Source: a virus. From it: 64,000 nt of DNA. Under the pieces are notes generated by a model. It saw only the letters and a list, made by a program, of their open reading frames with translations. It ran no database searches and was not told the origin of the DNA. The position numbers and the translations under genes were made by a program. This document shows positions 1 through 64,000 of this stretch, piece after piece. Every line of letters begins with the position of its first letter. Positions within the stretch are counted from its first letter, which is position 1. The stretch lies in the IMG/VR virus record IMGVR_UViG_3300045988_179151; one strand, 5' to 3'.

Positions 1-70
1 ACGAGCCTAAGAAGGACGAGCCTAAGAAGGACGAGCCTAAGAAGGACGAGCCTAAGAAGGACGAGCCTAA
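1..70 (+). repeat. 15-bp tandem repeat (acgagcctaagaagg x4 plus a partial copy) encoding a (D)EPKK peptide repeat
   Basis: Direct reading: four perfect 15-nt copies at 1-60, with a degenerate fifth; frame 3 translates to EPKKD repeats. Confidence 0.85.
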
Positions 71-208
71 AACTCCAAACATCAAAGAACCAGGCCGTCA
101 AACACAACAACTTCCAAAAACAGGTACCACTACAAGCATCTTAAGCTTGATCGGTGTAGTCTTATTCGGATTGATCGGCTTTGTGTCGCTCAAAAAGAAA
201 AATAACTA
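3..208 (+). CDS. C-terminal end (5'-truncated by the window edge) of an LPXTG cell-wall-anchored surface protein
   Basis: Frame 3 reads ...EPKKDEPKTPNIKEPGRQTQQLPKTGTTTSILSLIGVVLFGLIGFVSLKKKNN*. LPKTG sortase motif, then a hydrophobic span, then a basic tail. Confidence 0.75.
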
Positions 209-220
209 GTGAAAAAAAAC

Positions 221-250
221 AACCCTGCCTAAACAAATAGGCGGGGTTTA
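221..250 (+). terminator. Rho-independent terminator-like hairpin after the LPXTG gene
   Basis: ccctgcc ... ggcgggg stem (one G.U pair) followed by tttataa. Confidence 0.45.
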
Positions 251-254
251 TAAC

Positions 255-345
255 TAAAAACACTTCAAGAACTGCACAAATAGTGATAGTTCTCCCACAA
301 ACTAGCAAATAAGACCCCGCAACGGGGTCTTGTGTTGATAAAATC
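255..345 (+). mobile_element. Noncoding remnant homologous to the 3' end / right-end region of the IS607-like TnpB at 41762-41860 (omega-RNA-scaffold-like)
   Basis: By-eye alignment: taaaaacacttcaagaactgcacaaatagtgatagttctcccacaaactagcaa-ataagaccccgcaacggggtcttgtgttgataaaatcaa versus ataaaaacacttcaagaactacacaaatggtggtagttcttccacgaattagcaacgattatccagcaacgtggtcttgtgttgataaaaagtcaa, about 85% identity over about 95 nt. No ORF here. Contains a perfect hairpin ccccg-caa-cgggg. Confidence 0.55.
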
Positions 346-363
346 AACACGTTATGTTATAAT
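335..363 (+). promoter_or_regulatory. Sigma-70-like promoter (TTGATA-17-TATAAT) for the giant surface protein gene. The -35 lies inside the IS-end-like remnant
   Basis: ttgata at 335-340, 17-nt spacer, tataat at 358-363, about 100 nt upstream of the ATG at 463. Confidence 0.5.
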
Positions 364-462
364 ACACTTATGTTCAAATCAAATGAAATAATTTTGAACT
401 TTTTACTAAAATTTATTAGAAAGGCCATAAAATATACATTATATTTTATGCGATAGGCTTCC

Positions 463-3400
463 ATGAAGTTTAAAGACAAGAAAGAATATTATTCTTTAAG
501 AAAATTTAAAGGTATCGGCCTCGCATCCGCACTTGTAGGTTTAGCATTCCTCACAGCGCCGAGTGTCTTAGCTGATGAAACCGCTGCAAATTCAAATAAC
601 AGCAACATCAGCGCAATTGCGCAGGCAGATACCGAATCTAATCAACCTACATTAGAATCAATTGCATCAACCGCATCTAAAACCCCTGTCGAACCTAAAG
701 AAGAGACTTCTAATATTGCAACAGAAAATAAATCTCAAGAGAACGTAGTCACTACTTCTACTACTAAGACGACTTCAGAAGAAACACACACTTCTGCACC
801 AACAGAAGAATCTTCAAAAGCGCCAGAAAATAAACCATCCGAAGCTTCAGAACAACCCACTACAACACAACCTGTGCGTTCTCGGTCTAAACGCGATACA
901 TCTTCACAAGAATCACCATATGTATCCGATAAAGCTAAAGAAGTTTCAAAAGAACTTAGTAATACCTTAGTCATGACTAAAGAAGATACAGCGTCTACAT
1001 CAAAGACTCTATTCAAATTAGATGCAGGTATTACACCAACTGACGATGAAAAAGCGTATAATCAAAAACTGGCACAAGCATTCGATGAATATCCAGAACT
1101 TGTTCGGTCGCAAGTACATAGTTTGACCTTCGTCCGCGAACCAAACGGTATGTACGGTTTCACTTATTCGAAATCCGGCGATGTTAATATTAATATGCAA
1201 TATTACCATCCCGAACTAACTGGTAATGAACCGGGTTCGATCAATCAATATCTCGGTGTCTTAGGGCATGAACTTGGGCACATCATGAACGCTCGTTCTT
1301 TTAGAGACAACGATACTTGGTCTTATTCTAGAGATCCTAAATACGCTGAGTTAGCAAAAGAAGTGTACGGCTCTGATGAAAATCGTTTCTTAATTAGTCG
1401 CTGGGCTTCTGATTTTGCAGATTATGTATCATATCTGAGAGGTGACTATAAACCACAAGGTTCTGCTCAAAAAATTATGACCTACATGGACGATCTCTTC
1501 AAAGGTATTTTGACGCCTCGAGAAGATCGTATTACACCTGGATTGAAGGCCGCCGTTGATTCTGTAAATGCAAGTTCAAGCAAGAAACTGGTATATGACG
1601 GTCATGTTGAATTAGTTGCCGACTATAGAAACCTTGATGAAGTTAAACAAACGGTTCAAACTCTTAATTCAAATGAAATAACTAAAGTTTCTTCTAAGTC
1701 TAGTACCCATTACAAGACGTATGGCTACAAAACATTAGTAACAACTAAGTATACTTCTGGCGGTGCCAATATTGCAGAAACTACGATAACCGATCAAGGA
1801 TCTGTTCAACAAGATTTGCCAGGTTATAACTTCGTAGACAAAGAAGTAACTCATGACGGTTTGCTCGTAGAATATAAGTATTCTCCTAAAAATACATACT
1901 CTTTAGATAATGAAAAGCTCTCAGCCGATTTAGATATCCAAACGGGCGACTCATATATTGGAGATCGCAATAAAGCTAATCTTCGCTTTACTCTAAAAGA
2001 ACAAGCGAATAATTTAAGCGTATCTTATAAGATTCAAAACTTAACAACAGGTGTTTGGCAAACACTTGACGGAACCGACAGTGAAGCGTCAGTAGATAGT
2101 ACAAATCTAAAAAATCAAGCAAAAAGATCCAACTCAGCACATAATTTAGGTTCTGTCGAAACCGGATATCATGCTACTGCCGACCTCACCTATACGCTCT
2201 TCACAGGAGCTCACGGTAATAATGTCTATCGAATGACAGCTACATTCTTTGATGGCGCTACCGAACTAGGTTCAGTATCAAAAGATTTCGTAGGTAAAGT
2301 TGCCGCTTCTAAAGAAGACGATTTACAAGATATCGAACTCAAGAGTCAAGTAGATCTACACGATGGTAAAACTATCGGCGCTATTATTAAAAATGGTAAC
2401 GTATATCGTCCCTATATCGGCGCTATCGGTCATTTAAACCCTGAAACAAAACTTGCTAACTTGGATATAGCCAAAGCTCGAGATGAAGTCTATACAAATC
2501 ACGGCGAAGTTGCAAGTGGTTCTCAAGATAATCGAGTTCGTTACACAATTCTAAACGAAAATTATCGTCTGAATGACATAGCTGCACATATTACGCCAAT
2601 ATTCAAAGATATGAAAGACGAAACAACAAATCGACCATTTGGATCTCAAGACTTAGATACTAGTGCGTCTAAAAAAGATGCATTAGGGTATACGGTAGCT
2701 ACATATAATATAAACAATCTAGGTGTAACCGGTATTACAGACACTTGGGGTACATTTTCTTATGTCGGTAACGACAAAACCTCTCGAACTGACAACGTTT
2801 CAATCAAAATAGAAATCCTTAAAGTGCTCAACGGAAAAGAAACAGTAATTGACTCTAAGATCGTTACAAAAAATGTAGAAATCGTTAATTACGACGAAAG
2901 CTTAAAACCGTTCTTCGCAGAAGACTATCAAATCGATAGACGTGCAAGCTTAGGATTGGCGACTAAAAGTGGAGATCAATATAACATCTATTATGGTACT
3001 TATGGCACTAATCTAGAATATGTTCGTGCTTGGAGTTTTGATAAGTGGAACGAGGCTTCATTCGATTCTGTCGAACGTTATCGATTATCTGAGATTGATC
3101 CAAACAAACATATCTTCTTAGAAAATATGATAAGTTTGAATATCAAGAATCCTAATGACGCAATCTTTTCTGACGCAGATTATACGGTTCATTTTGATGT
3201 ATTTAAACGTAGTGATGGAAAACCTTTAAATTTTGCAGAAATTGATCTAACATCATACGTCAATAGAACACCAATTCTAACTCCAAAAGAATACAAAGAA
3301 ACTGTTTATTGGTTAGATGAATCGGGTACACGTCATGAGATTGGCCTTGAAGTATCTAAAGCAGGTGAAGTATTTAAGACTCGTTACGCAATTCCAACAA

Positions 3401-4155
3401 ATGCTAAATCAATAGAAATTGATATTTCTGGTAAAGTTCCTGTTGACTACGGTCCAAGTTATTTAGTTCAATATATCACTGATGATACATTTGAAAAAGT
3501 TAAAAATGAGAATAGATATTTAAACTCTAACGATCCTCTAACTTATGATTCTAGGGCATACACTGTAACAGCCAGTCTTACAGATAAGATTCTCAATAAA
3601 AAACGAGACTTTACAAATCATACAATCGTTAGAAACAGTGACGTTTTAGCCCTACAAGTCAATCCTGCTGTCGCTGGAGCAAACAAAAATAATATCAGCT
3701 TGAATCAACCTTTTAGATTAACTAGTGATCAAATAGCAATGGCTAGTTCGAATGGACAATTAACAACAAATAATCTGTTAAATACAACCGATCTTCTAGA
3801 TGAGTACCCTGCTAAACGATTCATGCTTTTAGAAGACGGCGTTAAAATCTCAGACGCTGGTTGGATTAAACAATCGTCATTTGACTTTGCCGGCAAAACA
3901 TACGCCCTATATACGAGACCGTGGACCGAAAGCAAAGATCTTAATGAATCAGATTTTACTACAAATATCATTATTTCTCCGTCTTCTTCGAACTTGATTA
4001 CAAACAAGAACTATGATGCTTACACAGGTGTGATTTACAAGCTAAAAGAGGGTGTCTCACTCTCACCGACTCTCCAACCAATGTCAGCGCAACTAGTTTC
4101 TGATGCCGTCGAACGTAAGAGACTCGATCAAAAAAATCCTTTCAGTGCTCGGTGA
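463..4155 (+). CDS. N-terminal part of a giant secreted surface protein: YSIRK-type signal peptide, Ser/Thr/Glu-rich linker, HEXXH zinc-metallopeptidase-like motif. Ends prematurely at a frameshift
   Basis: MKFKDKKEYYSLRKFKGIGLASALVG...SVLA is a YSIRK-G/S signal. GVLGHELGHIMN is an HEXXH motif. No anchor in this ORF; it overlaps the next ORF in a different frame. Confidence 0.7.
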   Translation: MKFKDKKEYYSLRKFKGIGLASALVGLAFLTAPSVLADETAANSNNSNISAIAQADTESNQPTLESIASTASKTPVEPKEETSNIATENKSQENVVTTSTTKTTSEETHTSAPTEESSKAPENKPSEASEQPTTTQPVRSRSKRDTSSQESPYVSDKAKEVSKELSNTLVMTKEDTASTSKTLFKLDAGITPTDDEKAYNQKLAQAFDEYPELVRSQVHSLTFVREPNGMYGFTYSKSGDVNINMQYYHPELTGNEPGSINQYLGVLGHELGHIMNARSFRDNDTWSYSRDPKYAELAKEVYGSDENRFLISRWASDFADYVSYLRGDYKPQGSAQKIMTYMDDLFKGILTPREDRITPGLKAAVDSVNASSSKKLVYDGHVELVADYRNLDEVKQTVQTLNSNEITKVSSKSSTHYKTYGYKTLVTTKYTSGGANIAETTITDQGSVQQDLPGYNFVDKEVTHDGLLVEYKYSPKNTYSLDNEKLSADLDIQTGDSYIGDRNKANLRFTLKEQANNLSVSYKIQNLTTGVWQTLDGTDSEASVDSTNLKNQAKRSNSAHNLGSVETGYHATADLTYTLFTGAHGNNVYRMTATFFDGATELGSVSKDFVGKVAASKEDDLQDIELKSQVDLHDGKTIGAIIKNGNVYRPYIGAIGHLNPETKLANLDIAKARDEVYTNHGEVASGSQDNRVRYTILNENYRLNDIAAHITPIFKDMKDETTNRPFGSQDLDTSASKKDALGYTVATYNINNLGVTGITDTWGTFSYVGNDKTSRTDNVSIKIEILKVLNGKETVIDSKIVTKNVEIVNYDESLKPFFAEDYQIDRRASLGLATKSGDQYNIYYGTYGTNLEYVRAWSFDKWNEASFDSVERYRLSEIDPNKHIFLENMISLNIKNPNDAIFSDADYTVHFDVFKRSDGKPLNFAEIDLTSYVNRTPILTPKEYKETVYWLDESGTRHEIGLEVSKAGEVFKTRYAIPTNAKSIEIDISGKVPVDYGPSYLVQYITDDTFEKVKNENRYLNSNDPLTYDSRAYTVTASLTDKILNKKRDFTNHTIVRNSDVLALQVNPAVAGANKNNISLNQPFRLTSDQIAMASSNGQLTTNNLLNTTDLLDEYPAKRFMLLEDGVKISDAGWIKQSSFDFAGKTYALYTRPWTESKDLNESDFTTNIIISPSSSNLITNKNYDAYTGVIYKLKEGVSLSPTLQPMSAQLVSDAVERKRLDQKNPFSAR

Positions 4156-7100
4156 AACCTCTAACAACGATCAAACCGACACTGTCCGACTAAACGGTGT
4201 CAAATTAGATTTGAAAACTAAGAGAAGTCTTGAATTTACAGTAAATCAGACAGTCGAAGATTCTGAAATTGTTACACGAGATTATGCTAAATCTGCGGGC
4301 AAACAAGTAGATATTGTAACAACCCTATCAAACGGTGCTCAAACAACAAGTCCAACTCTTGAAGTTATTCAAAAACTACCAGTCGGTGATTTAAGTTACA
4401 CATTCGTAGATCCTAAAGAAAACAATAACTATAATATCTTCTACACCTCTGACACAGATGTTACTGCCTCTAGTAACTGGGTATCAGCTAAACCTACTAC
4501 AGTGACTGGTTTAAAATGGGTTCGTAAGTCTGCGCTAAATACGGGTACAATTGACAAAGTGGCTTACACAATCCAAGTTGCCAATGATAAATCTAAAGTT
4601 ACAAAATCCGTTGCATCTGCCACCATGCTGAATGGCGGATTAGTTGGTTCAATCAATGATGTGGTTATTAGAAATGATCAAGCATATCGTACTTTGAAAA
4701 TCCAAAAACAAACGTATACAGCTGGCGGACATTTAGTAGAGAATATCACTACAAATATTCTGTCTCTGCCAGTAGGAGAGGAAGTACCATATAGAGGTAC
4801 TGTTTTAGATTATCTCTTAAATTCGTATGTCGCAGGTTCTGCAACTCAAACGAGCACAGATTATACTTTACCTAAACCAAAAATTACTTGGGACGGTTTG
4901 ACATTTACAGTACCTGATAGAGATACCACTATGGTGTTTAAATTTGTTCAACCCGCCGAACCTCAAGAAGCGCGACGTACTTACACAACAACTTGGGAAA
5001 ACGGATATGTAGAACCAGACATCCAAGAACTTCAAAACCTATTTGGAAATGTTAGAAGTTACGAGTTCCTACCAAACGAATCAACACAAGCCGTTAAGAA
5101 GTTCAACTTAACTTACATTAGCGGTCAAAAAGGTATCGGATATGTAGATATTAAGATTGAACCAAAACGTGAAAAAGTTGTAGGTACCCATAAAGGTATT
5201 ACTTATCAAGGTGATGATTCCAAAGACCTTGGATATGAAACAACTATAAACGGCATTAACCCTTCTTATGAAAAAGTAACCAGTTATCCAGTAGATTCAA
5301 CTGGCACATTTAGCGAAGTTGTCTCAAAAGAAAACGAAGTAGCCGCAAAAGACGCCATTATCGTCCGTGGTACAAAACCAACAGTCAAGACGGATACGAT
5401 TCCAAAAGGCAAACGTTACGAAGCGGACCCTGATCAACCAGTTAAAGGTAAAGAAACTGTTATCGAGGGTCAAGATGGTGTTAAAACATCAACAACTCGT
5501 TATACCGTAAATCCAACTACGGGTGATATTACATCAAACACAACTGTTGAAAACACAGCTAAAGTTGATACCGTAGTCAAAGTAGGTAACAAAGAGATTC
5601 TTACTGAACCGATTTCGATTGTGACAAAATATAAAGCAGAACCAACTCTCGAAAAAGATGTTCAAGAAACTGAAACTACTGGTCAAGCTGGTAGTCGCGA
5701 AATCACAGTAACTTACGACGTAAACGCCGCGGATGGTACTCTATCGAATCCAACTAGAACAACTCGAGATGCTGAACCTATGGTTCCGACGATCGTCAAA
5801 GTTGGTTCTGTACATAAAGATGTCGTTGAAACTGCAATTACAACCAAGTATATTTCAGACGATACCAAAATCCATGACTCTCGTGAAGAGCTTGTTGCCG
5901 GTTCTAAAGGTGTTAAAACAACAACTACAACTTATGAAGTTGATGAAAATACAGGCGCTACACATTCACCTACAACGCAAGTAAACGACCAACCGATGGT
6001 CCAAAAAGTTGTCAAAATTGGTACAAAACCAACGGTAAATGTTCAAACAGTAGCCATTACGACAAAATACATCTTTGATGACAAACTAGCTTACGGTCAA
6101 CGTATTGTGGAAGAAAACGGTTCAGAAGGACGAATCGTAACAACAACGACTTACACAATGAATGAATCTGATGGTACAACAACCGCTGATACTCCAGATA
6201 TTCAAACGGTAGAAATGAAGCAACGTGTGATTCGCGTTGGTATCAAACCAACTGTAGAAGAAACGCCAATTAACTTCAATACATTCTATGAACCCGACCC
6301 AGAAGCTGAAAAAGACAGTCGAGTTGATAAGGTTGCCGGTAAAGTTGGTAAAGTTACAACAACTACAACTTACACCTACGATGAAACTACTGGCGTAGTT
6401 ACTCCAAACACACCAACTACGGTTAAAGAAGATGCCGTAGACAGAATCGTCAAAGTTGGCACTCGTCCAAACGTTGTTGAAACGCCAATTGACTTTACAA
6501 CGACTTATGAAGCTGATCCTGAGTCTCCAAGAGACATTAAGACAGACAAAGTTATTGGTAAAAAAGGTACAACTACTGTTACAACAACGTACTCAGTTGA
6601 TCCGAAAACGGGTGTTGTTACTGAAAATCCAGCAACAACTACGGTAAAAGACCCAGTGAACGCCATCATCAAGGTTGGTACAAAATCAACAGAAGTAGTT
6701 GAAGTATTACCATCACCTAAACGTTTTGTTAAAGATAGTACTCGTCCAAAAGATGAAGAACCTGTAACAGAACAAGGTAGACCTGGAAGCAAGACAACTG
6801 TTACAACATATACCGTTGATCCACGAACTGGCGTTACAACTCCAAATGAACAACCACCTGTAACTGTAGACCCTACAGACACTATTGTAAGAGTTCCTGC
6901 GGGCGACAAGATTGTAGAAGATAAAATTACAATCACAACTCGTTACATTGAAGATCCAACCAACAATCCAAGCTATGAAGAAGAAATCAGCAAGGGTTCT
7001 GAAGGTAAGATCGTAACAACGACAACTTACAATGTTGATGAACATACAGGCGTTGTAACAGAAAGTGGAACTAACAGAGTTCAGACTGATATGGTTCAAC

Positions 7101-8863
7101 GTGTTGTCAGAAAAGGCACAAAACCTAAAGTTGAAGAAACACCAATTCATTTCACAACTCGATATGAAAAAGACGGTACTAAACCTGAAGGTGAAAGAAC
7201 TGATTTCGTGATCGGTGTAAATGGTAAAGTAGTAACAACTACAACTTACACGCTAAATCCTACAACCGGTCAAATTACAGAAAACCCATCAACTTCTGAA
7301 ACCATCAACCCTACTACACACGTAGTAAAAGTCGGTGCCAAAGATAAAATTGAAGTAACACCAATTGAATTGGTTACTCGCTATGAGCGTGATGATGAAC
7401 TAGTCGTTGGTAAATCAACAATTGTAAATGCCGGTAAAGCGGGCTCTATCACAACAACTACTACTTATGACGTGAACCCTACAACAGGTAATGTGACTGA
7501 GTCTGGCAAGACTTCTGTGACAGATAAAATGATTGAAAAAGTAGTCAAAGTAGGTACAAAACCAACGGTTGATGTGGAAACCCGTCCAATTAATATTCGA
7601 TATGTTCCAAAAGAAGATGTTTCTTACGGTACACGAACCGTTAAATCAGAAGGTTCTGCAACCGTAATTACATCAACTACTAACTATACATTGAATCCAG
7701 ATGGTTCAACTACAGCAAATACTCCAATTGTAACAACAACAGATGGTAGCGATAGAGTTATCGAAGTAGGTGTTCAAACTTCAAGTACGACCATTGCATT
7801 GCCATATGATGTCGAAACGGAATACGATTCAAGTTTAGAAGCTGGCCAAACAGTTGTTGACCAAAATGGTGAAAATGGAAGTAAGACAATTACTACAACG
7901 TATTCATTGAATGAGTCAACTGGTGAAGTAACCTCAAACACGACTGAAACTTCGGTTAAACCAAAACCTAAGAAAATTCGTATCGGTACCGGGGTACGCT
8001 CTACAAATGTAAGAAATATTGTTCATGATGTACCATTTGAAACTGAAACTATCGAAGACCGATTCTTACCAAAAGGTAAAGAGATCGTAGAACATGAAGG
8101 AACGCTTGGTAAAGACATCGAAACAATCGTAGAACAATTGTTCAACGGTGAAGTCAAGTCTTCTGAAAGTTCTACTCGCCGCGTATTAGATCCCGTTAAA
8201 CGTGTAGTTCGAGTGGGTACTTATGAATTTGCAAAACCAACTGATGCTCCAATCGTAGAAATCCCTGAATTCAACGGTGGTGTCAACCCAGTTGATCCAC
8301 CAGTTGTAGAGATTCCTGAATATACGGATCCAATCGGAGGCAACGGTTTAGATGGTGAAGGAAATATTATCCCCGCGCCAATCGTAGAAATCCCTGAATT
8401 CAACGGTGGTGTCAACCCGATTGATGCACCCGTTGTAGATATCCCTGAATATACGGGTCAAATCGGGGGCAACGGCTTAGATGGGGAAGGTAACATCATC
8501 CCAGCTCCTATTGTAGAAATCCCTGAATTCAACGGTGGTGTCAATCCAATTGATCCACCAGTTGTAGAAGTTCCTGAATATACAGGTCCGATCAACAGTA
8601 ACGATTCAGATGGTAACGGCAACATCATTCCCGCTCCAATTGTAGATGTCCCTGAATTCACAGGAGATGTCAATCCAATTGATGCGCCAGTTGTAAAGAT
8701 CCCTGAATCCAACAATGATACTGAAAACAATTCTCTCGTTAAAGATGAAAAGAATACATTACCAAACACAGGTAGTCATGAATCATACATTCTTAGTCTT
8801 TTAGGTGGATTGTCATTAGCATCCTTACTAGGATTTATCTCTAAAAAACGTAAAAAACAATAA
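4103..8863 (+). CDS. C-terminal part of the same giant surface protein: many ~85-90 aa G5-like repeats (...VKVGTKPTV...TTTYT.NP.TG..T), 4 x 43-aa tandem repeats, LPNTG anchor
   Basis: No signal peptide. Ends ...LPNTGSHESYILSLLGGLSLASLLGFISKKRKKQ*. Deleting one A from the A7 run at 4130-4136 joins the upstream frame (..LDQK) to ILSVLGETS.., giving one ORF 463..8863. Confidence 0.7.
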   Translation: MPSNVRDSIKKILSVLGETSNNDQTDTVRLNGVKLDLKTKRSLEFTVNQTVEDSEIVTRDYAKSAGKQVDIVTTLSNGAQTTSPTLEVIQKLPVGDLSYTFVDPKENNNYNIFYTSDTDVTASSNWVSAKPTTVTGLKWVRKSALNTGTIDKVAYTIQVANDKSKVTKSVASATMLNGGLVGSINDVVIRNDQAYRTLKIQKQTYTAGGHLVENITTNILSLPVGEEVPYRGTVLDYLLNSYVAGSATQTSTDYTLPKPKITWDGLTFTVPDRDTTMVFKFVQPAEPQEARRTYTTTWENGYVEPDIQELQNLFGNVRSYEFLPNESTQAVKKFNLTYISGQKGIGYVDIKIEPKREKVVGTHKGITYQGDDSKDLGYETTINGINPSYEKVTSYPVDSTGTFSEVVSKENEVAAKDAIIVRGTKPTVKTDTIPKGKRYEADPDQPVKGKETVIEGQDGVKTSTTRYTVNPTTGDITSNTTVENTAKVDTVVKVGNKEILTEPISIVTKYKAEPTLEKDVQETETTGQAGSREITVTYDVNAADGTLSNPTRTTRDAEPMVPTIVKVGSVHKDVVETAITTKYISDDTKIHDSREELVAGSKGVKTTTTTYEVDENTGATHSPTTQVNDQPMVQKVVKIGTKPTVNVQTVAITTKYIFDDKLAYGQRIVEENGSEGRIVTTTTYTMNESDGTTTADTPDIQTVEMKQRVIRVGIKPTVEETPINFNTFYEPDPEAEKDSRVDKVAGKVGKVTTTTTYTYDETTGVVTPNTPTTVKEDAVDRIVKVGTRPNVVETPIDFTTTYEADPESPRDIKTDKVIGKKGTTTVTTTYSVDPKTGVVTENPATTTVKDPVNAIIKVGTKSTEVVEVLPSPKRFVKDSTRPKDEEPVTEQGRPGSKTTVTTYTVDPRTGVTTPNEQPPVTVDPTDTIVRVPAGDKIVEDKITITTRYIEDPTNNPSYEEEISKGSEGKIVTTTTYNVDEHTGVVTESGTNRVQTDMVQRVVRKGTKPKVEETPIHFTTRYEKDGTKPEGERTDFVIGVNGKVVTTTTYTLNPTTGQITENPSTSETINPTTHVVKVGAKDKIEVTPIELVTRYERDDELVVGKSTIVNAGKAGSITTTTTYDVNPTTGNVTESGKTSVTDKMIEKVVKVGTKPTVDVETRPINIRYVPKEDVSYGTRTVKSEGSATVITSTTNYTLNPDGSTTANTPIVTTTDGSDRVIEVGVQTSSTTIALPYDVETEYDSSLEAGQTVVDQNGENGSKTITTTYSLNESTGEVTSNTTETSVKPKPKKIRIGTGVRSTNVRNIVHDVPFETETIEDRFLPKGKEIVEHEGTLGKDIETIVEQLFNGEVKSSESSTRRVLDPVKRVVRVGTYEFAKPTDAPIVEIPEFNGGVNPVDPPVVEIPEYTDPIGGNGLDGEGNIIPAPIVEIPEFNGGVNPIDAPVVDIPEYTGQIGGNGLDGEGNIIPAPIVEIPEFNGGVNPIDPPVVEVPEYTGPINSNDSDGNGNIIPAPIVDVPEFTGDVNPIDAPVVKIPESNNDTENNSLVKDEKNTLPNTGSHESYILSLLGGLSLASLLGFISKKRKKQ
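8249..8715 (+). repeat. 129-bp tandem repeat (~3.6 copies) encoding PIVEIPEFNGGVNPIDPPVVEIPEYTGPIGGNGLDGEGNII units
   Basis: Copies start at 8249, 8378, 8507 and 8636 with near-identical DNA (ccaatcgtagaaatccctgaattcaacggtggtgtcaa...). Confidence 0.85.
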
Positions 8864-8869
8864 AATCAA

Positions 8870-8900
8870 AAAGGCTATCCAAACGGATAGCCTTTTTTTA
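8870..8900 (+). terminator. Rho-independent terminator
   Basis: aaaggctatcc-aaac-ggatagccttt followed by ttttta. Confidence 0.7.
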
Positions 8901-8908
8901 TAATCACT

Positions 8909-9298
8909 TTAGTCTTCAAAAATATGTGTTTGTGCGCCAACATATTTACTACCCTGAACAACCATTATTATGCTTGTTATAAGCGGGAAGAATACCGTTA
9001 AAATTGAAAAACCGTTTGTGCGTCCAAAAGATCTTGCAAATTTAATAACAGTATAAACACTGTAAAAACCTGGAATTGCTAGATTTAGAAACCAGAACCA
9101 TTTATTCTTTTCGCCAAATGCGATTTTATGATATGTGAACGATCCATAAAATGGAATAAATGATTTCCATACAGCTTCCCCAGCACGACTAAACAGAAAA
9201 CTACGAGCAATTGCCCCTGCAAAACCCAATAGACCAAATGCGACAATAACAAACAAGTACATTGTCAAAACAAAATAAACTTCAGCCATATTGTCCAT
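8909..9298 (-). CDS. Small multi-pass membrane protein, unknown function
   Basis: ORF with a likely ATG start (MDNMAEVYFVLTMYLFVIVAFGLLGF...) after a gaaagtaggg RBS. About 4 hydrophobic segments. Confidence 0.5.
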   Translation of the reverse strand: MDNMAEVYFVLTMYLFVIVAFGLLGFAGAIARSFLFSRAGEAVWKSFIPFYGSFTYHKIAFGEKNKWFWFLNLAIPGFYSVYTVIKFARSFGRTNGFSILTVFFPLITSIIMVVQGSKYVGAQTHIFED

Positions 9299-9442
9299 AA
9301 CGACCAAACCCTACTTTCTAATAATTTAATATATACAGTATAATAAATAAAACATATACTGTCAATACCAATCTAAAGAGCCGATTCAAATAATCGGCTC
9401 GCTTTAGAACATAACATAAGAACTTAAAAAGAAGGATATTTT

Positions 9443-9781
9443 ATGCAAATCATTAAACGTAACGGTTCACTCGTCGAGTTCGAACCCGACAAAATTTACA
9501 ACGCCATCGTAAAAGCCGCTAGTTCAGTATTCGTCATGACTGACGACTTACGCGAACGTCTTACAGATATTACCAAAAAAGTTGTAATCGACTTACATGA
9601 ATTAAAACTAAAAACAATCACGATCAGCATGATTCAATCTCAAGTCGAACAACGTCTACTTTCCGCCGGTTACACGCAAATCGCGGAACACTACATCTCA
9701 TACCGCCTGCAACGTGACCTAGAACGCTATGGTTACGGCGATCACCTCATCGTTCACTTAAAATTTGAACACATAAAATAA
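9443..9781 (+). CDS. Standalone ATP-cone domain protein (no zinc ribbon, no catalytic RNR domain)
   Basis: MQIIKRNGSLVEFEPDKIYNAIVKAAS... matches the ATP-cone pattern (KRdGs.e.Fd..KI..ai..A) seen at NrdR/RNR N-termini. RBS aaagaaggat upstream. Confidence 0.55.
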   Translation: MQIIKRNGSLVEFEPDKIYNAIVKAASSVFVMTDDLRERLTDITKKVVIDLHELKLKTITISMIQSQVEQRLLSAGYTQIAEHYISYRLQRDLERYGYGDHLIVHLKFEHIK

Positions 9782-10038
9782 ACCCTCGACCGAAATGTCG
9801 TTAAACTAGCCTCTTTCGATTCTCTATGGATGTGCCTCGTTGCTTCTTTCTTTAAAATCTTTTCATCGGCGCATTCATAGAGTTTTTTTATAGAAACACT
9901 CCAAAAACAACGTTTGTCAGCAGTTTCAAATTAGTCATAAATTGATGTAAACTTTTAGTGCTTGTTTGTGTTTTTCTTTTGAGATTCATTCGGTTTTATG
10001 ATATACTTGTTATATCAAAATAAACGAAAGGACGTCTT

Positions 10039-11376
10039 ATGCATAAACGCAAGTTTACGGTTTTCACCCAATTACATGAAGAAAACAATGCCGATTTAAT
10101 TGAATATTTTGATGATCGTCGTGAACGTCAGTCCCAAATTATGCGTAAGACGTTCCAAGTTATTAAAAACACGGAAACGTTTGAAAAATCTAAATATAAT
10201 ACGTATCTTCAAAATAAATATGGAATTACATGTCGAATGGCAAATTCTATTATTTCTGATGCTCAAGGTCGATTAAATGCTTTGAAAGAATTAAAGGTTT
10301 TCGAAAAAGCACAAATCGAACAAAAAATTGGACATTTAGAAAAGAAAGTGCTTCCGAAGCTTATTTCAAAACGTGACGATTGCATTGCTCAATTAAAGGT
10401 TAATCCAAAAGGTTCACCCATTCGACTTCGAAATATTCGACGTAAGATTGTCGCTAAAAAGAATAAACTAAATAGACTGAAACAAAAGCTAGATAATGTG
10501 ACCTATCAGATTGAAACAGGACGTTTAAAATTATGTTTCGGAACTAAATATTTATTGAAGCGTGATTATAGACGTTTTGTTGAACAACGAGATAGTCAAA
10601 TGTCTTTCGTTGGTTCAAAGTCAGAACCCGCTCAAAACCAAATGCTTCAATTAAGCTATAATCCGAAAAACAACCAGTTTAACATCAAATTACGAAAAGA
10701 CTTCGATGGTTATAAAAATGCTAATAAAGACGATAAATACATTTACGGACGCGTTTATTTCAGACATCATAAGTCTGAATTGGTTTCAATTTTACGTCAA
10801 GGTTATAGTCCTCTCAGCTACAAGATTATTAAAAAGGGAAATCGTTTTTATCTATATTGTACCTTTGAGATCCATGTCGAAGATGATGAATTCTTGACAC
10901 GCTCGTCTTATGGAACAATTGGGCTTGACTTTAACAAAGGTTTCGTGACGTTGTCAGAAACCAATGAGTATGGTCATCTTCTACGAACGCAAGTCTTACC
11001 TTATCGCTTTAAATCTGGTTCTAAGACAAGAACCGATCTTCAAAAGTTAGTGAATGATGTTGTCGATTTAGCACTTCAAACAGGTAAAGATATTTGTATT
11101 GAAGATTTGAATTTCAAAAAGAAAAAGGCTAAAACCGAATCAAGACAAGGTTGTAAATATAACGAAATGTTACATTCTTTAACCTATCGTCAGTTTAGCC
11201 ATTTTATCGAAGGCATTGCCTTTCGAAATCTAGTTTATGTAAGAAAAGTCAACCCCGCGTGGACGTCTTGGTTGGCGAAAGAACTTTATTGTCCACGAAT
11301 GAAACTCAATGTTCACGTCGGAGCTTCATTCGTTATTGCGAGACGTGGACAAGGTTTTAAAGACGCCTTTAAATGA
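10039..11376 (+). CDS. tnpB: TnpB-like protein (445 aa) with RuvC-I/II motifs, but catalytic Asp replaced in RuvC-III and zinc finger lost (putative nuclease-dead, TldR-like)
   Basis: IGLDFN is the RuvC-I Asp motif; CIEDLNF is the RuvC-II Glu motif. C-terminus NPAWTSWLAKELYCPRMKLNVHVGASFVIARRG aligns to the canonical NPAYTSQ.C..CG...DADVNAAINIARRG with D->H and no CxxC pairs. Confidence 0.6.
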   Translation: MHKRKFTVFTQLHEENNADLIEYFDDRRERQSQIMRKTFQVIKNTETFEKSKYNTYLQNKYGITCRMANSIISDAQGRLNALKELKVFEKAQIEQKIGHLEKKVLPKLISKRDDCIAQLKVNPKGSPIRLRNIRRKIVAKKNKLNRLKQKLDNVTYQIETGRLKLCFGTKYLLKRDYRRFVEQRDSQMSFVGSKSEPAQNQMLQLSYNPKNNQFNIKLRKDFDGYKNANKDDKYIYGRVYFRHHKSELVSILRQGYSPLSYKIIKKGNRFYLYCTFEIHVEDDEFLTRSSYGTIGLDFNKGFVTLSETNEYGHLLRTQVLPYRFKSGSKTRTDLQKLVNDVVDLALQTGKDICIEDLNFKKKKAKTESRQGCKYNEMLHSLTYRQFSHFIEGIAFRNLVYVRKVNPAWTSWLAKELYCPRMKLNVHVGASFVIARRGQGFKDAFK

Positions 11377-11600
11377 GTTCTTTAAACAATCAGCCTTATA
11401 AAGATGTATGAACGCAAGACAGTTTGGCATCTCCCTTTAAGGCCTTGTTCAATTAGAAACTTCAATGACAAATCTTATTGTATGGCATTTGTCGAAATGA
11501 GATGAATTGAAGCGGAATAGGTTAACGGTTAGACCTTGAATTAAAAAATTCTAAAATTGATCTCAAAGGTGACTATTACTTTTTAATACTTTTGAGTAAC
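11377..11600 (+). ncRNA. Putative omega-RNA (reRNA) scaffold of TnpB-like copy 1
   Basis: About 190 nt right after the stop are ~96% identical to the matching region of copy 2. This is more conserved than the proteins (~90%). Ends ...ctaaaattgatc and then diverges. Confidence 0.5.
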
Positions 11601-11801
11601 CGTTCTAAAAACGCTGTCGTTCTCGACCGAGCAATCCTTACGATTGTGAGTTGAAATATCCTTTCTATATTCGGTCTGACGCACTAACTACTCAACTCAG
11701 ACCTAAACACTACAGCGAAACTCGTTGTAGTGCTTTTTTTATGGGCAACGTTCCACGAACGTTGCCGAAATCTATCGAAATATCACTAGAAAGAAGACAC
11801 T

Positions 11802-12269
11802 ATGCAAACACCCATCACAACATCATTAGACCATCTAATTCCTATTCTTTCCGAAGAACATCAACAGTTCATCGATAGTATCGTGCAAAAAATTGAATCG
11901 AATCACGTCACCTACATCCTACCATCACAAGGCTTATCATCGGTACAGATCGCTGAGACCGCATCCCGCACCATTGAACTTGCAACAGACGGGCAAACTT
12001 ATGTAGCAAAACCACACTTGATTGAATCATTTGACGAATTTGATGCCAAAATGGTAGATCCACTCAAACAAAAACTATCAAATTCAAGCATTGTCATCAT
12101 TGAAGCCAACTATAACAACTATTTGGAAGTAATCCCTCAAATGTTTATTCTTGCCGATGAACTTGCAAGTACCGGTGCAAAAATTGTCATTCCCTGTACA
12201 AAAGACGAATTAACCGTTATTAAAGAAGTTGAGCGAGCGGTTCGTTCAATGTTAAAACCTGTAGACTAA
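11802..12269 (+). CDS. Hypothetical protein (155 aa)
   Basis: ORF with upstream RBS region. No motif recognised. Confidence 0.4.
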   Translation: MQTPITTSLDHLIPILSEEHQQFIDSIVQKIESNHVTYILPSQGLSSVQIAETASRTIELATDGQTYVAKPHLIESFDEFDAKMVDPLKQKLSNSSIVIIEANYNNYLEVIPQMFILADELASTGAKIVIPCTKDELTVIKEVERAVRSMLKPVD

Positions 12270-12485
12270 AAACTCAAAAAATAATATAATAGATGTAATA
12301 TCTAAACATAGAAAGAGTTTTCTCAAATGCACCCAAAAACATTTACATCGTTTATTCACAATAAAATTCTAGCTCAGGATCTCAAAGGTTATAAGCCTGC
12401 TATAAAATCATCCGATATGACCGATTATGCAAAAAAAACCTATCGTCAAATCGCAAAATCCTTTAAAAAATCTCGGAAATAGAAA

Positions 12486-14213
12486 GTGAGTAAACACATG
12501 CAAAGACTTGATTTTAATATTTCAGACCAAACCATTCTATCATTTGACGTCGATCATAAAACAAAAACGGCACGTCTTATTGAAACAACAGATGAATTCG
12601 CAGCACGAGTCTTATTGACTCCTGATGAGCGAACCTACAACGGTATTGAACGACGTTTGAACGAATTCCAACAATCAGATAAACCCTTAGTCGAACACTT
12701 GATGGATATTGAAAACGATGGTTTTCACGCGCCAATGCAACAAAACCTAAATATCAACAATAGCGATAACGCTATAAAAGAAACGAAGGCTCCAACAGAT
12801 GCATCTCTCATCGAATTGCCAAGTAATTTCGGAAATACAAATATCAACGGGCTTCAGCAAAAAGATAATATTCAAATTGAAAATGAATCTTATTTTGTAA
12901 AATTGGACTCATTATCGCCAATCGTCAATGGTTCGTGGGATAACAACTTCGATTCACAATATTCATCTGTCTCTGAAGCCATTACATCAATCCTACTCAA
13001 AAACATTAAAAACGCCGATCAACTAAACAGCGTTCTTTACGAATGGCGTGAATTTGACTTAAATGGGAAAAAAGTTACAGGTACGATCTCAAAAAACTTC
13101 TTACAAGAAAACGAAGAAGAACATGTCCTGTCCATTCAAAACAGATCCGATAAATACACACATATTTCTATCAAAGAATATGAAAAAAACATGTATGACG
13201 TCAATTCCGAAACCCGTATCAAGAATCTAATGACGGCTTTTGCATCCGCAAATGTCGATAAAAATGCGAGCCAAAACTTTCTCATACAACAAGCCGCATT
13301 TGATATGTTCATCGGTAACCAAGACCGCGTAAACAATCCGTCAAACTTTGTATTTGCCTACAATACAAAAGACCAAACAACACGATTAGTTAATTTGGAC
13401 TATGGCCGTGCATTACCAATGCTTTGGACTGCTACATCTGAAGCCAATTGCGACATTAAAGAATTATTAGACGAAGACCTTCCAGACTTTGCAGAAGACC
13501 TCAATCGTTCAAATGATTCCATTCTAAGTGGTATGCAAAAAAATCAAGCTATGGATTTTCTACACGACCATGGATTTGAGCCATTTGAAGTTAACATTCA
13601 ACAACTTCATACGGACCTTGACGAGTTGAAAGAGCGAATTCTCGCATCCGACGCGCCTTATAAGAAATTCGCTGAAATGAAGATTGAATCATTTAGAGAA
13701 ATGTTAAATAGTGATTTTTCAAAGAACTTCTATAAAGAAATCACTACCGAAAAACCAGAACCCGTTGTCTTTAAAAAATTCGATGTCGTTTTAGGTTATT
13801 TCCCAACTACCGAAGTTCCTAGTGACAACTACATCTCCCACGAAAGCCAACTTGAAGAAAACAAAACAGAAGGTGAATATCGACCACTTGTTCTATTAGC
13901 TGAGAAAAACGGTAAATACATAGCCGTTCAAGGACGTAGCGCCGAAAACCAACAAGAATGGCCCCACCACTATGCGCTTCAAAATGCAAAAGAAGCTGGA
14001 TTAGTTGAAGAAACCACATTAACTACAAATATCGAACAAATTCTTTACATTGAACCGGAAGCTCTTCAAGAAATGACGCCTCTAGGCCACCTGTCGCAAA
14101 ACGACAAAGAAGCTTTTCTAAAAGAATTCGCAAGAGAAAACCACGTTCAAAAACAAATAGAGCGACATCATGCGTCGCAATCAAAAGAAAAGGATCATGG
14201 ATTAGAACCCTAA
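12486..14213 (+). CDS. HipA-like / PI3-PI4-kinase-like protein kinase domain protein (575 aa)
   Basis: FIGNQDRVNNPSNFVF resembles the catalytic loop (GN.D.H.KN.S in HipA; DRHxxN in PI3K). NLDYG resembles the DFG-like Mg-binding motif. RBS aaagtgagtaaacac before the ATG. Confidence 0.45.
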   Translation: MSKHMQRLDFNISDQTILSFDVDHKTKTARLIETTDEFAARVLLTPDERTYNGIERRLNEFQQSDKPLVEHLMDIENDGFHAPMQQNLNINNSDNAIKETKAPTDASLIELPSNFGNTNINGLQQKDNIQIENESYFVKLDSLSPIVNGSWDNNFDSQYSSVSEAITSILLKNIKNADQLNSVLYEWREFDLNGKKVTGTISKNFLQENEEEHVLSIQNRSDKYTHISIKEYEKNMYDVNSETRIKNLMTAFASANVDKNASQNFLIQQAAFDMFIGNQDRVNNPSNFVFAYNTKDQTTRLVNLDYGRALPMLWTATSEANCDIKELLDEDLPDFAEDLNRSNDSILSGMQKNQAMDFLHDHGFEPFEVNIQQLHTDLDELKERILASDAPYKKFAEMKIESFREMLNSDFSKNFYKEITTEKPEPVVFKKFDVVLGYFPTTEVPSDNYISHESQLEENKTEGEYRPLVLLAEKNGKYIAVQGRSAENQQEWPHHYALQNAKEAGLVEETTLTTNIEQILYIEPEALQEMTPLGHLSQNDKEAFLKEFARENHVQKQIERHHASQSKEKDHGLEP

Positions 14214-14638
14214 TGACTCATAAAAAATATACAAATATCTTCGTTGACATTGAACTATTAAACGGTGATATCGTTAAATACCAAATACCAAATGACCTAC
14301 AAAAACCAATGAAACAAGCCTGGTTCGATAATAGTCTTAGCGAAGTTCTTTTAGACGCGCTCATCAATGTGCCAACATCACCATATAAAAAAGATGGTTC
14401 TGTGAAACTACATCTTGGTAGAATCGTCGCTATTCACTGTTTACACAAAAAGCAACAATTAAGAACGCGAGGTCAGTTCTTAACCAACGATGCATGGCAA
14501 GGAAAACTTGACAAAACACAAATTAAGTTCCTCTTACACGACCACTCGTTTTTGAACAAAGGCCGGATTCGATTTGACCTTTTTCGGTGGCAACGCAGAT
14601 TTTCCTCTAAAACGACGTCTAAGCGCTTAAAAAAATAA
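14213..14638 (+). CDS. Basic hypothetical protein (141 aa), translationally coupled to the kinase (TAATG overlap)
   Basis: ATGA/TAATG stop-start overlap at 14211-14215. Lys/Arg-rich. Confidence 0.4.
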   Translation: MTHKKYTNIFVDIELLNGDIVKYQIPNDLQKPMKQAWFDNSLSEVLLDALINVPTSPYKKDGSVKLHLGRIVAIHCLHKKQQLRTRGQFLTNDAWQGKLDKTQIKFLLHDHSFLNKGRIRFDLFRWQRRFSSKTTSKRLKK

Positions 14639-14781
14639 ATGGATAATTACATTACTCGCAAATAAAAATACAACAGAAGACAAAAGAGAGCCTCTGAGGA
14701 CTCTTTTGAATACAATCATGAACTATTAGCCAATATTTTAGCCTACGTTATGGATACTGACTTCATTCAAATTTTTAAACG

Positions 14782-15723
14782 ATGGAAATCCCTGATTTTA
14801 ATCGGGGGAAATCGTTCCTTTCTTTAAAATTTGTCAATGATTTGACTTTTTTGTGGAAACCGATTGAATTTAAACGTCCTCAAGTAGACTTAGTTCGTAA
14901 TCGCGATTATAGCTTCAAAAATGATATGTTGTCTATGAATACGATTAACGGACGTATTTTCGTTAAAGTTTATGGTCTTCCTGAAAATCATTATTTCGAT
15001 GGTTCGTGGAAACTTGGAATTGGAAAAGTAGTTCGAAGTGGAAAACATTGGTTTTTCCATATTTCCGTAACTAAAGAAGTTCCTGATTTCGAAATGAAAG
15101 ATTTGAAACACGTTGTTGGAATTGATCGTGGATTACGTCAAATCTTAACAACTTATGACGAAAAAGGTCAAACTCGTTTTGTGAATGGTGCGTTTATTTC
15201 GAAAAAACGCAAACATTATGCTAAATTGAGAGCACGTCTTCAAGCTAAAGGAACGAAATCAGCGAAACGTCGTTTACGTTCTTTAAGTGGACGAGAATCC
15301 CGTTGGATGAGTGATGTAAATCATCAGTTATCTAAGACACTCGTTCAAACTTATGGTAAACAAACGTTATTCGTTCTTGAAGATTTAACAGGCGTGACTT
15401 TTGAGACGGTTCATTCTCGTAAAAAAGAGAATCGTTATGAGCATCATTCTTGGTCATTTTATGATTTAGAACAAAAACTTCGGTATAAGGCTCACTTAAA
15501 TGAAAGTGAAGTTGTCTTAGTAGATGCTCATTATACGAGTCAACGTTGTCCTAAATGTGGAACGATTGATAAATCGAATCGTGATAAAGACATTCACCAA
15601 TATACATGTTCTAATTGTGGTTATTCGAGTAATGATGATCGAGTAGGTGCAATGAACATTTATGAACTTGGAAAATGGTTTGTCTCAGGCGTTGAAGAAC
15701 CAGCCTTTTCGATAAATGAATAA
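14782..15723 (+). CDS. tnpB: TnpB (IS605 OrfB family), compact or N-terminally truncated (313 aa), with intact RuvC and zinc finger
   Basis: VVGIDRGLRQ is RuvC-I; FVLEDL is RuvC-II; DAHYTSQRCPKCG...CSNCG...NDDRVGAMNI is the Zn finger plus RuvC-III. An in-frame stop lies 2 codons upstream of the ATG, so no longer N-terminus exists. Confidence 0.7.
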   Translation: MEIPDFNRGKSFLSLKFVNDLTFLWKPIEFKRPQVDLVRNRDYSFKNDMLSMNTINGRIFVKVYGLPENHYFDGSWKLGIGKVVRSGKHWFFHISVTKEVPDFEMKDLKHVVGIDRGLRQILTTYDEKGQTRFVNGAFISKKRKHYAKLRARLQAKGTKSAKRRLRSLSGRESRWMSDVNHQLSKTLVQTYGKQTLFVLEDLTGVTFETVHSRKKENRYEHHSWSFYDLEQKLRYKAHLNESEVVLVDAHYTSQRCPKCGTIDKSNRDKDIHQYTCSNCGYSSNDDRVGAMNIYELGKWFVSGVEEPAFSINE

Positions 15724-15960
15724 ATAGACATGCGTAAACGTATGTCATTGCCGTAGCCCATCAACCTGCGGATTTAGAAATACTTTTCTAAAAAGAAGTC
15801 TCAATTGTTTCGTTTGTTTAAACGAAGTGTGTGGGAGGAAGTTGCTTCTGCTTGACCACATTCAAATTAAGGACAAACCACCTACTTTAGTGGGTGGTAG
15901 TTGATCCCCCTTCAATATGATGGCACAAACACTACCGATGATGAGCTTCGACTTCGCGCA
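15724..15960 (+). ncRNA. Possible omega-RNA-like structured 3' region of TnpB 14782
   Basis: Structured noncoding stretch with hairpins (cgtttgtttaaacg; ccacctactttagtgggtgg) directly after the TnpB stop. By analogy only. Confidence 0.3.
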
Positions 15961-16075
15961 CGATACGACATCATTCACTTGGCCAACCAACTCTTACCAA
16001 AAGAAACACTAGCCGACTATTTTATTCCAAATTTGGATAAATCTAATAATCAATAAACGAAAGGATACAAAACTT

Positions 16076-18505
16076 ATGCGTACTTTACTACTACTCCGCG
16101 GTGCACCAGGCGCCGGAAAATCAACTTGGATTGAAGAAAACAATTTACAAAATTACACTCTTGAGGCGGATAAATTCCGACAACTCACATCAAATCCCGT
16201 TCTTGGATTAAACGGCGATCTCCACATTACGCAAGACAACGACCGACTAGCATGGGATTTACTGTTCCAAGCGCTTGAATCACGCATGCAACGCGGTGAT
16301 TTCACTATCGTTGACGCGACACACTCAAATGAAGCCATGTTCAACAAATATCGAGGGCTCATCGAAAAATATCGATATAAGATTTATTACAAAACTTTTG
16401 ACGTTGATCTCGAAGAACTTGAACGTCGCAATTTAACGCGCCCTGAGCACAAACGTGTTCCTCTTGACGCTGTCCGCCGTGTCAAAGCCTTAGTTGATAA
16501 CACAAAACCAACATCATCAGCAACAGAAATCAACGACATTTCTGAAATCATCAATTACTGGACAGACGATTTAACCAACAAATACGAAAACGTCAAAATC
16601 ATCGGTGACCTCCAAGGTTGTTACTCCGTGCTCAAAGAAGCAATTGGCTCTGAACTAAATCCAAACACCAAATATGTCTTCGCTGGGGATATTCTCGACC
16701 GAGGCATTGAAAACAAAGAAGTCTTAGATTTCATGCTATCCATCTATACAAAGCCAAACGTTGTCTTCGTCGAAGGAAACCACGACACACATTTGCGTAA
16801 TTGGGCAATGGACACATGGCCATTGAAGAAATCAGGTGAACCAAATATTCCTCGTGAATTCAACTTTAAAACTCTTCCTCAATTATTGGATCAAAAGAAA
16901 AAATCAGAATTTACGATTGGAACTCATGAGGTTGATGACGCTATCTATTACACTGTAAATGACAAACTAACAACCATCCCGGTTTGGACGTCCTACGATG
17001 AATCCATTGTCACAGAACCACATCTCAAATACAAAGATGGCACTCTCTGGCTAAAACCATATAAAACATCACGGACCGAAATCGACACCGGAATTCCGGT
17101 TAATCGAATCGATTCCGAACAACTAAAATCAAAAGTTCGACAATTCGTACGTCGATTCCGACTAGCTTACGCTTTTGAATTCCACGATCAAAAATACTTT
17201 GTCAACCATGGTGGTATTTCCGCTCTTCCAAACATGGTCACCATTTCAGGTGAACAACTCATCAAAGGTGTCGGAGCCTATGAATATCAAATCGATGAAG
17301 CTTGGGAACAAAGCTATCTCGCTAATAAAACGCAAGGATTTATCCAAGTGCACGGTCATCGCCACACAGAATCCACTGAACACTCTATCTGTCTTGAAGA
17401 TGATGTTGAATATGGCGGTAATCTCGTCATTCTTGAAATTTCAAAAGACGGTCATGAAGTTAAAAAATTCAAAAATAAAGTTTTCAAAGTACCAACTGAA
17501 GATGACTTTGAACGTGAACGTAAAGCCTGGATCGAAGACACACAAAACCCAATCACAAATAAAATGATCCACGATAAATACATCAAAGTCAAAGACCTTG
17601 ATGATAACCTTATGTCGTTGAACTTCAGCGAAAAAGCTTTCTACAAAAAGAAATGGACGGAAAACACCATTACAGCTCGTGGATTATTCGTCGACAAAAC
17701 GTCAGGTGATATCAAAATCCGTTCCTATAACAAATTCTTCAACCTCAACGAAAATGCAGAAACATCCGTCCGAGAATTGAAAAAGAAAGTCGCCTATCCA
17801 TTGATGGCTTATGAGAAGTATAACGGATTCTTAGGAATTGCCTCATCAGTAAACAGCGTGTTCACATTAGCTTCAAAATCAACAACAAGTGGACCTTTCG
17901 TAGAATACTTCCAAGAAATCTTTAACGATTTGACTGACTCTGAAAAAGAACAACTAAAACAATTATCTGAAAAATATCATTGTTCGTTCACATTTGAAGT
18001 GATGCACATTGATGACCGACATATCATTGACTTTAGTCAAAACAGACTCGTCATCCTAGATGCTATTCCTAATTCGTATAACATTAACGGAATCACTGTT
18101 GATGCCACATTCTCCGAAAACGTTCTCAGTCAATTAAACATTGAATCTGATTTCTTCTCACGCAAAGAACTCGTCAAAGAATTCACCTCAATGGAAGACC
18201 TCATGCGTTACATCAATGAACACAAGCATGACCGTACATCTGAAGGGTTGGTTATTGAGGATCAAAACGGTTATATGTTCAAAGTAAAATATGAATATTA
18301 CACAGAACTTAAACGATTGCGTGGTCTCCGAGACGTGGTGAAAGCGTATTACCATACAAAAAACGTTACGCAATACGCCAAAAATGCCACTCAAGTCGCA
18401 TTCGCGGCTTGGTGTAAACAACAACCGTTTGAAAAATTAAAAGAATGTCACATCATTGACTTATTTAAAGAATACGAAGAACAACTCGGCACGAAAGTGC
18501 TATAA
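16076..18505 (+). CDS. pnkp: Polynucleotide kinase-phosphatase (Pnkp-like RNA repair enzyme): P-loop kinase, calcineurin-like phosphoesterase and ligase-like nucleotidyltransferase domains
   Basis: GAPGAGKST is Walker A. IGDLQGC / AGDILDRG / EGNHD are metallophosphatase motifs (the first His is replaced by Gln). AYEKYNGFLG is a K-x-NG motif-I-like ligase element. 809 aa with the bacterial Pnkp architecture. RBS cgaaaggata. Confidence 0.6.
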   Translation: MRTLLLLRGAPGAGKSTWIEENNLQNYTLEADKFRQLTSNPVLGLNGDLHITQDNDRLAWDLLFQALESRMQRGDFTIVDATHSNEAMFNKYRGLIEKYRYKIYYKTFDVDLEELERRNLTRPEHKRVPLDAVRRVKALVDNTKPTSSATEINDISEIINYWTDDLTNKYENVKIIGDLQGCYSVLKEAIGSELNPNTKYVFAGDILDRGIENKEVLDFMLSIYTKPNVVFVEGNHDTHLRNWAMDTWPLKKSGEPNIPREFNFKTLPQLLDQKKKSEFTIGTHEVDDAIYYTVNDKLTTIPVWTSYDESIVTEPHLKYKDGTLWLKPYKTSRTEIDTGIPVNRIDSEQLKSKVRQFVRRFRLAYAFEFHDQKYFVNHGGISALPNMVTISGEQLIKGVGAYEYQIDEAWEQSYLANKTQGFIQVHGHRHTESTEHSICLEDDVEYGGNLVILEISKDGHEVKKFKNKVFKVPTEDDFERERKAWIEDTQNPITNKMIHDKYIKVKDLDDNLMSLNFSEKAFYKKKWTENTITARGLFVDKTSGDIKIRSYNKFFNLNENAETSVRELKKKVAYPLMAYEKYNGFLGIASSVNSVFTLASKSTTSGPFVEYFQEIFNDLTDSEKEQLKQLSEKYHCSFTFEVMHIDDRHIIDFSQNRLVILDAIPNSYNINGITVDATFSENVLSQLNIESDFFSRKELVKEFTSMEDLMRYINEHKHDRTSEGLVIEDQNGYMFKVKYEYYTELKRLRGLRDVVKAYYHTKNVTQYAKNATQVAFAAWCKQQPFEKLKECHIIDLFKEYEEQLGTKVL

Positions 18506-18518
18506 AAAGGAAGTTAAC

Positions 18519-18767
18519 ATGAAAATCAAACAAACTACCGTCCACCGTATTGACGTGCCCGAACGCTTCCAAACCAACTGGGAGCCTATCGTCCACTCAT
18601 GGATTGACACGCATAATGATGTGTTTCCCGACGACATCATCGAAAACATAGAGCCTCAAATTGAGTATTATACTCGCAACGACGGCGAATCCATGATGGA
18701 GGGCTATATCAACATTACGTTGAGTTACCTAGTAGACGCTACAAAAGCGCACGACTTCCCACATTAG
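18519..18767 (+). CDS. Small hypothetical protein
   Basis: Internal ATG (MKIKQTTVHRID...) with RBS aaaaaggaagttaac. The longer ORF-track start overlaps pnkp. Confidence 0.45.
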   Translation: MKIKQTTVHRIDVPERFQTNWEPIVHSWIDTHNDVFPDDIIENIEPQIEYYTRNDGESMMEGYINITLSYLVDATKAHDFPH

Positions 18768-18778
18768 AAAGAAAAACT

Positions 18779-19045
18779 ATGACTACTAAAAAGACAGAAC
18801 TCACATTTGAAGAATCAATCGATCAAGCCCTCGAGATTCTACAACAATTACGACAAAAAGAAAATAACAACGCAGCATTCATCCTGACAGCCTCACAAGA
18901 TGACCCGACAACCCCATCATCCATTCTTGTGTCATGCGTCGCGACAGGACCTATTACGAATCAACTAAACGGACTCGCGCAATATGTCGCAAGCGATTCA
19001 CGCATTATGCCCGTCTTAGAAAAATTCTATAAATTAACAAAATAG
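18779..19045 (+). CDS. Small hypothetical protein (88 aa)
   Basis: ORF with RBS gaaagaaaaactatg. Followed by a terminator. Confidence 0.45.
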   Translation: MTTKKTELTFEESIDQALEILQQLRQKENNNAAFILTASQDDPTTPSSILVSCVATGPITNQLNGLAQYVASDSRIMPVLEKFYKLTK

Positions 19046-19075
19046 AGTGCTTATTCAAGCACTCTATTTTTCTTT
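19043..19075 (+). terminator. Rho-independent terminator
   Basis: tagagtgctt-attc-aagcactcta followed by tttttcttt. Confidence 0.7.
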
Positions 19076-19099
19076 GTCCCGATTTAGCTTATCTTTTTG

Positions 19100-21180
19100 T
19101 CCCCGTTCATTTCTTATCTAGCAAAATTGACGTCCTCCCGGGGTTGAAACCCCGGGATTCCCGTTTACCTCATGGTAAACGGGCTCAGTTCTCGTCTCCA
19201 ACTCATGGATGAGTCAAAGGCGACTGCTAAACAGCAATGACCTGCTTCGGGTAAAGACCCGATCTCAGTATGTGTCTGAGCATTGGAAGTTTCACAAGAT
19301 GGAAGACACATATTAAAAATACGTATCGTTCGCCTCAAAACCTCTTTATACTGTGTAGAAAGAAGAGGTTCTGTCTTGTGCGGTAACGAAGGAGCGTCAG
19401 TCCCTCGGGTTTTATCGTCTTTTCCTTGACAAACATTTTATTTTAGATACCAAGCTAAACGCTCGGTTTCGATTGGTTCTTGAAGGAAGTCCTTCATTTG
19501 CTTATAGAAAGCAGGAAAATCCTGTTCTAATTGTTCTTGTTGGTAGTGACCGTTCTCAATATGTCCGATGAGAAAGGCTGAGTAGAGATCGCGTTGTACG
19601 TCTGGGTATTCACTGGACAGGTCATACACGCGAGTGGAAAGCGATTTTTTATCAAAGGTTTGAGTGATGTGGTTGTACTGGCTCGGTTTCACGTCTTTTG
19701 GTGAAATGACTTCGACGTCAATACCGAGTTGAGAAGCTCTTGTTTCAAGAGCGACTCTCAAAGCGCTTGGAGCGGCCCTAAAAATGGCTTTTCCAAAACG
19801 CTTCTTACTATAAGGTCGATTGGTCTTTGGATTGATGCGAATATCTCGACTTCGTCTTTGAAGTCCTTTGACACCCAATTCCTCAATCCGGATGCTCGAC
19901 GCTTGTGAAACAATTCGGCTAACTAGTTGACCTTGAATCTTTTTACGCTCTTCAGATAAAGAGCGGTAAACCTTGCGCCTGCGATTTCGCAAACGAACTT
20001 GTCGATTGGACGGGCGTTTAAATCGGGCGCCTTTCTTGATTTTACCCCGCTCATCATAGCACTCAGGGTTATTCACTCGTTGACTGCGCTCAATGTTTCG
20101 GTCGAGTTCTTTCAGGAGTTTTTCCTTCCGAGCGATGGTTGTAGGTACTAAATCAACCAAGGCAACTTCTGTTGGTGACGCAAAGGCCACCGTCGAAATA
20201 CCCGGGTCAATTCCAACCACTCCTTCACCTTTGGTAACCTTTGGCGGTGGAAATCCCTGACAGACAATCTGGAGGTAATAAACCTTCTTTCCTCGAATGG
20301 TTTTTCGAACGATTTGGACATATTTGATTTTCTCACTACGCATCAAGCTGATTTGTTGGTATTTGTTAAAAGCTTTAACTGGAATATCTACAAAAGTTGA
20401 AGCTTTGTGGATATAAAGTCGATAAGCAATACCTTCTTTATCTGACGGTTCGAGTCTAGTTCCTGTCGTGTTGACACGATTGCGGAAACTAACATCTAAA
20501 TCGAACTTACTTCTAAAATGCACTTTGTGCGGTTTGATTTGATAGAAGAGAACTTTTTCTAAAGTTTTATAAGCTTGAGCGGCAATCACCTGGATTTCAC
20601 CTGAGTTGAATTGCTGGTAAGGCGAACCCGGTTTTCTTCGTTGCTGAGCAAGAACTTTTTGAAGTTCCGATTCGGTCAAGCTATACGCTTTTCGTAATTC
20701 GAAAAGAGCGTTGTCATAGTCTTTGACTTGTTTGCTTAAAGCTTTGTCTTTTTTCTTAGTCTTTTTCAAAGCAGCTAATTTAGCAACAACAGGGCGTCGT
20801 GCTTCTAGCAATTCTTGATACTGGGAGTTTTGCTTGAGGGCTTCAAATCGTTTGAGTCCAAAGCTCAGTGCCTCATTATAAGCACTATTTGAAATACGCA
20901 AACTTTTTTCCAATCGTTTTGCAATTGACTCAGGAAACGGAACCTTTGTCGAAACCACATAACTTGAGGTTTGTGCTCGCATATGGGCACACTCCTTTCC
21001 ATTTACTTTTTATCAATAGTATATCATAAATGATATCAAACATCAAGTTTTACCGGTTCAGAAACCTGAGGATTTATTTGATGAGAAACGTAAATGAACG
21101 GCATTAAATGGTATATTTGAGAATATCGTCGGCCCGATTCATCCTGGGGTTGAAACCCCGGGCTTTCTCGGTCCATCTAT
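19100..21180 (-). mobile_element. TnpB-only IS-like element bounded by matching subterminal hairpins
   Basis: cccggggttgaaaccccggg at 19137-19156 and cctggggttgaaaccccggg at 21143-21162 flank the TnpB gene. About 340 nt of structured noncoding sequence lie 3' of the gene (19100-19437). Confidence 0.55.
19438..20982 (-). CDS. tnpB: Large TnpB-like RuvC nuclease (514 aa), no zinc finger
   Basis: GIDPGISTVAFA is RuvC-I; IRIEEL is RuvC-II; DVQRDLYSAFLIGHI is a RuvC-III-like D..(N/Y)(A/S)A..(N/L)I. No Cys pairs in the C-terminus. Confidence 0.55.
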   Translation of the reverse strand: MRAQTSSYVVSTKVPFPESIAKRLEKSLRISNSAYNEALSFGLKRFEALKQNSQYQELLEARRPVVAKLAALKKTKKKDKALSKQVKDYDNALFELRKAYSLTESELQKVLAQQRRKPGSPYQQFNSGEIQVIAAQAYKTLEKVLFYQIKPHKVHFRSKFDLDVSFRNRVNTTGTRLEPSDKEGIAYRLYIHKASTFVDIPVKAFNKYQQISLMRSEKIKYVQIVRKTIRGKKVYYLQIVCQGFPPPKVTKGEGVVGIDPGISTVAFASPTEVALVDLVPTTIARKEKLLKELDRNIERSQRVNNPECYDERGKIKKGARFKRPSNRQVRLRNRRRKVYRSLSEERKKIQGQLVSRIVSQASSIRIEELGVKGLQRRSRDIRINPKTNRPYSKKRFGKAIFRAAPSALRVALETRASQLGIDVEVISPKDVKPSQYNHITQTFDKKSLSTRVYDLSSEYPDVQRDLYSAFLIGHIENGHYQQEQLEQDFPAFYKQMKDFLQEPIETERLAWYLK

Positions 21181-21190
21181 GTAATAAATC

Positions 21191-22294
21191 TTAATTTTTT
21201 AACTTACATTTAAAGTAAATCTCAGTACACAACCATTGCACTGAACCGACAATGGCTCCTACTGCAAAGATAGACTCAAAACTCAATTGCAAATAATGCA
21301 AAAACAACCATAGTAATGTTGGGGTCATAACCGCTGTCGGTACGGCATAAATAAGCTGAGCAACACCGTTCAAATCATGACGATATGAACGACTAATTGC
21401 AAGCCACATATAATATCTTAGTTTGGTAACAATCTCAATTGGCAAGAAGAGCCAGATAACTGGAGAAATGATTCCTTGATAAATTGATTCAGGTAACCAA
21501 GTTAAACCGAAATAGGCAATGAAATACAGAGATACAATAGAAATCAATGCTCCGACTGCGGCTTTCCAAAAGACAAATTTATTGTCTTTATATGGAATAG
21601 CTTCATTCAAACCAACATTTCGAGATACATGACTGTTTAATAGTCCGGCCATGGAATCAACCCAACCTTCGGGTAACATCATAAGATTTGAAATCCAATA
21701 TTTGATACCGGCATAAATAGGATTAATTGTAATTGTTAGACCAACACCAATAATTGCTGATATACGTGGCGCAAGACGTCGAACCAACTCCCATTTTACA
21801 ATTATCCAATAAGACTTAATTTCTTTCCATGAAAACTCAAATCCTTTAGAAAAGAATTGTGGTATTGGTTTTGTCCATAAAAACCAATATAATGGTATTG
21901 CATTCGTTATTATGTTTACAATTAACGCTGTGTTCACACCCAACTTCAAAACATGAGTTGTGAAGAAGATACCAATCAACATAGACCAAGCTATAGTATG
22001 ATCTAAAACTGTAGCCTGTTTACTTCGACCTCGTGTTCTTAAATATGATGGAATAACTGTTGCCCACGGCGCCGCTATCAAAATTGATACAATTGACAGT
22101 TGAAAATAAGGAATATAGAATGGTAAGTCCGATGGTGCTACACCCAAAATTAATAGTAATTTAGGAAGAAACATGAAACTACCAATAGCCGATGGTAATA
22201 GCATGAGATAGAATAAATAGATATGGTTTTTAACTACTCTTGATTCTATACTTAATCCTTGTTTCTCTATTAACTTGGGCAATGTGGCCGTCAT
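21191..22294 (-). CDS. Polytopic membrane protein (367 aa, about 10 TM), unknown function
   Basis: Hydrophobic segments throughout. Start lies about 25-45 nt from the putative guide region of TnpB-like copy 2. Confidence 0.5.
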   Translation of the reverse strand: MTATLPKLIEKQGLSIESRVVKNHIYLFYLMLLPSAIGSFMFLPKLLLILGVAPSDLPFYIPYFQLSIVSILIAAPWATVIPSYLRTRGRSKQATVLDHTIAWSMLIGIFFTTHVLKLGVNTALIVNIITNAIPLYWFLWTKPIPQFFSKGFEFSWKEIKSYWIIVKWELVRRLAPRISAIIGVGLTITINPIYAGIKYWISNLMMLPEGWVDSMAGLLNSHVSRNVGLNEAIPYKDNKFVFWKAAVGALISIVSLYFIAYFGLTWLPESIYQGIISPVIWLFLPIEIVTKLRYYMWLAISRSYRHDLNGVAQLIYAVPTAVMTPTLLWLFLHYLQLSFESIFAVGAIVGSVQWLCTEIYFKCKLKN

Positions 22295-22337
22295 TGACGT
22301 TCTAGCGGTGTAATAGGTTGAAGATAATACTACCGTT

Positions 22338-22561
22338 ACTCAAAAGTACTAAAATGTAATAATAATAACTTTTAAGATCAATTTTAGAATTTTTCAATTC
22401 AAGGTCTAACGGTTAACCTATTCCACTTCAATTCATCTCATTTCGACTAATGCCAGGCAATAAGACTTGTCATTGAAGTTTCTAATTGAACAAGGCCTTA
22501 AAGGGAGATGCCAAACTGTCTTGCGTTCATACATCTTTATAAGGCTGATTGTTTAAAGAAC
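22338..22561 (-). ncRNA. Putative omega-RNA scaffold of TnpB-like copy 2
   Basis: The reverse complement of 22372-22561 matches 11377-11566 with about 7 mismatches. The sequence diverges beyond ...ctaaaattgatc. Confidence 0.5.
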
Positions 22562-23899
22562 TCATTTAAAGGCGTCTTTAAAACCTTGTCCACGTCTCGC
22601 AATAACGAATGAAGCTCCGACGTGAACATTGAGTTTCATTCGTGGACAATAATGTTTTTTCGCCAACCAAGACGTCCACGCAGGGTTGACTTTTCTTACA
22701 TAAACTAGATTTCGAAAAGCAATGTTTTCGACAACATTAGAAAATTGACGATAGGCTAAAGAGTGTAACATTTCGTTGTATTTACGACCTTGTCTTGATT
22801 CTGTTTTAGCCTTCTTCTTTTTAAAATTCAAATCTTCAATGCAAATATCTTTACCTGTTTGAAGAGCAAGTTCGACAATCTCATTCACTAACTTTTGAAG
22901 ATCCGTTGTTGTCTTAGAACCAGCTTTAAAACGATACGGCAAAACTTGCGTTCGTAGAAGATGACCATACTCATTGGTTTCTGACAAGGTGACGAAACCT
23001 TTGTTGAAATCAAGACCAATTGTTCCATAAGACGAACGTGTTAAAAAATCATCATCTTCGACATGAATCTCAAAAGTGCAATATAGATAAAAACGATTTC
23101 GCTTTTTAATAATTTTGTAACTAAGAGGGCTATAACCTTGTCGTAAAATTGAAACAAGTTTAGATTTGTGATGTCGGAAATAGACGCGCCCGTAAACGTA
23201 TTTATCTTCTTTACTAGCATTTTTGTAATCTCCGAAATCTTTTCGCAATTTAATGTCAAATTGATTGTTTTTCGGATTATAACTTAATTGGAGCATATGA
23301 TTTTGTGCTTTTTCGGATTTTGAACCAACGAAAGACATTTGACTGTCTCGTTGTTCAACAAAACGTTTATAATTGCGCTTCAATAAATATTTAGTGCCAA
23401 AACACAATTTTAAATGTCCAAACTCAATTTGATAAATTATGTTTTCTAATTTTTGTTTTAGTCGATTTAGTTTATTCTTTTTATAGACGATTTTGTGTCG
23501 AACATTTCGAAGTCGAACTGGTGAACCTTTTGAATTAGATTTTAACTGAGCAATGTAATCATCGCGTTTTAGAATAAGCTTTGGAAGCACTTTCTTTTCT
23601 AAATGTTCAATCTTTTGTTCAAGCTGCTTTTTTTCGAAAACCTTTAATTCTTTCAAAGCATTTAATCGACCTTGAGCATCAGAAATAATAGAATTTGCCA
23701 TTCGACATGTAATTCCATATTTATTTTGAAGATACGTATTATAACTTGATTTATCAAACTCATCTGCGTTTTTAATTAGATGAAACGTCTCACGCATGGA
23801 TTTCGCATAACATTCACGACGATCATCAAAATATTCAATTAAATCAGCATTGTTTTTCTCATGCAATTGAGTGAAAACCGTAAACTTACGTTTATGCAT
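22562..23899 (-). CDS. tnpB: TnpB-like protein, paralog of 10039..11376 (~90% aa identity), same D->H RuvC-III change and no zinc finger
   Basis: C-terminus NPAWTSWLAKKHYCPRMKLNVHVGASFVIARRGQGFKDAFK. Substitutions cluster in the N-terminal half. Confidence 0.6.
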   Translation of the reverse strand: MHKRKFTVFTQLHEKNNADLIEYFDDRRECYAKSMRETFHLIKNADEFDKSSYNTYLQNKYGITCRMANSIISDAQGRLNALKELKVFEKKQLEQKIEHLEKKVLPKLILKRDDYIAQLKSNSKGSPVRLRNVRHKIVYKKNKLNRLKQKLENIIYQIEFGHLKLCFGTKYLLKRNYKRFVEQRDSQMSFVGSKSEKAQNHMLQLSYNPKNNQFDIKLRKDFGDYKNASKEDKYVYGRVYFRHHKSKLVSILRQGYSPLSYKIIKKRNRFYLYCTFEIHVEDDDFLTRSSYGTIGLDFNKGFVTLSETNEYGHLLRTQVLPYRFKAGSKTTTDLQKLVNEIVELALQTGKDICIEDLNFKKKKAKTESRQGRKYNEMLHSLAYRQFSNVVENIAFRNLVYVRKVNPAWTSWLAKKHYCPRMKLNVHVGASFVIARRGQGFKDAFK

Positions 23900-23998
23900 T
23901 GATGTTCCTTTCTATGTATTTTCAATATACTAATTATATCACAAATCAGAAAGAACATCAAATAAAAAAAGTCAAAAATCATTACAACTATAAAAAAG

Positions 23999-24229
23999 TT
24001 ATTTCAATTTTGTACTATTTTGAAACTGCTGACAAACCCAAAAAGCATCATTAACTCCAAATAGAACCGTTATTCGTTCTACCAAACTTTTATCTGCTAA
24101 AAGACTAAAGCATAAGATCCAACCAATTTCAATAGCATTATCAGCTAGTGAACCTATAAAAGCATGATAAAGCATCTGTGTCAGCTTTTGACGGGACCAA
24201 GGCTTATTCGTTAACATTAGATACCTCAA
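23999..24229 (-). CDS. Small hypothetical protein (76 aa)
   Basis: ORF overlapping the 3' end of the next gene by 26 nt. Weak support. Confidence 0.25.
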   Translation of the reverse strand: MRYLMLTNKPWSRQKLTQMLYHAFIGSLADNAIEIGWILCFSLLADKSLVERITVLFGVNDAFWVCQQFQNSTKLK

Positions 24230-25067
24230 TCAAGTGTCGCAGACCTTTAAAATAGTTTAATATTTCATTTAATTTTTCAACATAAGGATTATCTAAATCT
24301 TGAACTTCTTTAGTTAGACTACCAAATGGAAGCATTGATTTGTGTATATCTGCATCATCCCTATTGTACATCGCTACTGACCAAGCATCATGAACCATTT
24401 CATCTGTAATGTCAGTATTTAATGATAAAGCAGTTAAAATAAGTTGAGTATAGAAAGGTATAAATATTTCCGAAAGTGAAGAATATTCAGTTCTAAATTC
24501 AGAGCTAACCTTTTCAGCAACTTTATGGACGTAAGTATCCCCTAATCTATTAGTTTGTCTCAAAATGACACCCGAAAATACAAGGTAATCACTTAGATAG
24601 TAAGGTTGGTCGAAAATCGCAACCTTAATATCGTTTCTATCTTTGTATAATTCAAGTGTCTTGTTATAAAAACCTTTTAGGTTTGTCCAATATTGAGCAT
24701 TGTTACCTCTTAGTTGACTACGTTCTTTATAGACAGACTCGTTATCTCCAACATCAACAACTACTATTTCTACTGAATACCCCTTGTTAATCAAATAGTT
24801 CAAGGAGTCTTGTTGCAACCAACCAGTCACAACATCATATTGACCTGAGTCAATGACTTCGCACCAGTCTGTCATGTAACGTTCAAACCAACCGTCATTT
24901 ATTTTGCGATTTGGAATACTTTTGAACTCTTCATTAGACAGATGTTCAAACCCTGTTTTATCATACTTATACTCCAAAGTATGTTTATCAAAGTCATAAA
25001 CGTTTGAATAAGTTTTGTCGAGATATGTTTTACCAACACAACCAACTGTCAAAATAATTCGCGTCAC
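24204..25067 (-). CDS. P-loop NTPase / kinase-like protein (287 aa)
   Basis: N-terminal ILTVGCVGKTYL is a Walker A-like motif. Confidence 0.4.
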   Translation of the reverse strand: MTRIILTVGCVGKTYLDKTYSNVYDFDKHTLEYKYDKTGFEHLSNEEFKSIPNRKINDGWFERYMTDWCEVIDSGQYDVVTGWLQQDSLNYLINKGYSVEIVVVDVGDNESVYKERSQLRGNNAQYWTNLKGFYNKTLELYKDRNDIKVAIFDQPYYLSDYLVFSGVILRQTNRLGDTYVHKVAEKVSSEFRTEYSSLSEIFIPFYTQLILTALSLNTDITDEMVHDAWSVAMYNRDDADIHKSMLPFGSLTKEVQDLDNPYVEKLNEILNYFKGLRHLIEVSNVNE

Positions 25068-25163
25068 GCCCTACCCTCATGAATCTTTCTTTGATGATAT
25101 CTTTATTATATCATATTTGACCACTTAAAGCCATATTAAAAAGATGGAAATTTTACATTCGGT

Positions 25164-26357
25164 TTAAAAATCATTCGGCACATCCCCTTCGAAATATGTT
25201 TCAATAACCACCACATCGTGTTGTTGGCGACTTCCTGTCACGCGCCATAACAATTGTCGATAATCATTATACTCGCCGTTCGAGGGTAGAACTGGGTCAA
25301 GCACCAATATCGCGTGGAATCGCGATTGTAATCCGTCAACACCTACGCCCATCACTTGCTGAGTAGCAACCATTATCGGTTGCCCGTTATCATCTCGACG
25401 CTCGCCACTCCAAAATGCAATATGTGAATTGCGTTCTTTAATGATTTCCGCTATCTGAACCGACTTCGTGACGATTAAGAGTCCGCCCGGCGCTTCTTTA
25501 ATCATGCGATCGACATAAAGCAAGGTTGGCGTGTCTACGTTCACGGCTTTTAGTTTCGGAAAATCAACCTCAACGCCAGTTTGACGAAGATATCGCATAA
25601 ATGACTTCCGACCGAAACTTTGACGAGCCATTGCCGATTGCTTATTAACACGTACTAGATTGTACTTCTTGAAATCTCGAATCAATTCAGGGTTCGCGTC
25701 TTCTAGCATGACTCTGTGGAACCTGAGCTCGTGACCATTGTTCTCAATCGCGTTTTCGATTGCTTCAATCTCTTCATAACTCATAAAGTTCATCAACTGA
25801 GAAACATATTGATTGTAATCTCGAAAATCGTGCCATTTTAGTCCACTTGCCGTCCACGGATCAGATACCATAATGCCCCAGTAGCTCTGCCACTCCCACT
25901 TGTTCGATGGATAAGCCCCGCCAAAAATCGTTTGTTCTAATCCAAAGAAGTTCGTTCCTTTTCGACGAATAGGCGTTGCTGATAAACCAACGGTGTAGTT
26001 ACGCTTTACTTTCTTATACGTAGCTAGATTGGCTTCTGAACACATATCTTGCCATTCATCGATAATGAAAACATCCACATTAAACTTAACACCTTTTGCC
26101 AGACGATTCTTCAATGTTTTATCTGTGATACATGTAACATCCGTAAAAGAATAATGTTTCAGTGCTTCTTTCCAACCATCTAAGATAGACAACTTTTTAT
26201 TCACAATTAAAATGGATTGAGCGCCTCTTGCGCGTGCAATCTCAAGCGCACACAGAGTTTTTCCTCGACCCCCAGCCGCTTCTAAAAATATTCCAGGTGC
26301 ACTTGTTAGACTTCGTCTAACCGCTTGTTCCTGCCATTTTCTAAGAGTTAATCCCAT
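25164..26357 (-). CDS. SF2 DEAD/DEAH-type helicase (397 aa)
   Basis: Motif I AAGGRGKT, motif II IDEWQ, motif III GLSATP, motif VI-like QQVMGVGVD. Confidence 0.6.
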   Translation of the reverse strand: MGLTLRKWQEQAVRRSLTSAPGIFLEAAGGRGKTLCALEIARARGAQSILIVNKKLSILDGWKEALKHYSFTDVTCITDKTLKNRLAKGVKFNVDVFIIDEWQDMCSEANLATYKKVKRNYTVGLSATPIRRKGTNFFGLEQTIFGGAYPSNKWEWQSYWGIMVSDPWTASGLKWHDFRDYNQYVSQLMNFMSYEEIEAIENAIENNGHELRFHRVMLEDANPELIRDFKKYNLVRVNKQSAMARQSFGRKSFMRYLRQTGVEVDFPKLKAVNVDTPTLLYVDRMIKEAPGGLLIVTKSVQIAEIIKERNSHIAFWSGERRDDNGQPIMVATQQVMGVGVDGLQSRFHAILVLDPVLPSNGEYNDYRQLLWRVTGSRQQHDVVVIETYFEGDVPNDF

Positions 26358-27397
26358 GGTTCTTCATCAATTCCTTCTGATATATTCTGAGAAAAACCGT
26401 TTAACTGAATAGGTCTTTCTGCTACTTTTTCTTTGAAACGTCGCCAACTGTGCATACCCAACACCATACAATCATCAAGAGAAGTGTTTATACTATCTTC
26501 ATCTGATAAGAATTCGCCTAAAAAAGCGTCCATCTCATGATCCTCTTGCAAACATAACTTACCAATTGTCTCCCACGATGATGATTTAAAAACATACTTC
26601 AATAATTGATTTCCAAGAATATCGATTAATGTATTGTTTTCATCATCCGATTCAATATACTTGTGAACCATCAAATTAATGTAATCCATATAGACATCCT
26701 CCGTTACAGGTATTTCATAGATATCAAATGGACGCATATAAGCTACATCTAAAACGATATAGTTGATTGTTGGTTCTTTATGCTTCGACCAAATGCCCAG
26801 TGTTGGAAAATCAGAATTTTTCACAATAGCATTACCTACAACAAAATAATCCTTCTGATTATAGAAACTATCCCATAAAAGCATCGTATACAATTGATCA
26901 TACGTCATACGATCTTTTCCAAAATAGTAATCTCGGAAATTCTTTCTATCGTCACAAATAACGTATCGAATGCCTTGGCCTAACGATGTTGCTAAAAATG
27001 ATAAGTCATAATCCAATAAGGATAATTCATGAAGGCTAATAAAACAATAAAACGGTTCTTTATCGGCTGACGTATCACTTAAACGATAATTTAACAACAC
27101 CTTTGCGTTAATCAATTCTTCAGCGGTTGATGCAACATTCAACTTCGATTTCAATAATTCAAAGATGTCAGCCGGAACAGAAATATGGCTATTATTGTTA
27201 AAAAAGTCATACTTGCGATCAGCTTGCGTTAAGATTTGCGCCATAGATAATGGCATGTTCTCAACTTTAGATTGACCATACGCATAGTTCTTTAACGTAC
27301 CATATTTAATCCCGGTCTGTTTTGATAATTCTTTCAAGTCAGACTTAACCAACAAAAGCTTAATTTGCTCTGGTGAAAAAATGTGCAATGTTTCCAT
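26348..27397 (-). CDS. Hypothetical protein (349 aa), co-directional and overlapping with the helicase gene
   Basis: 10-nt overlap with the helicase ORF. No motif recognised. Confidence 0.4.
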   Translation of the reverse strand: METLHIFSPEQIKLLLVKSDLKELSKQTGIKYGTLKNYAYGQSKVENMPLSMAQILTQADRKYDFFNNNSHISVPADIFELLKSKLNVASTAEELINAKVLLNYRLSDTSADKEPFYCFISLHELSLLDYDLSFLATSLGQGIRYVICDDRKNFRDYYFGKDRMTYDQLYTMLLWDSFYNQKDYFVVGNAIVKNSDFPTLGIWSKHKEPTINYIVLDVAYMRPFDIYEIPVTEDVYMDYINLMVHKYIESDDENNTLIDILGNQLLKYVFKSSSWETIGKLCLQEDHEMDAFLGEFLSDEDSINTSLDDCMVLGMHSWRRFKEKVAERPIQLNGFSQNISEGIDEEPWD

Positions 27398-27539
27398 ATA
27401 AGTATTACCTCAATTTCATATTCTTTCTTATATTATAGCACAACCATTTCTTAAAATCAAGAAAAATCTTCAAATAAATAACGAACCACGTTCGTTATCG
27501 TTTTAAACTGAACAAACTATCATAGAAAGAAGGAATTTC

Positions 27540-28271
27540 ATGACACCCGATTTACTCAACCAACCAATCACGATTCAAAACATTATTCGCGATCCATATT
27601 GCAAAGATGACTTTCTTTTCGAAAAAGATGAACTAACCTTAATTCACAAAATCATCGTCCTTGCAGGACCAAACGGTTATGGCAAAACAAGCTTGATTAC
27701 AATGCTAAAAGAATCACTCGAACAAGCAGGGGCTTTTTCTTTTGAAAATGACGCTCATTCTAGAAATCTATCTCAAGGCCTTGCTAAACTCTTCGACCAC
27801 GAAGAACTTGAACACGAAACATCTATCGGATTCATCTCTTACGATTCACATAATGACGACTATAGCAACGCGATATCATCCGCGTTACTAAATAAAAACC
27901 CAATCTTAACAGTCCTGCGTAAAGAATCCTCCGAAGGCGAAAACAATCTAATTTCACTGGGATTATTGTTTAATGAAGCTCAAGACGTCGTCAATGAGCA
28001 TCCTAATCTTAAACAATTAATCATCTTCGTTGATGGTATTGATTCAGGATTATCTGTTGATAAAATTAGTTTCATCATCGACACTCTACCGCTCAAAATC
28101 AAACAAATTGAAGAGTTACGCCCGGAGATTGAGGTCGCTCTAGTTTTCACAGCTAACAATTACGAATTCGTTCGAGACTTACCAACGATCGACCCTATCA
28201 CTTTCGAAAAACTTGACTATCATGATTATGAAGAGTTTCGAACAGACATGCTTCAAAAAGCAAAACGTTAA
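27540..28271 (+). CDS. Small P-loop ATPase (243 aa)
   Basis: VLAGPNGYGKTSL is Walker A; LIIFVDGIDSG is Walker B-like. Divergent from the helicase operon. Confidence 0.45.
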   Translation: MTPDLLNQPITIQNIIRDPYCKDDFLFEKDELTLIHKIIVLAGPNGYGKTSLITMLKESLEQAGAFSFENDAHSRNLSQGLAKLFDHEELEHETSIGFISYDSHNDDYSNAISSALLNKNPILTVLRKESSEGENNLISLGLLFNEAQDVVNEHPNLKQLIIFVDGIDSGLSVDKISFIIDTLPLKIKQIEELRPEIEVALVFTANNYEFVRDLPTIDPITFEKLDYHDYEEFRTDMLQKAKR

Positions 28272-28295
28272 TTTTATAATTAGAAAGGATACAAT

Positions 28296-28469
28296 ATGAT
28301 CTACGAATTTCTCTATATTGACAAACCAATCGACGTTTCCGTCACAATTATTTCAATCTGCACCACAATAATTTTCTACGGCACTTTCCTATTGCTATCC
28401 CACTTAAAAAATCAACAAAAACAAAATACAAACTATCAATCAACAATTACATTCACGCAATGGCATTAG
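28296..28469 (+). CDS. Possible small membrane protein (57 aa)
   Basis: RBS agaaaggatacaat before ATG 28296. One hydrophobic helix. Below the ORF-track cut-off. Confidence 0.3.
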   Translation: MIYEFLYIDKPIDVSVTIISICTTIIFYGTFLLLSHLKNQQKQNTNYQSTITFTQWH

Positions 28470-28732
28470 GCCTACTATTCGGAGCCTTAGCCCTAACAAT
28501 CTCAGTAATCAGTCTTTACGACAACGTAACGTCCCCAAGCAAAAACATCAAAACAACAGATATCTATCGTATTACTAAAGAAAAAGATTATCTCACTTTC
28601 ACAGCTAAAAAATCATACATCCATCTCTACAAAACGAAAACAGTAGAAATCACATATAGCAATTCAAGTGAATATGTCGTTATCATGAACAACCAAACCT
28701 ATAAAATTCCGAAAGAATCAATCAGCAAATAA
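28460..28732 (+). CDS. Small protein with N-terminal TM helix (90 aa)
   Basis: MALGLLFGALALTISVISLY... from the ORF track. Confidence 0.35.
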   Translation: MALGLLFGALALTISVISLYDNVTSPSKNIKTTDIYRITKEKDYLTFTAKKSYIHLYKTKTVEITYSNSSEYVVIMNNQTYKIPKESISK

Positions 28733-28748
28733 ATAGAAAGGAAACCTT

Positions 28749-29420
28749 ATGGATCATACCGAAACTGAATCACTCGACCAAATTCAGGACTACGTGCAAT
28801 CCTTATTATTTAAAGATAAAGTTTTAAGCGTCAACAAAGCATCACACACAAATAGTATTTACGTGCTGATTACTGACGATAAAACCCAATTATTTAAAAT
28901 CCTACGAATAAGTGATCACAAACGTGCTAGAGGTCGAGAAGTTGATTCAATCAATTCTACAAAAAATGAATTCGCCTTCAAAGCACAAATCCACAAAGCA
29001 CTGTATAACACAAACAACTGGTTCCACGTAGATAGACAACAATATTCTTGCCTAAATTTAATTCCATGGTTAAAAGCCAATAATTACCAATTAAATATCC
29101 AAAACACCGACGTTTATATTATTGATTTAAACGAAACCGCACATCCTCGCACGCGTATCTATTTGAAACCATCACTTCAAGACGAAATTAAAATGCTACT
29201 AAAAATGGGCTTGTTGATTACAAACCCAGACAAAAACGGCTATCAATTGCGATTAACAGGTCCTGCAAAAACCATCATGGATTTAAAACAGAAACAACCC
29301 AAGTACCGCAAACATTGGAGGAAATATTTCGAATCGCAAATCAATATTAATGATTTGTTCGATATCGAAACCGACCACATGTTTGACCGTCGTTATAAAT
29401 CATTCGAACAAAAATATTAG
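28749..29420 (+). CDS. Hypothetical protein (223 aa)
   Basis: ORF with RBS gaaaggaaacc. No motif recognised. Confidence 0.4.
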   Translation: MDHTETESLDQIQDYVQSLLFKDKVLSVNKASHTNSIYVLITDDKTQLFKILRISDHKRARGREVDSINSTKNEFAFKAQIHKALYNTNNWFHVDRQQYSCLNLIPWLKANNYQLNIQNTDVYIIDLNETAHPRTRIYLKPSLQDEIKMLLKMGLLITNPDKNGYQLRLTGPAKTIMDLKQKQPKYRKHWRKYFESQININDLFDIETDHMFDRRYKSFEQKY

Positions 29421-29432
29421 AAAGAAGTAACC

Positions 29433-30107
29433 ATGTCAAAACCCCAACTCATTCATCTATCAGAATCCTACATTAGCGATTATTTAAGACTTTACCACAG
29501 CGAATCGCTTGTAAATGGAAACATTAAAAAATATAATTTTGTCTCTAAACATGCAGGAATGTCTCAAGAACCAAACTTGTTAAGTGTACCATATCGCGCA
29601 GATGCTGTTTGTATTTTCGTTTACAACAAAAATAAAACAAAAATGTTACTTATCAAAGAATTCCGATATCCAGTCAACGATTTCATTATCGGAACCCCCG
29701 CAGGCTTTATCGATCCAAATGAAACTATCGAACAAGCAGCTCTACGTGAACTCTTCGAAGAAGTCGGCTATACAAAAGACCAAGTCACAATTGATTGTAT
29801 TCTCGAAGCATCTTATTCAGCCGTTGGTTTAAGTGACCAACAAGTTGCATCTGTTTTTATCACTGTTGACGATTCTGTCAAACCAAAACAACATCTCGAA
29901 GGCACTGAAACCATTCAATATTTTTGGATTACTCCGCACGATGCAGAATATTTCCTAAAATATAAACAATTCAACAAAGATATCATGCAACAATTAGACT
30001 TACCTGAAAAACCAATTGGAATTGCCGCTCGTACTCAACTAATGCTCAAACAATTCACAGACACCCTACCTAGCGAATCGTTTCGTGCACTTATTGACCA
30101 ACTATAA
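29433..30107 (+). CDS. Nudix hydrolase
   Basis: Perfect Nudix box GFIDPNETIEQAALRELFEEVGY (G-x5-E-x7-REUxEExGU). Confidence 0.7.
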   Translation: MSKPQLIHLSESYISDYLRLYHSESLVNGNIKKYNFVSKHAGMSQEPNLLSVPYRADAVCIFVYNKNKTKMLLIKEFRYPVNDFIIGTPAGFIDPNETIEQAALRELFEEVGYTKDQVTIDCILEASYSAVGLSDQQVASVFITVDDSVKPKQHLEGTETIQYFWITPHDAEYFLKYKQFNKDIMQQLDLPEKPIGIAARTQLMLKQFTDTLPSESFRALIDQL

Positions 30108-30293
30108 TTAGAAAACAGAAAATTATGCCAAAATATTACAGATTTATCTCAAAAGAAGAATGGCAACACATGGTTATCCACTTAAACGAAAATCGTTAAA
30201 CAAACATCAAATCTACTTGAAGCCGATTCTGTTCACGAAATCTCAAACGAAAACTCTTCGTGACCTGAACGAACATCTCAAAAGGACATTCCA

Positions 30294-30494
30294 ATGAAAC
30301 AACTTTTACGAGACATCTATTTATTTCTTTTACGAAAATTCTTGCCGAAATCAGATGAGAACTACTTGATAATTCCAACATCAAATTCATCTATCAAAAA
30401 CACAACAATCATTCAACCAGCTATCTGCGCCGATGATATTGATAGCGCCAATCCACCAAAACTTATCATAATCGACTCAAAAAAAAAGCTCTAA
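30294..30494 (+). CDS. Small hypothetical protein (66 aa)
   Basis: RBS aaaaggacattcca before the ATG. Followed by a terminator. Confidence 0.3.
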   Translation: MKQLLRDIYLFLLRKFLPKSDENYLIIPTSNSSIKNTTIIQPAICADDIDSANPPKLIIIDSKKKL

Positions 30495-30505
30495 ATGATA
30501 ACTAA

Positions 30506-30531
30506 AAAAGCACTTTTACGAGTGCTTTTTA
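30506..30531. terminator. Bidirectional hairpin terminator between convergent genes
   Basis: aaaagcact-tttacg-agtgctttt, with A/T runs on both sides. Confidence 0.6.
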
Positions 30532-30557
30532 TCGTATATCTGAAACGAAACCGACCA

Positions 30558-31037
30558 TTATTCGGGCAGAGTTTCCTGCTCATTATAAATACGGTCACCT
30601 ATTTCGTTCACTATATCTTGCATGTCCGTGCGCATGGCATAGAATAACGCCAAACGTGCCGCCGCCCGAACATCCTGATGGTGGCTCTTTTCAAAGGTCC
30701 ATAAACCACACGCTTTCAAGACACTATCAGGCACGTCAGTGCCGTAGCCCATATTCGATTGCTCAATAATTTCCGGTATAACGGACTTAATCGCCTCGAC
30801 AGTTTGCGTTACAGTATTGTCCCGACCGCCGTCACCATGTCGCACGATGAATTTCTCGACAATTGCGATATCGTATTCTAAATGGGAACCTGTATCGTGC
30901 CACCACTGTAGGAAATTGGTGACGCCGTATGGAACGACCCAGTAATCGATTAGTCGCGTGTTATTAAGAAGCACGATACCAGTGGTCGATGTAGTTTGTT
31001 TATTACTAGATGGATCTATAGATAAAATTCTTGTCAT
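30558..31037 (-). CDS. RuvC-like Holliday junction resolvase (159 aa)
   Basis: MTRILSIDPSSNKQTTSTTGIV matches the RuvC N-terminal catalytic-Asp motif (ILGIDPG...TG). Also DIAIVEKF and C-terminal HHQDVRAAARLALFYA. Confidence 0.55.
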   Translation of the reverse strand: MTRILSIDPSSNKQTTSTTGIVLLNNTRLIDYWVVPYGVTNFLQWWHDTGSHLEYDIAIVEKFIVRHGDGGRDNTVTQTVEAIKSVIPEIIEQSNMGYGTDVPDSVLKACGLWTFEKSHHQDVRAAARLALFYAMRTDMQDIVNEIGDRIYNEQETLPE

Positions 31038-31271
31038 AACTCTATTATACCACTAGTAAACGAAAATCTCAAAAAAAAGTCGCTACCAGATTAGGCTCTA
31101 AAATGCGTTTTAAACACTCTTAATAGAAATTGACATAATCATACGCGAGTCTCGCTAAAACGTCTTATACGTGCGCCTACGCGCTCGTAGACATATTCTA
31201 CTACAAAATCGAACCGTGACTCTATCACGGTTCGTTTTCGAACACGTATTAAAATAAAAGAAAGGATTCCC

Positions 31272-32771
31272 ATGGAAGAATCAATTGCACAAAGCGTCTC
31301 ATCGCTTATTCCCACAATTCTTATTGCACTTGTTGTAATCGGACTCATCTTGACAATTCTAGTTAAAGGCTACGTGAACGCTAAACCAAACGAAGTCGTC
31401 GTTATCACAGGTCTTCGTAAACAACGTCACTTACGAGGTAAAGCCGGATTTATGATTCCGTTCGTTGAACGACGCTCTTATCTTGACATCGAACAATTCT
31501 CAACTGACGTTCGAACCTCAGAAGCCGTTCCAACGCTTGATTTCATTAATGTTCGTGCCGATGCCGCGGTTAAGTTGAAAATCGGAACCACTGACGAAAT
31601 GATTGCCCGCGCTTCAGAAAACTTCTTGAACTGGAATACAAAAGATATTTCAAACTCCGTTCAAGACGTACTAGAAGGAAATCTTCGTGAAGTGATCGGT
31701 CAGATGGAACTTCGTAAGATGGTTAACGACCGTCAAGAATTCGCTTCAAAAGTACAAGACAACGTAGCACCTGACTTGGCTAAAATGGGTCTGGAAGTCA
31801 TCGCCTTTACCGTTCAATCTTTCTCTGATGAAGGTGGCGTTATCGATAACCTCGGTATTGAAAACGTTGAAACCATCAAGAAAGATGCATCTATCGCGAA
31901 AGCTCGAGCTGAACGTGAACGTAAAGAAGTTGAAGCAGAGCAAGACAAACTCGCTAACGACAAACGTGTTGAAGCGGATCTAGCTATTGCTCAAAAACAA
32001 AACGAACTAGCTCTTCGTAGAGCCGCTCTGAAACAAGAAGCTGACATTGCTCAAGCTAAAGCAGATGCTGCTCGTGGTATCGAAGCTGAAGTTCAACGTC
32101 GTGAACAAGAGCGCGTGGCCGCTGAAGCCAACATCATGAAACAAGAAAAAGAAGCTGAAGTTAAGGAACGTGAAGTTAAAGTCCGTGAACAAGAATTAGA
32201 CGCTAACGTCCGTAAGCAAGCGGAAGCTGAGAAATACGCTCGTCAACAAGCCGCAGAAGCTGAATTAATTGAACGTCAACGCAAGGCCGAAGCTGAGCTC
32301 TTTGAAACACAAAAAGAAGCAGAAGCTCGTAAAGCTCAAGCCGAAGCTGAGAAGTTTGCTCAATTGCAAGAAGCTGAAGCTATTGAGGCTAAAGGTCGTG
32401 CAGAAGCTGAAGCTATTCGTTTGAAACTAGAAGCCGAAGCCAAAGGTTTGGATCAAAAGGCAGAAGCGATGAAGAAAATGCAAGAAGCAGCCATTACCGA
32501 AATGGTTGTCGACAAATTGCCTGAAATTGCACGTGCCGTTGCAGCACCACTTAGCAAAGTTGACAAAATCACTATGTACGGGGAAGGTAACTCTGGTAAA
32601 CTCGTTGGTGATATCATGTCCAGCATGGACCAAATTACAAACGGAATGGGCTTGAACATTCAAGAACTCATCACCGCAACACTTACCGGTCGAGCTATGG
32701 GTCGTGCTCAAGCAGAAGCTATCGACGCACCAGTCGTTGAACCTTCAACTGACGACGAACCATTCACCTAA
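31272..32771 (+). CDS. Flotillin / SPFH (band-7) family membrane protein with a long EA-rich coiled coil
   Basis: N-terminal TM (LIPTILIALVVIGLILTILV), an SPFH-like region, then about 200 aa of AEAE/KQ-rich coiled coil. Confidence 0.6.
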   Translation: MEESIAQSVSSLIPTILIALVVIGLILTILVKGYVNAKPNEVVVITGLRKQRHLRGKAGFMIPFVERRSYLDIEQFSTDVRTSEAVPTLDFINVRADAAVKLKIGTTDEMIARASENFLNWNTKDISNSVQDVLEGNLREVIGQMELRKMVNDRQEFASKVQDNVAPDLAKMGLEVIAFTVQSFSDEGGVIDNLGIENVETIKKDASIAKARAERERKEVEAEQDKLANDKRVEADLAIAQKQNELALRRAALKQEADIAQAKADAARGIEAEVQRREQERVAAEANIMKQEKEAEVKEREVKVREQELDANVRKQAEAEKYARQQAAEAELIERQRKAEAELFETQKEAEARKAQAEAEKFAQLQEAEAIEAKGRAEAEAIRLKLEAEAKGLDQKAEAMKKMQEAAITEMVVDKLPEIARAVAAPLSKVDKITMYGEGNSGKLVGDIMSSMDQITNGMGLNIQELITATLTGRAMGRAQAEAIDAPVVEPSTDDEPFT

Positions 32772-32781
32772 TCACATTAAA

Positions 32782-32812
32782 AGACATTCCAAGTTGGAGT
32801 GTCTTTTTTTAT
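32782..32812 (+). terminator. Rho-independent terminator
   Basis: agacattcc-aagtt-ggagtgtct followed by ttttttt. Confidence 0.6.
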
Positions 32813-33243
32813 TTATAATTTAACATCTAATCTTTTTGTCTTTTTCATCGACTAACGTCGCTTCGCGCACTTATCCATATAATTCATTCTTCTTTTCATC
32901 TCGAAGCCAACCCAAGGTTGACTTCGTTTTAAATTTTGAATGAACTAAAGAGAATTGCGCTTTATAGTTAAAACCAAATGATAAACTCATTTGTTTTTAA
33001 TTTCTCTCTCTCCGCTACATTCGTAACTATTCTCAATCACATCTTAGAATTAAGATATTGAGAAAGACTTTGGCTCTGGCTTGCATTACCTTTTTCATAT
33101 ATTCGTTAAAACAATTGATACTCCTATGAAAATTTCCATATTGAAAATCAAAAACTTAAAAACAACAATCAATCGTTTTAACACCTCATTTAGCCAAGGT
33201 CTCTCCCAGTATCTTAATCGAACTCGTAGAAAGGATCTCACTC

Positions 33244-33948
33244 GTGTATATTGCAACTAACAAACCTTACGCTGTCTTCGTATTAGGCGCAGGCGGAACC
33301 GGTTCATGGTTATGTTCGTTCCTTGACAAAATGTCATTACACAATAATGTTATTGTCATGGACGGGGATATCGTTGAACCAAAAAATGTTCTCCGCCAAA
33401 ACTTCAAAATGCAGGACGTCAACGCTAACAAAGCAGAAGTCGTTGGAAAAAACAATATGATGAGCTACGTACATGGCTTCATCACAGACACAAGTATCTT
33501 CCATCAAATTCTTGAAGAATTCCCCAAAGATACCATTCCAATGCTCATCGGCTGTCTCGACAACAATGCATCTCGTAAAATTGCTCATGACTTCGTAAAC
33601 GAAGTTGACAACGCCGTTTGGATTGATGGCGGTAACGCTGAACGACACGGTCAAGCTTACGTCTGCATCAAAGAGAACGGACAAATTGTCGAAGGCTTCG
33701 AATCACCTATCGCTATCGAACCCGCTTTCCAAAACTTTGAAGGTGACGAACGTCGTCCAGACCAAATCTCCTGTGCGGAACATTCTGAAAGTGCTCCCCA
33801 GAACGTTACAGCAAACGTAACATCCGCTAACGTGCTTTTCAACATCATGACCATCTTCTTAAATGGCGGTGCTTTGATGACCAATAAATTCATCTTTGAC
33901 ACTCGAACCATCACTGTCACACCTATGATGGCTCAATCTAACGCATAA
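33244..33948 (+). CDS. E1-like (ThiF/MoeB-family) adenylation-domain protein (234 aa, GTG start)
   Basis: VFVLGAGGTGSWL is a GxGxxG Rossmann motif. MDGDIVEPKNVLRQNF matches the ThiF/E1 D.D.VE.SNLNRQ motif. RBS agaaaggat. Confidence 0.5.
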   Translation: MYIATNKPYAVFVLGAGGTGSWLCSFLDKMSLHNNVIVMDGDIVEPKNVLRQNFKMQDVNANKAEVVGKNNMMSYVHGFITDTSIFHQILEEFPKDTIPMLIGCLDNNASRKIAHDFVNEVDNAVWIDGGNAERHGQAYVCIKENGQIVEGFESPIAIEPAFQNFEGDERRPDQISCAEHSESAPQNVTANVTSANVLFNIMTIFLNGGALMTNKFIFDTRTITVTPMMAQSNA

Positions 33949-34039
33949 AAATAATCAACTTGACCGCTATGTCATTAAACTGGCAAAAAACATATTTAAA
34001 GAAAGGGCATAAGATAAATCTTATGCAGGTAATGCAAAA

Positions 34040-34693
34040 ATGGCATTCGAAAATATCCAAAAAATCAACATCATTGGCGCTCCCGAAATCGCTGTACCAT
34101 CAACAATGACTGTTGAACAAGTACTTCAAACTATGAACTATAACTTGTCTGACTACGAACAACGCGTAGAAGGCTCAACTCTTATCTTGTCAGCCGCGGC
34201 CGGCTCTAAAGGTGCGCTTGAAAACCGTATCGTTGACGGACGTCTCTTGCCTGTCGGAGGTTCTACGTTCCCAACAGACCAAGATATCGAACTTCTTGCA
34301 TCTCTTCCTCAATTCCAAGATGACAACTTCTTCGAAACAGTGGAAGACCCAGCTAAATTGCAAGAATACTATGACTACTTGACAACCAACGCAGAACAAA
34401 TCTTGCAAAATCAAGCCGCTGCACACCGTGCAAAACTTGAAGAAGACGCCAAAGAAGCTGTCGCTAAATTAACAGAAGTTCTTGACGCTGTCACATATTA
34501 CGCAACTAAAGTTGGAAACCCAATCCAACCAGCTATCACTAGTTTCGTAAAAGACTCTATTCAAAAATTTGAAAACTTTGCAGAATTGGCAAAAGCATCT
34601 GACATCGCAGCACTTCGTGCAGCTCGTGAAGAAGAAGCCGAAGCAACGCTTGTTGAAGAAGTTGAAGCGCAAATTGCAGCTGATCAAGACTAA
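34040..34693 (+). CDS. Acidic alpha-helical hypothetical protein (217 aa)
   Basis: Glu/Asp/Ala-rich. Ends ...EEVEAQIAADQD with no Gly-Gly terminus. Followed by a terminator. Confidence 0.4.
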   Translation: MAFENIQKINIIGAPEIAVPSTMTVEQVLQTMNYNLSDYEQRVEGSTLILSAAAGSKGALENRIVDGRLLPVGGSTFPTDQDIELLASLPQFQDDNFFETVEDPAKLQEYYDYLTTNAEQILQNQAAAHRAKLEEDAKEAVAKLTEVLDAVTYYATKVGNPIQPAITSFVKDSIQKFENFAELAKASDIAALRAAREEEAEATLVEEVEAQIAADQD

Positions 34694-34700
34694 TTCAGCT

Positions 34701-34730
34701 AAATAGGTGGTTCATTCGAGCCACCTATTT
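34701..34730 (+). terminator. Rho-independent terminator
   Basis: aaataggtgg-ttcattcgag-ccacctattt, a perfect 10-bp stem. Confidence 0.6.
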
Positions 34731-34814
34731 GCGCTTATGGCGAAACTGGCAGACGCGCAAGACTCAACGTCTTGTATCCTTTTGGACGTCTAGGTTCGAA
34801 TCCTAGTAAGCGCC
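34731..34814 (+). tRNA. tRNA-Leu (anticodon CAA), type II with a long variable arm
   Basis: Acceptor gcgctta/taagcgc; anticodon stem caaga/tcttg with loop ctCAAcg; T-arm ctagg-ttcgaat-cctag; long variable arm; no encoded CCA. Confidence 0.6.
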
Positions 34815-34836
34815 TTAATATAATAAAGTAAAGGAA

Positions 34837-36195
34837 ATGCAAATGACAAACTTTAGTAATACAGCATCCAAATTTGGATCTACCACTCGCACTATCAAAA
34901 TGGATAAAACATTTGATTTTAACAGTTTCTTATCTAAAACATTCTTAGAACCAAACCCTGAAAAATTTGAACCAACAAGTCTCGCACACATCAACGATGA
35001 GACAATCACCAAAGGTGTTCTTAAAACAATGATCGTTGCCGGAAACGGAGCTTTCAATTTAATTCCATCCAAATACGGATTCTCTATCCAAAGCAATAAC
35101 GAATCAGCCTTGGGCCCTGCATACCCATCACTCGCAAACGGATGTTTCATCACAGAAAACCCGGCTCCAAAACTACCACGAAAAGCTTTGGAAACTGTTA
35201 TGGAATGGTACCGTCGAATCACGTTCAAAAACGGTGAAGAAGCTCAAGTCGTATTCTACTGGAATCAATACAAATTTGAAACTATTAAAGACGACATGGG
35301 CGTAGAACACGTCATTAAAGACATTCCTGGCGTTCATTTTTGGACTGACGAATTATTCTCATACACTCCAAAACAATACAACCATGGAACTTTGACTGAA
35401 GTTGCTGAAGAAGATGAATGGTACGAAGTCTTTAACCGAAACTTCGGAATGTACGTCGAAACCCATTCTCATAACAAAATGGACGCATTCGCATCCGGAA
35501 CCGATGAAGATAACTCAGCTAATGACGGCTTCCAATTGGTCTTCGGTCGATTGGACACTGAAAACCCGATTATGTATTCGTGGATGACCATGAACCGTGT
35601 TCTTCGTCTTGGTATGCAAGAACATGAACTTGCAAAAATCATGGAAATGAACCCATCTAGTCACTACGACACAGCAACAGAAAAACTTGTCTATAAAGCA
35701 AATGATTTAACATTTGACGACTCTCTATTCGACGAATGGGACAAACAAGTTATTCCACGACCAGTACGCCCAGTTACAACAACCACTACCTACGGACAAA
35801 CCGGTAGATATGGCGGATATTGGGATAACTACTACGATGAATACTATGGTGGTTACTACGGATCATCAAACCGTTACGCTTATGGCAAAGGATACAAACA
35901 ACCTAAAAACCAATACGCCGCTCGTTCAAAAGAAGAAAAAGAAGATTTCATCCGTACAACTGTTGCTGACGTTCTCGATCAATCTGTTGTCTATCAAATC
36001 TTGCGCTCTCAAGACGAAGGCATCGACCTCGACATCGTTACAAGTCTTATTGAAGAAGCATTCGTTCGTGGATATAAAGCCCATGAAAAACAACCAACTG
36101 TTTTCTCTCAATTCAATGAAAAACGAATTGAAACAGCAATCCGAACAGAAGCTCGTGATATTCTAGAATCATGTTACGAAGTTAGCGACATCTAA
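34837..36195 (+). CDS. JAB/MPN (JAMM) metalloprotease-domain protein with a Tyr/Gly-rich low-complexity C-terminal region (452 aa)
   Basis: ETHSHNKMDAFASGTD matches the JAMM motif H-x-H-x7-S-x2-D exactly, with an upstream Glu. C-terminal ...GRYGGYWDNYYDEYYGGYYGSSNRYAYGKGY. Confidence 0.6.
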   Translation: MQMTNFSNTASKFGSTTRTIKMDKTFDFNSFLSKTFLEPNPEKFEPTSLAHINDETITKGVLKTMIVAGNGAFNLIPSKYGFSIQSNNESALGPAYPSLANGCFITENPAPKLPRKALETVMEWYRRITFKNGEEAQVVFYWNQYKFETIKDDMGVEHVIKDIPGVHFWTDELFSYTPKQYNHGTLTEVAEEDEWYEVFNRNFGMYVETHSHNKMDAFASGTDEDNSANDGFQLVFGRLDTENPIMYSWMTMNRVLRLGMQEHELAKIMEMNPSSHYDTATEKLVYKANDLTFDDSLFDEWDKQVIPRPVRPVTTTTTYGQTGRYGGYWDNYYDEYYGGYYGSSNRYAYGKGYKQPKNQYAARSKEEKEDFIRTTVADVLDQSVVYQILRSQDEGIDLDIVTSLIEEAFVRGYKAHEKQPTVFSQFNEKRIETAIRTEARDILESCYEVSDI

Positions 36196-36197
36196 TA

Positions 36198-36229
36198 AGT
36201 CGAGGTCGTATGACCTTGACTTATTTTTA
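36198..36229 (+). terminator. Rho-independent terminator
   Basis: aagtcgaggtc-gtat-gaccttgactt followed by atttttat. Confidence 0.6.
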
Positions 36230-36245
36230 TTAGAAAGGACCAAAC

Positions 36246-36494
36246 ATGCAACCTAAATTTGATATTGGCGATACAGTTCTCATTCTAGATTTAACCGACG
36301 AACAAAAAAGAAACTACGGGCCCTCATGGGTGCGTGGTATGAATGAATACATAAATCAACAAGCTGTAATCTTAGATAAAACTGAGGTAAGAAACCAATA
36401 CAGATATAAGATCAATTTGGACTCCGGCTTGTATTGGTGGGACTCCGTTAGTTTCCAAAAAGGAATCGCAAACAATCAACTACTATGGTTCTAG
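36246..36494 (+). CDS. Small protein, family A (C-terminal ...NNQLLWF)
   Basis: RBS aaaggaccaaac. C-terminus matches the shared NNQQLW[IFL] motif. Confidence 0.5.
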   Translation: MQPKFDIGDTVLILDLTDEQKRNYGPSWVRGMNEYINQQAVILDKTEVRNQYRYKINLDSGLYWWDSVSFQKGIANNQLLWF

Positions 36495-36506
36495 ACGGGA
36501 TAATAC

Positions 36507-36791
36507 ATGGACAAACCTCAACCAAAATTCAAACCAGGTGATACCGTTCGCATCAAAGATCTACCAGATTTCGAATTGCGCGCTCAATCACATGGTTGGC
36601 TCACAGAGATGGACCAATATATTGGACAAACCTTAACAATCAACCGCGCCATATATCGTCAGAATACAAACGCAACTATTAATCACCGAGACGAATACGT
36701 ATGGGTGTATATCGTCCATGAAAATAACTGGACTTTCGAGGAATACGTCCTCGAACCCTATACAGATAACTGCCAACTTGTTTGGATTTAA
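36507..36791 (+). CDS. Small protein, family A (C-terminal ...NCQLVWI)
   Basis: KFKPGDTVRIKDLPDFELRAQSHGW is shared with the next paralog. Confidence 0.5.
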   Translation: MDKPQPKFKPGDTVRIKDLPDFELRAQSHGWLTEMDQYIGQTLTINRAIYRQNTNATINHRDEYVWVYIVHENNWTFEEYVLEPYTDNCQLVWI

Positions 36792-36808
36792 CTATAAAAA
36801 GGATACCT

Positions 36809-37102
36809 ATGGATAAACCTCAACCAAAATTCAACAGAGGTGATAAGGTTCATATCAAAAATTTACCACATTCTGAACTAGAAACCCAATCACATGGTTG
36901 GAATCATCTTATGGACGGATATATTGGACGAACACTAACAATCAAAGATCCTTCATATCGTTGCAATACAAACATTGAACAAAATGGTCGAAATGAACAA
37001 GTGTGGATATATTTTGTTCGTGAAACCGGCTGGTCTTTCGAAGAACACGTCCTTGAACCACACATAGACAAGATAAACAATCACCAACTTGTTTGGATTT
37101 AA
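36809..37102 (+). CDS. Small protein, family A (C-terminal ...NNHQLVWI)
   Basis: Start MDKPQPKF after RBS aaaaaggatacct. Paralog of 36507. Confidence 0.5.
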   Translation: MDKPQPKFNRGDKVHIKNLPHSELETQSHGWNHLMDGYIGRTLTIKDPSYRCNTNIEQNGRNEQVWIYFVRETGWSFEEHVLEPHIDKINNHQLVWI

Positions 37103-37120
37103 CTATAGAAAGGAAAACCT

Positions 37121-37393
37121 ATGTTCGAAAAATTAATCGCAGTTGTTTCAATTGAAGAAAAACCTGTACCCGAAGAAACAACGCCAACTACAACAGAATT
37201 AGAACCTCAAACCGAACCCGCAACTGAAGACCAATCACTACCTGAACCAACAACTGAAAGTCAAGCTCATATTGACTGGCGACAAAAAAAAGAACAATTC
37301 ATTCAACAATTCTGCCACGGGGAAGAACCAACTGGCGGATTAGCTGAAATTATGGCTGCATCTATTGGCGCTGAACCTGAATTTTACGCATAG
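37121..37393 (+). CDS. Small acidic Pro/Glu/Thr-rich protein (90 aa)
   Basis: RBS agaaaggaaaacct. Low-complexity EPxTEP repeats. Confidence 0.4.
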   Translation: MFEKLIAVVSIEEKPVPEETTPTTTELEPQTEPATEDQSLPEPTTESQAHIDWRQKKEQFIQQFCHGEEPTGGLAEIMAASIGAEPEFYA

Positions 37394-37406
37394 AAAGGAC
37401 AAAATC

Positions 37407-38099
37407 GTGAATATTTTCGATAATTCTATCCGACGCTTCACAAACATCGTCACACCCATTACACGTAAAGAAAAAACAACTAAAGAATTACCTTTAGCTG
37501 TTGGTCTTTACACTCAAAATATCACAACAGAAGCATTCGACTTCTTACAAATGTACTATCACGGTGGCGGTGTTTACACCGCCGTATCGTTTGTTCTTGA
37601 CAACAAACAAGGACTCCGCGTATCCCATGGAAAATTAGTTGAAGACTTATTAAACTATCCGGAACAGCCCCGAAAAGTCAAAAAGTTAGAAGTCTTTGAA
37701 AACCCGATTAACGGAAAACCTGTTGCAACAAATCTACGAATCAAAACGATTGGAACATTTGCTGTAAATGACGATTCCGCATTAAAGGAACAATTAGTTA
37801 CAAACGGTATTGCCATCGCAACCTTTGATAATAAAACGTTCCAACTCATCGACGCTCGCCACAGTGATTATGAACACGAACTTGGCATTTGGTATTCACC
37901 AACAAGCCAATTCACCGAACTCCGCACTGAACCAAATGGGGATTTCATCAAGGCCGTACAAACTGTTCGTTCTCAAGCAAATCAAAACATCAACGTCGAA
38001 CCAGCACATATCGCACAAAAACTATTAACATACACATTCCCAATCCTACAAAAACAGCTCTTTTATGACATTATTCAACCATGTTTAGCGACACGTTAA
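37407..38099 (+). CDS. Hypothetical protein (about 230 aa, probable GTG start)
   Basis: RBS agaaaggacaaaatc before GTG. No motif recognised. Confidence 0.4.
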   Translation: MNIFDNSIRRFTNIVTPITRKEKTTKELPLAVGLYTQNITTEAFDFLQMYYHGGGVYTAVSFVLDNKQGLRVSHGKLVEDLLNYPEQPRKVKKLEVFENPINGKPVATNLRIKTIGTFAVNDDSALKEQLVTNGIAIATFDNKTFQLIDARHSDYEHELGIWYSPTSQFTELRTEPNGDFIKAVQTVRSQANQNINVEPAHIAQKLLTYTFPILQKQLFYDIIQPCLATR

Positions 38100-38114
38100 C
38101 GAAAGGATCTGTAT

Positions 38115-39050
38115 ATGTTTCTCGAAAAAAATACTATCCGAAAACCTGATTCACCAAGGTATCAAAGTACCAAACCTTGGTTATTCAACAACAGTCTTCG
38201 TAGTAAAAACCATTACGTTCCCGAATTCAAAACATTTAATAAAATTGACCATTTGTCATCACACGAAGATATCAAGCAGGGTTATATCTACGCATCCTAT
38301 GATAAATCCACAAAAACATTCACATTCGTGTTTAAACACGCTCCTGGTATTTATCGCGCATACGGTTTCCTAGAAGGGTCTGTTGATATTCCATTACCTG
38401 AACTCTATATTTACGGAAGCCTTAGCTTCGGTCAATCTGAAAACGGCACATTCTCAATTATTGGTGAAGAAATAGCCTTGGGTTCGCCTTGGCTCTCAGT
38501 TCTTCCGCTTAGCAATATTTATACGGATCGTGCAGAACCATGGCCACGCCCCACTACATCAAACGGTGAAACCATCTACTACGCTCCAATGTGTTCCGGT
38601 TCTATTTTATACAATCGAACACGAAACTCAACATCACCTCTTGAAATCATCAACAAATGTGCATCTTATTTCACGGCATTCTTATTGAATCATGGGAATA
38701 CGGACTTAAGCCTATATTCCTATGATACAGACAGTGAGTGTGACGAAGATGATGAAGAGTATCACCCTCGAACAATAACTGGCCGTGAAATCGGACGTAT
38801 TCTTGCAGATAGATCAACCGAAGACTTTACACGACAAGCTACAGCTGAAGCTTATCAAAATTATTGGCTGTTTCTCAATCAAATTAAAGATATGGATATG
38901 CCAAACAACATTTACGCTCGTATTCGAAAACATAATAACTTCGACGATGTCCTTGACGAATTTAATTTATCCATCATAGACGTTAGCGAATATTATGGCG
39001 ATTATCAATCATCAGAAACTCCGCTTATTATGCGACGTAATTACGACTAA
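38115..39050 (+). CDS. Family C protein (311 aa), paralog of 43434 and of the disrupted gene at 39065
   Basis: Shared N-terminus MF.E...PDSPR.QS..PW.FN..LR, plus IPLPELYI and LPLSNIY blocks. Confidence 0.5.
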   Translation: MFLEKNTIRKPDSPRYQSTKPWLFNNSLRSKNHYVPEFKTFNKIDHLSSHEDIKQGYIYASYDKSTKTFTFVFKHAPGIYRAYGFLEGSVDIPLPELYIYGSLSFGQSENGTFSIIGEEIALGSPWLSVLPLSNIYTDRAEPWPRPTTSNGETIYYAPMCSGSILYNRTRNSTSPLEIINKCASYFTAFLLNHGNTDLSLYSYDTDSECDEDDEEYHPRTITGREIGRILADRSTEDFTRQATAEAYQNYWLFLNQIKDMDMPNNIYARIRKHNNFDDVLDEFNLSIIDVSEYYGDYQSSETPLIMRRNYD

Positions 39051-39064
39051 AAGAAAGGAACAAT

Positions 39065-39642
39065 CATGTTCTTAGAAGAAAAAAACTATTAAACACGCAG
39101 ATTCACCTCGATTGATGAGTCTGCGTCCATGGTTGTTCTCAAAATCACTACGAACAACTAATAAATATACAAAAACTGTTAAAAAATCATATATCTACGT
39201 TGATGTTCGTTCTATTGAAGAATCAATAAGACACGGATACATTTATCTGAACCAAACCGGGGATCAATCATTTAATTTTGTTTTCAAAATTGGAAATGGA
39301 ATCTACCAACAATATGGATTTCACGATGGTTCTATCGCAATTCCACTCCCAGATATCTATATTGAAGGCGCTATTGATTTATATTACAGCGATGGCGCGT
39401 ACGAATGCAGACCAGACTTTATCACAATTGGCTCTCCGTTTCTACAACAAATCCCTCTTAGCAACATCTATTACGACTCAATTACTCCGTCATACGCGCC
39501 ACGAGAAAGCGACGGCTTCAAGATCAACTATTCAAACATCTGTTACGGTAATTCCTTCCGTAAGCTTGTTGGTCCGGTTCAAACACCACACGAAGCCATT
39601 AACAAAATTGCATCTATCATTGTTAACTGCTTCTATCAATAG
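39065..39642 (+). pseudogene. N-terminal portion of a family C gene, frameshifted in an A7 run (39080-39086) and truncated by the IS607-like insertion
   Basis: MFLEEKNY* as read. With A6 it reads MFLEEKTIKHADSPRLMSLRPWLF..., matching paralogs MFLEKNTIRKPDSPRYQSTKPWLF. The ORF stops at the IS boundary. Confidence 0.55.
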
Positions 39643-39728
39643 CCGTACATATTGAATTTTATCCATATTTATTGACATTCAATTCATCGTATGATATACT
39701 AAAATAACAAATAAAAAGGAGTACTGTT

Positions 39729-40346
39729 ATGCGAAAATATATGAAATTAAGTCAATATGCAAAAAATTTAGGAATTCACTATAAAACAGCGTGGCGACAC
39801 TGGCATGATAACAAGCTCAATGGATATCAAGATCCCGTAACAGGCACTATTTATGTGTTAGATCAAGATACGAATGTGCCAATAGGTTCTCAAATAAGAG
39901 CGATTTTATATGCACGTGTTTCAAGTACAACTAACAAAGCTTCTTTAGACGGTCAATTGGATAGAATGCGTCAATTTGCCGCTGCAAAAGGATACACTGT
40001 TGTCGATGAACGAAAAGAAATTGCATCTGGTTTAAATGAAAACAGAAAACAATTATTACCGCTTCTTTCTCGACAAGATTATGATGTTTTAATTGTAGAA
40101 CATAAAGACAGATTGAGTCGATTTGGTTCCACATATATTGAACAAGCTTTGATTAATAATGGTGTAAAATTAGAAATTATTAATAAAATTGAAAATAAAG
40201 ATAATGAACTTATTGACGATTTTATTTCTATTATTACAAGCTTTTGTGGTCGCATTTATGGACGCAATCGCAAGACTAAAACACAAGAAATCATAAACCA
40301 ACTAGAATTGACACCTGAAAGGACAAAAGATGAAACTAGCGTATAA
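39729..40346 (+). CDS. tnpA: IS607-family TnpA: MerR-like HTH plus serine recombinase/resolvase catalytic domain
   Basis: MKLSQYAKNLGIHYKTAWRHW is the HTH. AILYARVSSTTNKASLDGQLDRMRQFA is the Ser-recombinase active-site region. Confidence 0.7.
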   Translation: MRKYMKLSQYAKNLGIHYKTAWRHWHDNKLNGYQDPVTGTIYVLDQDTNVPIGSQIRAILYARVSSTTNKASLDGQLDRMRQFAAAKGYTVVDERKEIASGLNENRKQLLPLLSRQDYDVLIVEHKDRLSRFGSTYIEQALINNGVKLEIINKIENKDNELIDDFISIITSFCGRIYGRNRKTKTQEIINQLELTPERTKDETSV

Positions 40347-41931
40347 AATCGCATTTCCTGATGAGTTAATAGACACATATGATTTCTTACAAAAAGAATT
40401 CAATCGCGTCTTATCTGATGAATATATGCGTGAATCTATTTTATCAATTGACAATGAGCTTCATCCTGGCAAATATTGGCCACTATTGCGTGATCTCATA
40501 GGTCAAGATACTCAATATAAATGGAAAACAGATAAACGCTTTCCGTCACCATCTTGGTATTTTTGTGCGTTTGCTGAACAAATTCGTCAAATTCACAAAT
40601 CTCAAAAAGAACAACTAGCTCTTTATGACGCCTTACAACGCTTTGATAATAACGATAACGTCGAATTTTATCAATATTGTATGAATAATAGTATTCCATT
40701 TAATAAAGCAAAAGTTAAAAATCTAAAGCGGTGCGATGAACGCCCAGAATTACCGTATTCAGCTACCTTTGTCCTTGATTTTGCCTTTATCAACAGTCAA
40801 GCCGCTAAAATGGTAGATAATACATTCCACTATGCGATTTTCAACGAAAACAATAAACTCATATGGAATCAGTTACCAATTATCTTTCATCAATCAAGTA
40901 AATATCAACCAGGAATGCGTGTAAGTAAACCTAGATTTTCAAAAGATGAAGACGGTAATTATTACGGAGTAGTCTCTTTTGATTTTGAAGAAAGTGTCAC
41001 ATTTGGTGAAAATATTGCTGCTATTGATTTAGGTAAAATTAATTTATATACATTCGCATACATTCGTCCAGATGGTACTTATAGTGACAATTATTTCATT
41101 CATTCAAAAATGATTGAACGGTTAAAACAAAAACTTGAAACATTATATAATGAAAAAGCAATTTTAATCGAAAAAAATAAGCATGTTGACGAACTTTTCA
41201 AGTATTCTGACTATATTCCTGATGCAAGCCTTAAAAAATGGATACTGCGTCAAGGCAAAATAGAACGTTTATCAACAAAAATAACAGCAATTAAAGATGC
41301 TATCAGTGCTGAAATGAGTGCCGAAATAGTTGAATTGTGTCAAAAACACAATTGTTCTACTCTTTTTATGGAAAATCTTAGTTGGTTAGAATCCGTAGGA
41401 GGTAAGTGGAATCATAGTGTTCAACAAGATACCATTGCCTTAAAATGTGCACAAAACGGTATTGCTGTATATAAAGTAAACGCAAAAAATACCAGCAAAG
41501 CACATCCTATTACAGGCGAATTAGGCAAAGAATTAGGCCGAAATATCATTTGGTCAAATGGCGACATACTTGATAGAGATTTTGTTTCTTGTTTAAACCA
41601 AATTCAACGAAAAGGAAAACGTCGTACATCTCATCGACGAATTGAGACAAAACAAGGAATTCAATTAAAATCTCTCCGAGATAAACATCAGCCAACACCA
41701 AAACGCACTAAGCGACAAACTAGTCGACGTTATGAAAATCTAAAAAAACTAGAAAACTTAAAAAATAAAAACACTTCAAGAACTACACAAATGGTGGTAG
41801 TTCTTCCACGAATTAGCAACGATTATCCAGCAACGTGGTCTTGTGTTGATAAAAAGTCAATACAAGAGGGTAACAATTGCATGAGACGTACAGATGTCTA
41901 TAAAAAGTCATACATGTACATCTGCAATTGA
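40330..41931 (+). CDS. tnpB: IS607-family TnpB-like RuvC nuclease (533 aa), no zinc finger
   Basis: IAAIDLGKINLYTF is RuvC-I; TLFMENLSW is RuvC-II; GDILDRDFVSCLNQIQRKG is RuvC-III-like. Its 3' end is homologous to the noncoding region at 255-345. Confidence 0.6.
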   Translation: MKLAYKIAFPDELIDTYDFLQKEFNRVLSDEYMRESILSIDNELHPGKYWPLLRDLIGQDTQYKWKTDKRFPSPSWYFCAFAEQIRQIHKSQKEQLALYDALQRFDNNDNVEFYQYCMNNSIPFNKAKVKNLKRCDERPELPYSATFVLDFAFINSQAAKMVDNTFHYAIFNENNKLIWNQLPIIFHQSSKYQPGMRVSKPRFSKDEDGNYYGVVSFDFEESVTFGENIAAIDLGKINLYTFAYIRPDGTYSDNYFIHSKMIERLKQKLETLYNEKAILIEKNKHVDELFKYSDYIPDASLKKWILRQGKIERLSTKITAIKDAISAEMSAEIVELCQKHNCSTLFMENLSWLESVGGKWNHSVQQDTIALKCAQNGIAVYKVNAKNTSKAHPITGELGKELGRNIIWSNGDILDRDFVSCLNQIQRKGKRRTSHRRIETKQGIQLKSLRDKHQPTPKRTKRQTSRRYENLKKLENLKNKNTSRTTQMVVVLPRISNDYPATWSCVDKKSIQEGNNCMRRTDVYKKSYMYICN

Positions 41932-42222
41932 ACCATTCAACATTTAGATGTAAACGCTAATGTCTATAAAGAAGCATATGCTCAATATTGGTCACTATTG
42001 AATCTACTATCTCGAAATTATGCACCAAACGAATTGTACCAACAACTCGCCAATTGCAATGAACAACAAATACTCAGAAATCTTCTCAGTGATAACAATA
42101 TTACTCTAGAAGATATCACACAAAACTCAAAATGCATCAATAATAATTACGTATGGAAACCTGGTGATGATGATGACGATGAAGACGATTACGACGACGA
42201 AGATTATGATGATGAATGGTAA
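41932..42222 (+). pseudogene. C-terminal remnant of the IS-disrupted family C gene, ending in a poly-acidic tail
   Basis: In frame immediately after the tnpB stop: ...VYKEAYAQYWSLLNLL... aligns with paralogs (AYQNYWLFLNQI / HYTRYWILLNYL). Ends GDDDDDEDDYDDEDYDDEW. Confidence 0.5.
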
Positions 42223-42264
42223 CCAAAACAAATGGCACCACACTCAAAACCAAACCTAGAAAGG

Positions 42265-42921
42265 AACTACCTAATGACTGAAAAAGAACTCTTATATCAA
42301 ATCACCTCAACCACTATCGATCAGCTAATCGAATTAGAAACACCAACATGCACCTCAATTGTAGAAGCTACAGAGAACCAAAAAAGTCTTTATAATAAAA
42401 TCATTCCATTTCTAATTGAAAACAGCCATCTTGATGAAGTATTTGCGACAATCGTAGAAGGATCCACTGAAAAATTCATCTTGCCACATAATCTCAACGA
42501 TTTCATTAAGTTGTATGATGATACCTATCTACATCCAATCACCATCAACGGCGAAACCATTCTACCGCAAACGGCTCGAATGCTTAATAACAACCAAATT
42601 ATGGACGTTCGTGCCTACGAAGAAGAACGACTCGAACAACTTCTCCCACAAATGCTCGAAGCTTACCCATTGTTCATCATCAAATTATTGAACGACAAAC
42701 CAGACTTCGATCAACCCCAAATCAAAGAAGCAATTGATGCATATATTCAAAAATACTACATTAAACCGCTTCTCGACGTGATTCCTGATGCAATCGTCAC
42801 CTACGAAATCAACGACCTCGTTCATTTCACCGTCGATTTGTCAAAAGTAGAAAACCCAGAAATCGCTGCATTGTCTATTCCTAAAGGGAATTTCCACACA
42901 TATACTATTACAATTATTTGA
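42265..42921 (+). CDS. Hypothetical protein (about 218 aa)
   Basis: Start MTEKELLYQ after RBS ctagaaaggaacta. Confidence 0.4.
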   Translation, partial: NYLMTEKELLYQITSTTIDQLIELETPTCTSIVEATENQKSLYNKIIPFLIENSHLDEVFATIVEGSTEKFILPHNLNDFIKLYDDTYLHPITINGETILPQTARMLNNNQIMDVRAYEEERLEQLLPQMLEAYPLFIIKLLNDKPDFDQPQIKEAIDAYIQKYYIKPLLDVIPDAIVTYEINDLVHFTVDLSKVENPEIAALSIPKGNFHTYTITII

Positions 42922-42929
42922 GGTATTCC

Positions 42930-43397
42930 ATGTTAGATCAACTTAAAAATTTTAATCAAGCAACACGAAAACCAGGTGTCACTCATATATCACAAGAAAT
43001 CATGATTAGTGACCTTCCAACCATTTTCTCACAAAAACTCATCCTCTTGCCACTATCAGAGACATCGCTACTTTACTCCGCTGAAGATTTTCCAGAACAA
43101 TACGAGCCTGTCCACTATAATGAGACAAATAATGTTGTTACGCATTACATCCTTAAATCGGGTGATGAAGGTGACTCAACATCAATCACGTCATACCTTA
43201 TTGAATTCCTCGAAACTGGAAAAGTAACCCCTCGAAAATCAAACGGTTCAACGAACATTCACAACATTCCACTTCCAGCCTATCCAATTGAAGAATACAA
43301 TGGTGAATATGTTCCATGTGTTCTATTGAAAAACAATAAACGTGCGATTATCGAGCCAAACGGCAACATTATCGAAGGTGTAGAGTTCGCCCAATAG
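42930..43397 (+). CDS. Hypothetical protein (about 155 aa)
   Basis: Start MLDQLKNF after RBS tgaggtattcc. Confidence 0.4.
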   Translation: MLDQLKNFNQATRKPGVTHISQEIMISDLPTIFSQKLILLPLSETSLLYSAEDFPEQYEPVHYNETNNVVTHYILKSGDEGDSTSITSYLIEFLETGKVTPRKSNGSTNIHNIPLPAYPIEEYNGEYVPCVLLKNNKRAIIEPNGNIIEGVEFAQ

Positions 43398-43433
43398 GCG
43401 ACTCTCACCACTTTATATAGAAAGGATTCATTC

Positions 43434-44294
43434 ATGTTTTACGAACAACAATTTGTCCATAACCCAGACTCTCCTCGAAAACAATCACCAATCCCATGGG
43501 CTTTTAACAAAACACTGCGCACCGGTCACAAACATATCAACACACTTAAAAGCCAAATTCATATCGATCATCGAGATATTGAAGAAGAGATCGCGCAAGG
43601 ATTTGTTTATCTTCAAACGTCAGACAATAAATACATTGACTTCCTCTACAAAATTCCAGCGGGAACCTACACGATTTACGGATTTCGTCGAGGTTCTATT
43701 GACGTTCCACTACCTGAATTATACGTTGCAGGACGTTTGAAATTTAACAACAATTCCCTTGTATACCATAACATTCGTCTAGGCTCACAATATCTACCAC
43801 TACTACCTCTTTCAAATATTTATAACTACGATGATTCTGAATCTTTTGAAATTGATACCTCAAATGGTCAGCCAATCTATTATATGAAAATGTGTACAGG
43901 ATCTGCACTTCGAGATCTTATCGGCGAAGTCAACAATCTTATGGAAGCTGCTAACAAACTTCAAACTATCCTTATTCCGTTCTTCCTTCGATATGGAAAC
44001 AACGATTTACGATTATGTCCTTTAGAAGCAGACTCTTTAAATTCAATCACTGCTCGATCCATTTCATATTTCCTTCAAGACAAACTCACTATTGCATCCG
44101 ATCATTATACACGCTATTGGATTCTACTAAATTATCTACATCAAAAATATGACGCCAATACTATCTACCGAAAACTTGGCTCTATGAATCAGCGACATGA
44201 GGTTTTTGACGAATTTGGTATTACAGCATCTGAATTACAAGAACGTTATCGAGAATATCAATCATCTGCAAATAAAAATCGAATTATTAATTAG
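43434..44294 (+). CDS. Family C protein (286 aa)
   Basis: MFYEQQFVHNPDSPRKQSPIPWAFNKTLR... paralog of 38115. RBS agaaaggattcattc. Confidence 0.5.
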   Translation: MFYEQQFVHNPDSPRKQSPIPWAFNKTLRTGHKHINTLKSQIHIDHRDIEEEIAQGFVYLQTSDNKYIDFLYKIPAGTYTIYGFRRGSIDVPLPELYVAGRLKFNNNSLVYHNIRLGSQYLPLLPLSNIYNYDDSESFEIDTSNGQPIYYMKMCTGSALRDLIGEVNNLMEAANKLQTILIPFFLRYGNNDLRLCPLEADSLNSITARSISYFLQDKLTIASDHYTRYWILLNYLHQKYDANTIYRKLGSMNQRHEVFDEFGITASELQERYREYQSSANKNRIIN

Positions 44295-44422
44295 AAGCAC
44301 TGGATATTTATCTAGTGCTTTTTTACAAGTAACAGGCAAACGCAGTTATAAAGTAACGCGACGAAGTCTTCTTGCCTATTTATTTTCAAATATAGTAAAT
44401 TTCGGATAATATTTATGTTTTC

Positions 44423-44925
44423 TGACACCACTTTCAGAAAAACGGTGTCAAAAGTGGTGTCAGAGAAAAAGCTTTTAAATCAACGTTTTCGGCACATTCT
44501 TTATTTCTTGACACCACTTTTTTTAAAAGTGGTGTCAGGTATAAATGTAATAATATCAATAGTTTAGACGATTCTGACACCACTTTTTCAATATTTTGTA
44601 AAAAACTTTTTATTTTAAAATGCGAAAAAAAAATATAACTTGTGTTATAAAAAAATATAGCGTTTATATTTTGAACTGAAATCGCAAAAAATGCCAAAAA
44701 GTGGTGTCAGAAACCCCTTTTTCGAGCGCAAACCCGCATCGTTGAGCGATTTTCTCTGACACCACTTTTGACACCACTTTTTTTTCGACAGACACCAAAA
44801 ACGGTGTCGACCTAGTCCGAAACACAAGTAAACGCTTAGAGCCTCAACGCGTTTCACGATTTTCACGCGCATTTTTCTCTGACACCACTTTTGTCATTTC
44901 TGACACCACTTTTTTTCAGACTCAA
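44423..44925. repeat. Iteron cluster: about 12 copies of TGACACCACTTT(T) in both orientations, several as closely spaced inverted pairs
   Basis: Seen at 44423, 44449(rc), 44506, 44529(rc), 44574, 44699(rc), 44757, 44770, 44800(variant acggtgtc), 44880, 44903 and others. Confidence 0.8.
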
Positions 44926-44929
44926 AATT

Positions 44930-45160
44930 TGCACTTTTTCGCCCTTTTCATCGAAAACCCAAGAACTACAATCGATTGCGATAATTTTTTTTGACTTTAG
45001 CTTGAAATTATTATATAATAATTATATAAGATTTAGAAGAAAATCTCCAAAAATAGCCCTATATAAATGTGGTTTTTCATCTAATATTTATGCTTTTTAT
45101 ATAACGCGCATAAATAAATTTATACTATATTTAAAAATGTACAAAAAAAAAGAAAGAAGG
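44930..45160. promoter_or_regulatory. AT-rich region with AT palindrome (aattattatataataatt); putative DNA-unwinding element and promoter next to the iterons
   Basis: Very AT-rich. Lies between the iteron cluster and the RHH/primase genes. Confidence 0.4.
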
Positions 45161-45165
45161 ACTCT

Positions 45166-45345
45166 ATGCCACATCCATTACGAAATATCCACGGTGAACA
45201 CACATTCACACGTCTTCGCTTAGAAACCGCTATGAAGCGTGAACTAGACTCATTGGCGAAACAAGATAATCGTTCGACAACGTACATCATCAACGAAGCC
45301 ATTGCAGAATATTTAGAACGTCATTCTAATTATCAACGTAAATAA
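45166..45345 (+). CDS. Ribbon-helix-helix (CopG/Arc/MetJ-like) DNA-binding protein (59 aa)
   Basis: MPHPLRNIHGEHTFTRLRLETAMKRELDSLAKQDNRSTTYIINEAIAEYLERHSNYQRK has a beta-strand followed by two helices, typical of RHH. RBS agaaagaagg. Not in the ORF track because it is under 60 aa. Confidence 0.55.
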   Translation: MPHPLRNIHGEHTFTRLRLETAMKRELDSLAKQDNRSTTYIINEAIAEYLERHSNYQRK

Positions 45346-45356
45346 GGCGGTATCTC

Positions 45357-47066
45357 ATGGTAACAATTAAACCAAATAAAGCTTTTTTAGAGCGCATGGC
45401 GAGATTGTACGATCGTGAACTCGACCCGACTATTTTTGACTTTTTCGATTATATGCTCAACAACGAGATGAACTCTATCGACATCAATACACAAGAAGCC
45501 TTTCTCGAACATATCGTCGCACTTAAAAGTAATCTCACACGAATTCATATCACGAATGCCAACGTGCGAGCCGGGCGTATGACGACAACTTTAGACGCAT
45601 CTAAATTCAAAATGCAACAAAACGAGATCGCACTCATCGTACATACCTACCTGCCAATTGTTCGCTTAAAACTAACCAATGACGCAAAAACGAGTGATCT
45701 AGCCGTGTTCAACTATTTCGGCAATAACGCCGGTACTTATCAACTTGATACATCCCTTATCGATGACTTGATCTACATTTTGCAACCAAACGTGTCCGTC
45801 TCGGCACTGAAATCCTATCGCAACGCCATCGCGTCACTTGCCAAACACAAGACCGAAGACAAAAACAAAAACTTGATCGTCGTCGGAAACGGCATCTACA
45901 ACAAACTCACCCGCGAGCTCGTGCCCTTTGATCCGTCGTATATCACAACTACAAAAATTGCCACGAACTACAACCCCGACGCTCAACTGGTGACGATTCA
46001 TAATGACGATGACAACACCGATTGGGACGTTGAGTCCTGGTTAAAAGACTTGGCAGGAGCACTTAGTAATAATTTCGACAATGACACATATCAATTGTTC
46101 TGGCAAATCATCGCGGGCGTAACTAATCCGGATCAGGTCAACGCTAAAGCCGTGTTCTTTTACTCATCTGTTGGGAATAACGGTAAGGGAACCTATGGCC
46201 AACTTCTTAAAAATCTGGTCGGTCAAGATAATTACTCATCGCTACCCATACCCGCCTTTAAACATGAATACTTAAAAGAAAAACTGCTAGGAAAAACGTT
46301 AAATATTGCTGATGAGAATCCTGTCGATGTCTATGTCGATGACGTGCAAGATTTCAAGGCAATGATTACGGGCGATGATATTATGATTAACCGTAAACAT
46401 GAAAAACCAATCGTTGCTCGTATTAAAGCCATCAACATTCAAATGTTAAATGGACTACCTAAGACTCGTGACAAGTCTGATTCGTTTTATCGTCGATTAA
46501 TTATCGTTCCTTTTCTTTATTCTTTCACGAATAACGGAGAAAGACCCTATATCAAGCATGACTATATGTATCGTCCTGAAGTTCTTGAATATGTCTTGAA
46601 AAAAGCGTTAGAAATGCCGTCTTTCTCAGAATTTGTTACGCCTGCGCGTTCCGCACAAGCTTTACTGCAATATAAAGAAGATAACAATACGGCACTTGAA
46701 TTCTGGAACGAGTTTGAATGGCAATTCCAGTGGGACTTTATCCCACCCGCGTTCTTATACGACTTATATGTAGCATGGTTTCAAGAAGAACACGGTGGTG
46801 AACACGGTTCTTGTTTCTCTAAGAAGACATTTTTAGCGCACATTCAAAATCATCTACAAAATGACCCTATTTGGGAATTTAAAGCCACCCGAGCCACTTG
46901 CCCGAACCCCTTGCAAGTTTCCGGACGAATGGATGCGGACGAGCCACTCATCACGCAATACAATTTGACGCGCTTTATGGATAGCTCTTATAAAGGCTCA
47001 AACCCGTTACTGACGCGAGCATTCACCCGTATGGACAGAGGTCGTGGCATTATACGAAAAGCATAA
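45357..47066 (+). CDS. Phage/plasmid primase-helicase, D5/P4-type C-terminal NTPase domain (569 aa)
   Basis: VFFYSSVGNNGKGTYGQLL is Walker A; LNIADENP is Walker B-like. The architecture matches P4-alpha/D5-type replicative primase-helicases. Confidence 0.55.
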   Translation: MVTIKPNKAFLERMARLYDRELDPTIFDFFDYMLNNEMNSIDINTQEAFLEHIVALKSNLTRIHITNANVRAGRMTTTLDASKFKMQQNEIALIVHTYLPIVRLKLTNDAKTSDLAVFNYFGNNAGTYQLDTSLIDDLIYILQPNVSVSALKSYRNAIASLAKHKTEDKNKNLIVVGNGIYNKLTRELVPFDPSYITTTKIATNYNPDAQLVTIHNDDDNTDWDVESWLKDLAGALSNNFDNDTYQLFWQIIAGVTNPDQVNAKAVFFYSSVGNNGKGTYGQLLKNLVGQDNYSSLPIPAFKHEYLKEKLLGKTLNIADENPVDVYVDDVQDFKAMITGDDIMINRKHEKPIVARIKAINIQMLNGLPKTRDKSDSFYRRLIIVPFLYSFTNNGERPYIKHDYMYRPEVLEYVLKKALEMPSFSEFVTPARSAQALLQYKEDNNTALEFWNEFEWQFQWDFIPPAFLYDLYVAWFQEEHGGEHGSCFSKKTFLAHIQNHLQNDPIWEFKATRATCPNPLQVSGRMDADEPLITQYNLTRFMDSSYKGSNPLLTRAFTRMDRGRGIIRKA

Positions 47067-47067
47067 A

Positions 47068-47092
47068 AGGCACGAAATCGTGCCGTTTTTCT
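47068..47092 (+). terminator. Rho-independent terminator
   Basis: ggcacga-aat-cgtgcc followed by ttttt. Confidence 0.65.
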
Positions 47093-47153
47093 ATGCTCTT
47101 AAACTGTTCTCTTGAAGAGAACTCGTGAACGATAACTCTAGAAAGGACATCAA

Positions 47154-47570
47154 ATGGAAAACAACTTCGAAGATTTTATAAAATATCGCGCAGAATTGCG
47201 TTATAAACACTTCAACAACAATAAATATAAATCTTTAACTGAATTTTGTAACGAGACAGTGACTTGGAATCTATGGGACACTAATTTCTTTAGACTTCTT
47301 TTCAAAATACCCTGCACCACTCCCGATATGCAATCATCAAAATTTGAAGCATTTCTAGAAAATGAACTCGCCCACCCAACTGTTGATTGGATTAACATAT
47401 TCGATTACATCGCCGCCCTTGAAAAACATCCATATTTTAACGAATATCTTGATTCATACATAAACGATTCCGGCTCATTTATACGAGACCCACTTTTCTG
47501 GTCGATTTTGAATAAATATAAAGATGCACTGATCGGACAAATCTCAAATAATCAACAACTGTGGTTCTAG
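47154..47570 (+). CDS. Small protein, family B (138 aa, C-terminal ...NNQQLWF)
   Basis: RBS agaaaggacatcaa. Shares the EL RYK(H/Y)F...DWI..(Y/F)DY... blocks with 47586, 48683, 49491 and 49920. Confidence 0.5.
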   Translation: MENNFEDFIKYRAELRYKHFNNNKYKSLTEFCNETVTWNLWDTNFFRLLFKIPCTTPDMQSSKFEAFLENELAHPTVDWINIFDYIAALEKHPYFNEYLDSYINDSGSFIRDPLFWSILNKYKDALIGQISNNQQLWF

Positions 47571-47585
47571 AAAGGGCTTTATATA

Positions 47586-48035
47586 ATGACAACATTATCT
47601 TCTACGGACTATTTCGCTATTCGAAAAGAACTTCGTGAAAAATATTTCATGAACAACGACTTCACACAATTAACCGACATCCCCACATTTCAACGATGTC
47701 TAACGGCCCATGCCGATGCACATATAGGCGAACTGTCAGAACCTTATTTTATTATCAACTATATAGTTACGCCTGAACAAAAAGAAGCGCTAGATGTAAA
47801 AATACCATATACTAATCTCAAAAAACTAAGATTAATATTATCAAACCCAAATCAATACTTGAACCCAAAAATCAATATTCAAACCGTGTACGATTATCTT
47901 CAAGAATTAAATCAATATGATACCATCGATTGGCTTAGCAATCGAGCCGTCAATATTCTGACAGTATTTGATGAACATGGACGTGATTTATCAATATCAA
48001 CCAAACCTAACAACAATCAACTACTATGGCTCTAG
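47586..48035 (+). CDS. Small protein, family B (149 aa, C-terminal ...NNNQLLWL)
   Basis: Paralog. The stop TAG is followed directly by AAAGGA, the RBS of the next gene. Confidence 0.5.
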   Translation: MTTLSSTDYFAIRKELREKYFMNNDFTQLTDIPTFQRCLTAHADAHIGELSEPYFIINYIVTPEQKEALDVKIPYTNLKKLRLILSNPNQYLNPKINIQTVYDYLQELNQYDTIDWLSNRAVNILTVFDEHGRDLSISTKPNNNQLLWL

Positions 48036-48179
48036 AAAGGATATTATATGCCTAATAAAAAAATTATCAAATCAAACAAAGCCATTGTCGCATCCTATCG
48101 CGATGCATTCATATCTAAACAATGCACACGGTCACAAAACAATGATACTTAATCATGACATAAAAAGGAACCTGGAACT

Positions 48180-48671
48180 ATGTCTACAAATAAACAATTA
48201 CAACTCGCTTTAGAAATTGCAACAATGGCTCACAAAAATGTACAACGTCGAAACGGCGATCCTTATATCTTTCATGCCTTGCGCGTAGCTAACAACTCAA
48301 CATATATTCGCACAAAAACACAAAAAGCCGCAGGTATTTTGCACGACGTCATTGAAGATACGCCATTTAACGAAGAATTTTTGCGCCAACAAGGAATCGA
48401 TGAAACTATACTTAAAGTTTTACGCTTTTTAACGCACGATAAAGAATCAACTACCTACGAAGACTATATCGCTCACATCTGTCAAAACATTGATGCTATG
48501 CTTGTCAAACTTGCAGATTTAGCCGATAATTTAGATCAAGGGACCCTTCCTGTTTTAACTGAACGCGACATCGAACGATTCAGCATATATAAAAATGCAC
48601 AACAAACGATTATGCAAACACTCGCTCAAAAACACCCCACCATCTTCCAAGAAATTCTGCAAAAAATGTAA
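48180..48671 (+). CDS. HD-domain small alarmone hydrolase (RelA/SpoT-type (p)ppGpp hydrolase domain only, 163 aa)
   Basis: GDPYIFHALRVA...ILHDVIEDT...MLVKLADLADNL matches the RSH hydrolase-domain motifs (HD, ED, LVKLADRLHNM). Confidence 0.6.
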   Translation: MSTNKQLQLALEIATMAHKNVQRRNGDPYIFHALRVANNSTYIRTKTQKAAGILHDVIEDTPFNEEFLRQQGIDETILKVLRFLTHDKESTTYEDYIAHICQNIDAMLVKLADLADNLDQGTLPVLTERDIERFSIYKNAQQTIMQTLAQKHPTIFQEILQKM

Positions 48672-48682
48672 AGGACCATAAC

Positions 48683-49099
48683 ATGTCAATATTCGAAGAA
48701 CAAATTAGATTATCCGAACAGTTACGTTATCAATACTTTGACAGAGATGGTTTCACAAAAATATCTGATAATACTCGACCCGTCGAGTATATCGAAAGAT
48801 ATGACTCGATTGGATATTTAACCGAACTTACATTCTTCCATGCATATCTTGATTATAACTATAAAACAGATATGAGCCCCAATCATAAATCAACAGCGAG
48901 CGATATAATAAATCTAATCAAAACAAAAAAAGCAAATTCCCATATTGATTGGATAGCCCTCTATGATTACCTGGATAAATTAAAACAAACTCGATGGCGT
49001 AGAGTCATTGACAATGATATCAATGCCGCCCTTGAAGTGTTTGAACCGTTTCGGGGTGAATTAGCCAGCGTTAAAAATAACCAGTCACTTTGGATTTAA
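48683..49099 (+). CDS. Small protein, family B (138 aa, C-terminal ...NNQSLWI)
   Basis: Paralog (IDWIALYDYLDKLKQTRW...FEPFRGELA). Confidence 0.5.
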   Translation: MSIFEEQIRLSEQLRYQYFDRDGFTKISDNTRPVEYIERYDSIGYLTELTFFHAYLDYNYKTDMSPNHKSTASDIINLIKTKKANSHIDWIALYDYLDKLKQTRWRRVIDNDINAALEVFEPFRGELASVKNNQSLWI

Positions 49100-49126
49100 C
49101 AATAACTATAAAAAAGGATAATCAAC

Positions 49127-49474
49127 ATGAACACACAAACAAAACTACAACAATACCTCACAGGTCACGATACAAGTGTTCTTGAAGAACGACTTGAACT
49201 CACACCTGATCTCGGATTTAATTACAAAATCCATTCCGAAGAATCCCTCTATTTCTTAAAAACACCAAGTCTTCAATCCGTTAAACTAATCACAGAAACA
49301 AAAACTGAAAAGGTCACAAAATATTATATCAATATTTTCCAAAAGAATGGCGGTTATATTGCATTTATTGGCGAAACAGACGACCCAACCTCATCCAAAT
49401 TACAAACGACCGTTTACGAAGCCGATTCCTATAATACACTCATCAAAGAAATCTACTACTTAATTTACAAATAA
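49127..49474 (+). CDS. Hypothetical protein (115 aa)
   Basis: RBS aaaaaggataatcaac. No family motif. Confidence 0.4.
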   Translation: MNTQTKLQQYLTGHDTSVLEERLELTPDLGFNYKIHSEESLYFLKTPSLQSVKLITETKTEKVTKYYINIFQKNGGYIAFIGETDDPTSSKLQTTVYEADSYNTLIKEIYYLIYK

Positions 49475-49490
49475 AGAAAGGCGTTAAAAT

Positions 49491-49907
49491 ATGTTAACCT
49501 CCAATGATTATATTGAATTGTCTGACGAATTGCGCTATAAATATCTTGATGTAACTGGATTCGCAACCATATCCGATAATACTAAATTCACTGATTACAA
49601 TGAAGACGGTAACATAATTGGAAATATTACAGAGCGTGCATTCTTGTATTGTTATCTCAATTATGACTATGAAATCGATAAAGACGCCGATTATGACCCA
49701 ACCACAGACGAAGTTATAAGATTAATCAAAACTAGAAAAACAGATCCTTATATCAATTGGACAGCGCTCTATGACTACTTCGATGAGTTAAAACAAACGC
49801 AATGGAGCAAGGCCATTAGTGAGGATATCGACAACGCTCTTGAAGTATTTGAACCATTTCGAGGTGAATTAGCCGGCATTAAAAACAACCAACAACTATG
49901 GATTTAG
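49491..49907 (+). CDS. Small protein, family B (138 aa, C-terminal ...NNQQLWI)
   Basis: Closest paralog of 48683 (INWTALYDYFDELKQTQW...FEPFRGELAGIKNNQQLWI). Confidence 0.5.
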   Translation: MLTSNDYIELSDELRYKYLDVTGFATISDNTKFTDYNEDGNIIGNITERAFLYCYLNYDYEIDKDADYDPTTDEVIRLIKTRKTDPYINWTALYDYFDELKQTQWSKAISEDIDNALEVFEPFRGELAGIKNNQQLWI

Positions 49908-49919
49908 AAAAGGAAGCCT

Positions 49920-50318
49920 ATGTTCAATATTGAAACTACCTACGACCCCATACAAATTACCGAAAAATATAGAAAAATAAGAATCAAATATTTTTCAAAC
50001 CCTAACTATAAAACACTTGCCGATACTGGCTGGCACTTGGACAATCTCGAAAGTCTTTACGAATTCAATTTTTTAAGCGTTCTCATTTTCGGTGGATGGA
50101 ATACCGGTTTTGCGAGAACAACAGAAGAAGTCTGTCATGCTATCAAAAATCATAAAAACTATAAAAACATCAATTGGCGAGCCTACATCGAATATATCGA
50201 CGAAGTTCAAAAAACATTGCCCGTTCGTGAACCGTACGAACTTGAAATCTACAAAGCGGTTAATAGTATCCGTTCTGACTTCGGAATTATCTCAAACAGT
50301 CAACAACTTTGGATTTAG
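49920..50318 (+). CDS. Small protein, family B (132 aa, C-terminal ...NSQQLWI)
   Basis: Paralog (INWRAYIEYIDEVQKT...). Confidence 0.5.
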   Translation: MFNIETTYDPIQITEKYRKIRIKYFSNPNYKTLADTGWHLDNLESLYEFNFLSVLIFGGWNTGFARTTEEVCHAIKNHKNYKNINWRAYIEYIDEVQKTLPVREPYELEIYKAVNSIRSDFGIISNSQQLWI

Positions 50319-50335
50319 TAGAAAGGCGTACCATC

Positions 50336-50740
50336 ATGAACCTTAAAAACAAAATTATGTTCATCAACAGTTTATTTTCTATTAACCAACTACCAATATT
50401 TCTATTTTTCGATGACGAAGACGAAATGTTATTTTTAGCATCAAAAGACGCACGTTATGAAATCGATAGCCTATATCACAATAACGATGATAAAACACAA
50501 AAATGGCTTGATAGCCACAACCGATTAATCCCACTCTACAAACAAATCTATGAAGCCTATCCAAACGGATACGTACATCCGTCTATTATCGACAATAACA
50601 TCGTTATCTTACCAAGAGAAGATCAAGGTTATATCACAATTAAGCCATATGATAAAACTGTTGACATTGAATTTGACGACAAAGTTCACAAAAACATCAA
50701 CTGGTCTGATTTAAAGGACCAATTAGAGACCTTGTCATAA
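50336..50740 (+). CDS. Hypothetical protein (about 134 aa)
   Basis: Start MNLKNKIMF after RBS gtagaaaggcgtacc. Confidence 0.4.
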   Translation: MNLKNKIMFINSLFSINQLPIFLFFDDEDEMLFLASKDARYEIDSLYHNNDDKTQKWLDSHNRLIPLYKQIYEAYPNGYVHPSIIDNNIVILPREDQGYITIKPYDKTVDIEFDDKVHKNINWSDLKDQLETLS

Positions 50741-50871
50741 AACGTCTCTAAAATCGATTCTAAGCAATATTGACTCTCAACCATATAAATGACCATCACA
50801 CAATTAATCGTCGAAAATGAGCCATTTACGCCCCAATAAGACGATTTTAAAACCATTAGAAAGGAATCATT

Positions 50872-51366
50872 ATGGCATACCGTACAAAATACGAAATTGC
50901 GGATTACATCCACAACTACTACAAAGAACACAATAAAGAAGATGTTCTCGGGCATTTGCGACTACATGTCATTATGTATATTCTTTTCACAGAATATCTG
51001 TACGTTTTCAATGTCCAAGAAGAAGAAGGTATTATCGAAGCACCCGGCTTCTTCCCAAAATATCTATTTGATCCAAACTATACCGTTTGCCCCTACGGTG
51101 TGACCGACCCTGATTTCCGAGACTATGAATTTCAAAAATCAACCATTGACTTTCCAACAACATTCGATAAACAAATTCAACTATTCATCGACCATCTAGT
51201 TGATCAAACATTAGTCGTAGACGACTTCTCACTCGTCGACTATGTTTTAGAATGCCCCTGCCGTCAATATATGACTAACGGAGAGCCTCTCGATATAGCT
51301 CTTCTCGAGAATCACTATCGTTGTAATAGTCGCGTTTTTCAGACTCGTGATTTATTTTTCACCTAA
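50872..51366 (+). CDS. Hypothetical protein (164 aa)
   Basis: RBS agaaaggaatcatt. Followed by a terminator. Confidence 0.4.
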   Translation: MAYRTKYEIADYIHNYYKEHNKEDVLGHLRLHVIMYILFTEYLYVFNVQEEEGIIEAPGFFPKYLFDPNYTVCPYGVTDPDFRDYEFQKSTIDFPTTFDKQIQLFIDHLVDQTLVVDDFSLVDYVLECPCRQYMTNGEPLDIALLENHYRCNSRVFQTRDLFFT

Positions 51367-51369
51367 ACA

Positions 51370-51402
51370 GAACCACGGCTAAACCGTGGTTCGTTTTCTT
51401 TT
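51370..51402 (+). terminator. Rho-independent terminator
   Basis: gaaccacgg-ctaaa-ccgtggttc followed by gttttctttt. Confidence 0.7.
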
Positions 51403-51595
51403 AAGATACAAACTATGGCATAAAGGTGTTCCTTAATTAAATATTAGGACTTTGAAAAATTTACATCCCGCCATACACTCTAGCATAAAACGGTTCCTTA
51501 TTGTCGATATAAGCCTATAGTAATTTACCGTTCGCTATTTTATAAGGTTCTAAACGACGGTTTAGAACCTTTCTTTTTAGAAAGGATATTCAACC

Positions 51596-53374
51596 ATGAT
51601 TCAACCAATCAAACAACAATTCACAGCTAAATATCTTAAGAAAATCCTCGCAACTGAAGCTTCTAACTACAAATATACGGCTCGATGCCTCACGCGAGGA
51701 ATCGTCATCGATCCAATCCAACCCATCTCAAAAGAAACAGCCGAATTACTTATTCATCTATACGGTCTCGACTTAGCAAACGCTAACGCAACATTCTATA
51801 AGACATTCGCGGACCGTGAAAACAAAGATTGGGATGAAGTCGTACTTGACCGACTCATCCACTATGCAACCACTTACGGTGGATTGGCCGAATTCTTCGG
51901 AGGCGTTTATATTCCAAACTCGCCAGAACAAGACATGGTTGACGCATTTTCAACAGTGACACGAATTGAAGTCGTTTCACCTGAAACAATGAAAGAATCG
52001 CTTCAAAATCTTGTTAATCAACCAATCGCTTTCCCATCCGAAGACATCTCTCTACTAGCATCTTTCGTTCACGAACTAGAGCTAAACACGGATGCGATTC
52101 AAAACAAAGAACTTCTCATCTACTTAATCGCAAACTACAACCTTGTGCCTAAAACTCCACAGATGCTGTTACGAGCACTGGTCTTTTTATGCACAGATTC
52201 AACGCAATTGATCAAAAACAAACGATTACGTCGTCGACTATACTATGAGTTAGACGACATGGATTCTAAGACAAAACGTCGTATCCAACAAATTGTTCGA
52301 TCTTACATTGAAACACACGGTGCCCAATCTCTTGCTGACCACTATCGTCCTAACAAAAAACTGTGGTTGATCATTCGCAAAATGGGCTTGCAAAAAGAAA
52401 TCAACCGTATCAAACGTTTGTCAGACAAGAAGCATGTTTCACATGAAACATACACGATCTTGGAAAAAGAACAAGATTTGTCTTCTTTCTCTATCTATCA
52501 ATTGATTAAAGTCTACAATTACGTTTCTGAGCAAAAAGTATTACCTGACGAATATGTTCAAGCCTATCGAATTCGTGACGGTCGAGTTTTCGTTACACAA
52601 AAACAAAAACGATACTACTGGCCTGAACTGATTGAAAAAGCATTAACTGCTATTATAAATGAACTTCGCTCCCGTTTCTCTGAAAAAGAATTGAAGTTCT
52701 ACAATCCAAATACACACATCAATATCAAGATGCCAACATCTGCAAAATCATTCATCGGGCAATACCCAATGTACACATCTATCCAAACCGATAATGCCTT
52801 CCAAGTTGGAATCTACTGGAAAGAACAAACTGATTTGGACTTGCACGCGCACTCGGCCGATGGACGTCACTGTGGATACTACGAAGAATCACTTGAAGGT
52901 TGCGTTCATTCAGGAGACATGACTTGTTTGAACCAAAACAAGCAAGCCGCTGAAGCCATCAAAGTAACCGACGTACATGACGCAACGTTCTCTATCCAAT
53001 TGTATAGCGGAAACCCAACTCCATACAAACTATACATTGCAAAACAATTTGAAGGACACCCAACAAACATCTTGTCTGACGGTCAAGTCATTTTCCAAAC
53101 ACAGGCCATCGCTCAACGCACAGGTGACGTATTTGGGACATGTATCGACAATGAATTCATTCTGACCAGTCTAAAACTTGGTGGAAGAATTCCGAACCAC
53201 GAGCAATCTGAACTCATGATTGATGCTATTGCGCGTAAATCCGCAACTGCGCTCAATCTAGCAACATTTGCGACTATCGTTGGTGCAACTTTTGTCGATG
53301 ATCCTGCCGAAGCAACCCACAACTTCTCTCAAGAAAGTCTGTCATTAGACACCTTTATCGATCTGATGAAATAG
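51596..53374 (+). CDS. Large hypothetical protein (592 aa)
   Basis: RBS agaaaggatattcaacc. No motif recognised. Immediately upstream of the NAD module. Confidence 0.45.
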   Translation: MIQPIKQQFTAKYLKKILATEASNYKYTARCLTRGIVIDPIQPISKETAELLIHLYGLDLANANATFYKTFADRENKDWDEVVLDRLIHYATTYGGLAEFFGGVYIPNSPEQDMVDAFSTVTRIEVVSPETMKESLQNLVNQPIAFPSEDISLLASFVHELELNTDAIQNKELLIYLIANYNLVPKTPQMLLRALVFLCTDSTQLIKNKRLRRRLYYELDDMDSKTKRRIQQIVRSYIETHGAQSLADHYRPNKKLWLIIRKMGLQKEINRIKRLSDKKHVSHETYTILEKEQDLSSFSIYQLIKVYNYVSEQKVLPDEYVQAYRIRDGRVFVTQKQKRYYWPELIEKALTAIINELRSRFSEKELKFYNPNTHINIKMPTSAKSFIGQYPMYTSIQTDNAFQVGIYWKEQTDLDLHAHSADGRHCGYYEESLEGCVHSGDMTCLNQNKQAAEAIKVTDVHDATFSIQLYSGNPTPYKLYIAKQFEGHPTNILSDGQVIFQTQAIAQRTGDVFGTCIDNEFILTSLKLGGRIPNHEQSELMIDAIARKSATALNLATFATIVGATFVDDPAEATHNFSQESLSLDTFIDLMK

Positions 53375-53377
53375 AAA

Positions 53378-53406
53378 AGCTGGCCATTTCGGTCAGCTTT
53401 TTTTAT
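53378..53406 (+). terminator. Rho-independent terminator
   Basis: aagctggcc-atttc-ggtcagctt (1 mismatch) followed by ttttttt. Confidence 0.55.
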
Positions 53407-53498
53407 TTATTAGAAAAAAAAAGAAACTTTTATTTGCATCATCTTCTCATTTATGATATACTTTAATCATAAATAATAATCATGAATAAAAAGGAGAA

Positions 53499-54212
53499 AT
53501 GATTATGAAAAAATCATTAAAACTCTTCGCCACATCCAAGTGGTTTGACCTTTTAGGCGTCGCCCTTGTTGTCGGCATCGCCATCGCATCAGGCTATCTC
53601 AACTCACGCTTAGACCAATTTGTTAATTGGGGCCCTTGGACAGCCTTAGTGCCGTTCGGACTTATCTCCGTCACAAACGTCGGAATTTCCATGTTATCGA
53701 CACGATTTACAGGAAAACTCAGCAAATGGGGAAATTACCTCGGAATTCTAAACACCGTTCTTTCGGGGACCATCGACTACATCCTTGGTAACAAAGCCGC
53801 AATCATCACCTATCCCGTAACTTTCTTGATTTATACGGTTGCTATTCAAAAATGGCAAAAATCGCAAGAAGGTAAACCAAACCAACTTAATAAAACACAA
53901 ACAAAGCTCGTCGCAGTTTTCGCCACAATTTTAGCCTTTGCCTTTGCGTATGGCACTAACTATATCGGTTACGGTGGCAAAATGAACATTCTTGCTTACG
54001 TCACTACGATTGCCTTCGCCCTATCTCTTGTAGCAAATGTCTTTAACGCTTTAAAACTTACAACACAATGGAGCTTCTGGTTGGTCTACAACTTTGTTCA
54101 ACTTGCTAAAGCCAGCGTTCAAGGAAACTTCGCCAATGTCGGTAAATACATCTTCTATATCTTAAATGCGTTCGGTGCGTTATTCGTATGGAATGACAAA
54201 GAAAGGAATTAA
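53499..54212 (+). CDS. pnuC: PnuC-like nicotinamide riboside/NMN transporter (237 aa)
   Basis: About 7 TM segments and Trp-rich motifs (WFDLLG, NWGPW, WQKSQEG, W..YNF). The size and pattern match PnuC. RBS aaaaaggagaaatg. Confidence 0.45.
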   Translation: MIMKKSLKLFATSKWFDLLGVALVVGIAIASGYLNSRLDQFVNWGPWTALVPFGLISVTNVGISMLSTRFTGKLSKWGNYLGILNTVLSGTIDYILGNKAAIITYPVTFLIYTVAIQKWQKSQEGKPNQLNKTQTKLVAVFATILAFAFAYGTNYIGYGGKMNILAYVTTIAFALSLVANVFNALKLTTQWSFWLVYNFVQLAKASVQGNFANVGKYIFYILNAFGALFVWNDKERN

Positions 54213-54215
54213 AAC

Positions 54216-54863
54216 ATGTCATTAAACCCAACCCAAAATTTAGCTATTGACCTATTGATTCTAGCATTTGATAGAAAACATAATACAGTTAAAATCTTCA
54301 CACCTGTTCGTGAAGACTCTAAGAAAAAAGCCTTACCTGGCGTTCTCTTAAAACCTAATGAATCTATTTCAGAAGCGGTTCAACGAACACTGGATACCAA
54401 AACAAATCTCGCGCATCTACGTTACCGCCTTCAAGAACTGCCGGCTCAAACCAATCCAAATCGTGACCCGAGAGGACACGTTGTATCTGTTCCCATTTTA
54501 GTATTTATTTCAGAACCTTTTGAACTATCAAACGGTTGGTCTAACTTCGAACCAAATCTAGACCTCGATTTTGACCACACCGAAATGGTCAACAAGGCCT
54601 TTAACATTTTGGCTCAAAACTGGGACCGATATCCACTGCCGCTTCTTCTCGTAGGTGAACGTACCACTCTTGAGGAAACCAGAGATCTACTGGCGCATTT
54701 CCAACCATACTATTCTAAAACCTTGCCGTCAAACCTACGTCAAATGACCTTTTTCCAAAACTTTTTAGAAGAAACAGACGACTTCATGGCATCAAATAAG
54801 AAGGGCCGTCCGCCTAGATGCTATAACGTTTTAACTGACGAAATCAAACCACTATATACCTAA
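54216..54863 (+). CDS. Hypothetical protein, possibly a degenerate Nudix-fold (215 aa)
   Basis: LPGVLLKPNESISEAVQRTLDT only loosely matches a Nudix box. No NMNAT (H/T)xGH motif. Confidence 0.3.
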   Translation: MSLNPTQNLAIDLLILAFDRKHNTVKIFTPVREDSKKKALPGVLLKPNESISEAVQRTLDTKTNLAHLRYRLQELPAQTNPNRDPRGHVVSVPILVFISEPFELSNGWSNFEPNLDLDFDHTEMVNKAFNILAQNWDRYPLPLLLVGERTTLEETRDLLAHFQPYYSKTLPSNLRQMTFFQNFLEETDDFMASNKKGRPPRCYNVLTDEIKPLYT

Positions 54864-54877
54864 AGGAGAACGCCCCC

Positions 54878-55759
54878 ATGTTACTATTAAACAACGCGCA
54901 AGTACACTTCATCGATTTTCCTAACAAGGAACGCCGTCTTGACCTGCCAAGAGAGCTCGTGAACGATATGAATACCGTTATCTGGCATTATGACAATGAT
55001 GGTTCCATCTTTGAATTGCTTTTGCTCGAACAAGTTATGTTCCAATTACAAAAGCCATACGATCTTGTCATTGGATACATGCCCTATTCTCGTATGGACC
55101 GCGTTCAAGAAAACACTACGGCGTTTTCGTTAGAGTTACTATGCAAGCTTCTTGCGAATAACACGCTAATGCTCAACAAAGTCCTCGTATCAGATCCTCA
55201 TTCACCTGTTACGTTAGCGATATTCCATAAATATGGCATTCCAGCTGACGAATTAAACTATTCCCTTGCAGATACCATTATGGATTACGCTAACGTAAAC
55301 CTTGAAAATGCATGGATCGTATTCCCCGATAAAGGTGCGGCATTGCGTTATGATGAGAGCAAATATCCGAATGTCATCATTTGTGAAAAGACCCGTGACT
55401 TCACAACCGGACGTATCACAAACATGACTGCGCACATTCACAAACAAACGACAACGCCCGATAGTGATGCACCGCTTATTATCATTGACGATTTGTGCTC
55501 ATACGGTGGCACCTTCATCCGTGCAATTGATGCTGTTAAAGAACTAACTGACGTAGCATCTACAAATGCATGGCTCATCGTTACTCATGCAGAAAAAGCT
55601 ATCGACGAAGGTTCCGTCATGAATACATTTAACAAGGTATTCTGCACTGATTCAATTGCCACGCCACACGGAGCCGTGAATATGTCCGAATCATCATTCG
55701 ACAACACGCAACAAGTCTACGTCAAAGCCGTCCAAGATATCGTAAACGAAATCGTCTAA
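54878..55759 (+). CDS. Ribose-phosphate pyrophosphokinase (Prs) homolog; candidate ADPR-pyrophosphate synthetase (Adps) of a NARP1-type NAD+ reconstitution pathway
   Basis: IGYMPYSRMDRVQE...VSDPHS aligns with Prs (IPYYGYARQDRK...ALDLHA). IIIDDLCSYGGT is the PRPP-binding loop (cf. ILIDDIIDTAGT). Confidence 0.55.
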   Translation: MLLLNNAQVHFIDFPNKERRLDLPRELVNDMNTVIWHYDNDGSIFELLLLEQVMFQLQKPYDLVIGYMPYSRMDRVQENTTAFSLELLCKLLANNTLMLNKVLVSDPHSPVTLAIFHKYGIPADELNYSLADTIMDYANVNLENAWIVFPDKGAALRYDESKYPNVIICEKTRDFTTGRITNMTAHIHKQTTTPDSDAPLIIIDDLCSYGGTFIRAIDAVKELTDVASTNAWLIVTHAEKAIDEGSVMNTFNKVFCTDSIATPHGAVNMSESSFDNTQQVYVKAVQDIVNEIV

Positions 55760-55783
55760 TCAATTCGAAAAAGGAACAAACAC

Positions 55784-57313
55784 ATGATTACACCAATTTA
55801 TCTATCTACTGACTTTTACAAGCTTTCTCACCGCGAGCAATACCCAAAAGGCACAACTACTGTTTATTCAACATTAACGCCACGGTCTAATAAATACGCC
55901 CCCTGGTCAGATGAAATTGTATTCTTCGGTTTGCAATACTTCATCAAGGAATACTTGATTGAACGCTTCAATAAAGAATTCTTTGAAGTTCCAATTGAAG
56001 AAGTTGTAACGCTCTATACAAGCTTTATTCAAAATACACTCGGAAAAGAAACCGTAGACGTTGACCATCTCGTAAAACTTCACGAATTGGGTTATTTGCC
56101 ACTTAAAATCAAAGCTCTTCCTGAAGGAACACTCGCTCCGATGCGATGTCCTGTCATGACGATTGAAAACACGCATCCTGACTTCTTCTGGTTGACCAAC
56201 TTCATCGAAACTATTCTTTCGACAACTATCTGGCGACCAATTACATCAGCAACACTAGCGTATCAATACCGTAAAGTGCTTGATGACTATGCATTGAAGA
56301 CAACCGGCTCAACCGCGGGGGTTGAATTCCAAGGTCACGACTTCTCTCTTCGAGGAATGTCATCTGAACAATCCGGTATAACGTCAGGTATGGGGCACTT
56401 AACCTCATTCCAAGGAACGGATACAATTCCAGCCATCTTCGGTGCGCATAAATACTATAATGCCCCTCTTGATTTCACAACCGGTGCATCGATCTCTGCC
56501 ACAGAACATAGCGTTATGTGCGCTTACGGTAAAACCGATGAACTAGAACTCTTTAAACATCTTCTCGTAGACGTTTATCCAACAGGATTATTCTCAGTCG
56601 TATCCGACACATGGGATTTCTGGAAAGTTGTTACAGAATACTTGCCAGCTCTTAAAGATATTATCATGGCGCGTGACGGCAAACTGGTTATTCGTCCTGA
56701 CAGTGGTGATCCCGTGGCTATTGTTACAGGAACCGCTATCAACGGAACTACACCTGAAGAAAAAGGTCTTATCGAATGTCTTTGGGATATCTTTGGCGGA
56801 ACCGTTAATGAACAAGGCTATAAAGTTCTCGATCCGCATATCGGAGCTATCTATGGCGACTCTATCAACCTAGACCGCGCCAAAGCTATTTCAGAACGTC
56901 TTGAACAAAAAGGCTTCGCTACAACAAACATTGTTTTCGGAATTGGTTCTTTCTCTTACCAATACCATACCCGAGACACCTTCGGATTTGCCGTCAAAGC
57001 GACTGCCGCAACTGTTAATGAGGAAGAACGCATGCTCTTTAAAGATCCAAAAACTGACGATGGTACGAAACGCTCACAACGCGGACGCGTTGTTGTCGCA
57101 CAAAAATCAGATGTGTTACATGAAAACCCAGACTTTGATTTTACAACATTAACGGGTGATCAATCACAAAATGACTTGCTATGGAAAGATGGGCTTTACG
57201 AAGCTGAAGAACATTATTCAGAGTGGAATGCGTTACGACCTGTCTTTTTAGATGGACGAATTCTCGTCGACGAGTCACTTGAAACAATTCGTAAACGTAT
57301 TAAATCCGCTTAA
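55784..57313 (+). CDS. Nicotinamide phosphoribosyltransferase (NAMPT/NadV) homolog; candidate nicotinamide ADPR transferase (Namat) partner of the Prs-like gene
   Basis: N-terminal LSTDFYKLSHREQYP matches the NadV/NAMPT signature (TDSYK.SH..QYP). 509 aa is a typical NAMPT size. RBS aaaaggaacaaac. Confidence 0.6.
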   Translation: MITPIYLSTDFYKLSHREQYPKGTTTVYSTLTPRSNKYAPWSDEIVFFGLQYFIKEYLIERFNKEFFEVPIEEVVTLYTSFIQNTLGKETVDVDHLVKLHELGYLPLKIKALPEGTLAPMRCPVMTIENTHPDFFWLTNFIETILSTTIWRPITSATLAYQYRKVLDDYALKTTGSTAGVEFQGHDFSLRGMSSEQSGITSGMGHLTSFQGTDTIPAIFGAHKYYNAPLDFTTGASISATEHSVMCAYGKTDELELFKHLLVDVYPTGLFSVVSDTWDFWKVVTEYLPALKDIIMARDGKLVIRPDSGDPVAIVTGTAINGTTPEEKGLIECLWDIFGGTVNEQGYKVLDPHIGAIYGDSINLDRAKAISERLEQKGFATTNIVFGIGSFSYQYHTRDTFGFAVKATAATVNEEERMLFKDPKTDDGTKRSQRGRVVVAQKSDVLHENPDFDFTTLTGDQSQNDLLWKDGLYEAEEHYSEWNALRPVFLDGRILVDESLETIRKRIKSA

Positions 57314-57323
57314 CCATACAATA

Positions 57324-57355
57324 GACCATGAGCCTTGCTCATGGTCGTTTTTTCC
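57324..57355 (+). terminator. Rho-independent terminator
   Basis: gaccatgagc-cttg-ctcatggtc followed by gtttttt. Confidence 0.7.
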
Positions 57356-57409
57356 TTTTGAAACAATTTTTCGTCACTACCAAACAAACACAAAAGGAAG
57401 AACACCCCT

Positions 57410-57895
57410 ATGCTCACAATCACATTAACAAAAGAATCTATAAATTACGATAAACTAGTTGCCTATTTGGAAGAAAATAAAGAACATCGATTGAAAATGC
57501 TCAACGATAAAAACATCCGAGACCTTAGTTACGCCTTTGATGATGAAACCTTAATTGAAAACATTATTTATTGGGACGGAATGGTAGGAAAAGCTGAATA
57601 TAATCGCTTGACGTTTAAGAATGATTACGACATCAACTACCATATGTCTCTAGACGAATGTCTAAAACAACAAATTATCGATATGAAGTCTTACTTATAT
57701 ATCTTGTACGACACAGTCTGGGACGGTGACGAAACAAACGTCATTCTTCGAGGACTCGTTACAGGCCTTAACAAAGCAAAAGCTCGCGAAGAACACATAT
57801 TTGCAACTGTACCGGATAGAATATCAGAACTAACCATCTATACAGAAATCGACAATGATGACCCGTGGGGTGACGACTCATGGGACGAATATTAG
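57410..57895 (+). CDS. Acidic hypothetical protein (161 aa)
   Basis: ORF with RBS aaaaggaagaacacc. Confidence 0.4.
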   Translation: MLTITLTKESINYDKLVAYLEENKEHRLKMLNDKNIRDLSYAFDDETLIENIIYWDGMVGKAEYNRLTFKNDYDINYHMSLDECLKQQIIDMKSYLYILYDTVWDGDETNVILRGLVTGLNKAKAREEHIFATVPDRISELTIYTEIDNDDPWGDDSWDEY

Positions 57896-57910
57896 AAAGG
57901 AAAATATAAT

Positions 57911-58081
57911 ATGAACAACAAAAAAGAAATCAAAGAAAAATTACTCGAAGAATACAGTAATCTTTTAAAACCCAACGGGGTGACAGTAGATTCACCGTCA
58001 TCTGAATTCGTGAAATACATACTTACACCCAATGACCCAATTGATATCACACCTGATCATTTTAAATATAGTTCTAAATAA
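57911..58081 (+). CDS. Possible small protein (56 aa)
   Basis: RBS agaaaggaaaatataat before the ATG. Below the ORF-track cut-off. Confidence 0.3.
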   Translation: MNNKKEIKEKLLEEYSNLLKPNGVTVDSPSSEFVKYILTPNDPIDITPDHFKYSSK

Positions 58082-58156
58082 GAATATACTTTATAATGAA
58101 ATATAATATTTTCTTATCGATGAGGATCTTCAAAAAATTTTGAAGACAGAGTAGGC

Positions 58157-59777
58157 CTATAAACTACTCTTTGCAAGAGACTCTTGGTATGTCAATAGTC
58201 CATTATCATGACAATAACGACGATGACATTCTTCAGAAGCCTCCTGAACCTGACATCTAACAGTACAACTCGTACTGCTTTTTGTATATACTGGAAACTC
58301 CAACATCAGAGAACGTCTCTGATTAATAACTCTTCCAGCATTCACATCAGCATTACAAGAGAAATAACACTGCTGACAAACAAAATCTTTTTGAGATTTA
58401 CGATTATGTTTAGACACATAATGACAACGTGAACATTCTTGACTAGTATAAGCAGGATTAACCGCAACAATTTGAATCCCATATTGCTCTTCTAAACGAG
58501 CTAATTTAGCGTTAACAACAGAACGATAGGTACGACCAATTAAACGATTCATTTGTTTAGACAGTCCTGCTGCTCTAAAATCAAGTTTTTCAACCACAAA
58601 AACGCCAACATTCTTTTTCGCTAATTTGTTTAAAATGCGACAAATCTCATTTTTAAAATACGATTTGATACGTTGTTGCAATTGATTATAACGTTCATTT
58701 GTTGACAATTTAATAGACTGTTTTTGAAGCTCTTTAGTCAATTGCAAAAGCTCTTCATCCCAAATTTTTAATTTGATAAATGATGACAATCCATGGCGTT
58801 CACCGTCACTTGTTGTGAACATTGCAACCATGCCAAAATCAAGCCCAATACTTTCTGTTGAAGAACGTAACGGGGCTTTGTCATAACCAATAATAGCTGA
58901 AATTGTACATGTTTTATCAGTCAATCGAACTTGTACGAACGGTAATCGTTCACCTTTTTTAAGGCAATCATCCAAATAAGGATTACGTTTTAAAGGCAAG
59001 TAAATCGGTTTTCCTTTTTGCAAGGTTGATAATTTCAAAAAATAATCAAAATGTGAGGCGTTTTTTTGAAACTTCTAAAACCGCTACTTTTTCATCTAAT
59101 TTCAAAGTTTTGACACGTTTCAATTGTGGAAAACGAATACGTTTTCGGGCACGCTTAATCAATTTACGCATAAAAAAGAGAATATCTGATGAAACAGGTA
59201 ACGTTACATTTGCTTTATGCGCCTTAGATGGAATTAATAAGTCACCTTCTTTTGTCTGATGCCATGTTAAGTCAACAGACGAATGATGCCAAAGATGACA
59301 CTTATTAATACGATAACAAGTAGCCAAAAAAAGTTCATCAACAATAAATGAATGGCCTAAAAAAGAACGAACGACATCTTCAAGTTTTGTTAACCAGGAT
59401 AAATAAATCTCTAACGTTTGTTTATAACAGGCTTGAACATAACGCGCAGATAAAGGTGTTTGAACAGCATCTCTTTCAATTGCTTTCAATTGTTCTTCTA
59501 ATGACTGTTTAGGCGTTTGTCCTTTTTCAAGCTGATTTGCATAACGTTTTTTACATGACTCAAATAATCGAACATAATCTTCTTTTGTTTGATATGGTTT
59601 AGCGTTTGTAAAAGTTAACTGCTCATTGTCCCGAACAAATCGTAAATCAATATCTGATAAGAAATAAGCCATTAAATCAGAATAAGGAGTCAATAAATCA
59701 TTGGCAACATCAATTTTACCAGCATTAGCTAATGAAGGTGTCGGTATTGTTGCGATCCACTTTGTTGATTCGACCAT
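58157..59777 (-). pseudogene. tnpB: Large TnpB-like gene (about 540 aa) split into two ORFs by a +1 frameshift in an A7/T7 homopolymer (plus-strand T7 at 59060-59066). RuvC and zinc finger are intact
   Basis: C-part has IGLDFGMV (RuvC-I), VVEKLDF (RuvC-II), NPAYTSQECSRCHY...CQQCYFSCNADVNAGRVI (ZF plus RuvC-III). With A6 the N-part reads ...LEVSKNASHFDYFLKLSTLQKGK..., continuous into the C-part. Confidence 0.6.
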
Positions 59778-59954
59778 AATTATTAACTCCTTTCTAATTT
59801 AGTGTTTTCTATATTTATTATTATAATAAAATCAGACTAAATAAACAAGCAGAAACATTATAAAGATATATGTTTCTGTCTACTGGCTATAATACGAAGA
59901 CAAATATAGTCGATTGACTACTTAACTTAACAAAATTCCACAAGGAAGATCAAC

Positions 59955-60896
59955 ATGACAACAGAAACTTTACATTTTCAATATGACCCTATACAACTAG
60001 CAAGACAATTACTAATCATTTACTTTGAATCAGAATTGAAAGCATTTGATACTAGTTTGTTATCCCACGGAAATTACGAAATCAAATACAAAACTCCAGT
60101 ATTTATTCGCTCGGCTGTTTATGACACACTTGAAACTATTTCTGATGATCAACTAGAAAATTTTATGATTCAGATTGCTGAAGACTACGACATCAAAGAC
60201 GAATTCACATTCGATCAATACTTGCCGCAAATTTTCAAAAAGATTATAGAATCAGACTATTTCTCAGGCATCTTAAAGAAAAACTACAAAAAGCACCCCG
60301 TTTTTGATTCTTATGTTGAAGATAAAACCAATGGCAATATTTATCGAGCAAACTTTACAGGCCACTACGGCATTGTCGTAGCCGTTCTCAGCCAACACCC
60401 TGAATTAAATTCTACGGAAAAACAAGACGATTTCGTTATGAATCACTTAAAATTAGTTGGCGAATCCTATAACCAGGCATGGTACAAGCCAAAACATTTC
60501 GTAAGATACAACGATGATGATACAAAATTATATCAATATGACTACAGAGCAACATTTAATCAAGTTTACTATGACGCTCTTTCAGCGAACAACACCGAAA
60601 AACCTGAACCAAACTGGCATATCATCATTGATGATTACGAAAATGATGAACTAATCGATGAAATCATCAACGATAAACAAGAAACACTCCAATATCTCAT
60701 TTTATATAATCTTTTAGAAGAGGCCCCAGAACTCGTGCCTGAATTCTTCACAGATGATTTAGATCCAATTCTCAACTTCGTCCAAAATAGTAATGAACTA
60801 TTCAATATTAAATCAACAAATACGGAATTAATTGAACTAAAAACCACTCATGACACTATCCTAGATAGAGAAGAACTGATCATCTATAAAGACTAA
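59955..60896 (+). CDS. Hypothetical protein (313 aa)
   Basis: ORF with RBS aaggaagatcaac. No motif recognised. Confidence 0.4.
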   Translation: MTTETLHFQYDPIQLARQLLIIYFESELKAFDTSLLSHGNYEIKYKTPVFIRSAVYDTLETISDDQLENFMIQIAEDYDIKDEFTFDQYLPQIFKKIIESDYFSGILKKNYKKHPVFDSYVEDKTNGNIYRANFTGHYGIVVAVLSQHPELNSTEKQDDFVMNHLKLVGESYNQAWYKPKHFVRYNDDDTKLYQYDYRATFNQVYYDALSANNTEKPEPNWHIIIDDYENDELIDEIINDKQETLQYLILYNLLEEAPELVPEFFTDDLDPILNFVQNSNELFNIKSTNTELIELKTTHDTILDREELIIYKD

Positions 60897-61361
60897 AAAA
60901 TGGAAATCATTGAGGACTAATCATCTGCAACCAAAATACAAATATTTCATGGAAATCAAAACTTCATGACGACGATGACGATGTTGCGTTACTGTTAGGC
61001 GTCTTCGACACCATGGAAGCCGCTGAAAAAATAGCAAGCGAAACTTCAACCATCAACATCGTACAACAAAACGAACCATGCGAGCTTGCACTAGGATAAA
61101 GACTTAATATAACCTATACTCTTTCAAAGATTAACATCAAAAAGAAATTAAAAATAAAAATTGTCCAACAACGGCTCCAATATGGTACAATAATATTGTG
61201 AACGTCGAGAGACATCCACAACGATAGTAAAACAGACATACCGCCAACCTGATATATCATCACAAACAAAGAAACTTGGGACTGCATGCTTGTTTTACTG
61301 TCACCAACTAAAAACACTCGCGAAGGACAACCCGTATCCCGCGATAGAAAAGGAGTTAGCT

Positions 61362-62135
61362 ATGCTAACAAATATTGAAGTCGTCAAGAAAGACGGTCGT
61401 GTAGAACCGTTTCGAATGACAAAACTATTGACAGCTTTGCAAGCTGCCGCATTAGACATCCACTACACACTCACAGATGATGAACTCAAACAAATTGAGA
61501 ACGAAGTGTATAAATACATCGACGCTCAATCCGTTCTTCTTCCGCAAGACTTGCACTTTACCGCTATTGAAGCGGCTCGCAAAGTCAATGCTGATGTAGC
61601 AAAAGCTTACGAAGACTATCATAAGCAAAAACAATCGTTGAAGGTTTCTGACCTCAATCGATTGAAAGTTGTATCGAAGACCGGAATCGTGTCCGACTTC
61701 AACGCCAAACACATCGAAAACGCCTGTCAAAAGGCCGCAAAATCAATCGGTAAAGAATTGACCGATGAGCAATTGCACGATGTTTTGTCTGAAGTAGCTC
61801 ACTGGCTCGATACATCTAAATACCATGACACTGTTGCAACGAGTGATCTCCACCGTTTCGTCATGGGAGGCTTGAAAAAGGTTGATTTGCCGACCTATAC
61901 AGCCTATAAGCGTTACTGGCAAGCTCAACGTGACCGAGCGACCGCATTTCATGAATTGCAAAATGAGGCGGAAGGCTTGCGCTTCGGTTCATACAATGAA
62001 AATGCCAACAAAGATTCGCAAGTGATTTCAACTAAATCAGCGCTCATCAACGAAATGACCATGAAGAAACTCATGCGTCACGTCTTGAATCCTGAATGGT
62101 TGACGGCTCACGAAGAAGGATACATTTATATCCAT
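61362..62135 (+). CDS. nrdD: Anaerobic ribonucleotide reductase NrdD (class III), exon 1: ATP-cone plus start of catalytic domain
   Basis: RBS gaaaaggagttagct. MLTNIEVVKKDGRVEPF is an ATP-cone. ...YNENANKDSQV...LTAHEEGYIYIH aligns with T4 NrdD ...LNENANKDSRV...KAHESGIIHVH (recalled from memory). Confidence 0.7.
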
Positions 62136-62495
62136 GAACAGATTGTGGCCTAGTTCGGTAACGAACTATGGAAAAACCGCGTTAACCCGTGCCGAAAGGC
62201 TGAAGGGGTGTCGTTCCTACGGCACAGTAATTATAGGAAATGATAATGAAAGGAACGGCTAACAGGGAACGAAAGAATCCTGTGCGACTTATGATATTTC
62301 ATAAACGTTAATCGACTATCGAAAGGATATCTATGAATAATTGGTTCATAGAGAATAACTGAGTAGAGTAGCCCCTGGTGAAATAAACAGGTTCGTCATC
62401 GTCTGAGATTAGGACGAGATAAATCGTGTAATAGCCAAAATGCGGCATCCTATGTAACGACTAGGATGATGATATAGTCAGCTCACACCCAAGTG
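62136..62495 (+). ncRNA. Putative group I intron 1 (360 nt, no ORF)
   Basis: Stop codons in the nrdD frame. Upstream exon ends in U; intron ends in G. Shares the blocks ggaaatga.aa / ggctaacagggaac / aatcctgtg with intron 4. Confidence 0.55.
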
Positions 62496-62693
62496 GATTT
62501 GGGTGACCTCTACAAAGACACATTTAACTGTGACCTCTTCGACTTAGAACACTTGATGAAGGATAAAGAACACGAAGACGGGTTCTATGCCTTCCGAATC
62601 AACAACAAAACGACACATGAACCAAAACACGTGTCATCAGCATTTGATATTTTATCAAGCGTAACCATCGCAGCGTCTGGAAACCAATTTGGT
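62496..62693 (+). CDS. nrdD: nrdD exon 2
   Basis: DLGDLYKDTFNCDLFDLEHLMKD..GF..R..N......PKHVSSAFDILSSVTIAASGNQFG aligns with T4 DIDYSPALPFTNCCLVDLKGMLENGFKLGNAQIETPKSIGVATAIMAQITAQVASHQYG. Confidence 0.65.
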
Positions 62694-63096
62694 AAGAAAC
62701 GACCCGCGTATTCAGTAATGAGTGCGTGCTCCTACATTTAATGCTTGCAACACCCTAAAGTCTCAATCACCTAAACAGTAAGTGGAAACGCTAAGCTGAA
62801 TGGTTGTCAAAAGACGGAAAAAACTATTGAGAATGAGGTATGCTGAAATAAAAGCCACATATGTGGTGCTAACCCTCGCAAACAATGGGCATTTAGCAGG
62901 GACGTGACCTAAAGAGAAATCCATGGCACACCCCCAACGATTATCTCCTTGAGGGAGAGTAAATCCGTAAGTCACTGACGGAAGAAAAATGTAGCTCCTA
63001 TACATATAGGATGAAGATTTAATCTGAACTTGTCTGAAAGGACAAGCCGTGATTCGCTCACGCTAATAGATTGACGCTCTATTAGGAACATATTTG
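62694..63096 (+). ncRNA. Putative group I intron 2 (403 nt, no ORF)
   Basis: Lies between exons that align contiguously to T4 NrdD. Upstream exon ends ...ttggt (U); intron ends ...atatttg (G). Confidence 0.5.
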
Positions 63097-63300
63097 GGTT
63101 TTACGGTGAACCACATCGATAGTACTTTAGCACCGTATGCTGAAAAATCATATCAGCATTATTTAAACGATGCTAAAGAATACGGTATTGCAGATGCAGA
63201 ACGTTATGCAACCGATAAAACACTCAAAGAAATCAAACAAGGCGTTCAGAGCTATACATACGAATTAGCTCAAACGCAGAACGCACTTGGACAAACGCCT
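63097..63300 (+). CDS. nrdD: nrdD exon 3
   Basis: GFTVNHIDSTLAPYAEKSYQHYLNDAKEYGIADAERYATDKTLKEIKQGVQSYTYELAQTQNALGQTP aligns with T4 GTTFANVDKVLSPYVKRTYAKHIEDAEKWQIADALNYAQSKTEKDVYDAFQAYEYEVNTLFSSNGQTP. Confidence 0.65.
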
Positions 63301-63637
63301 TAAGTAAGGGGCCAACGAAAGTGAACCTATCAAGGGTGTCTTCGAAAAGAAGGCTAACGGGCAAAGCAGAAATAAGATAAAAATGTAACCTCAACCGAGG
63401 ACGAATATGCTGATAAGAGAGCCTACAACCAGAAATGGTCAAAGGTAATCCCGTGCGAAGCTCTTAATATCCAATAAGAGAACGTGTAACGACTATTCCC
63501 GTAGTGGGTGGTGAAAGTCCACAACAGAAGTACGGCTGCTATTGATACGCAGTGGGTGAGAATCCCTTAAATGGAAGCGCTCAGGTCACTGTACCTAAGA
63601 TATAGTCTATGCCTTTATGAAAATAAAGGACAACATG
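63301..63637 (+). ncRNA. Putative group I intron 3 (337 nt, no ORF)
   Basis: Starts taagtaagggg. A possible P1 pairs exon ...gccu with ggggc. Contains ggctaacgggcaa and aatcccgtgcg blocks like intron 1. Ends in G. Confidence 0.5.
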
Positions 63638-63862
63638 TTTACAACCATCAGCTTTGGGTTGGATACAAGTAAATGGGGACGTGAAATCACACGCGCCATC
63701 CTAGAAGACCGCATGTCACCAGACAACCGCGACGTCTTCCCGAAACTTGTCTTCATGTATCGAAGTGAAATTAACGGTGATCCAGATTCACCAAACTATG
63801 ACTTATACAAACTAAGTCTCGAATGTTCATCTAAGAAACTCTACCCTAAAATAATTGGGGCT
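63638..63862 (+). CDS. nrdD: nrdD exon 4
   Basis: FTTISFGLDTSKWGREITRAILEDRMSPDNRDVFPKLVFMYRSEINGDPDSPNYDLYKLSLECSSKKLYPKIIGA aligns with T4 FVTITFGTGTDWTERMIQKAILKNRIKGLGRDGITPIFPKLVMFVEEGVNLYKDDPNYDIKQLALECASKRMYPDIISA. Confidence 0.65.
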
Positions 63863-64000
63863 TAAGAGGGTGACCTCTTTCGAATAACTATGTGAACGGC
63901 TAACAACCGGTGTCTAATTACCGACAAGGAATTGTAGGAAATGACAACTAATAATTAGGCTAACAGGGGAACTACACTGTACAATCCTGTGGGAAGCCGT
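63863..64000 (+). ncRNA. Putative group I intron 4 (5' part; the window ends)
   Basis: Starts taagagggtgacc. Shares gtaggaaatgacaa...ggctaacaggggaac...aatcctgtggg with intron 1. In-frame stop right after exon 4. Confidence 0.45.

Follow-up and report, generated by a model that had tools for sequence, protein, structure and literature searches.

The window analysed here, a 64,000-nt stretch of DNA from an IMG/VR virus record, opens with the end of an LPXTG-protein gene followed by the gene of a giant surface adhesin, and the intergenic stretch between them, read from the LPXTG stop codon (207–209) to the ATG at 463, contains a segment resembling part of an IS607-type tnpB located about 40 kb away. 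How did a piece of a mobile element come to lie in the adhesin promoter, and does it act there as the end of an insertion sequence, as a regulatory RNA, or as neither? On the evidence presented below, we put at about 0.75 the probability that an internal IS fragment has replaced an existing −35 hexamer, being an ordinary mobile-element relic and no new regulatory RNA.

Homology between the adhesin promoter segment and an IS607-family element

Comparison of 200–470 with the whole window by blastn gave, as the best non-self match, an ungapped alignment of 252–343 with 41763–41854 (92 nt, 84.8% identity, E 7.6e-25), the next-best match within the window having an E value of 0.004. A profile of the family 3′ region likewise aligned 255–345 with profile positions 4–96 of 171 (nhmmer, E 7e-21), and, when a 2-nt loop indel was allowed, the similarity ran on to 350 via the 3′ arm of a conserved hairpin. 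Thus, the similarity described in an earlier note on this DNA held in the BLASTN comparison that it had proposed, and the homology supports the origin that it had assigned to the segment, namely the 3′/omega-RNA region of an IS607-type tnpB. The matched stretch is not, however, the last ~100 nt of tnpB as had been stated, because the reading frame reaches 41931 and the IS end is at 41936; the match falls short of the stop codon by 77 nt and of the IS end by 82 nt. Chance similarity in AT-rich intergenic DNA, for which the low G+C content of the window (38%) is the whole case, has a negligible probability in view of both E values and of a degenerate 39-base pattern, derived from both copies, that is expected 0.00 times by chance in shuffled windows. 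In 530 kb of related loci, nhmmer found no further solo copy, all other 44 instances being full length. The segment and the hairpin preceding it are as follows.

252–350, + strand: solo fragment corresponding to the omega-RNA 5′ block (helices 1–3), equivalent to tnpB codons about 479–512 (blastn, nhmmer, alignments)
222–250, + strand: terminator-like hairpin of the upstream LPXTG gene, CCCTGCC...GGCGGGG and then TTTAT (sequence)

The resident element and its putative omega-RNA scaffold

The element that carries the second copy of the segment is complete, and its parts are listed here.

39616–41936, + strand: complete IS607-family element of 2.3 kb, of the same family as the fragment (comparison of copies with different flanks)
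39729–40346, + strand: tnpA, IS607-type serine recombinase (NCBIfam transpos_IS607, Pfam Resolvase)
40330–41931, + strand: divergent TnpB-like gene of 533 aa, overlapping tnpA (sub-threshold matches, PDB matches, conserved residues)
41763–41936, + strand: putative full omega-RNA scaffold of four helices, with a putative guide from 41937 (RNAalifold, flank divergence, fold z)

By comparing differently flanked copies, the left end was placed at ATCATTGTTAAC... (window ~39616) and the right end at ...TGCAATTGAACCAT, that is, the terminus ...TTGAACCAT at 41936, which at least 12 differently flanked copies share and which follows the tnpB stop codon by 5 nt. Beyond both ends the copies diverge completely, and the recurrence of the same ends in differing flanking DNA indicates that the element is mobile. 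The tnpA product scored 160.3 bits with NCBIfam transpos_IS607 (cut-off 110) and also matched Pfam Resolvase. The 533-aa TnpB-like protein reached 42.7 bits with guided_TnpB (cut-off 100), its matches to OrfB_IS605 and Cas12f TNB were also sub-threshold, and PDB chains of Cas12f/TnpB were matched weakly (E 4e-5 to 5e-4). Among metagenome proteins, 96 relatives of it were found (27–92% identity, mostly 516–550 aa), and conservation of D233, E348, and D417 in at least 97% of the sequences across 91 relatives fits an intact RuvC site.

Omega RNAs have a published layout (PMC8612924): a scaffold overlapping with the 3′ end of tnpB extends as far as the transposon end, where the variable flank begins. 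Here, the differently flanked copies all end at ...TTGAACCAT, which sets the scaffold at ~41763–41936, and the flanks diverge directly after ACCAT at its 3′ end. Nucleotide conservation across the subfamilies jumps at 41762, stays at 0.74–0.86 to ~41866, and is ~0.6 thereafter. RNAalifold, applied to a non-redundant set of 17 copies representing four or five subfamilies, gave a consensus of four helices with compensatory double changes at seven pairs: helix 1, a hairpin; helix 2, a long-range pairing of CCACG with CGTGG that is invariant in 17 of 17 sequences; helix 3, CTTGTGTTGA.../...TCAAYACAAG; and helix 4, CAATTGC/GCAATTG, just ahead of the terminal AACCAT. The resident copy alone folds into the consensus structure (z = −5.1). 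Its anatomy therefore suggests that 41763–41936 is an omega RNA. An Rfam scan of 150–520 and 41500–42100 (E ≤ 10) returned sub-threshold noise only, with neither RAGATH-18 nor IS605-orfB types, so that the analysis yields, as a by-product, a covariation-supported four-helix omega-RNA model without an Rfam match.

The window also contains two genes, unrelated to the IS607 one, for 445-aa TnpB-like proteins (10039–11376, + strand; 22562–23899, − strand), which gave sub-threshold TnpB matches only. Each is trailed by a full-length Rfam IS605-orfB-I RNA (11393–11606 and 22329–22545; 189–195 bits), an omega-RNA type other than the IS607 one.

What the promoter copy keeps and lacks

Compared with the consensus scaffold, the solo fragment contains three local structures.

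268–293, + strand: helix 1, largely preserved except for the basal A267/C294 pair and an apical pair (consensus, fold, covariance alignment)
311–331, + strand: new local 9-bp hairpin AAGACCCCG-CAA-CGGGGTCTT, replacing the long-range helix 2 (consensus, fold)
332–350, + strand: helix 3 hairpin GTGTTGAT-AAA-ATCAACAC, without two basal pairs (consensus, fold)

The covariance model scored the promoter copy at 74.9 bits and the resident copy at 191.2 bits. In helices 1–3, 6 of 28 pairs are non-canonical in the solo copy and none in the resident one; helix 2 has lost two of its five pairs there, and the solo copy differs at 4 of the 54 positions that are invariant in the 17 IS copies. Two of its substitutions, G299A and T325G, each break one pair of the invariant helix 2. 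The earlier note had taken the perfect small hairpin at 311–331 as a kept feature, but in the 17 family members CGTGG at this site pairs with the distal CCACG, and the hairpin is a novelty of the promoter copy, because G299A and T325G, together with other substitutions, create it. The 101-nt solo piece folds as three hairpins (z = −7.4 against shuffled sequence), and three substitutions strengthen the local hairpin at 311–331. Such hairpin-improving substitutions and the low z value could reflect selection on structure.

The 3′ part of the scaffold is missing. The solo piece comprises 54% of the scaffold (46% missing) and has no helix 4, no scaffold end, and no guide; it fails to reach the IS terminus by 72–86 nt, and the terminal ...CAATTG...TTGAACCAT is absent. 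A model of the 3′ block alone found no such block in 345–450. The covariance model could be forced to align a diverged 3′ half within 352–430 to TTTTGAACTTT, but this added only ~2 bits, and this candidate was rejected. The DNA 3′ of 350 is native promoter DNA, common to the alleles without the fragment, and contains no guide segment. On the upstream side, a consensus scan of the + strand found no promoter-like site ahead of the fragment. Lacking helix 4, a guide, and the ends of both scaffold and IS, and with helix 2 broken, the segment is neither a right-end remnant nor a usable omega RNA. The term "solo right-end remnant" used earlier thus does not apply to a piece that is internal to the element and lacks the terminus ...TTGAACCAT with the last 72–86 nt.

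Probable replacement of the −35 hexamer in one group of promoter alleles

A consensus scan of the intergenic stretch identified a predicted promoter, TTGATA-17-TATAAT, with a TG extended −10 and 11 of 12 consensus matches.

335–340, + strand: −35 hexamer TTGATA, IS-derived; TTGGTA stands there in the alleles without the fragment (scan, allele alignment)
355–363, + strand: native extended −10 TGTTATAAT, with TATAAT at 358–363 (conserved with and without the fragment)
463–8863, + strand: giant YSIRK/G5/LPXTG surface-protein gene, split into ORFs 463–4155 and 4103–8863 (ORFs, domains, orthologues)
Junction k-mers of the fragment/promoter alleles: GGGGTTTATAACTAAAAACACTTC, TGTTGCAAACACTTCAAG, ATCAACACGTTATGTTATAAT

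Both hexamers thus lie where the earlier note had put them, TTGATA inside the fragment and TATAAT in native DNA, as confirmed by the scan and the alleles; the −35 hexamer occupies the 5′ arm and loop of the helix 3 hairpin. That this promoter is the one used is predicted from its sequence. The predicted transcription start is at ~370; since the fragment lies upstream of it, the fragment should be outside the adhesin mRNA.

The history of the −35 hexamer was read from four loci with an intact adhesin gene (L049–L052), 91–93% identical to the window gene. The allele in L049 has the identical fragment and promoter (98.9% identity over window 258–700), and its left flank is unrelated, consisting of a truncated LPXTG gene and 357 nt that gave no match among the sequences compared; the hairpin at 222–250 forms the left flank of the fragment in the window allele only. 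Within this 357-nt flank (L049 2216–2244, − strand), a perfect match to the consensus promoter, TTGACA-17-TATAAT with TG, was observed, pointing away from the adhesin gene. In L050, L051, and L052, the LPXTG gene is followed by a different, stronger terminator (13-bp stem plus T8), no fragment, TTGGTA-17-TGTTATAAT (10 of 12 consensus matches with TG), and then the 5′ UTR. Homology between the window and these alleles resumes at ~352. By direct count, 335–350 matches the IS copies at 15 of 16 positions and the native sequence at 11 of 16, which argues that the −35 hexamer of the window allele is IS-derived; the presence of TTGGTA at the same position in L050–L052 indicates that the −35 was replaced in register and not created. 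We infer that the fragment-less allele is ancestral, given that a mobile element is the donor of the fragment and that terminator and promoter simply adjoin where the fragment is absent. The paralogous surface-protein genes (L045–L048, ~55% identity) share the YSIRK signal peptide, and their upstream regions are unrelated, with neither the fragment nor a region homologous to that upstream of the adhesin gene.

The claim that the IS remnant supplies the −35 box is therefore correct in that TTGATA is physically IS-derived, but creation of the promoter by the fragment is not supported, since by consensus a promoter with TTGGTA pre-existed (L050–L052). The replacement raises the −35 match from 4 of 6 (TTGGTA) to 5 of 6 (TTGATA). 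Promoters with a TGn extended −10 are less dependent on the −35. The effect of the fragment on the predicted promoter is likely to be at most modest.

Besides replacement of a −35 hexamer by relic DNA, three functional roles of the fragment were considered. The fragment hairpins (311–331 and 332–350, followed by a T-rich stretch) might stop transcripts reading through from the LPXTG gene upstream, or insulate against them; the terminator of that gene itself has a poor T-run here. The strong 9-bp GC hairpin at 311–331, a terminator-like score of 331–351 plus TTATGTTATA in the scan, and the occurrence of the 13-bp stem plus T8 terminator instead of the fragment in the fragment-less alleles are all consistent with this role, but a canonical free U-tract is absent from both hairpins, and L049 retains the fragment in spite of its truncated LPXTG gene. 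Insulation as the explanation of the fragment is accordingly improbable in our estimate.

The earlier suggestion of a solo right-end IS607 remnant, with the adhesin gene driven from a classic IS-end hybrid promoter, would account for TTGATA in IS DNA, TATAAT in native DNA, and the 17-nt spacing between them. This arrangement would, however, require the terminus: the fragment stops 86 nt short of it and has no 3′-block or terminus sequence, and the homologous hexamer lies 91–96 nt inside the right end in the IS copies, which have no usable −10 downstream of it. Moreover, the fragment-less alleles already hold TTGGTA with the same spacing and the same extended −10. The suggestion is decidedly improbable on these grounds.

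The other earlier proposal was a domesticated omega-RNA-like regulatory RNA. We considered it in the form of a module whose RNA (252–350) would bind the TnpB-like protein, the product of a gene 40 kb distant, and would act as decoy, regulator, or TldR-like guide in the control of a phase-variable adhesin. Helices 1 and 3 are largely kept, the fold is strong (z = −7.4), the extent of the fragment is that of the most conserved RNA block, and a cognate IS copy is present in the same window. Against such a role, the piece (54% of the scaffold, 6 of 28 pairs broken, among them pairs of the invariant helix 2) lacks the guide-adjacent 3′ domain and the guide, has no promoter-like site of its own, and is upstream of the predicted start; it is also missing from the paralogue promoters and from three of the alleles in a comparison of five in all, three of which are near-identical to one another. 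In addition, the protein family keeps the RuvC D/E/D residues, unlike the nuclease-dead TldR (bioRxiv 10.1101/2023.11.30.569447). A regulatory RNA at this site is very improbable.

Possible origin of the fragment

Collectively, it may be concluded that window 252–350 is a strain-variable, ~100-bp internal fragment of an IS607-family element, probably left as a relic patch between the LPXTG and giant adhesin genes. In the IS, the C-terminus of TnpB and the putative omega-RNA scaffold are encoded by one and the same region, and the fragment corresponds to the most conserved 5′ block (helices 1–3) of it. Its right junction is in register with the native promoter, so that the IS-derived TTGATA takes the place of TTGGTA 17 bp upstream of TGTTATAAT, and its hairpins may provide some extra insulation from upstream read-through.

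The fragment may have originated from a full insertion by two deletions or, possibly, by one-step capture at short similarities, such as occur at the junctions (A-rich on the left, TTGNTAAA on the right). No intermediate allele with a full IS beside the promoter was found among the fetched loci. Deletion by recombination between the two 92-nt copies would be unlikely, because their longest perfect run is only ~19–20 nt. The most conserved RNA block (41762–41866) has its edges only a few nucleotides from the two ends of the fragment, a coincidence that is unexpected under random breakage, and the window and L049 alleles differ in their left flanks, whose junctions with the fragment are no more than ~6 nt apart. 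For these two reasons, a small probability is kept for non-random capture or a retained structural role. In its most specific form, helices 1–3 would have entered as one unit, perhaps through RNA-templated or template-switch repair, and would have been kept as a TnpB-docking or hairpin module by the phase-variable adhesin gene, moving between strains that differ in the left flank; we regard this as highly improbable.

Under the relic interpretation, the locus adds one more case to the promoters already known to contain IS debris. Such debris can exchange a −35 box without any guide-RNA function, and an omega-RNA-like match should accordingly be read with caution, as it is not always a regulatory RNA.

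Comparison with known systems

In IS hybrid promoters (IS1, IS2, IS256, IS257, and others), an outward −35 in the IS terminus is combined with a native −10. The adhesin promoter resembles them in having a mobile-element-derived −35-like hexamer 17 bp from a native −10 before a host gene, but differs in that the donor piece is internal and not a terminus and in that an existing −35 was replaced.

Omega RNAs (reRNAs) of TnpB are known from IS200/IS605 (Karvelis 2021, PMC8612924) and IS607 (PMC11061315). The resident 41763–41936 conforms to them in overlapping the tnpB 3′ end and stopping at the IS right end, with the variable flank then serving as the putative guide, whereas the solo piece is without 46% of the scaffold, the terminus, and the guide, and has helix 2 broken. 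TldR proteins (bioRxiv 10.1101/2023.11.30.569447) are TnpB-like, nuclease-dead repressors of promoters that are targeted by their adjacent guide RNAs. TnpB-derived sequence at the promoter of a surface-structure gene is what the present locus has in common with them. TldR guide RNAs, however, are complete, with a guide, and are encoded beside the gene of a RuvC-dead protein; the present case differs because the protein keeps D/E/D and the RNA piece is truncated and guideless, and this piece also lies 40 kb from the TnpB-like gene. Non-autonomous IS200/IS605 derivatives (PATE/MITE-like) are similarly protein-less IS DNA with omega-RNA sequence, but they are multi-copy and have both ends, unlike the solo piece, which has neither end and is single-copy in all DNA examined.

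Distribution and variation of the TnpB-like family

A pattern scan of JGI metagenomes gave 32 loci, all 32 of which were linked to a tnpB-like gene, and one 290-kb contig (BNJU01005177.1) contains four copies of the element. No GTDB representative genome matched the 39-base degenerate scaffold pattern, and tblastn found no match to the TnpB-like protein in plasmid and phage collections; with these three collections scanned as well, the family has so far been found in metagenome assemblies only. A 155-aa protein encoded nearby likewise had no relative among the GTDB representative genomes. Its members (40330–41931 and P0001–P0096) have no cysteines at the zinc-finger CxxC positions of TnpB/Cas12f, residues 385–415 of the window protein reading NAKNTSKAHPITGELGK.... 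The analysis thus delivers, as a second by-product, a previously unannotated IS607-type TnpB-like family of 516–550 aa with defined ends and without the usual zinc-finger cysteines.

Two subfamilies deviate in their organization. A 64%-identity subfamily (L006–L009, L014, L023–L033, L041, L044) usually lacks an adjacent tnpA, which one copy (L028) has, and shows many different flanks after ...TTGAACCAT; its tnpA-less copies may be mobilised in trans. A 57%-identity subfamily (531 aa, no tnpA; L010 and L011, ~1–6974) was seen at a fixed site in two samples, amid YSIRK/G5/DUF285 surface-protein genes. The window copy itself sits in the 3′ end of a 176-aa ORF (39112–39642), whose last nine codons and stop are supplied by the IS left end ATCATTGTTAACTGCTTCTATCAATAG (39616).

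The adhesin gene and other features of the window

The two ORFs of the adhesin gene fall into one 90% cluster with proteins of 2820–2880 aa, and the split between them is due to an A7 tract at 4130–4136; in four orthologues the tract is A6 and one uninterrupted ORF of that length is present. The A7 tract could be an OFF state produced by slipped-strand phase variation, a frameshift that has become fixed, or an assembly error in the homopolymer. At the start of the window (1–70), a perfect 15-nt tandem repeat, ACGAGCCTAAGAAGG, is present in 4.7 copies and gives the upstream LPXTG protein a C-terminal KKDEP-type repeat; in the source scaffold, a run of N directly precedes this tandem repeat. The window is identical to part of the ENA scaffold ZHAN15-1_SAMEA2738165 scaffold_17.

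Farther downstream, a tRNA-Leu(CAA) (34731–34814) precedes a block in which small ORFs lie on the same strand and which includes a D5-type primase/helicase (45357–47066) and also the IS607 copy. The block (34731–58000) looks like an integrated island or satellite; the 452-aa ORF beside the tRNA-Leu(CAA) gave no integrase match. The 809-aa product of another gene (16076–18505) combines a kinase (AAA_33), a phosphoesterase, and a T4-type RNA ligase domain, a predicted architecture that is that of a Pnkp-like RNA repair enzyme.

Follow-up and report, generated by a model that had tools for sequence, protein, structure and literature searches.

Two diverged copies of a TnpB and guide-RNA element of known families, probably mobile elements and not TldR-like repressors

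Introduction

Among TnpB proteins, the clade RIIIr-4 was defined by Altae-Tran et al. (PNAS 2023) by a RuvC-III Asp-to-His replacement together with absence of the zinc finger; the clade is enriched in viruses, and the authors predict that it is active (PMC10691335). In the literature consulted we found no experiment showing DNA cleavage by a TnpB with an Asp-Glu-His site. A His-containing triad is also present in Cas12m2, which binds DNA without cutting it (PMC10442227). TldRs, as described by Wiegand et al., are immobile, single-copy TnpB derivatives at fliC or oppF loci, their active sites being degraded and non-conserved and their guides matching a distant promoter (10.1101/2023.11.30.569447). 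In IS607-family elements, such as the IStron of Clostridium botulinum studied by Zedaveinyte et al., TGGG serves both as TnpA target and as TnpB TAM, with GG as the core dinucleotide; the scaffold terminates in ...UCGG, and self-discrimination occurs at position −3 (10.1101/2023.11.20.567912).

Here we describe two TnpB-like genes within a 64,000-nucleotide stretch of DNA (hereafter, the window). In the initial annotation these genes were regarded as probably nuclease-dead and TldR-like. In our assessment, with a probability of roughly 80%, they belong to two diverged copies of a small mobile TnpB and guide-RNA element, of known families, and are not TldR-like repressors.

Results and Discussion

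Both copies encode a TnpB-family protein with a conserved Asp-Glu-His site

Self-comparison of the window DNA revealed two inverted repeats of ~1.69–1.70 kb (9912–11603 and 22332–24037), each with a promoter-like site, a gene for a 445-aa TnpB-like protein and non-coding DNA on the 3′ side of that gene (Table 1). The two proteins align without gaps and share 389 of their 445 residues, an identity of 87% rather than the ~90% first reported. Their coding sequences are 87.8% identical, with an overall dS of 0.44 and a dN/dS of 0.16; the copies are old paralogues under purifying selection. Copy 1 is intergenic and its insertion is also present in the related loci L001, L017, L034 and L035, while copy 2 lies inside a membrane-protein gene.

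Table 1. Positions of the two copies, their parts and their surroundings in the window
Feature	Position	Strand	Remarks
Copy 1 element	9913..11602	+	~1,690 nt, from the inverted repeat and junctions; boundaries uncertain by 1–3 nt owing to CG(T) recurring at each junction
Left-flank motif A-CG, copy 1	9910..9912	+	TAM-like position −3 plus core dinucleotide CG
Promoter-like site, copy 1	9979..10007	+	TTGAGA-17-TATACT with TG; conserved in all copies
TnpB-like gene, copy 1	10039..11376	+	445 aa; RuvC Asp297/Glu355/His426; no zinc finger; fits clade RIIIr-4
Predicted guide-RNA (omega-RNA) scaffold, copy 1	11393..11602	+	Rfam RF03065 IS605-orfB-I; covariation; synonymous diversity
Predicted guide, copy 1, TTCTAAAAACGCTGTCGTTC	11603..11622	+	Homology among copies stops here; length inferred
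Terminator-like hairpin and T-run	11708..11741	+	~105 nt beyond the right end of copy 1
Copy 2 element	22333..24036	-	~1,704 nt; within membrane-protein gene; L028 alignment
Left-flank TGGG, copy 2	24037..24040	-	TAM-like motif including core GG
Promoter-like site, copy 2	23933..23961	-	TTGATG-17-TATAAT with TG
TnpB-like gene, copy 2	22562..23899	-	445 aa
Predicted guide-RNA scaffold, copy 2	22333..22545	-	Rfam RF03065, 195.2 bits
Predicted guide, copy 2, TAGTATTATCTTCAACCTAT	22313..22332	-	Identical to the sequence that directly follows TGGG in the intact allele of L028 and L029
5′ fragment of split membrane-protein gene	24037..24217	-	~60 codons; translation matches N-terminus of intact homologue P0270
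3′ fragment of split membrane-protein gene	21191..22332	-	367-aa ORF 21191–22294 begins at internal Met; L028 alignment

The NCBIfam model guided_TnpB (NF040570) matched both proteins with E-values of 1e-10 to 1e-12, yet at 40–48 bits against a cut-off of 100, and TIGR01766 (cut-off 32) gave 38.2 bits for copy 2 and 30.9 bits, below the cut-off, for copy 1. Pfam returned no match for either protein. The AlphaFold model (pLDDT 94.6) had its best Foldseek fold matches to Cas12f, Cas12k, Cas12m and Fanzor2, with E-values of ~1e-8, and hhalign against a canonical TnpB brought the RuvC-I Asp, the RuvC-II Glu and the YTS motif into register. Both proteins are thus TnpB-family members on the basis of the fold matches and hhalign, together with the partly sub-threshold HMM matches.

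Each protein carries the motifs GLDFN (RuvC-I, Asp297), IEDL (RuvC-II, Glu355) and NVHVGASFVIARRG (His426), the TS motif and the His motif being separated by just 12 residues, and inspection of the sequences found no CxxC motif in either. The earlier description of an Asp and a Glu retained, a His at RuvC-III and a missing zinc finger holds in both copies, and hhalign places the RuvC-I and RuvC-II residues accordingly. Across 71 diverse relatives, down to 24% identity, only G168, D297, N299, E355 and H426 are invariant. His426, found in 71 of 71, sits where the last helix of the AlphaFold model begins, and D442, 16 positions further on, is acidic in 67 of the 71 (94%); a zinc finger was found in none of these relatives.

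The two proteins fit clade RIIIr-4, a placement made from the two diagnostic traits and not from a tree. In addition to the His at RuvC-III and the lack of a C4 zinc finger between RuvC-II and RuvC-III, they share with the clade an intact RuvC-I Asp and RuvC-II Glu, residence on viruses or mobile elements and a long 3′ non-coding region, whereas the RHH/MazE partner of an archaeal sub-branch is missing from these copies. By analogy, the Asp-Glu-His site may be capable of DNA cleavage. Cas12m2 resembles these proteins in having a His within the RuvC triad and in weak sequence and fold similarity. There, however, the His takes the place of the first Asp (His-Asp-Asp), the protein is CRISPR-associated and the zinc finger is kept. 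Its binding-only behaviour cannot be transferred to these TnpB-like proteins.

The 3′ regions match a known structured RNA

Over the first 190 nt past the stop codons the copies are identical at 182 positions (95.8%), well above the coding sequences; this confirms that the 3′ regions are better conserved than the proteins. Both match the Rfam family RF03065 (IS605-orfB-I RNA) over its full length, model positions 1–214 of 214, with 189.3 bits for copy 1 and 195.2 bits for copy 2 against a gathering score of 94.2. In an alignment of 21 copies, 93.9% of the cells were paired, compared with 31–49% when the partners were slid, and compensatory changes occurred in seven scaffold pairs, a number reached in none of 500 shuffles. 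Judged by these comparisons, each 3′ region encodes a structured scaffold of ~210 nt for a guide RNA, and the suspected RNA-like nature of these regions is thereby borne out. Furthermore, synonymous diversity drops from 0.2–0.4 to 0.02–0.07 in the last 25 codons, a constraint which suggests that at least the final 75 nt of the coding sequence may belong to the scaffold.

The scaffold shares with RF03065 its helices, including compensatory changes, its place directly 3′ of an OrfB/TnpB gene and a score of twice the gathering value; no structural difference was seen, and Rfam records the family as an sRNA motif. Its reading as a guide scaffold that would end at the element boundary comes from comparative sequence analysis only. 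The RNA would presumably be expressed and processed. Since both RIIIr-4 and RF03065 had been described before, the locus does not represent a new instance of its kind, as had been proposed.

Each copy has a guide of its own, as the initial annotation anticipated, although at another place than the one indicated there. The divergent segment that follows ...CTAAAATTGATC lies within the scaffold, where it caps a hairpin as its variable loop, and its reading as a guide was rejected. The re-aligning TACTTTTGAGTAAC(C/G)G forms the 3′ half of this hairpin and the 3′ arm of a long-range helix, in which the C/G difference is compensated by ACGGTT/ACCGTT ~75 nt upstream. The last scaffold position is 11602 or 11603 (copy 1) and 22333 or 22332 (copy 2), so that the guides would begin with TTCTAAAAACG... 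and TAGTATTATC..., respectively.

The junctions resemble those of IS607-family elements

The element is mobile: in related contigs it occupies at least 17 different sites with unrelated right flanks, and filled and empty alleles were paired for L020 and L007, and for copy 2 of the window and L028/L029. At about ten independent sites, of which seven have a defined left end and the rest were assigned from empty-site matches or by eye, the flank trinucleotide was the same as the right-end trinucleotide (GGT, CGT or GGC). In 10 of 11 flanks the terminal nucleotides are G-GG or G-CG, position −3 being G, and the right end terminates in C-GG or C-CG, position −3 being C; at the L017 site orthologous to the left flank of copy 1, the sequence is G-CG. 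The core dinucleotide, GG or CG, covaries across both junctions and is present in a single copy at the empty site, and neither inverted repeats at the element ends nor a true target duplication is present. As judged from these alignments, the junctions follow the pattern of the IS607 family with its serine transposase.

Indeed, the likeness to the C. botulinum IStron (10.1101/2023.11.20.567912) extends to the TGGG target and TAM, the core dinucleotide at both junctions, a scaffold ending in ...CGG, the contrast at position −3 between a G in the flank and a C in the right end, a guide taken from the right flank, and the absence of inverted repeats and target duplication. In contrast to the IStron, the present element has no serine transposase inside it and no group I intron detectable with Rfam, it encodes a TnpB of another clade (with the His and lacking the zinc finger), and it shows a CG-core variant and a third identical nucleotide. 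The junction identity is thus 3 nt, while a serine recombinase exchanges 2. The left end also varies, a 65-nt module (GTTTGTCAGCAG...) being present in some copies only and several left boundaries being undefinable, and the copy in L015 is a misfit, its repeat being 8 nt long and its helix containing a G-G mismatch.

Because no transposase was found within or adjoining the element in the ~20 copies examined, we infer a route in trans, in which an IS607-type transposase would mobilise the element; one such gene is located in the window at 39729–40346 (NF033518, 160 bits) and another in L009. Copies within a genome share just 87–90% identity, and several sites are conserved from one sample to another, which implies that transposition is rare and that part of the spread could be vertical.

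An IS200/IS605 (Y1) element was considered and rejected, since there was no Y1 transposase among the 40 window ORFs scanned against Pfam and no left-end hairpin, the left ends showing no folding advantage over shuffled sequence (z = 0.1 to 0.9). ISDra2 and other IS200/IS605 elements with TnpB do share the layout of gene and RNA, the guide from the right flank and the TAM at the left flank; they differ, besides the transposase and the hairpin, in a TTGAT-type instead of a G-rich target and in an Asp-Glu-Asp instead of an Asp-Glu-His site.

The guides match un-inserted alleles

The guide of copy 2 is found exactly in L028 and L029, directly after TGGG, and L028 aligns to the window with break points at 24036 and 22334 and a 3-nt GGT overlap. 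What had been called membrane-protein gene 21191–22294 is the 3′ fragment of a ~440-codon gene cut by copy 2; its homologues measure 440–444 aa, and the gene is intact in L028, a syntenic relative. The ORF start which the guide-like segment was said to abut is an internal Met in this 3′ fragment. For copy 1, no empty allele was found among the fetched loci. A protospacer search covering the window and 35 fetched loci yielded un-inserted alleles and no second match or separate target; within this set, each guide matches only the DNA adjoining its own right end, that is, the un-inserted allele. In some copies, for example those in L020 and L024, the guide overlies the promoter of the downstream gene.

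Under the preferred reading, each copy would be a compact mobile element without a transposase of its own, made up of a sigma-70-type promoter, the 445-aa TnpB protein, the ~210-nt scaffold and a guide drawn from the DNA past the right end. The two copies would stem from independent insertions into a backbone that belongs to a large phage- or plasmid-like element, at 5′-G-GG or G-CG, with the dinucleotide recurring at the right end behind C, not G. By analogy, the protein-RNA complex may recognise the un-inserted allele through a GGG/GCG TAM and the 16–20 nt flanking the right end, and the filled allele, with its C at −3, may be spared. Targeting the un-inserted and sparing the filled allele would help the element to be retained or to home.

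Alternatives with a non-cutting protein or a repressor

It is conceivable, though we consider it unlikely, that the element is mobile but that its Asp-Glu-His protein is, clade-wide, only a binder, a nickase or an RNA-processing enzyme, and that the benefit lies in blocking or marking the un-inserted allele or in processing its own RNA, with no cutting of double-stranded DNA. The strict conservation of three residues capable of ligating metal, with an acidic residue downstream, speaks against this, as does the activity known for some RNase H-fold enzymes in which a His serves as ligand, such as Argonaute with its DEDH site. The loss of the zinc finger and target-nucleic-acid-binding insertion would suit such a protein, and Cas12m2 provides a precedent (PMC10442227). 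Likewise, the accessible portion of a TAM-screen study reports no activity for RIII-r4 orthologues and describes some orthologues that process RNA without cutting double-stranded DNA (PMC10278001). The authors who defined RIIIr-4, however, predict activity (PMC10691335).

That the copies are domesticated, TldR-like repressors, which have lost the nuclease and repress genes through fixed guides, such as the membrane-protein gene beside copy 2, appears improbable. Like TldRs they are TnpB-derived, with an altered RuvC-III, no zinc finger and a 3′ guide RNA. The Asp replacement and the zinc-finger loss are seen in many TldRs, the pair is old, at 87% identity, and evolves under purifying selection, some guides (L020, L024) cover downstream promoters, and the Cas12m2 example demonstrates that a His-containing triad can abolish cleavage. 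Nevertheless, the invariance of His, Asp and Glu in 71 relatives and the 94% acidic D442 indicate a conserved site and not decay. Immobility, single copy number, the link to fliC or oppF, a degraded site and a distant target promoter were not observed here. Instead, the element is multi-copy, its contexts differ at the 17 or more sites with no conserved neighbour gene, and both filled and empty alleles exist. Copy 2 destroys its would-be target gene instead of regulating it, intact homologues of that gene in L028–L033 have no adjoining TnpB, and no guide has a second match in the window and 35 loci besides un-inserted alleles. The view of these proteins as probably nuclease-dead and TldR-like thus lacks support in these data.

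The segment between the copies is backbone

The 11 kb between the copies had been taken for a bracketed cargo segment. L028, however, carries the same ~11 kb of genes in the same order and orientation without copy 2; this segment is ordinary backbone and the two insertions are independent. A composite transposon or invertible cassette that moves or flips a 10.7-kb kinase/RNA-repair segment is thus hardly credible, for although 1.7-kb inverted repeats flank the segment and a perfectly identical 115-nt tract hints at gene conversion between the copies, the block is in place in L028 beside an intact membrane-protein gene, the asymmetric element ends of two inverted copies do not offer a left end and a matching right end on the same strand, and the interior contains two more, unrelated TnpB insertions.

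The two copies encode TnpB-family proteins with a conserved histidine

The ORFs of copies 1 and 2 each encode 445 aa, and the two proteins are identical at 389 of 445 positions (87%) without a gap. They have the motifs GLDFN, IEDL and NVHVGASFVIARRG in common, and CxxC is absent from both. In the DNA, the copies form an inverted repeat of ∼1.69 kb, in which the coding sequences are 87.8% identical and the 190 nt directly 3′ of the stop codons match at 182 positions. Since dN/dS between the copies was 0.16, both are maintained. A perfectly identical 115-nt tract within the coding sequences, for which the overall dS was 0.44, looks like the product of gene conversion between the window copies rather than of functional constraint, because the synonymous sites of other copies vary there.

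Features of the window and of related metagenomic contigs
Feature	Position	Strand	Remarks
Copy 1, repeat arm	9912-11603	+	
Copy 1, ORF	10039-11376	+	
Copy 1, RF03065 match	11393-11606	+	189 bits
Copy 2, repeat arm	22332-24037	-	
Copy 2, ORF	22562-23899	-	
Copy 2, RF03065 match	22329-22545	-	195 bits
Identical 115-nt tract	∼10207-10321 (copy 1), ∼23617-23731 (copy 2)		
Missing N-terminus of membrane protein	24217-24037		
Canonical TnpB with zinc finger	ORF 14782-15723, within 14715-15900	+	313 aa; ∼1.2 kb missing in syntenic L028
RNA-repair-type fusion	16076-18505	+	809 aa
TnpB-like gene	ORF 19438-20982, within 19133-21165	-	514 aa; guided_TnpB 88 bits
HgcC RNA match	19114-19217	-	weak, sub-threshold
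IS607-family serine transposase with overlapping TnpB-like ORF	39729-41931	+	TnpB-like ORF 533 aa
Transposase of that element	39729-40346		205 aa; NF033518, 160 bits (cut-off 110)
Extended -10 motif	9997, 21018 (-), 25105 (-), 39690, 53452		
Copy in L015	∼2250-3881		
Copy in L009 with tRNA guide	11549-11700		
Type I-C cas genes	L007 169-3621, L009 1695-4010		Cas7, Csd1, Cas5d, Cas3

A Pfam scan of the 445-aa proteins gave no match, and the NCBIfam model guided_TnpB matched them with E-values of 1e-10 to 1e-12, under the family cut-off; the TIGR01766 cut-off was reached by copy 2. An AlphaFold model obtained with 71 relatives as input (pLDDT 94.6, pTM 0.86) had Cas12f, Cas12k, Cas12m and Fanzor2 as its best matches among solved structures (E ∼1e-8), and models of viral TnpB and Fanzor proteins matched it likewise. 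Furthermore, in a profile comparison with the canonical 313-aa TnpB of the window, the RuvC-I Asp, the RuvC-II Glu and the YTS motif were all aligned. The 445-aa proteins are members of the TnpB family.

This family is large, with 2,931 matches in 90% clusters and 1,458 clusters at 50% identity. Among 71 aligned members, with identities down to 24%, only G168, D297, N299, E355 and H426 were invariant and none had a zinc finger, while D442, 16 residues past the His, was Asp or Glu in 67. Judged from this alignment, the RuvC-III His is a conserved trait of the clade and not a sign of decay. Indeed, a RuvC-III His together with loss of the zinc finger defines the major TnpB clade RIIIr-4, which is enriched in viruses and for which conservation was used to argue that activity is probable (Altae-Tran et al., PMC10691335). 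An excerpt of Nety et al. (PMC10278001) likewise states that inactivity of rearranged TnpB clades is not expected a priori; that excerpt reports no activity result for this clade.

The guide-RNA scaffold belongs to a described Rfam family

The covariance model RF03065 (IS605-orfB-I RNA; gathering score 94 bits) matched both copies over its full length. When the Rfam structure was projected onto 21 copies gathered from related contigs, standard pairs occupied 93.9% of the base-pair cells, compared with 31-49% when the partners were slid by 1-3 columns. In addition, seven pairs showed changes on both sides, a number that was reached in none of 500 shuffles. The scaffold is thus an already-described Rfam family. 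The sequence after CTAAAATTGATC, which had been taken for a copy-specific guide, is instead the variable loop of the last hairpin in this structure, and the block that re-aligns consists of the 3′ half of this hairpin and the 3′ arm of a long-range helix. Where the window copies differ by C/G, the opposite strand of the helix has changed to match: copy 1 has ACGGTT/AACCGT and copy 2 has ACCGTT/AACGGT, a compensatory swap. Across the copies, the swapped helix pair was C-G in 14, G-C in 4 and U-G in 1.

Synonymous diversity among 13 full-length copies was 0.2-0.4 along the gene but dropped over the final 25 codons, first to 0.07 and then to 0.02, and dS between the window copies was 0.03 over the last 138 nt of the coding sequence. 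Because of this drop, we consider that the functional RNA probably starts inside the 3′ end of the gene, with a 5′ end predicted to lie 75-140 nt or less before the end of the coding sequence. A start predicted at this position would resemble that in studied TnpB systems.

The elements are mobile and copy 2 splits a gene

All copies end in ...TTTTGAGTAAC(G/C)G(T/C) followed by unrelated DNA, with at least 17 distinct right flanks. The initial annotation, in which a TnpB-like protein is followed by an omega-RNA-like 3′ region and each copy has its own guide, is correct in substance. The adjoining membrane-protein gene is broken by copy 2 rather than regulated by it. The gene product has 367 aa in the window and 440-444 aa in homologues, and the missing N-terminus is encoded beyond copy 2. 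The gene is intact in L028, a syntenic contig that is un-inserted at this site (...GATGCTTTTTGGG-TAGTATTATCTTCAACC...), and in the window the same sequence is split by ∼1,704 nt with GGT at both junctions. The un-inserted allele of L028 reads TTTTGGG-TAGTATTATCTTCAACCTAT, and the guide of copy 2 equals this allele directly 3′ of TGGG in both L028 and L029, a second related contig. Another filled/empty pair was found in the related contigs L020 and L007, and other empty-site matches exist; for copy 1, no empty allele was found. As these comparisons indicate, the element is mobile, and copy 2 is located inside a gene.

Junction sites were taken from seven copies with a defined left end and were otherwise inferred from empty-site matches or by eye; the pairs copy 2/L028 and L020/L007 were verified. 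Flank and right end share their final three nucleotides (GGT, CGT or GGC). Immediately before these three, the flank has G at 10 of the 11 sites and the right end has C without exception. This pattern is the one described for IS607-family elements, in which a serine transposase integrates at TGGG and leaves a GG core at both junctions, the TnpB TAM is TGGG, the scaffold ends in ...UCGG, target and self are told apart by a G at -3, and excision needs matching cores (10.1101/2023.11.20.567912). The GG/CG covariation between the junctions would follow from this need for matching cores, and covariation at the third, internal position from the RNA helix.

No copy encodes a transposase. Since IS607-family transposases occur in the window and in the related contig L009, the element could possibly be mobilised in trans, with the window's own transposase as a possible trans-acting source; the ends of its element and those of copy 1 showed no similarity beyond chance. 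The left end of the copies contains neither an inverted repeat of the right end nor a significant hairpin, folding being no better than that of shuffled sequence. Its 65-nt module was also considered as a dispersed genomic repeat, and was present only at the two copies.

Two related copies deserve separate mention. The copy in L015 (with L012 and L018) breaks the junction rule: the 8-nt repeat AGGCGCAT flanks it, the site is palindromic, and a G-G mismatch interrupts the long-range helix of its RNA. In L009, the guide of a related copy is a tRNA T-arm (CGCAGGTTCGAATCCT), and these 16 nt recur in a full tRNA ∼100 nt downstream, which suggests that the element inserted in a tRNA gene or array that was partially duplicated.

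Nuclease-dead repressors are an unlikely reading

The Asp-Glu-His, zinc-finger-less clade as a whole could consist of natural RNA-guided DNA binders that do not cut, or of nickases. In Cas12m2, the His of the triad occupies a different position, and this protein binds but does not cut. We regard a non-cutting clade as improbable. If it were real, the many diverged paralogues under purifying selection in these large elements would be a set of programmable blockers instead of homing nucleases. Such blockers would silence or stall competitor alleles that lack the insertion, or else control whichever gene lies downstream of an inserted copy. The mechanism of the initial annotation would in that case hold, though for an entire major TnpB clade, and one that has remained mobile.

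The narrower proposal of a probably nuclease-dead, TldR-like pair is not supported, given the invariant Asp, Glu and His, the 17 or more flanks with filled and empty alleles, and a guide that equals the un-inserted allele. TldRs have a deteriorated active site, are immobilised beside a conserved gene and aim their guide at a separate promoter; none of these traits is found here, the search for guide targets covering the window and 35 loci. Two nuclease-dead, RNA-guided repressors on either side of a cargo would have been a notable new pair, had the evidence borne this out. The '11-kb cargo' itself keeps its gene order and orientation in L028 and is therefore native backbone, bracketed coincidentally by two independent insertions; further TnpB elements have accumulated in the same region.

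The protein clade, the RNA family and the junction logic are already published. The gain is modest but useful: a major TnpB clade with a RuvC-III His and no zinc finger, so far uncharacterised, now has a clean natural representative. Its scaffold (as an existing Rfam family) and the exact boundaries of the element are in hand, as are a TAM predicted to be G-rich (G-GG or G-CG), with a C at -3 protecting the filled site, and a natural empty allele as ready-made target for the guide. With this natural set of target, guide and TAM, DNA cutting by the clade is directly testable. The IS607-style junction logic, moreover, extends to transposase-less elements of this clade.

Other TnpB-family elements, relatives and the host element

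The 533-aa ORF overlapping the IS607-family transposase gene is the window's fifth TnpB-family gene (guided_TnpB, E = 4e-11); it lacks CxxC and retains a DRD motif. The 313-aa TnpB looks truncated N-terminally, because its HMM match begins at profile position 101. The 514-aa TnpB-like protein lacks the zinc finger and retains the RuvC-III Asp. Its gene is bordered by 27-nt direct repeats containing a CCCGGGG...CCCCGGG hairpin, and occupies the same site in L028 and L029; it is missing from the related contigs L030-L033. By BLASTP, the 445-aa protein showed no similarity to the 514-aa protein or to a 444-aa protein of L009.

Several other database searches yielded little. A tblastn search of phages and plasmids returned only 'TnpB-related' genes with 23-27% identity, mostly from Thermus, and an exact-sequence look-up of the copy 2 protein gave no matching record. 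A near-identity DNA search of cultured phages with the element and 20 kb of backbone found nothing, no relative emerged when species-representative genomes and IMG/VR were scanned for peptide patterns, and an RNA 23-mer was not present in IMG/VR. A single match in an uncultured Erysipelotrichaceae MAG is too thin for naming a host.

The related contigs are metagenomic assemblies of 70-480 kb with LPXTG adhesins, type I-C cas genes, tRNAs and replication genes. L007 and L009 encode many LPXTG/G5/MucBP surface proteins in addition to tRNAs, and no virion genes were recognisable in the examined stretches of these large contigs. Instead of a phage, this may be the backbone of a giant plasmid-like element. 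An oral 'Inocle' was considered as the host element and provisionally set aside, with a reported GC of 32% versus ∼38% here and no other tie. The 809-aa protein, conserved in L028, is a fusion of a P-loop kinase, a metallophosphatase and a T4-type RNA ligase. Finally, five occurrences of the extended -10 motif TATGATATA(C/A)T were counted in the window, where 0.09 are expected. Three precede distinct TnpB-family elements and two precede genes of the backbone, so that the motif seems to mark a strong type of promoter shared within this genome.

What the first reader, a model, noticed from the sequence alone, without database searches (positions are those of the whole stretch)
11802..18505. Cargo between the inverted TnpB-like copies: HipA/PI3K-like kinase operon plus a trifunctional Pnkp-type RNA-repair enzyme
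Three overlapping or coupled genes sit between the inverted TnpB-like copies:
- an unknown 155-aa protein
- a 575-aa protein with a HipA/PI3-PI4-kinase-like catalytic core (GNQDRVNNPSN ... NLDYG)
- a basic 141-aa protein

After one more TnpB comes an 809-aa kinase-phosphatase-ligase fusion with the Pnkp architecture, but no Hen1 partner.

Phage T4 uses Pnk plus RNA ligase to heal tRNAs cut by host anticodon nucleases, so a single-polypeptide Pnkp in a phage-like region is a plausible counter-defence. HipA-type kinases target translation factors. The first phosphatase motif reads GDLQG rather than GDxHG, so phosphatase activity is uncertain.

The whole segment is bracketed by IS-like copies and internally invaded by two more, so it looks like an exchangeable cargo island.
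Basis: partly seen in the sequence, partly recalled or inferred. Interest (0 to 1): 0.65.

Follow-up and report, generated by a model that had tools for sequence, protein, structure and literature searches.

The report
Phage HipA-like kinase and RNA-repair enzyme
This stretch of a very large phage genome carries a previously unclassified HipA-type protein kinase and, separately, a common phage enzyme that repairs cut RNA; both belong to the phage backbone, and the TnpB mobile elements around them inserted later, one at a time.

Summary

**The 575-aa protein (more likely 571 aa, starting at 12498)** is a HipA-superfamily kinase.
- No Pfam or NCBIfam model detects it.
- Its N-terminal 90 residues fold like HipS, which corresponds to HipA N-subdomain 1.
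- In distant relatives that domain is a separate ~90-aa gene just downstream of the kinase, as in hipJS toxin-antitoxin modules.
- The family is rare and found almost only on large phage contigs.

**The 809-aa protein** is a full-length member of a widespread phage family, phrog_8238, present in Staphylococcus, SPbeta-like Bacillus and Fusobacterium phages.
- It has a T4-Pnk-like kinase, a lambda-phosphatase-like esterase and an Rnl1/Trl1-type ligase with its lysine (K581).
- It is not a bacterial Pnkp: TIGR04075 scores 55 bits against a cut-off of 750.
- GDLQG is a recurrent natural variant, with Q in 18 and H in 19 of 39 homologues.
- The ligase carries the four residues that Trl1 is proposed to use to bind a 2'-phosphate.

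**The "cargo island" idea is refuted.** Close relatives have the same genes in the same order without the TnpB elements.

Overall, a new variant of known kinds, of moderate interest.

The parts
9888..11600 (+). TnpB-only IS200/IS605-type insertion: 445-aa TnpB-like ORF at 10039-11376 plus its IS605-orfB-I RNA at 11393-11606. It splits the ATP-cone gene from the 155-aa gene.
   Evidence: NCBIfam guided_TnpB is a partial match. Rfam RF03065 scores 189 bits. blastn against L062 shows this 1713-bp stretch is absent between L062 5169 and 5189.
11802..12269 (+). Acidic 155-aa protein of unknown function, first gene of the conserved cassette.
   Evidence: ORF; pI 4.75. Homologues lie upstream of the kinase in L003-L005 and L061-L063. 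No hit in Pfam, NCBIfam, PHROGs or PDB sequences.
12327..12482 (+). Conserved basic 51-aa ORF between the 155-aa gene and the kinase.
   Evidence: 49-76% identity to the ORFs at the same position in L003, L062 and L063. pI 10.25.
12498..14213 (+). HipA-superfamily Ser/Thr-kinase-like protein, 571 aa from the ATG at 12498; the listed ORF starts at the GTG at 12486.
12498..12770 (+). HipS-like domain (equivalent to HipA N-subdomain 1) at the kinase N-terminus.
12783..13745 (+). Core kinase domain (residues ~100-420 in 575-aa numbering). It holds the Gly-rich loop GxQxK, the ATP-binding lysine K139, the catalytic motif GNxDRxxNxxN and the metal-binding motif DYGR.
13773..14165 (+). C-terminal domain found only in close relatives; tentatively PemK/MazF-like.
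   Evidence: The standalone homologue P0094 gives a sub-threshold PemK_toxin hit, E 0.0023. A BFVD PemK/MazF toxin hit has probability 0.84. No hit against PDB sequences. Model pLDDT is low here.
14213..14638 (+). Basic 141-aa DUF7679 protein, start overlapping the kinase stop (TAATG).
   Evidence: Pfam PF24727, E 5e-29. The overlap is shown. The same coupling occurs in L003-L005 and L061-L063. Elsewhere DUF7679 occurs without a kinase.
14708..16051 (+). Remnant of a second TnpB element: 313-aa ORF at 14782-15723, lacking about the first 100 model positions. It replaces about 2.5 kb of small genes present in L062.
   Evidence: guided_TnpB E 1.6e-61, matching model positions 101-386. blastn boundaries. 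The 3' end recurs in L012 and L013.
16076..18505 (+). Trifunctional RNA end-healing and sealing enzyme, 809 aa: 5'-OH polynucleotide kinase (residues ~1-145), dinuclear metallophosphoesterase (~170-470) and Rnl1/Trl1-type ATP-dependent RNA ligase (~500-809).
   Evidence: Pfam AAA_33, Metallophos and RNA_lig_T4_1. phrog_8238 full length, E 7e-176. PDB profile hits to Trl1-LIG, lambda phosphatase, CthPnkp, T4 Pnk and T4 Rnl1. Catalytic residues are conserved.
18519..18767 (+). 82-aa ORF that follows the repair enzyme in close relatives.
   Evidence: An 82-aa gene lies downstream of the 815-aa homologue in L061-L063, and the blastn match extends to 18741.
18779..19045 (+). 88-aa backbone gene, conserved next to DUF7679 or to the repair enzyme in relatives.
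   Evidence: tblastn and blastn matches.
19438..20982 (-). 514-aa TnpB-like ORF. It lies within a 6.1-kb insertion block (19045-25179) that is absent from L062.
   Evidence: guided_TnpB E 7e-25. blastn boundaries.
22329..23912 (-). Second copy of the 445-aa TnpB element with its IS605-orfB-I RNA (22329-22545), 88% identical to the first copy.

Best explanation
The segment is part of the accessory region of a very large tailed phage, at least 174 kb, most likely with a Gram-positive host. It holds two unrelated functional units and several later TnpB insertions.

**Unit 1: four-gene cassette (155 aa, 51 aa, kinase, DUF7679).**
- Its core is an active kinase of the HipA superfamily.
- Shown: the HipA/CtkA fold, an invariant Gly-rich loop, the ATP-binding lysine, the catalytic Asp/Asn residues and the metal-binding Asp, and a HipS-like N-terminal domain.
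- Inferred: like HipA and HipT, it transfers phosphate from ATP to a serine or threonine of a cellular protein, most plausibly a component of the translation machinery such as an aminoacyl-tRNA synthetase. It would do this either to take over the host or to arrest the cell against competing phages.
- Inferred: the HipS-like domain sits next to the Gly-rich loop and regulates the kinase. Where it is a separate downstream gene, it acts as the antitoxin of a hipJS-like pair.

**Unit 2: the 809-aa enzyme repairs broken RNA on one polypeptide.**
- The kinase domain phosphorylates 5'-OH ends.
- The metallophosphoesterase opens or removes 2',3'-cyclic phosphate.
- The ligase is adenylylated on K581 and seals the ends.
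- Its likely role is to undo tRNA cleavage by host anticodon nucleases, as T4 Pnkp plus Rnl1 do.

**TnpB elements.** They are independent, polymorphic insertions and do not mobilise the segment as a unit.
For: **Phage origin.**
- Identical 809-aa protein deposited as Caudoviricetes sp. on a 173,809-bp contig.
- Relatives lie on IMG/VR contigs of 100-230 kb.
- The window also encodes a phage-type primase, NAMPT and PRPP synthase.

**Kinase.**
- A 49-sequence profile hits CtkA across the GNxDR...N / DxG motifs, E 0.0096.
- Invariant residues.
- The split (kinase plus small gene) and fused forms are documented.
- hipJS organisation and HipS function are taken from PMC8262856 and PMC10627512.

**Repair enzyme.**
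- Family and structure matches.
- T4 Pnk essential residues K15, S16, D35, R38 and R126 have counterparts K15, S16, D32, R35 and R122.
- Metal ligands D178, D205, N235, H378, H426 and H428 are conserved.
- Ligase residues K581, N583, G584, E641, E723, K736 and K738 are invariant.
- 338 isolated phage records have a match, and 102 cover at least 80% of the query.

**IS insertions.** Synteny without TnpB in L062 and L063, with precise insertion boundaries. Further TnpB genes occur elsewhere in the window.
Against: **Kinase.**
- No sequence model of HipA_C or any other kinase reaches significance on the window protein.
- The full-length model is only moderate, mean pLDDT 66.
- No conserved Ser/Thr precedes the Gly-rich loop, so HipA-style autophosphorylation control is not evident.
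- No HTH antitoxin was found in the cassette among the proteins scanned.
- The substrate is entirely inferred.
- DUF7679 also occurs away from kinases.

**Repair enzyme.**
- Q replaces the motif-I histidine. In CthPnkp, H189Q was less active than H189A (PMC2190708).
- No biochemical study of this phage family was found in the searched literature.
- No anticodon nuclease or host is known for this phage.
Confidence: 0.6

Rival explanations
1. One reading: the genes between the inverted 445-aa TnpB copies form an exchangeable cargo island, a composite transposon, that moves as a unit.
For: Two inverted copies of the same element bracket 11.6-22.3 kb. The region is variable between relatives. The 809-aa gene has unrelated flanks in L010-L012, with DNA similarity starting 21 bp before the ATG and ending at the stop.
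Against: The copies are only 88% identical and encode TnpB without a TnpA transposase. L062 and L063 have the same gene order without any TnpB. L061 has the left insertion but no matching right one within 13.7 kb. The window holds at least two further TnpB genes elsewhere, so bracketing is expected by chance.
Confidence: 0.05
2. The kinase cassette is a toxin-antitoxin or abortive-infection module that the phage carries to exclude competing phages or to enforce its own maintenance, not a host-takeover kinase. Under this reading the 155-aa, 51-aa or DUF7679 protein is the neutraliser.
For: Split relatives have the hipJS-like layout of kinase followed by a HipS-like gene (PMC8262856). One relative sits in a bacterial chromosome islet beside cdaA-glmM, with two Metallophos phosphatase genes. 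There may be a MazF-like C-terminal domain. A precedent proposal exists for HipA-family kinases of 'Gratiaviridae' phages (PMC8008677).
Against: In the window the HipS-like domain is fused, as in HipA, where that domain is not the antitoxin. There is no HTH partner. PADLOC gives no significant hit. Family relatives were recovered almost only on phage or metagenome contigs; scans of the 185,579 species genomes found none apart from one weak hit.
Confidence: 0.3
3. The kinase-like protein phosphorylates a lipid or small molecule, as PI3K/PI4K-type, Fam20-type or CotH-type enzymes do, and not a translation protein.
Against: The HipA-family chains score higher. The HipS-like partner domain and the invariant GxQxK loop are HipA-family features. 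The window protein has no membrane-targeting features among those examined.
Confidence: 0.1
4. The 809-aa enzyme has a crippled or re-purposed phosphoesterase. It might be a pure 2',3'-cyclic phosphodiesterase, or act on nucleotide signals such as Ap4A or cyclic nucleotides, so it is not a complete T4-style repair pathway.
For: GDLQG in place of GDxHG. CthPnkp His189 mutants lose monoesterase activity but keep diesterase activity (PMC2190708). There are weak NCBIfam hits to ApaH and PrpE. Two homologues have clearly degenerate phosphatase motifs.
Against: All other metal ligands are conserved. Q recurs in 18 of 39 homologues down to about 41% identity, which argues for selection. The three domains stay fused across hundreds of phages.
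Confidence: 0.25

Closest known systems
HipA / HipT / HipJ Ser/Thr kinases of hipBA, hipBST and hipJS toxin-antitoxin modules
   Different: No HipA_C Pfam or NCBIfam hit. The catalytic motif is GNxDRxxNxxN, not the canonical HipA-type motif as I recall it. No conserved autophosphorylation serine before the loop. No HipB-type HTH partner was found. It carries an extra C-terminal domain. It is encoded on large phages. Neither toxicity nor a target has been shown.
CtkA (JHP940) of Helicobacter pylori, PDB 3AKJ
   Different: 13% identity. CtkA is a stand-alone core kinase, described in its PDB entry title as a proinflammatory kinase of the bacterium. Here there are added HipS-like and C-terminal domains, and the context is a phage.
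HipA-family kinases of 'Gratiaviridae' gut phages (Benler et al. 2021, PMC8008677)
   Same: A phage-encoded, distant HipA-family kinase of unknown role, found by metagenomics.
   Different: Those lie between the portal and capsid genes, next to an ATPase and a glycosyltransferase, in Bacteroidetes phages. Here the kinase is in an accessory region with different partners. Sequence relatedness between the two was not tested.
Phage family phrog_8238, annotated 'RNA ligase' in Staphylococcus Twortvirinae and Sextaecvirus, SPbeta-like Bacillus and Fusobacterium phages
   Same: Full-length match (E 7e-176), same three-domain order, 34-42% identity.
   Different: The isolated-phage members examined have GDxH[GS] in motif I. 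The window protein and its clade have GDxQG.
Bacterial Pnkp of the Pnkp-Hen1 RNA repair system (Clostridium thermocellum)
   Same: Same order of kinase, dinuclear metallophosphoesterase and ligase. The kinase and phosphatase domains match CthPnkp structures (4gp6, 4j6o).
   Different: It fails the TIGR04075 model. The ligase domain is of the Rnl1/Trl1 type, not the Hen1-dependent Rnl4 type. There is no Hen1 neighbour.
T4 Pnkp plus T4 Rnl1
   Same: Same proposed job of healing and sealing tRNA cut by anticodon nucleases. The kinase domain is T4-Pnk-like with the essential residues. The ligase matches the Pfam RNA_lig_T4_1 family.
   Different: One polypeptide instead of two. The phosphatase is a metallophosphoesterase, not a DxDxT acylphosphatase. 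The ligase differs from T4 Rnl1 at four Trl1-signature positions.
Fungal/plant tRNA ligase Trl1 (LIG domain, Rnl6 clade)
   Same: Best PDB sequence matches of the ligase domain (E 1.6e-15 to 8e-11). The alignment runs into the Trl1 C-domain. N583, H649, K746 and R749 align with the Trl1 residues N150, H227, R334 and R337, which are proposed to bind the 2'-phosphate. Both are trifunctional heal-and-seal enzymes.
   Different: The domain order is permuted. The end-healing esterase is a metallophosphoesterase, not a 2H cyclic phosphodiesterase. Dependence on a 2'-phosphate is untested.

Membership tests
HipA superfamily kinase | Match to the Pfam HipA_C model or an NCBIfam HipA model | tested here: not met
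   No Pfam or NCBIfam hit at E <= 0.1 for the window protein. HipA_C is not among the 25 most frequent Pfam families for the 49 family members scanned.
HipA superfamily kinase | HipA/CtkA-type kinase fold | tested here: met
HipA superfamily kinase | Catalytic Asp with downstream Asn, plus a metal-binding Asp | tested here: met
   D280, N284, N287 and D305 are invariant in 49 sequences. They align with the CtkA GNFDRHNGN and FDCG motifs.
HipA superfamily kinase | Gly-rich ATP-binding loop upstream of the ATP-binding lysine | tested here: inconclusive
   G122-x-Q124-x-K126 and K139 are invariant. Equivalence to the HipA loop (residues 151-156; PMC10627512) is inferred from motif and position, not from a residue-level superposition. 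No conserved Ser/Thr precedes it.
HipA superfamily kinase | HipS-like domain (HipA N-subdomain 1), fused or as a partner gene | tested here: met
HipA superfamily kinase | Growth-arresting Ser/Thr kinase activity neutralised by a cognate antitoxin | not testable with these tools
   Needs expression and phosphorylation assays.
PI3K/PI4K lipid kinases | Match to Pfam PI3_PI4_kinase, and best fold match to PI3K/PI4K | tested here: not met
   The window protein has no hit. One of 49 relatives hits at E 0.0017. PI4K2A ranks below five HipA-family chains.
Bacterial Pnkp (Pnkp-Hen1 system) | Full-length match to TIGR04075 bacter_Pnkp | tested here: not met
   55 bits against a cut-off of 750, covering residues 3-241 only.
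Bacterial Pnkp (Pnkp-Hen1 system) | Rnl4-type ligase domain with an adjacent Hen1 methyltransferase gene | tested here: not met
   The ligase domain matches RNA_lig_T4_1 and Trl1/T4 Rnl1 structures. No CthPnkp ligase chain is among the 60 best PDB hits shown. No methyltransferase was found among the scanned window ORFs.
phrog_8238 (phage 'RNA ligase' trifunctional family) | Full-length profile match | tested here: met
   E 7.3e-176, residues 1-804 against profile positions 1-733 of 737. 102 phage records cover at least 80% of the query.
ATP-dependent RNA ligase, Rnl1-like adenylyltransferase | Motif I lysine (KxNG/KxDG) and motifs III, IV and V | tested here: met
   K581, N583, G584, E641, E723, G724, K736 and K738 are invariant in 39 sequences. 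K581 aligns with the Trl1 K148 motif and with the T4 Rnl1 motif.
T4 Rnl1 equivalog | TIGR02308 score above cut-off | tested here: not met
   30.8 bits against a cut-off of 242.
Trl1-LIG / Rnl6 clade | Residues binding the proposed 2'-phosphate (N150, H227, R334, R337 in C. thermophilum Trl1), and a Trl1-type C-domain | tested here: inconclusive
   The profile alignment places N583, H649, K746 and R749 at these positions and extends to Trl1 residue 395 of 407. T4 Rnl1 has D, I, H and K there. These are sequence alignments only; no structure comparison of the ligase domain was made.
Trl1-LIG / Rnl6 clade | Requirement for a 3'-OH,2'-PO4 end for sealing | not testable with these tools
   Biochemical property.
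Dinuclear metallophosphoesterase (lambda phosphatase / CthPnkp type) | Motifs GDxHG, GDxxDRG, GNH[DE] and the downstream histidines | tested here: inconclusive
   GDLQG (H to Q), GDILDRG, GNHD, H378, H426 and H428 are present. One metal ligand is changed, and the effect on activity is unknown.
Composite transposon / IS-bracketed cargo | Block bounded by functional, near-identical IS copies, and present or absent as a unit | tested here: not met
   The copies are 88% identical and TnpB-only. Relatives have the inner genes without the IS copies.
PemK/MazF fold (C-terminal domain of the kinase) | Significant profile or fold match | tested here: inconclusive
   Only weak hints: P0094 at E 0.0023, below the Pfam cut-off; hhalign P 0.006; BFVD probability 0.84 with E 0.48; no hit against PDB sequences.

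The most novel reading that the evidence does not exclude
The widespread phage heal-and-seal enzyme (phrog_8238) may use fungal/plant-type tRNA ligase chemistry instead of T4-type chemistry.

**Proposed mechanism.**
- Its ligase domain is closer to Trl1 than to T4 Rnl1. It carries invariant counterparts of all four residues that Trl1 is proposed to use to hold the RNA 2'-phosphate.
- In the clade with GDxQG, the esterase may act only as a cyclic phosphodiesterase and leave 3'-OH,2'-PO4 ends, as CthPnkp His189 mutants do.
- Repaired tRNAs would then carry a 2'-phosphate at the junction. That phosphate could block re-cleavage by the nuclease.

**Why it would matter.** This would supply a natural substrate for bacterial and phage Tpt1/KptA enzymes, whose role in bacteria, as far as I know, is still unclear.

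**Evidence that weighs against it.** No KptA gene is in the window. At genus level, isolated phages with KptA are mostly different from those with this enzyme. H189Q itself was poorly active in CthPnkp.
Probability: 0.15. Interest if true: 0.8.

Novelty: new variant of a known kind. Interest (0 to 1): 0.5.

Why it matters
**Kinase.**
- The library paper consulted (PMC8008677) counts only two characterised phage protein kinases, and HipA-type kinases in phages are known only from one metagenomic report.
- This family shows the HipS-kinase pair both split and fused, in phages. That gives a natural experiment on how HipS-type domains control HipA-type kinases.
- It also provides a candidate phage tool for switching off host translation or rival phages.

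**Repair enzyme.**
- It is ordinary as a gene family, yet no biochemical study of it turned up in the library searches run here.
- Its Trl1-like signature residues and the recurrent His/Gln switch in the esterase make a simple, testable prediction about which RNA ends it makes and joins.

**Annotation.** TnpB genes that flank a block in these phages mark insertion scars. They are not the boundaries of a mobile island.

Tried and rejected
**Searches that found nothing.**
- Near-identical DNA of 11600-22300 in the phage and plasmid collections: no match.
- tblastn of the kinase, DUF7679 and the 155-aa protein against isolated phages: no match.
- Pfam, NCBIfam and PHROGs on the kinase: nothing. 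PADLOC: only marginal hits.
- PDB sequence searches for the 155-aa protein, DUF7679 and the kinase C-terminal domain: nothing.
- Literature searches for a biochemical study of the phage fusion, or for an Rnl6-phage link: none found. The paper at DOI 10.1093/nar/gkw722, requested as a likely catalogue of RNA-repair domain architectures, is not held.

**Searches that failed or were limited.**
- The search for related loci with the wide alignment A2 failed for lack of a conserved stretch.
- Two scans of the 185,579 species genomes gave no true relative apart from one weak hit, L020. One relative does sit in an NCBI assembly (L056).
- The afdb50 fold library was unavailable.
- The 102-aa gene downstream of the kinase in L056 could not be shown to be HipS-like with an independent HMM.

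**Ideas rejected.**
- DUF7679 as an obligate kinase partner. It occurs without a kinase in L057-L060.
- A functional link between the kinase and the repair enzyme. L005 has the kinase without the enzyme nearby, and L010-L012 have the enzyme without the kinase.
- "Family-wide Q in motif I". This was my first reading of the consensus. Counting corrected it to 18 Q and 19 H.
- Co-occurrence of KptA with the enzyme in phages. It is not seen at genus level.

Full report
**Observation.**
- Homologues of the 575-aa protein begin at MQRLDF, so the true start is probably the ATG at 12498, giving 571 aa.
- The kinase stop and the next start overlap in TAATG. The 141-aa protein is basic, pI 10.2.
- The two 445-aa TnpB-like genes form a 1553-nt inverted repeat at 88% identity. 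Each is followed by an Rfam IS605-orfB-I RNA.

**Source.**
- An identical 809-aa protein is deposited as "MAG TPA: putative kinase [Caudoviricetes sp.]" on a 173,809-bp contig.
- Relatives of both main genes lie on IMG/VR viral contigs of 100-230 kb.
- The window also encodes a phage-type primase, PRPP synthase, NAMPT, an NMN transporter, a NUDIX protein and an NrdD fragment.
- It encodes a 1586-aa G5-repeat protein with an LPXTG anchor, which points to a Gram-positive host.
- There is no near-identical DNA in the isolated-phage or plasmid collections.

**The TnpB elements are insertions, not island borders.**
- In L062 and L063, where the kinase DNA is about 83% identical, the order is DUF5684, ATP-cone, 160 aa, 53 aa, kinase (571 aa), DUF7679, several small genes, the 815-aa enzyme, 82 aa, 155 aa, 87 aa and the ResIII gene. 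No TnpB is present.
- blastn against L062 gives exact boundaries:
  - 9888-11600 (the first 445-aa element with its RNA) is a clean 1.7-kb insertion.
  - 14708-16051 (the 313-aa TnpB, which lacks about the first 100 model positions) replaces 2.5 kb of small genes.
  - 19045-25179 (the 514-aa TnpB, a 367-aa membrane protein, the second 445-aa element and a 287-aa gene) replaces 263 bp.
- L061 shares the first insertion but not the others, so the insertions are polymorphic.
- More distant relatives (L003-L005) keep ATP-cone, 158 aa, 45 aa, kinase, DUF7679 and the 88-aa homologue, without the 809-aa gene.
- L010-L012 have the 809-aa gene at 84% protein identity in unrelated surroundings. DNA similarity starts 21 bp before the ATG and ends at the stop.
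- The window holds further TnpB genes at 40330-41931 (with a resolvase gene at 39729-40346) and at 58157-59038.
- The composite-transposon reading is therefore rejected.

**The kinase: fold and catalytic residues.**
- No Pfam, NCBIfam, PHROG or isolated-phage match was found.
- Only 13 relatives turned up in the word-indexed search of 5.8 billion proteins. An exhaustive profile search of 1.84 billion representatives found 120.
- The AF2 model is moderate overall (mean pLDDT 66) but mostly 70-90 in the core, residues ~100-420.
- A 49-sequence profile hits CtkA as the only meaningful PDB sequence match (E 0.0096). The alignment covers D273, N278, D280, R281 and D305-x-G307.
- Across the 49 sequences G122, K126, K139, D273, N278, D280, N284, N287 and D305 are invariant. 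Q124, D141, S161, E164, G307 and R308 are nearly so.
- This is the pattern of an active kinase with a GxQxK Gly-rich loop, an ATP-binding lysine, a catalytic Asp and a metal-binding Asp.
- The positions just before the loop are variable. The HipA Ser150-type autophosphorylation switch (PMC10627512) is therefore not evident.

**The kinase: HipS-like domain.**
- The profile search showed that the first ~90 residues occur as many free-standing ~90-aa proteins.
- In L001, L002, L006-L009, L053 and L054 a ~350-aa (416 aa in L054) core kinase is followed directly by such a gene. In L055 it follows after one intervening gene.
- Modelled alone with 38 sequences, the domain reaches pLDDT 92.5.
- HipS corresponds to HipA N-subdomain 1. 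It inhibits HipT by inserting next to the Gly-rich loop (PMC10627512).
- Kinase-then-HipS gene pairs are known as hipJS (PMC8262856).
- The window protein therefore has the fused, HipA-like arrangement, and its distant relatives have the split, TA-like arrangement.

**The kinase: other features.**
- The C-terminal ~140 residues occur only in close relatives. They give three weak but mutually consistent hints of a PemK/MazF-like fold and no PDB sequence hit. I treat this assignment as tentative.
- DUF7679 is coupled to the kinase in this lineage but occurs without a kinase elsewhere.
- The family was not recovered by either scan of the 185,579 representative genomes, apart from one weak hit. 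One member, however, lies in a bacterial chromosome next to cdaA-glmM with two Metallophos genes. Another, on a short metagenome contig, also has a Metallophos gene nearby.
- HipA-family kinases in phages have one metagenomic precedent, the "Gratiaviridae" (PMC8008677).

**Likely mechanism of the kinase.**
- Shown: the fold, the catalytic residue set, and the HipS-like partner in fused and split forms.
- Inferred: ATP-dependent Ser/Thr phosphorylation of a cellular protein, most plausibly in translation as for HipA and HipT. The HipS-like module would gate the active site.
- Whether the phage uses it for host takeover or as an exclusion/toxin module cannot be decided here. I rate these as roughly comparable.

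**The 809-aa enzyme: family and catalytic residues.**
- Pfam finds AAA_33 (4-137), Metallophos (from 173) and RNA_lig_T4_1 (534-740).
- PHROGs gives a full-length match to phrog_8238 "RNA ligase" (E 7e-176).
- tblastn finds it in 338 isolated-phage records, 102 of them near full length. These include Staphylococcus Twortvirinae and Sextaecvirus, SPbeta-like Bacillus phages and Fusobacterium phages; Pseudomonas, Streptomyces and Lactobacillus phages also have matches.
- The bacterial Pnkp model fails: 55 bits against 750, covering residues 3-241.
- A 35-sequence profile matches, by domain:
  - kinase: T4 Pnk and CthPnk;
  - phosphatase: lambda phosphatase and the CthPnkp phosphatase;
  - ligase: Trl1 tRNA ligases (E 1.6e-15 to 8e-11) ahead of T4 Rnl1 (9e-11).
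- Counterparts of the T4 Pnk residues K15, S16, D35, R38 and R126 are conserved.
- Ligase residues K581 (KYNG), E641, E723, G724, K736 and K738 are invariant. K581 aligns with the Trl1 and T4 motif-I lysines.
- The refutation test "lacks the ligase lysine" therefore fails, and the enzyme is a genuine three-activity candidate.
- Absence of Hen1 is expected for a ligase of this type.

**The GDLQG motif.**
- Among 39 homologues the position is Q in 18, H in 19, and K or R in two that have generally degenerate phosphatase motifs.
- The four isolated-phage proteins examined have H.
- Q co-occurs with intact D178, D205, R209, N235, H236, H378, H426 and H428, and is found down to about 41% identity.
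- It is therefore a maintained variant and not decay.
- In CthPnkp, replacing the equivalent His189 with Ala or Asp removes monoesterase activity but keeps the Mn-dependent diesterase. H189D yields 2'-phosphate, 3'-OH products. H189Q was less active than H189A (PMC2190708).

**An unexpected detail in the ligase domain.**
- The profile-to-Trl1 alignment puts N583, H649, K746 and R749, all invariant, at the positions of C. thermophilum Trl1 N150, H227, R334 and R337.
- Those Trl1 residues bind a sulfate proposed to mimic the RNA 2'-phosphate. The authors state they are unique to the Trl1 clade (PMC6379707).
- T4 Rnl1 has D, I, H and K at these positions.
- The alignment also continues through the Trl1 C-domain.
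- Together with the H-to-Q change, this allows a fungal/plant-type pathway with a 2'-phosphate junction.
- Against it: no KptA/Tpt1 gene is in the window. KptA-bearing isolated phages (Erwinia, Dickeya, Klebsiella, Serratia, Clostridioides) are largely different genera from those with this enzyme.
- I give this reading about 15%.

**Verdict.**
- The fold and domain calls are supported. The labels "Pnkp-type" and "cargo island" are not.
- The kinase is a new, phage-borne variant of the HipA superfamily with an informative HipS split/fusion.
- The repair enzyme is a member of a common, apparently unstudied phage family with a Trl1-like signature.
- Interest is moderate, 0.5.

Noticed in passing
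window 12327-12482 (+): Conserved, basic (pI 10.25) 51-aa ORF between the 155-aa gene and the kinase. ORFs at the same position in L003, L062 and L063 are 49-76% identical. It could be a regulator of the cassette.
   Followed up: partly
window 463-8863 (+): Two giant ORFs of 1230 and 1586 aa. The second has six or more G5 domains and an LPXTG cell-wall anchor. A sortase-anchored surface protein encoded by a phage is unusual, and related phage contigs (L057) also carry G5/SSSPR proteins.
   Followed up: no
window 39729-41931 (+) and 58157-59038 (-): Further TnpB-family genes: an IS607-like pair (205-aa resolvase plus 533-aa TnpB-like) and a 293-aa TnpB-like ORF. With the four in the finding, that makes at least six TnpB-type genes in 64 kb of phage DNA.
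   Followed up: partly
window 9443-9781 (+) and 61290-62153 (+): A free-standing 112-aa ATP-cone protein, conserved in relatives, and about 50 kb away a 287-aa ORF matching the N-terminal part of NrdD. This may be a split or interrupted anaerobic ribonucleotide reductase.
   Followed up: no
window 29433-30107 and 53499-57313 (+): NAD+ salvage set: NUDIX protein, NMN transporter, ribose-phosphate pyrophosphokinase and nicotinamide phosphoribosyltransferase. This is typical of phage counter-measures to NAD+ depletion.
   Followed up: no
window 31272-32771 and 33244-33948 (+): A flotillin/SPFH protein of 499 aa and a ThiF-family E1-like protein of 234 aa, both encoded by the phage.
   Followed up: no
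L053 2985-3680; L056 7323-9049: In two distant relatives the kinase and the small gene after it are followed by Metallophos (calcineurin-like) phosphatase genes, which suggests a kinase-phosphatase pair. L056 lies in a bacterial chromosome next to cdaA-glmM. In L053 the small gene is HipS-like; in L056 that could not be shown.
   Followed up: partly
proteins P0242-P0244, P0224, P0211 and P0213 (homologues of window 16076-18505): Three homologues are 1096 aa with Hom_end and LAGLIDADG domains, which looks like an intein inside the enzyme. One carries N-terminal MerR and resolvase domains, probably a fusion with an IS607 gene. Two have degenerate phosphatase motifs (GELKG, GNLFNKG, GNYD).
   Followed up: no
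window 25164-27397 (-): A ResIII/DEAD helicase-like 397-aa gene with weak PbeA/AbiO-type PADLOC hits, together with a 349-aa partner. The pair is conserved next to this region in relatives (L005, L061, L062).
   Followed up: no
window 47154-51366 (+): A run of nine co-oriented ORFs of 115-164 aa with no family match, except an HD-domain protein at 48180-48671.
   Followed up: no
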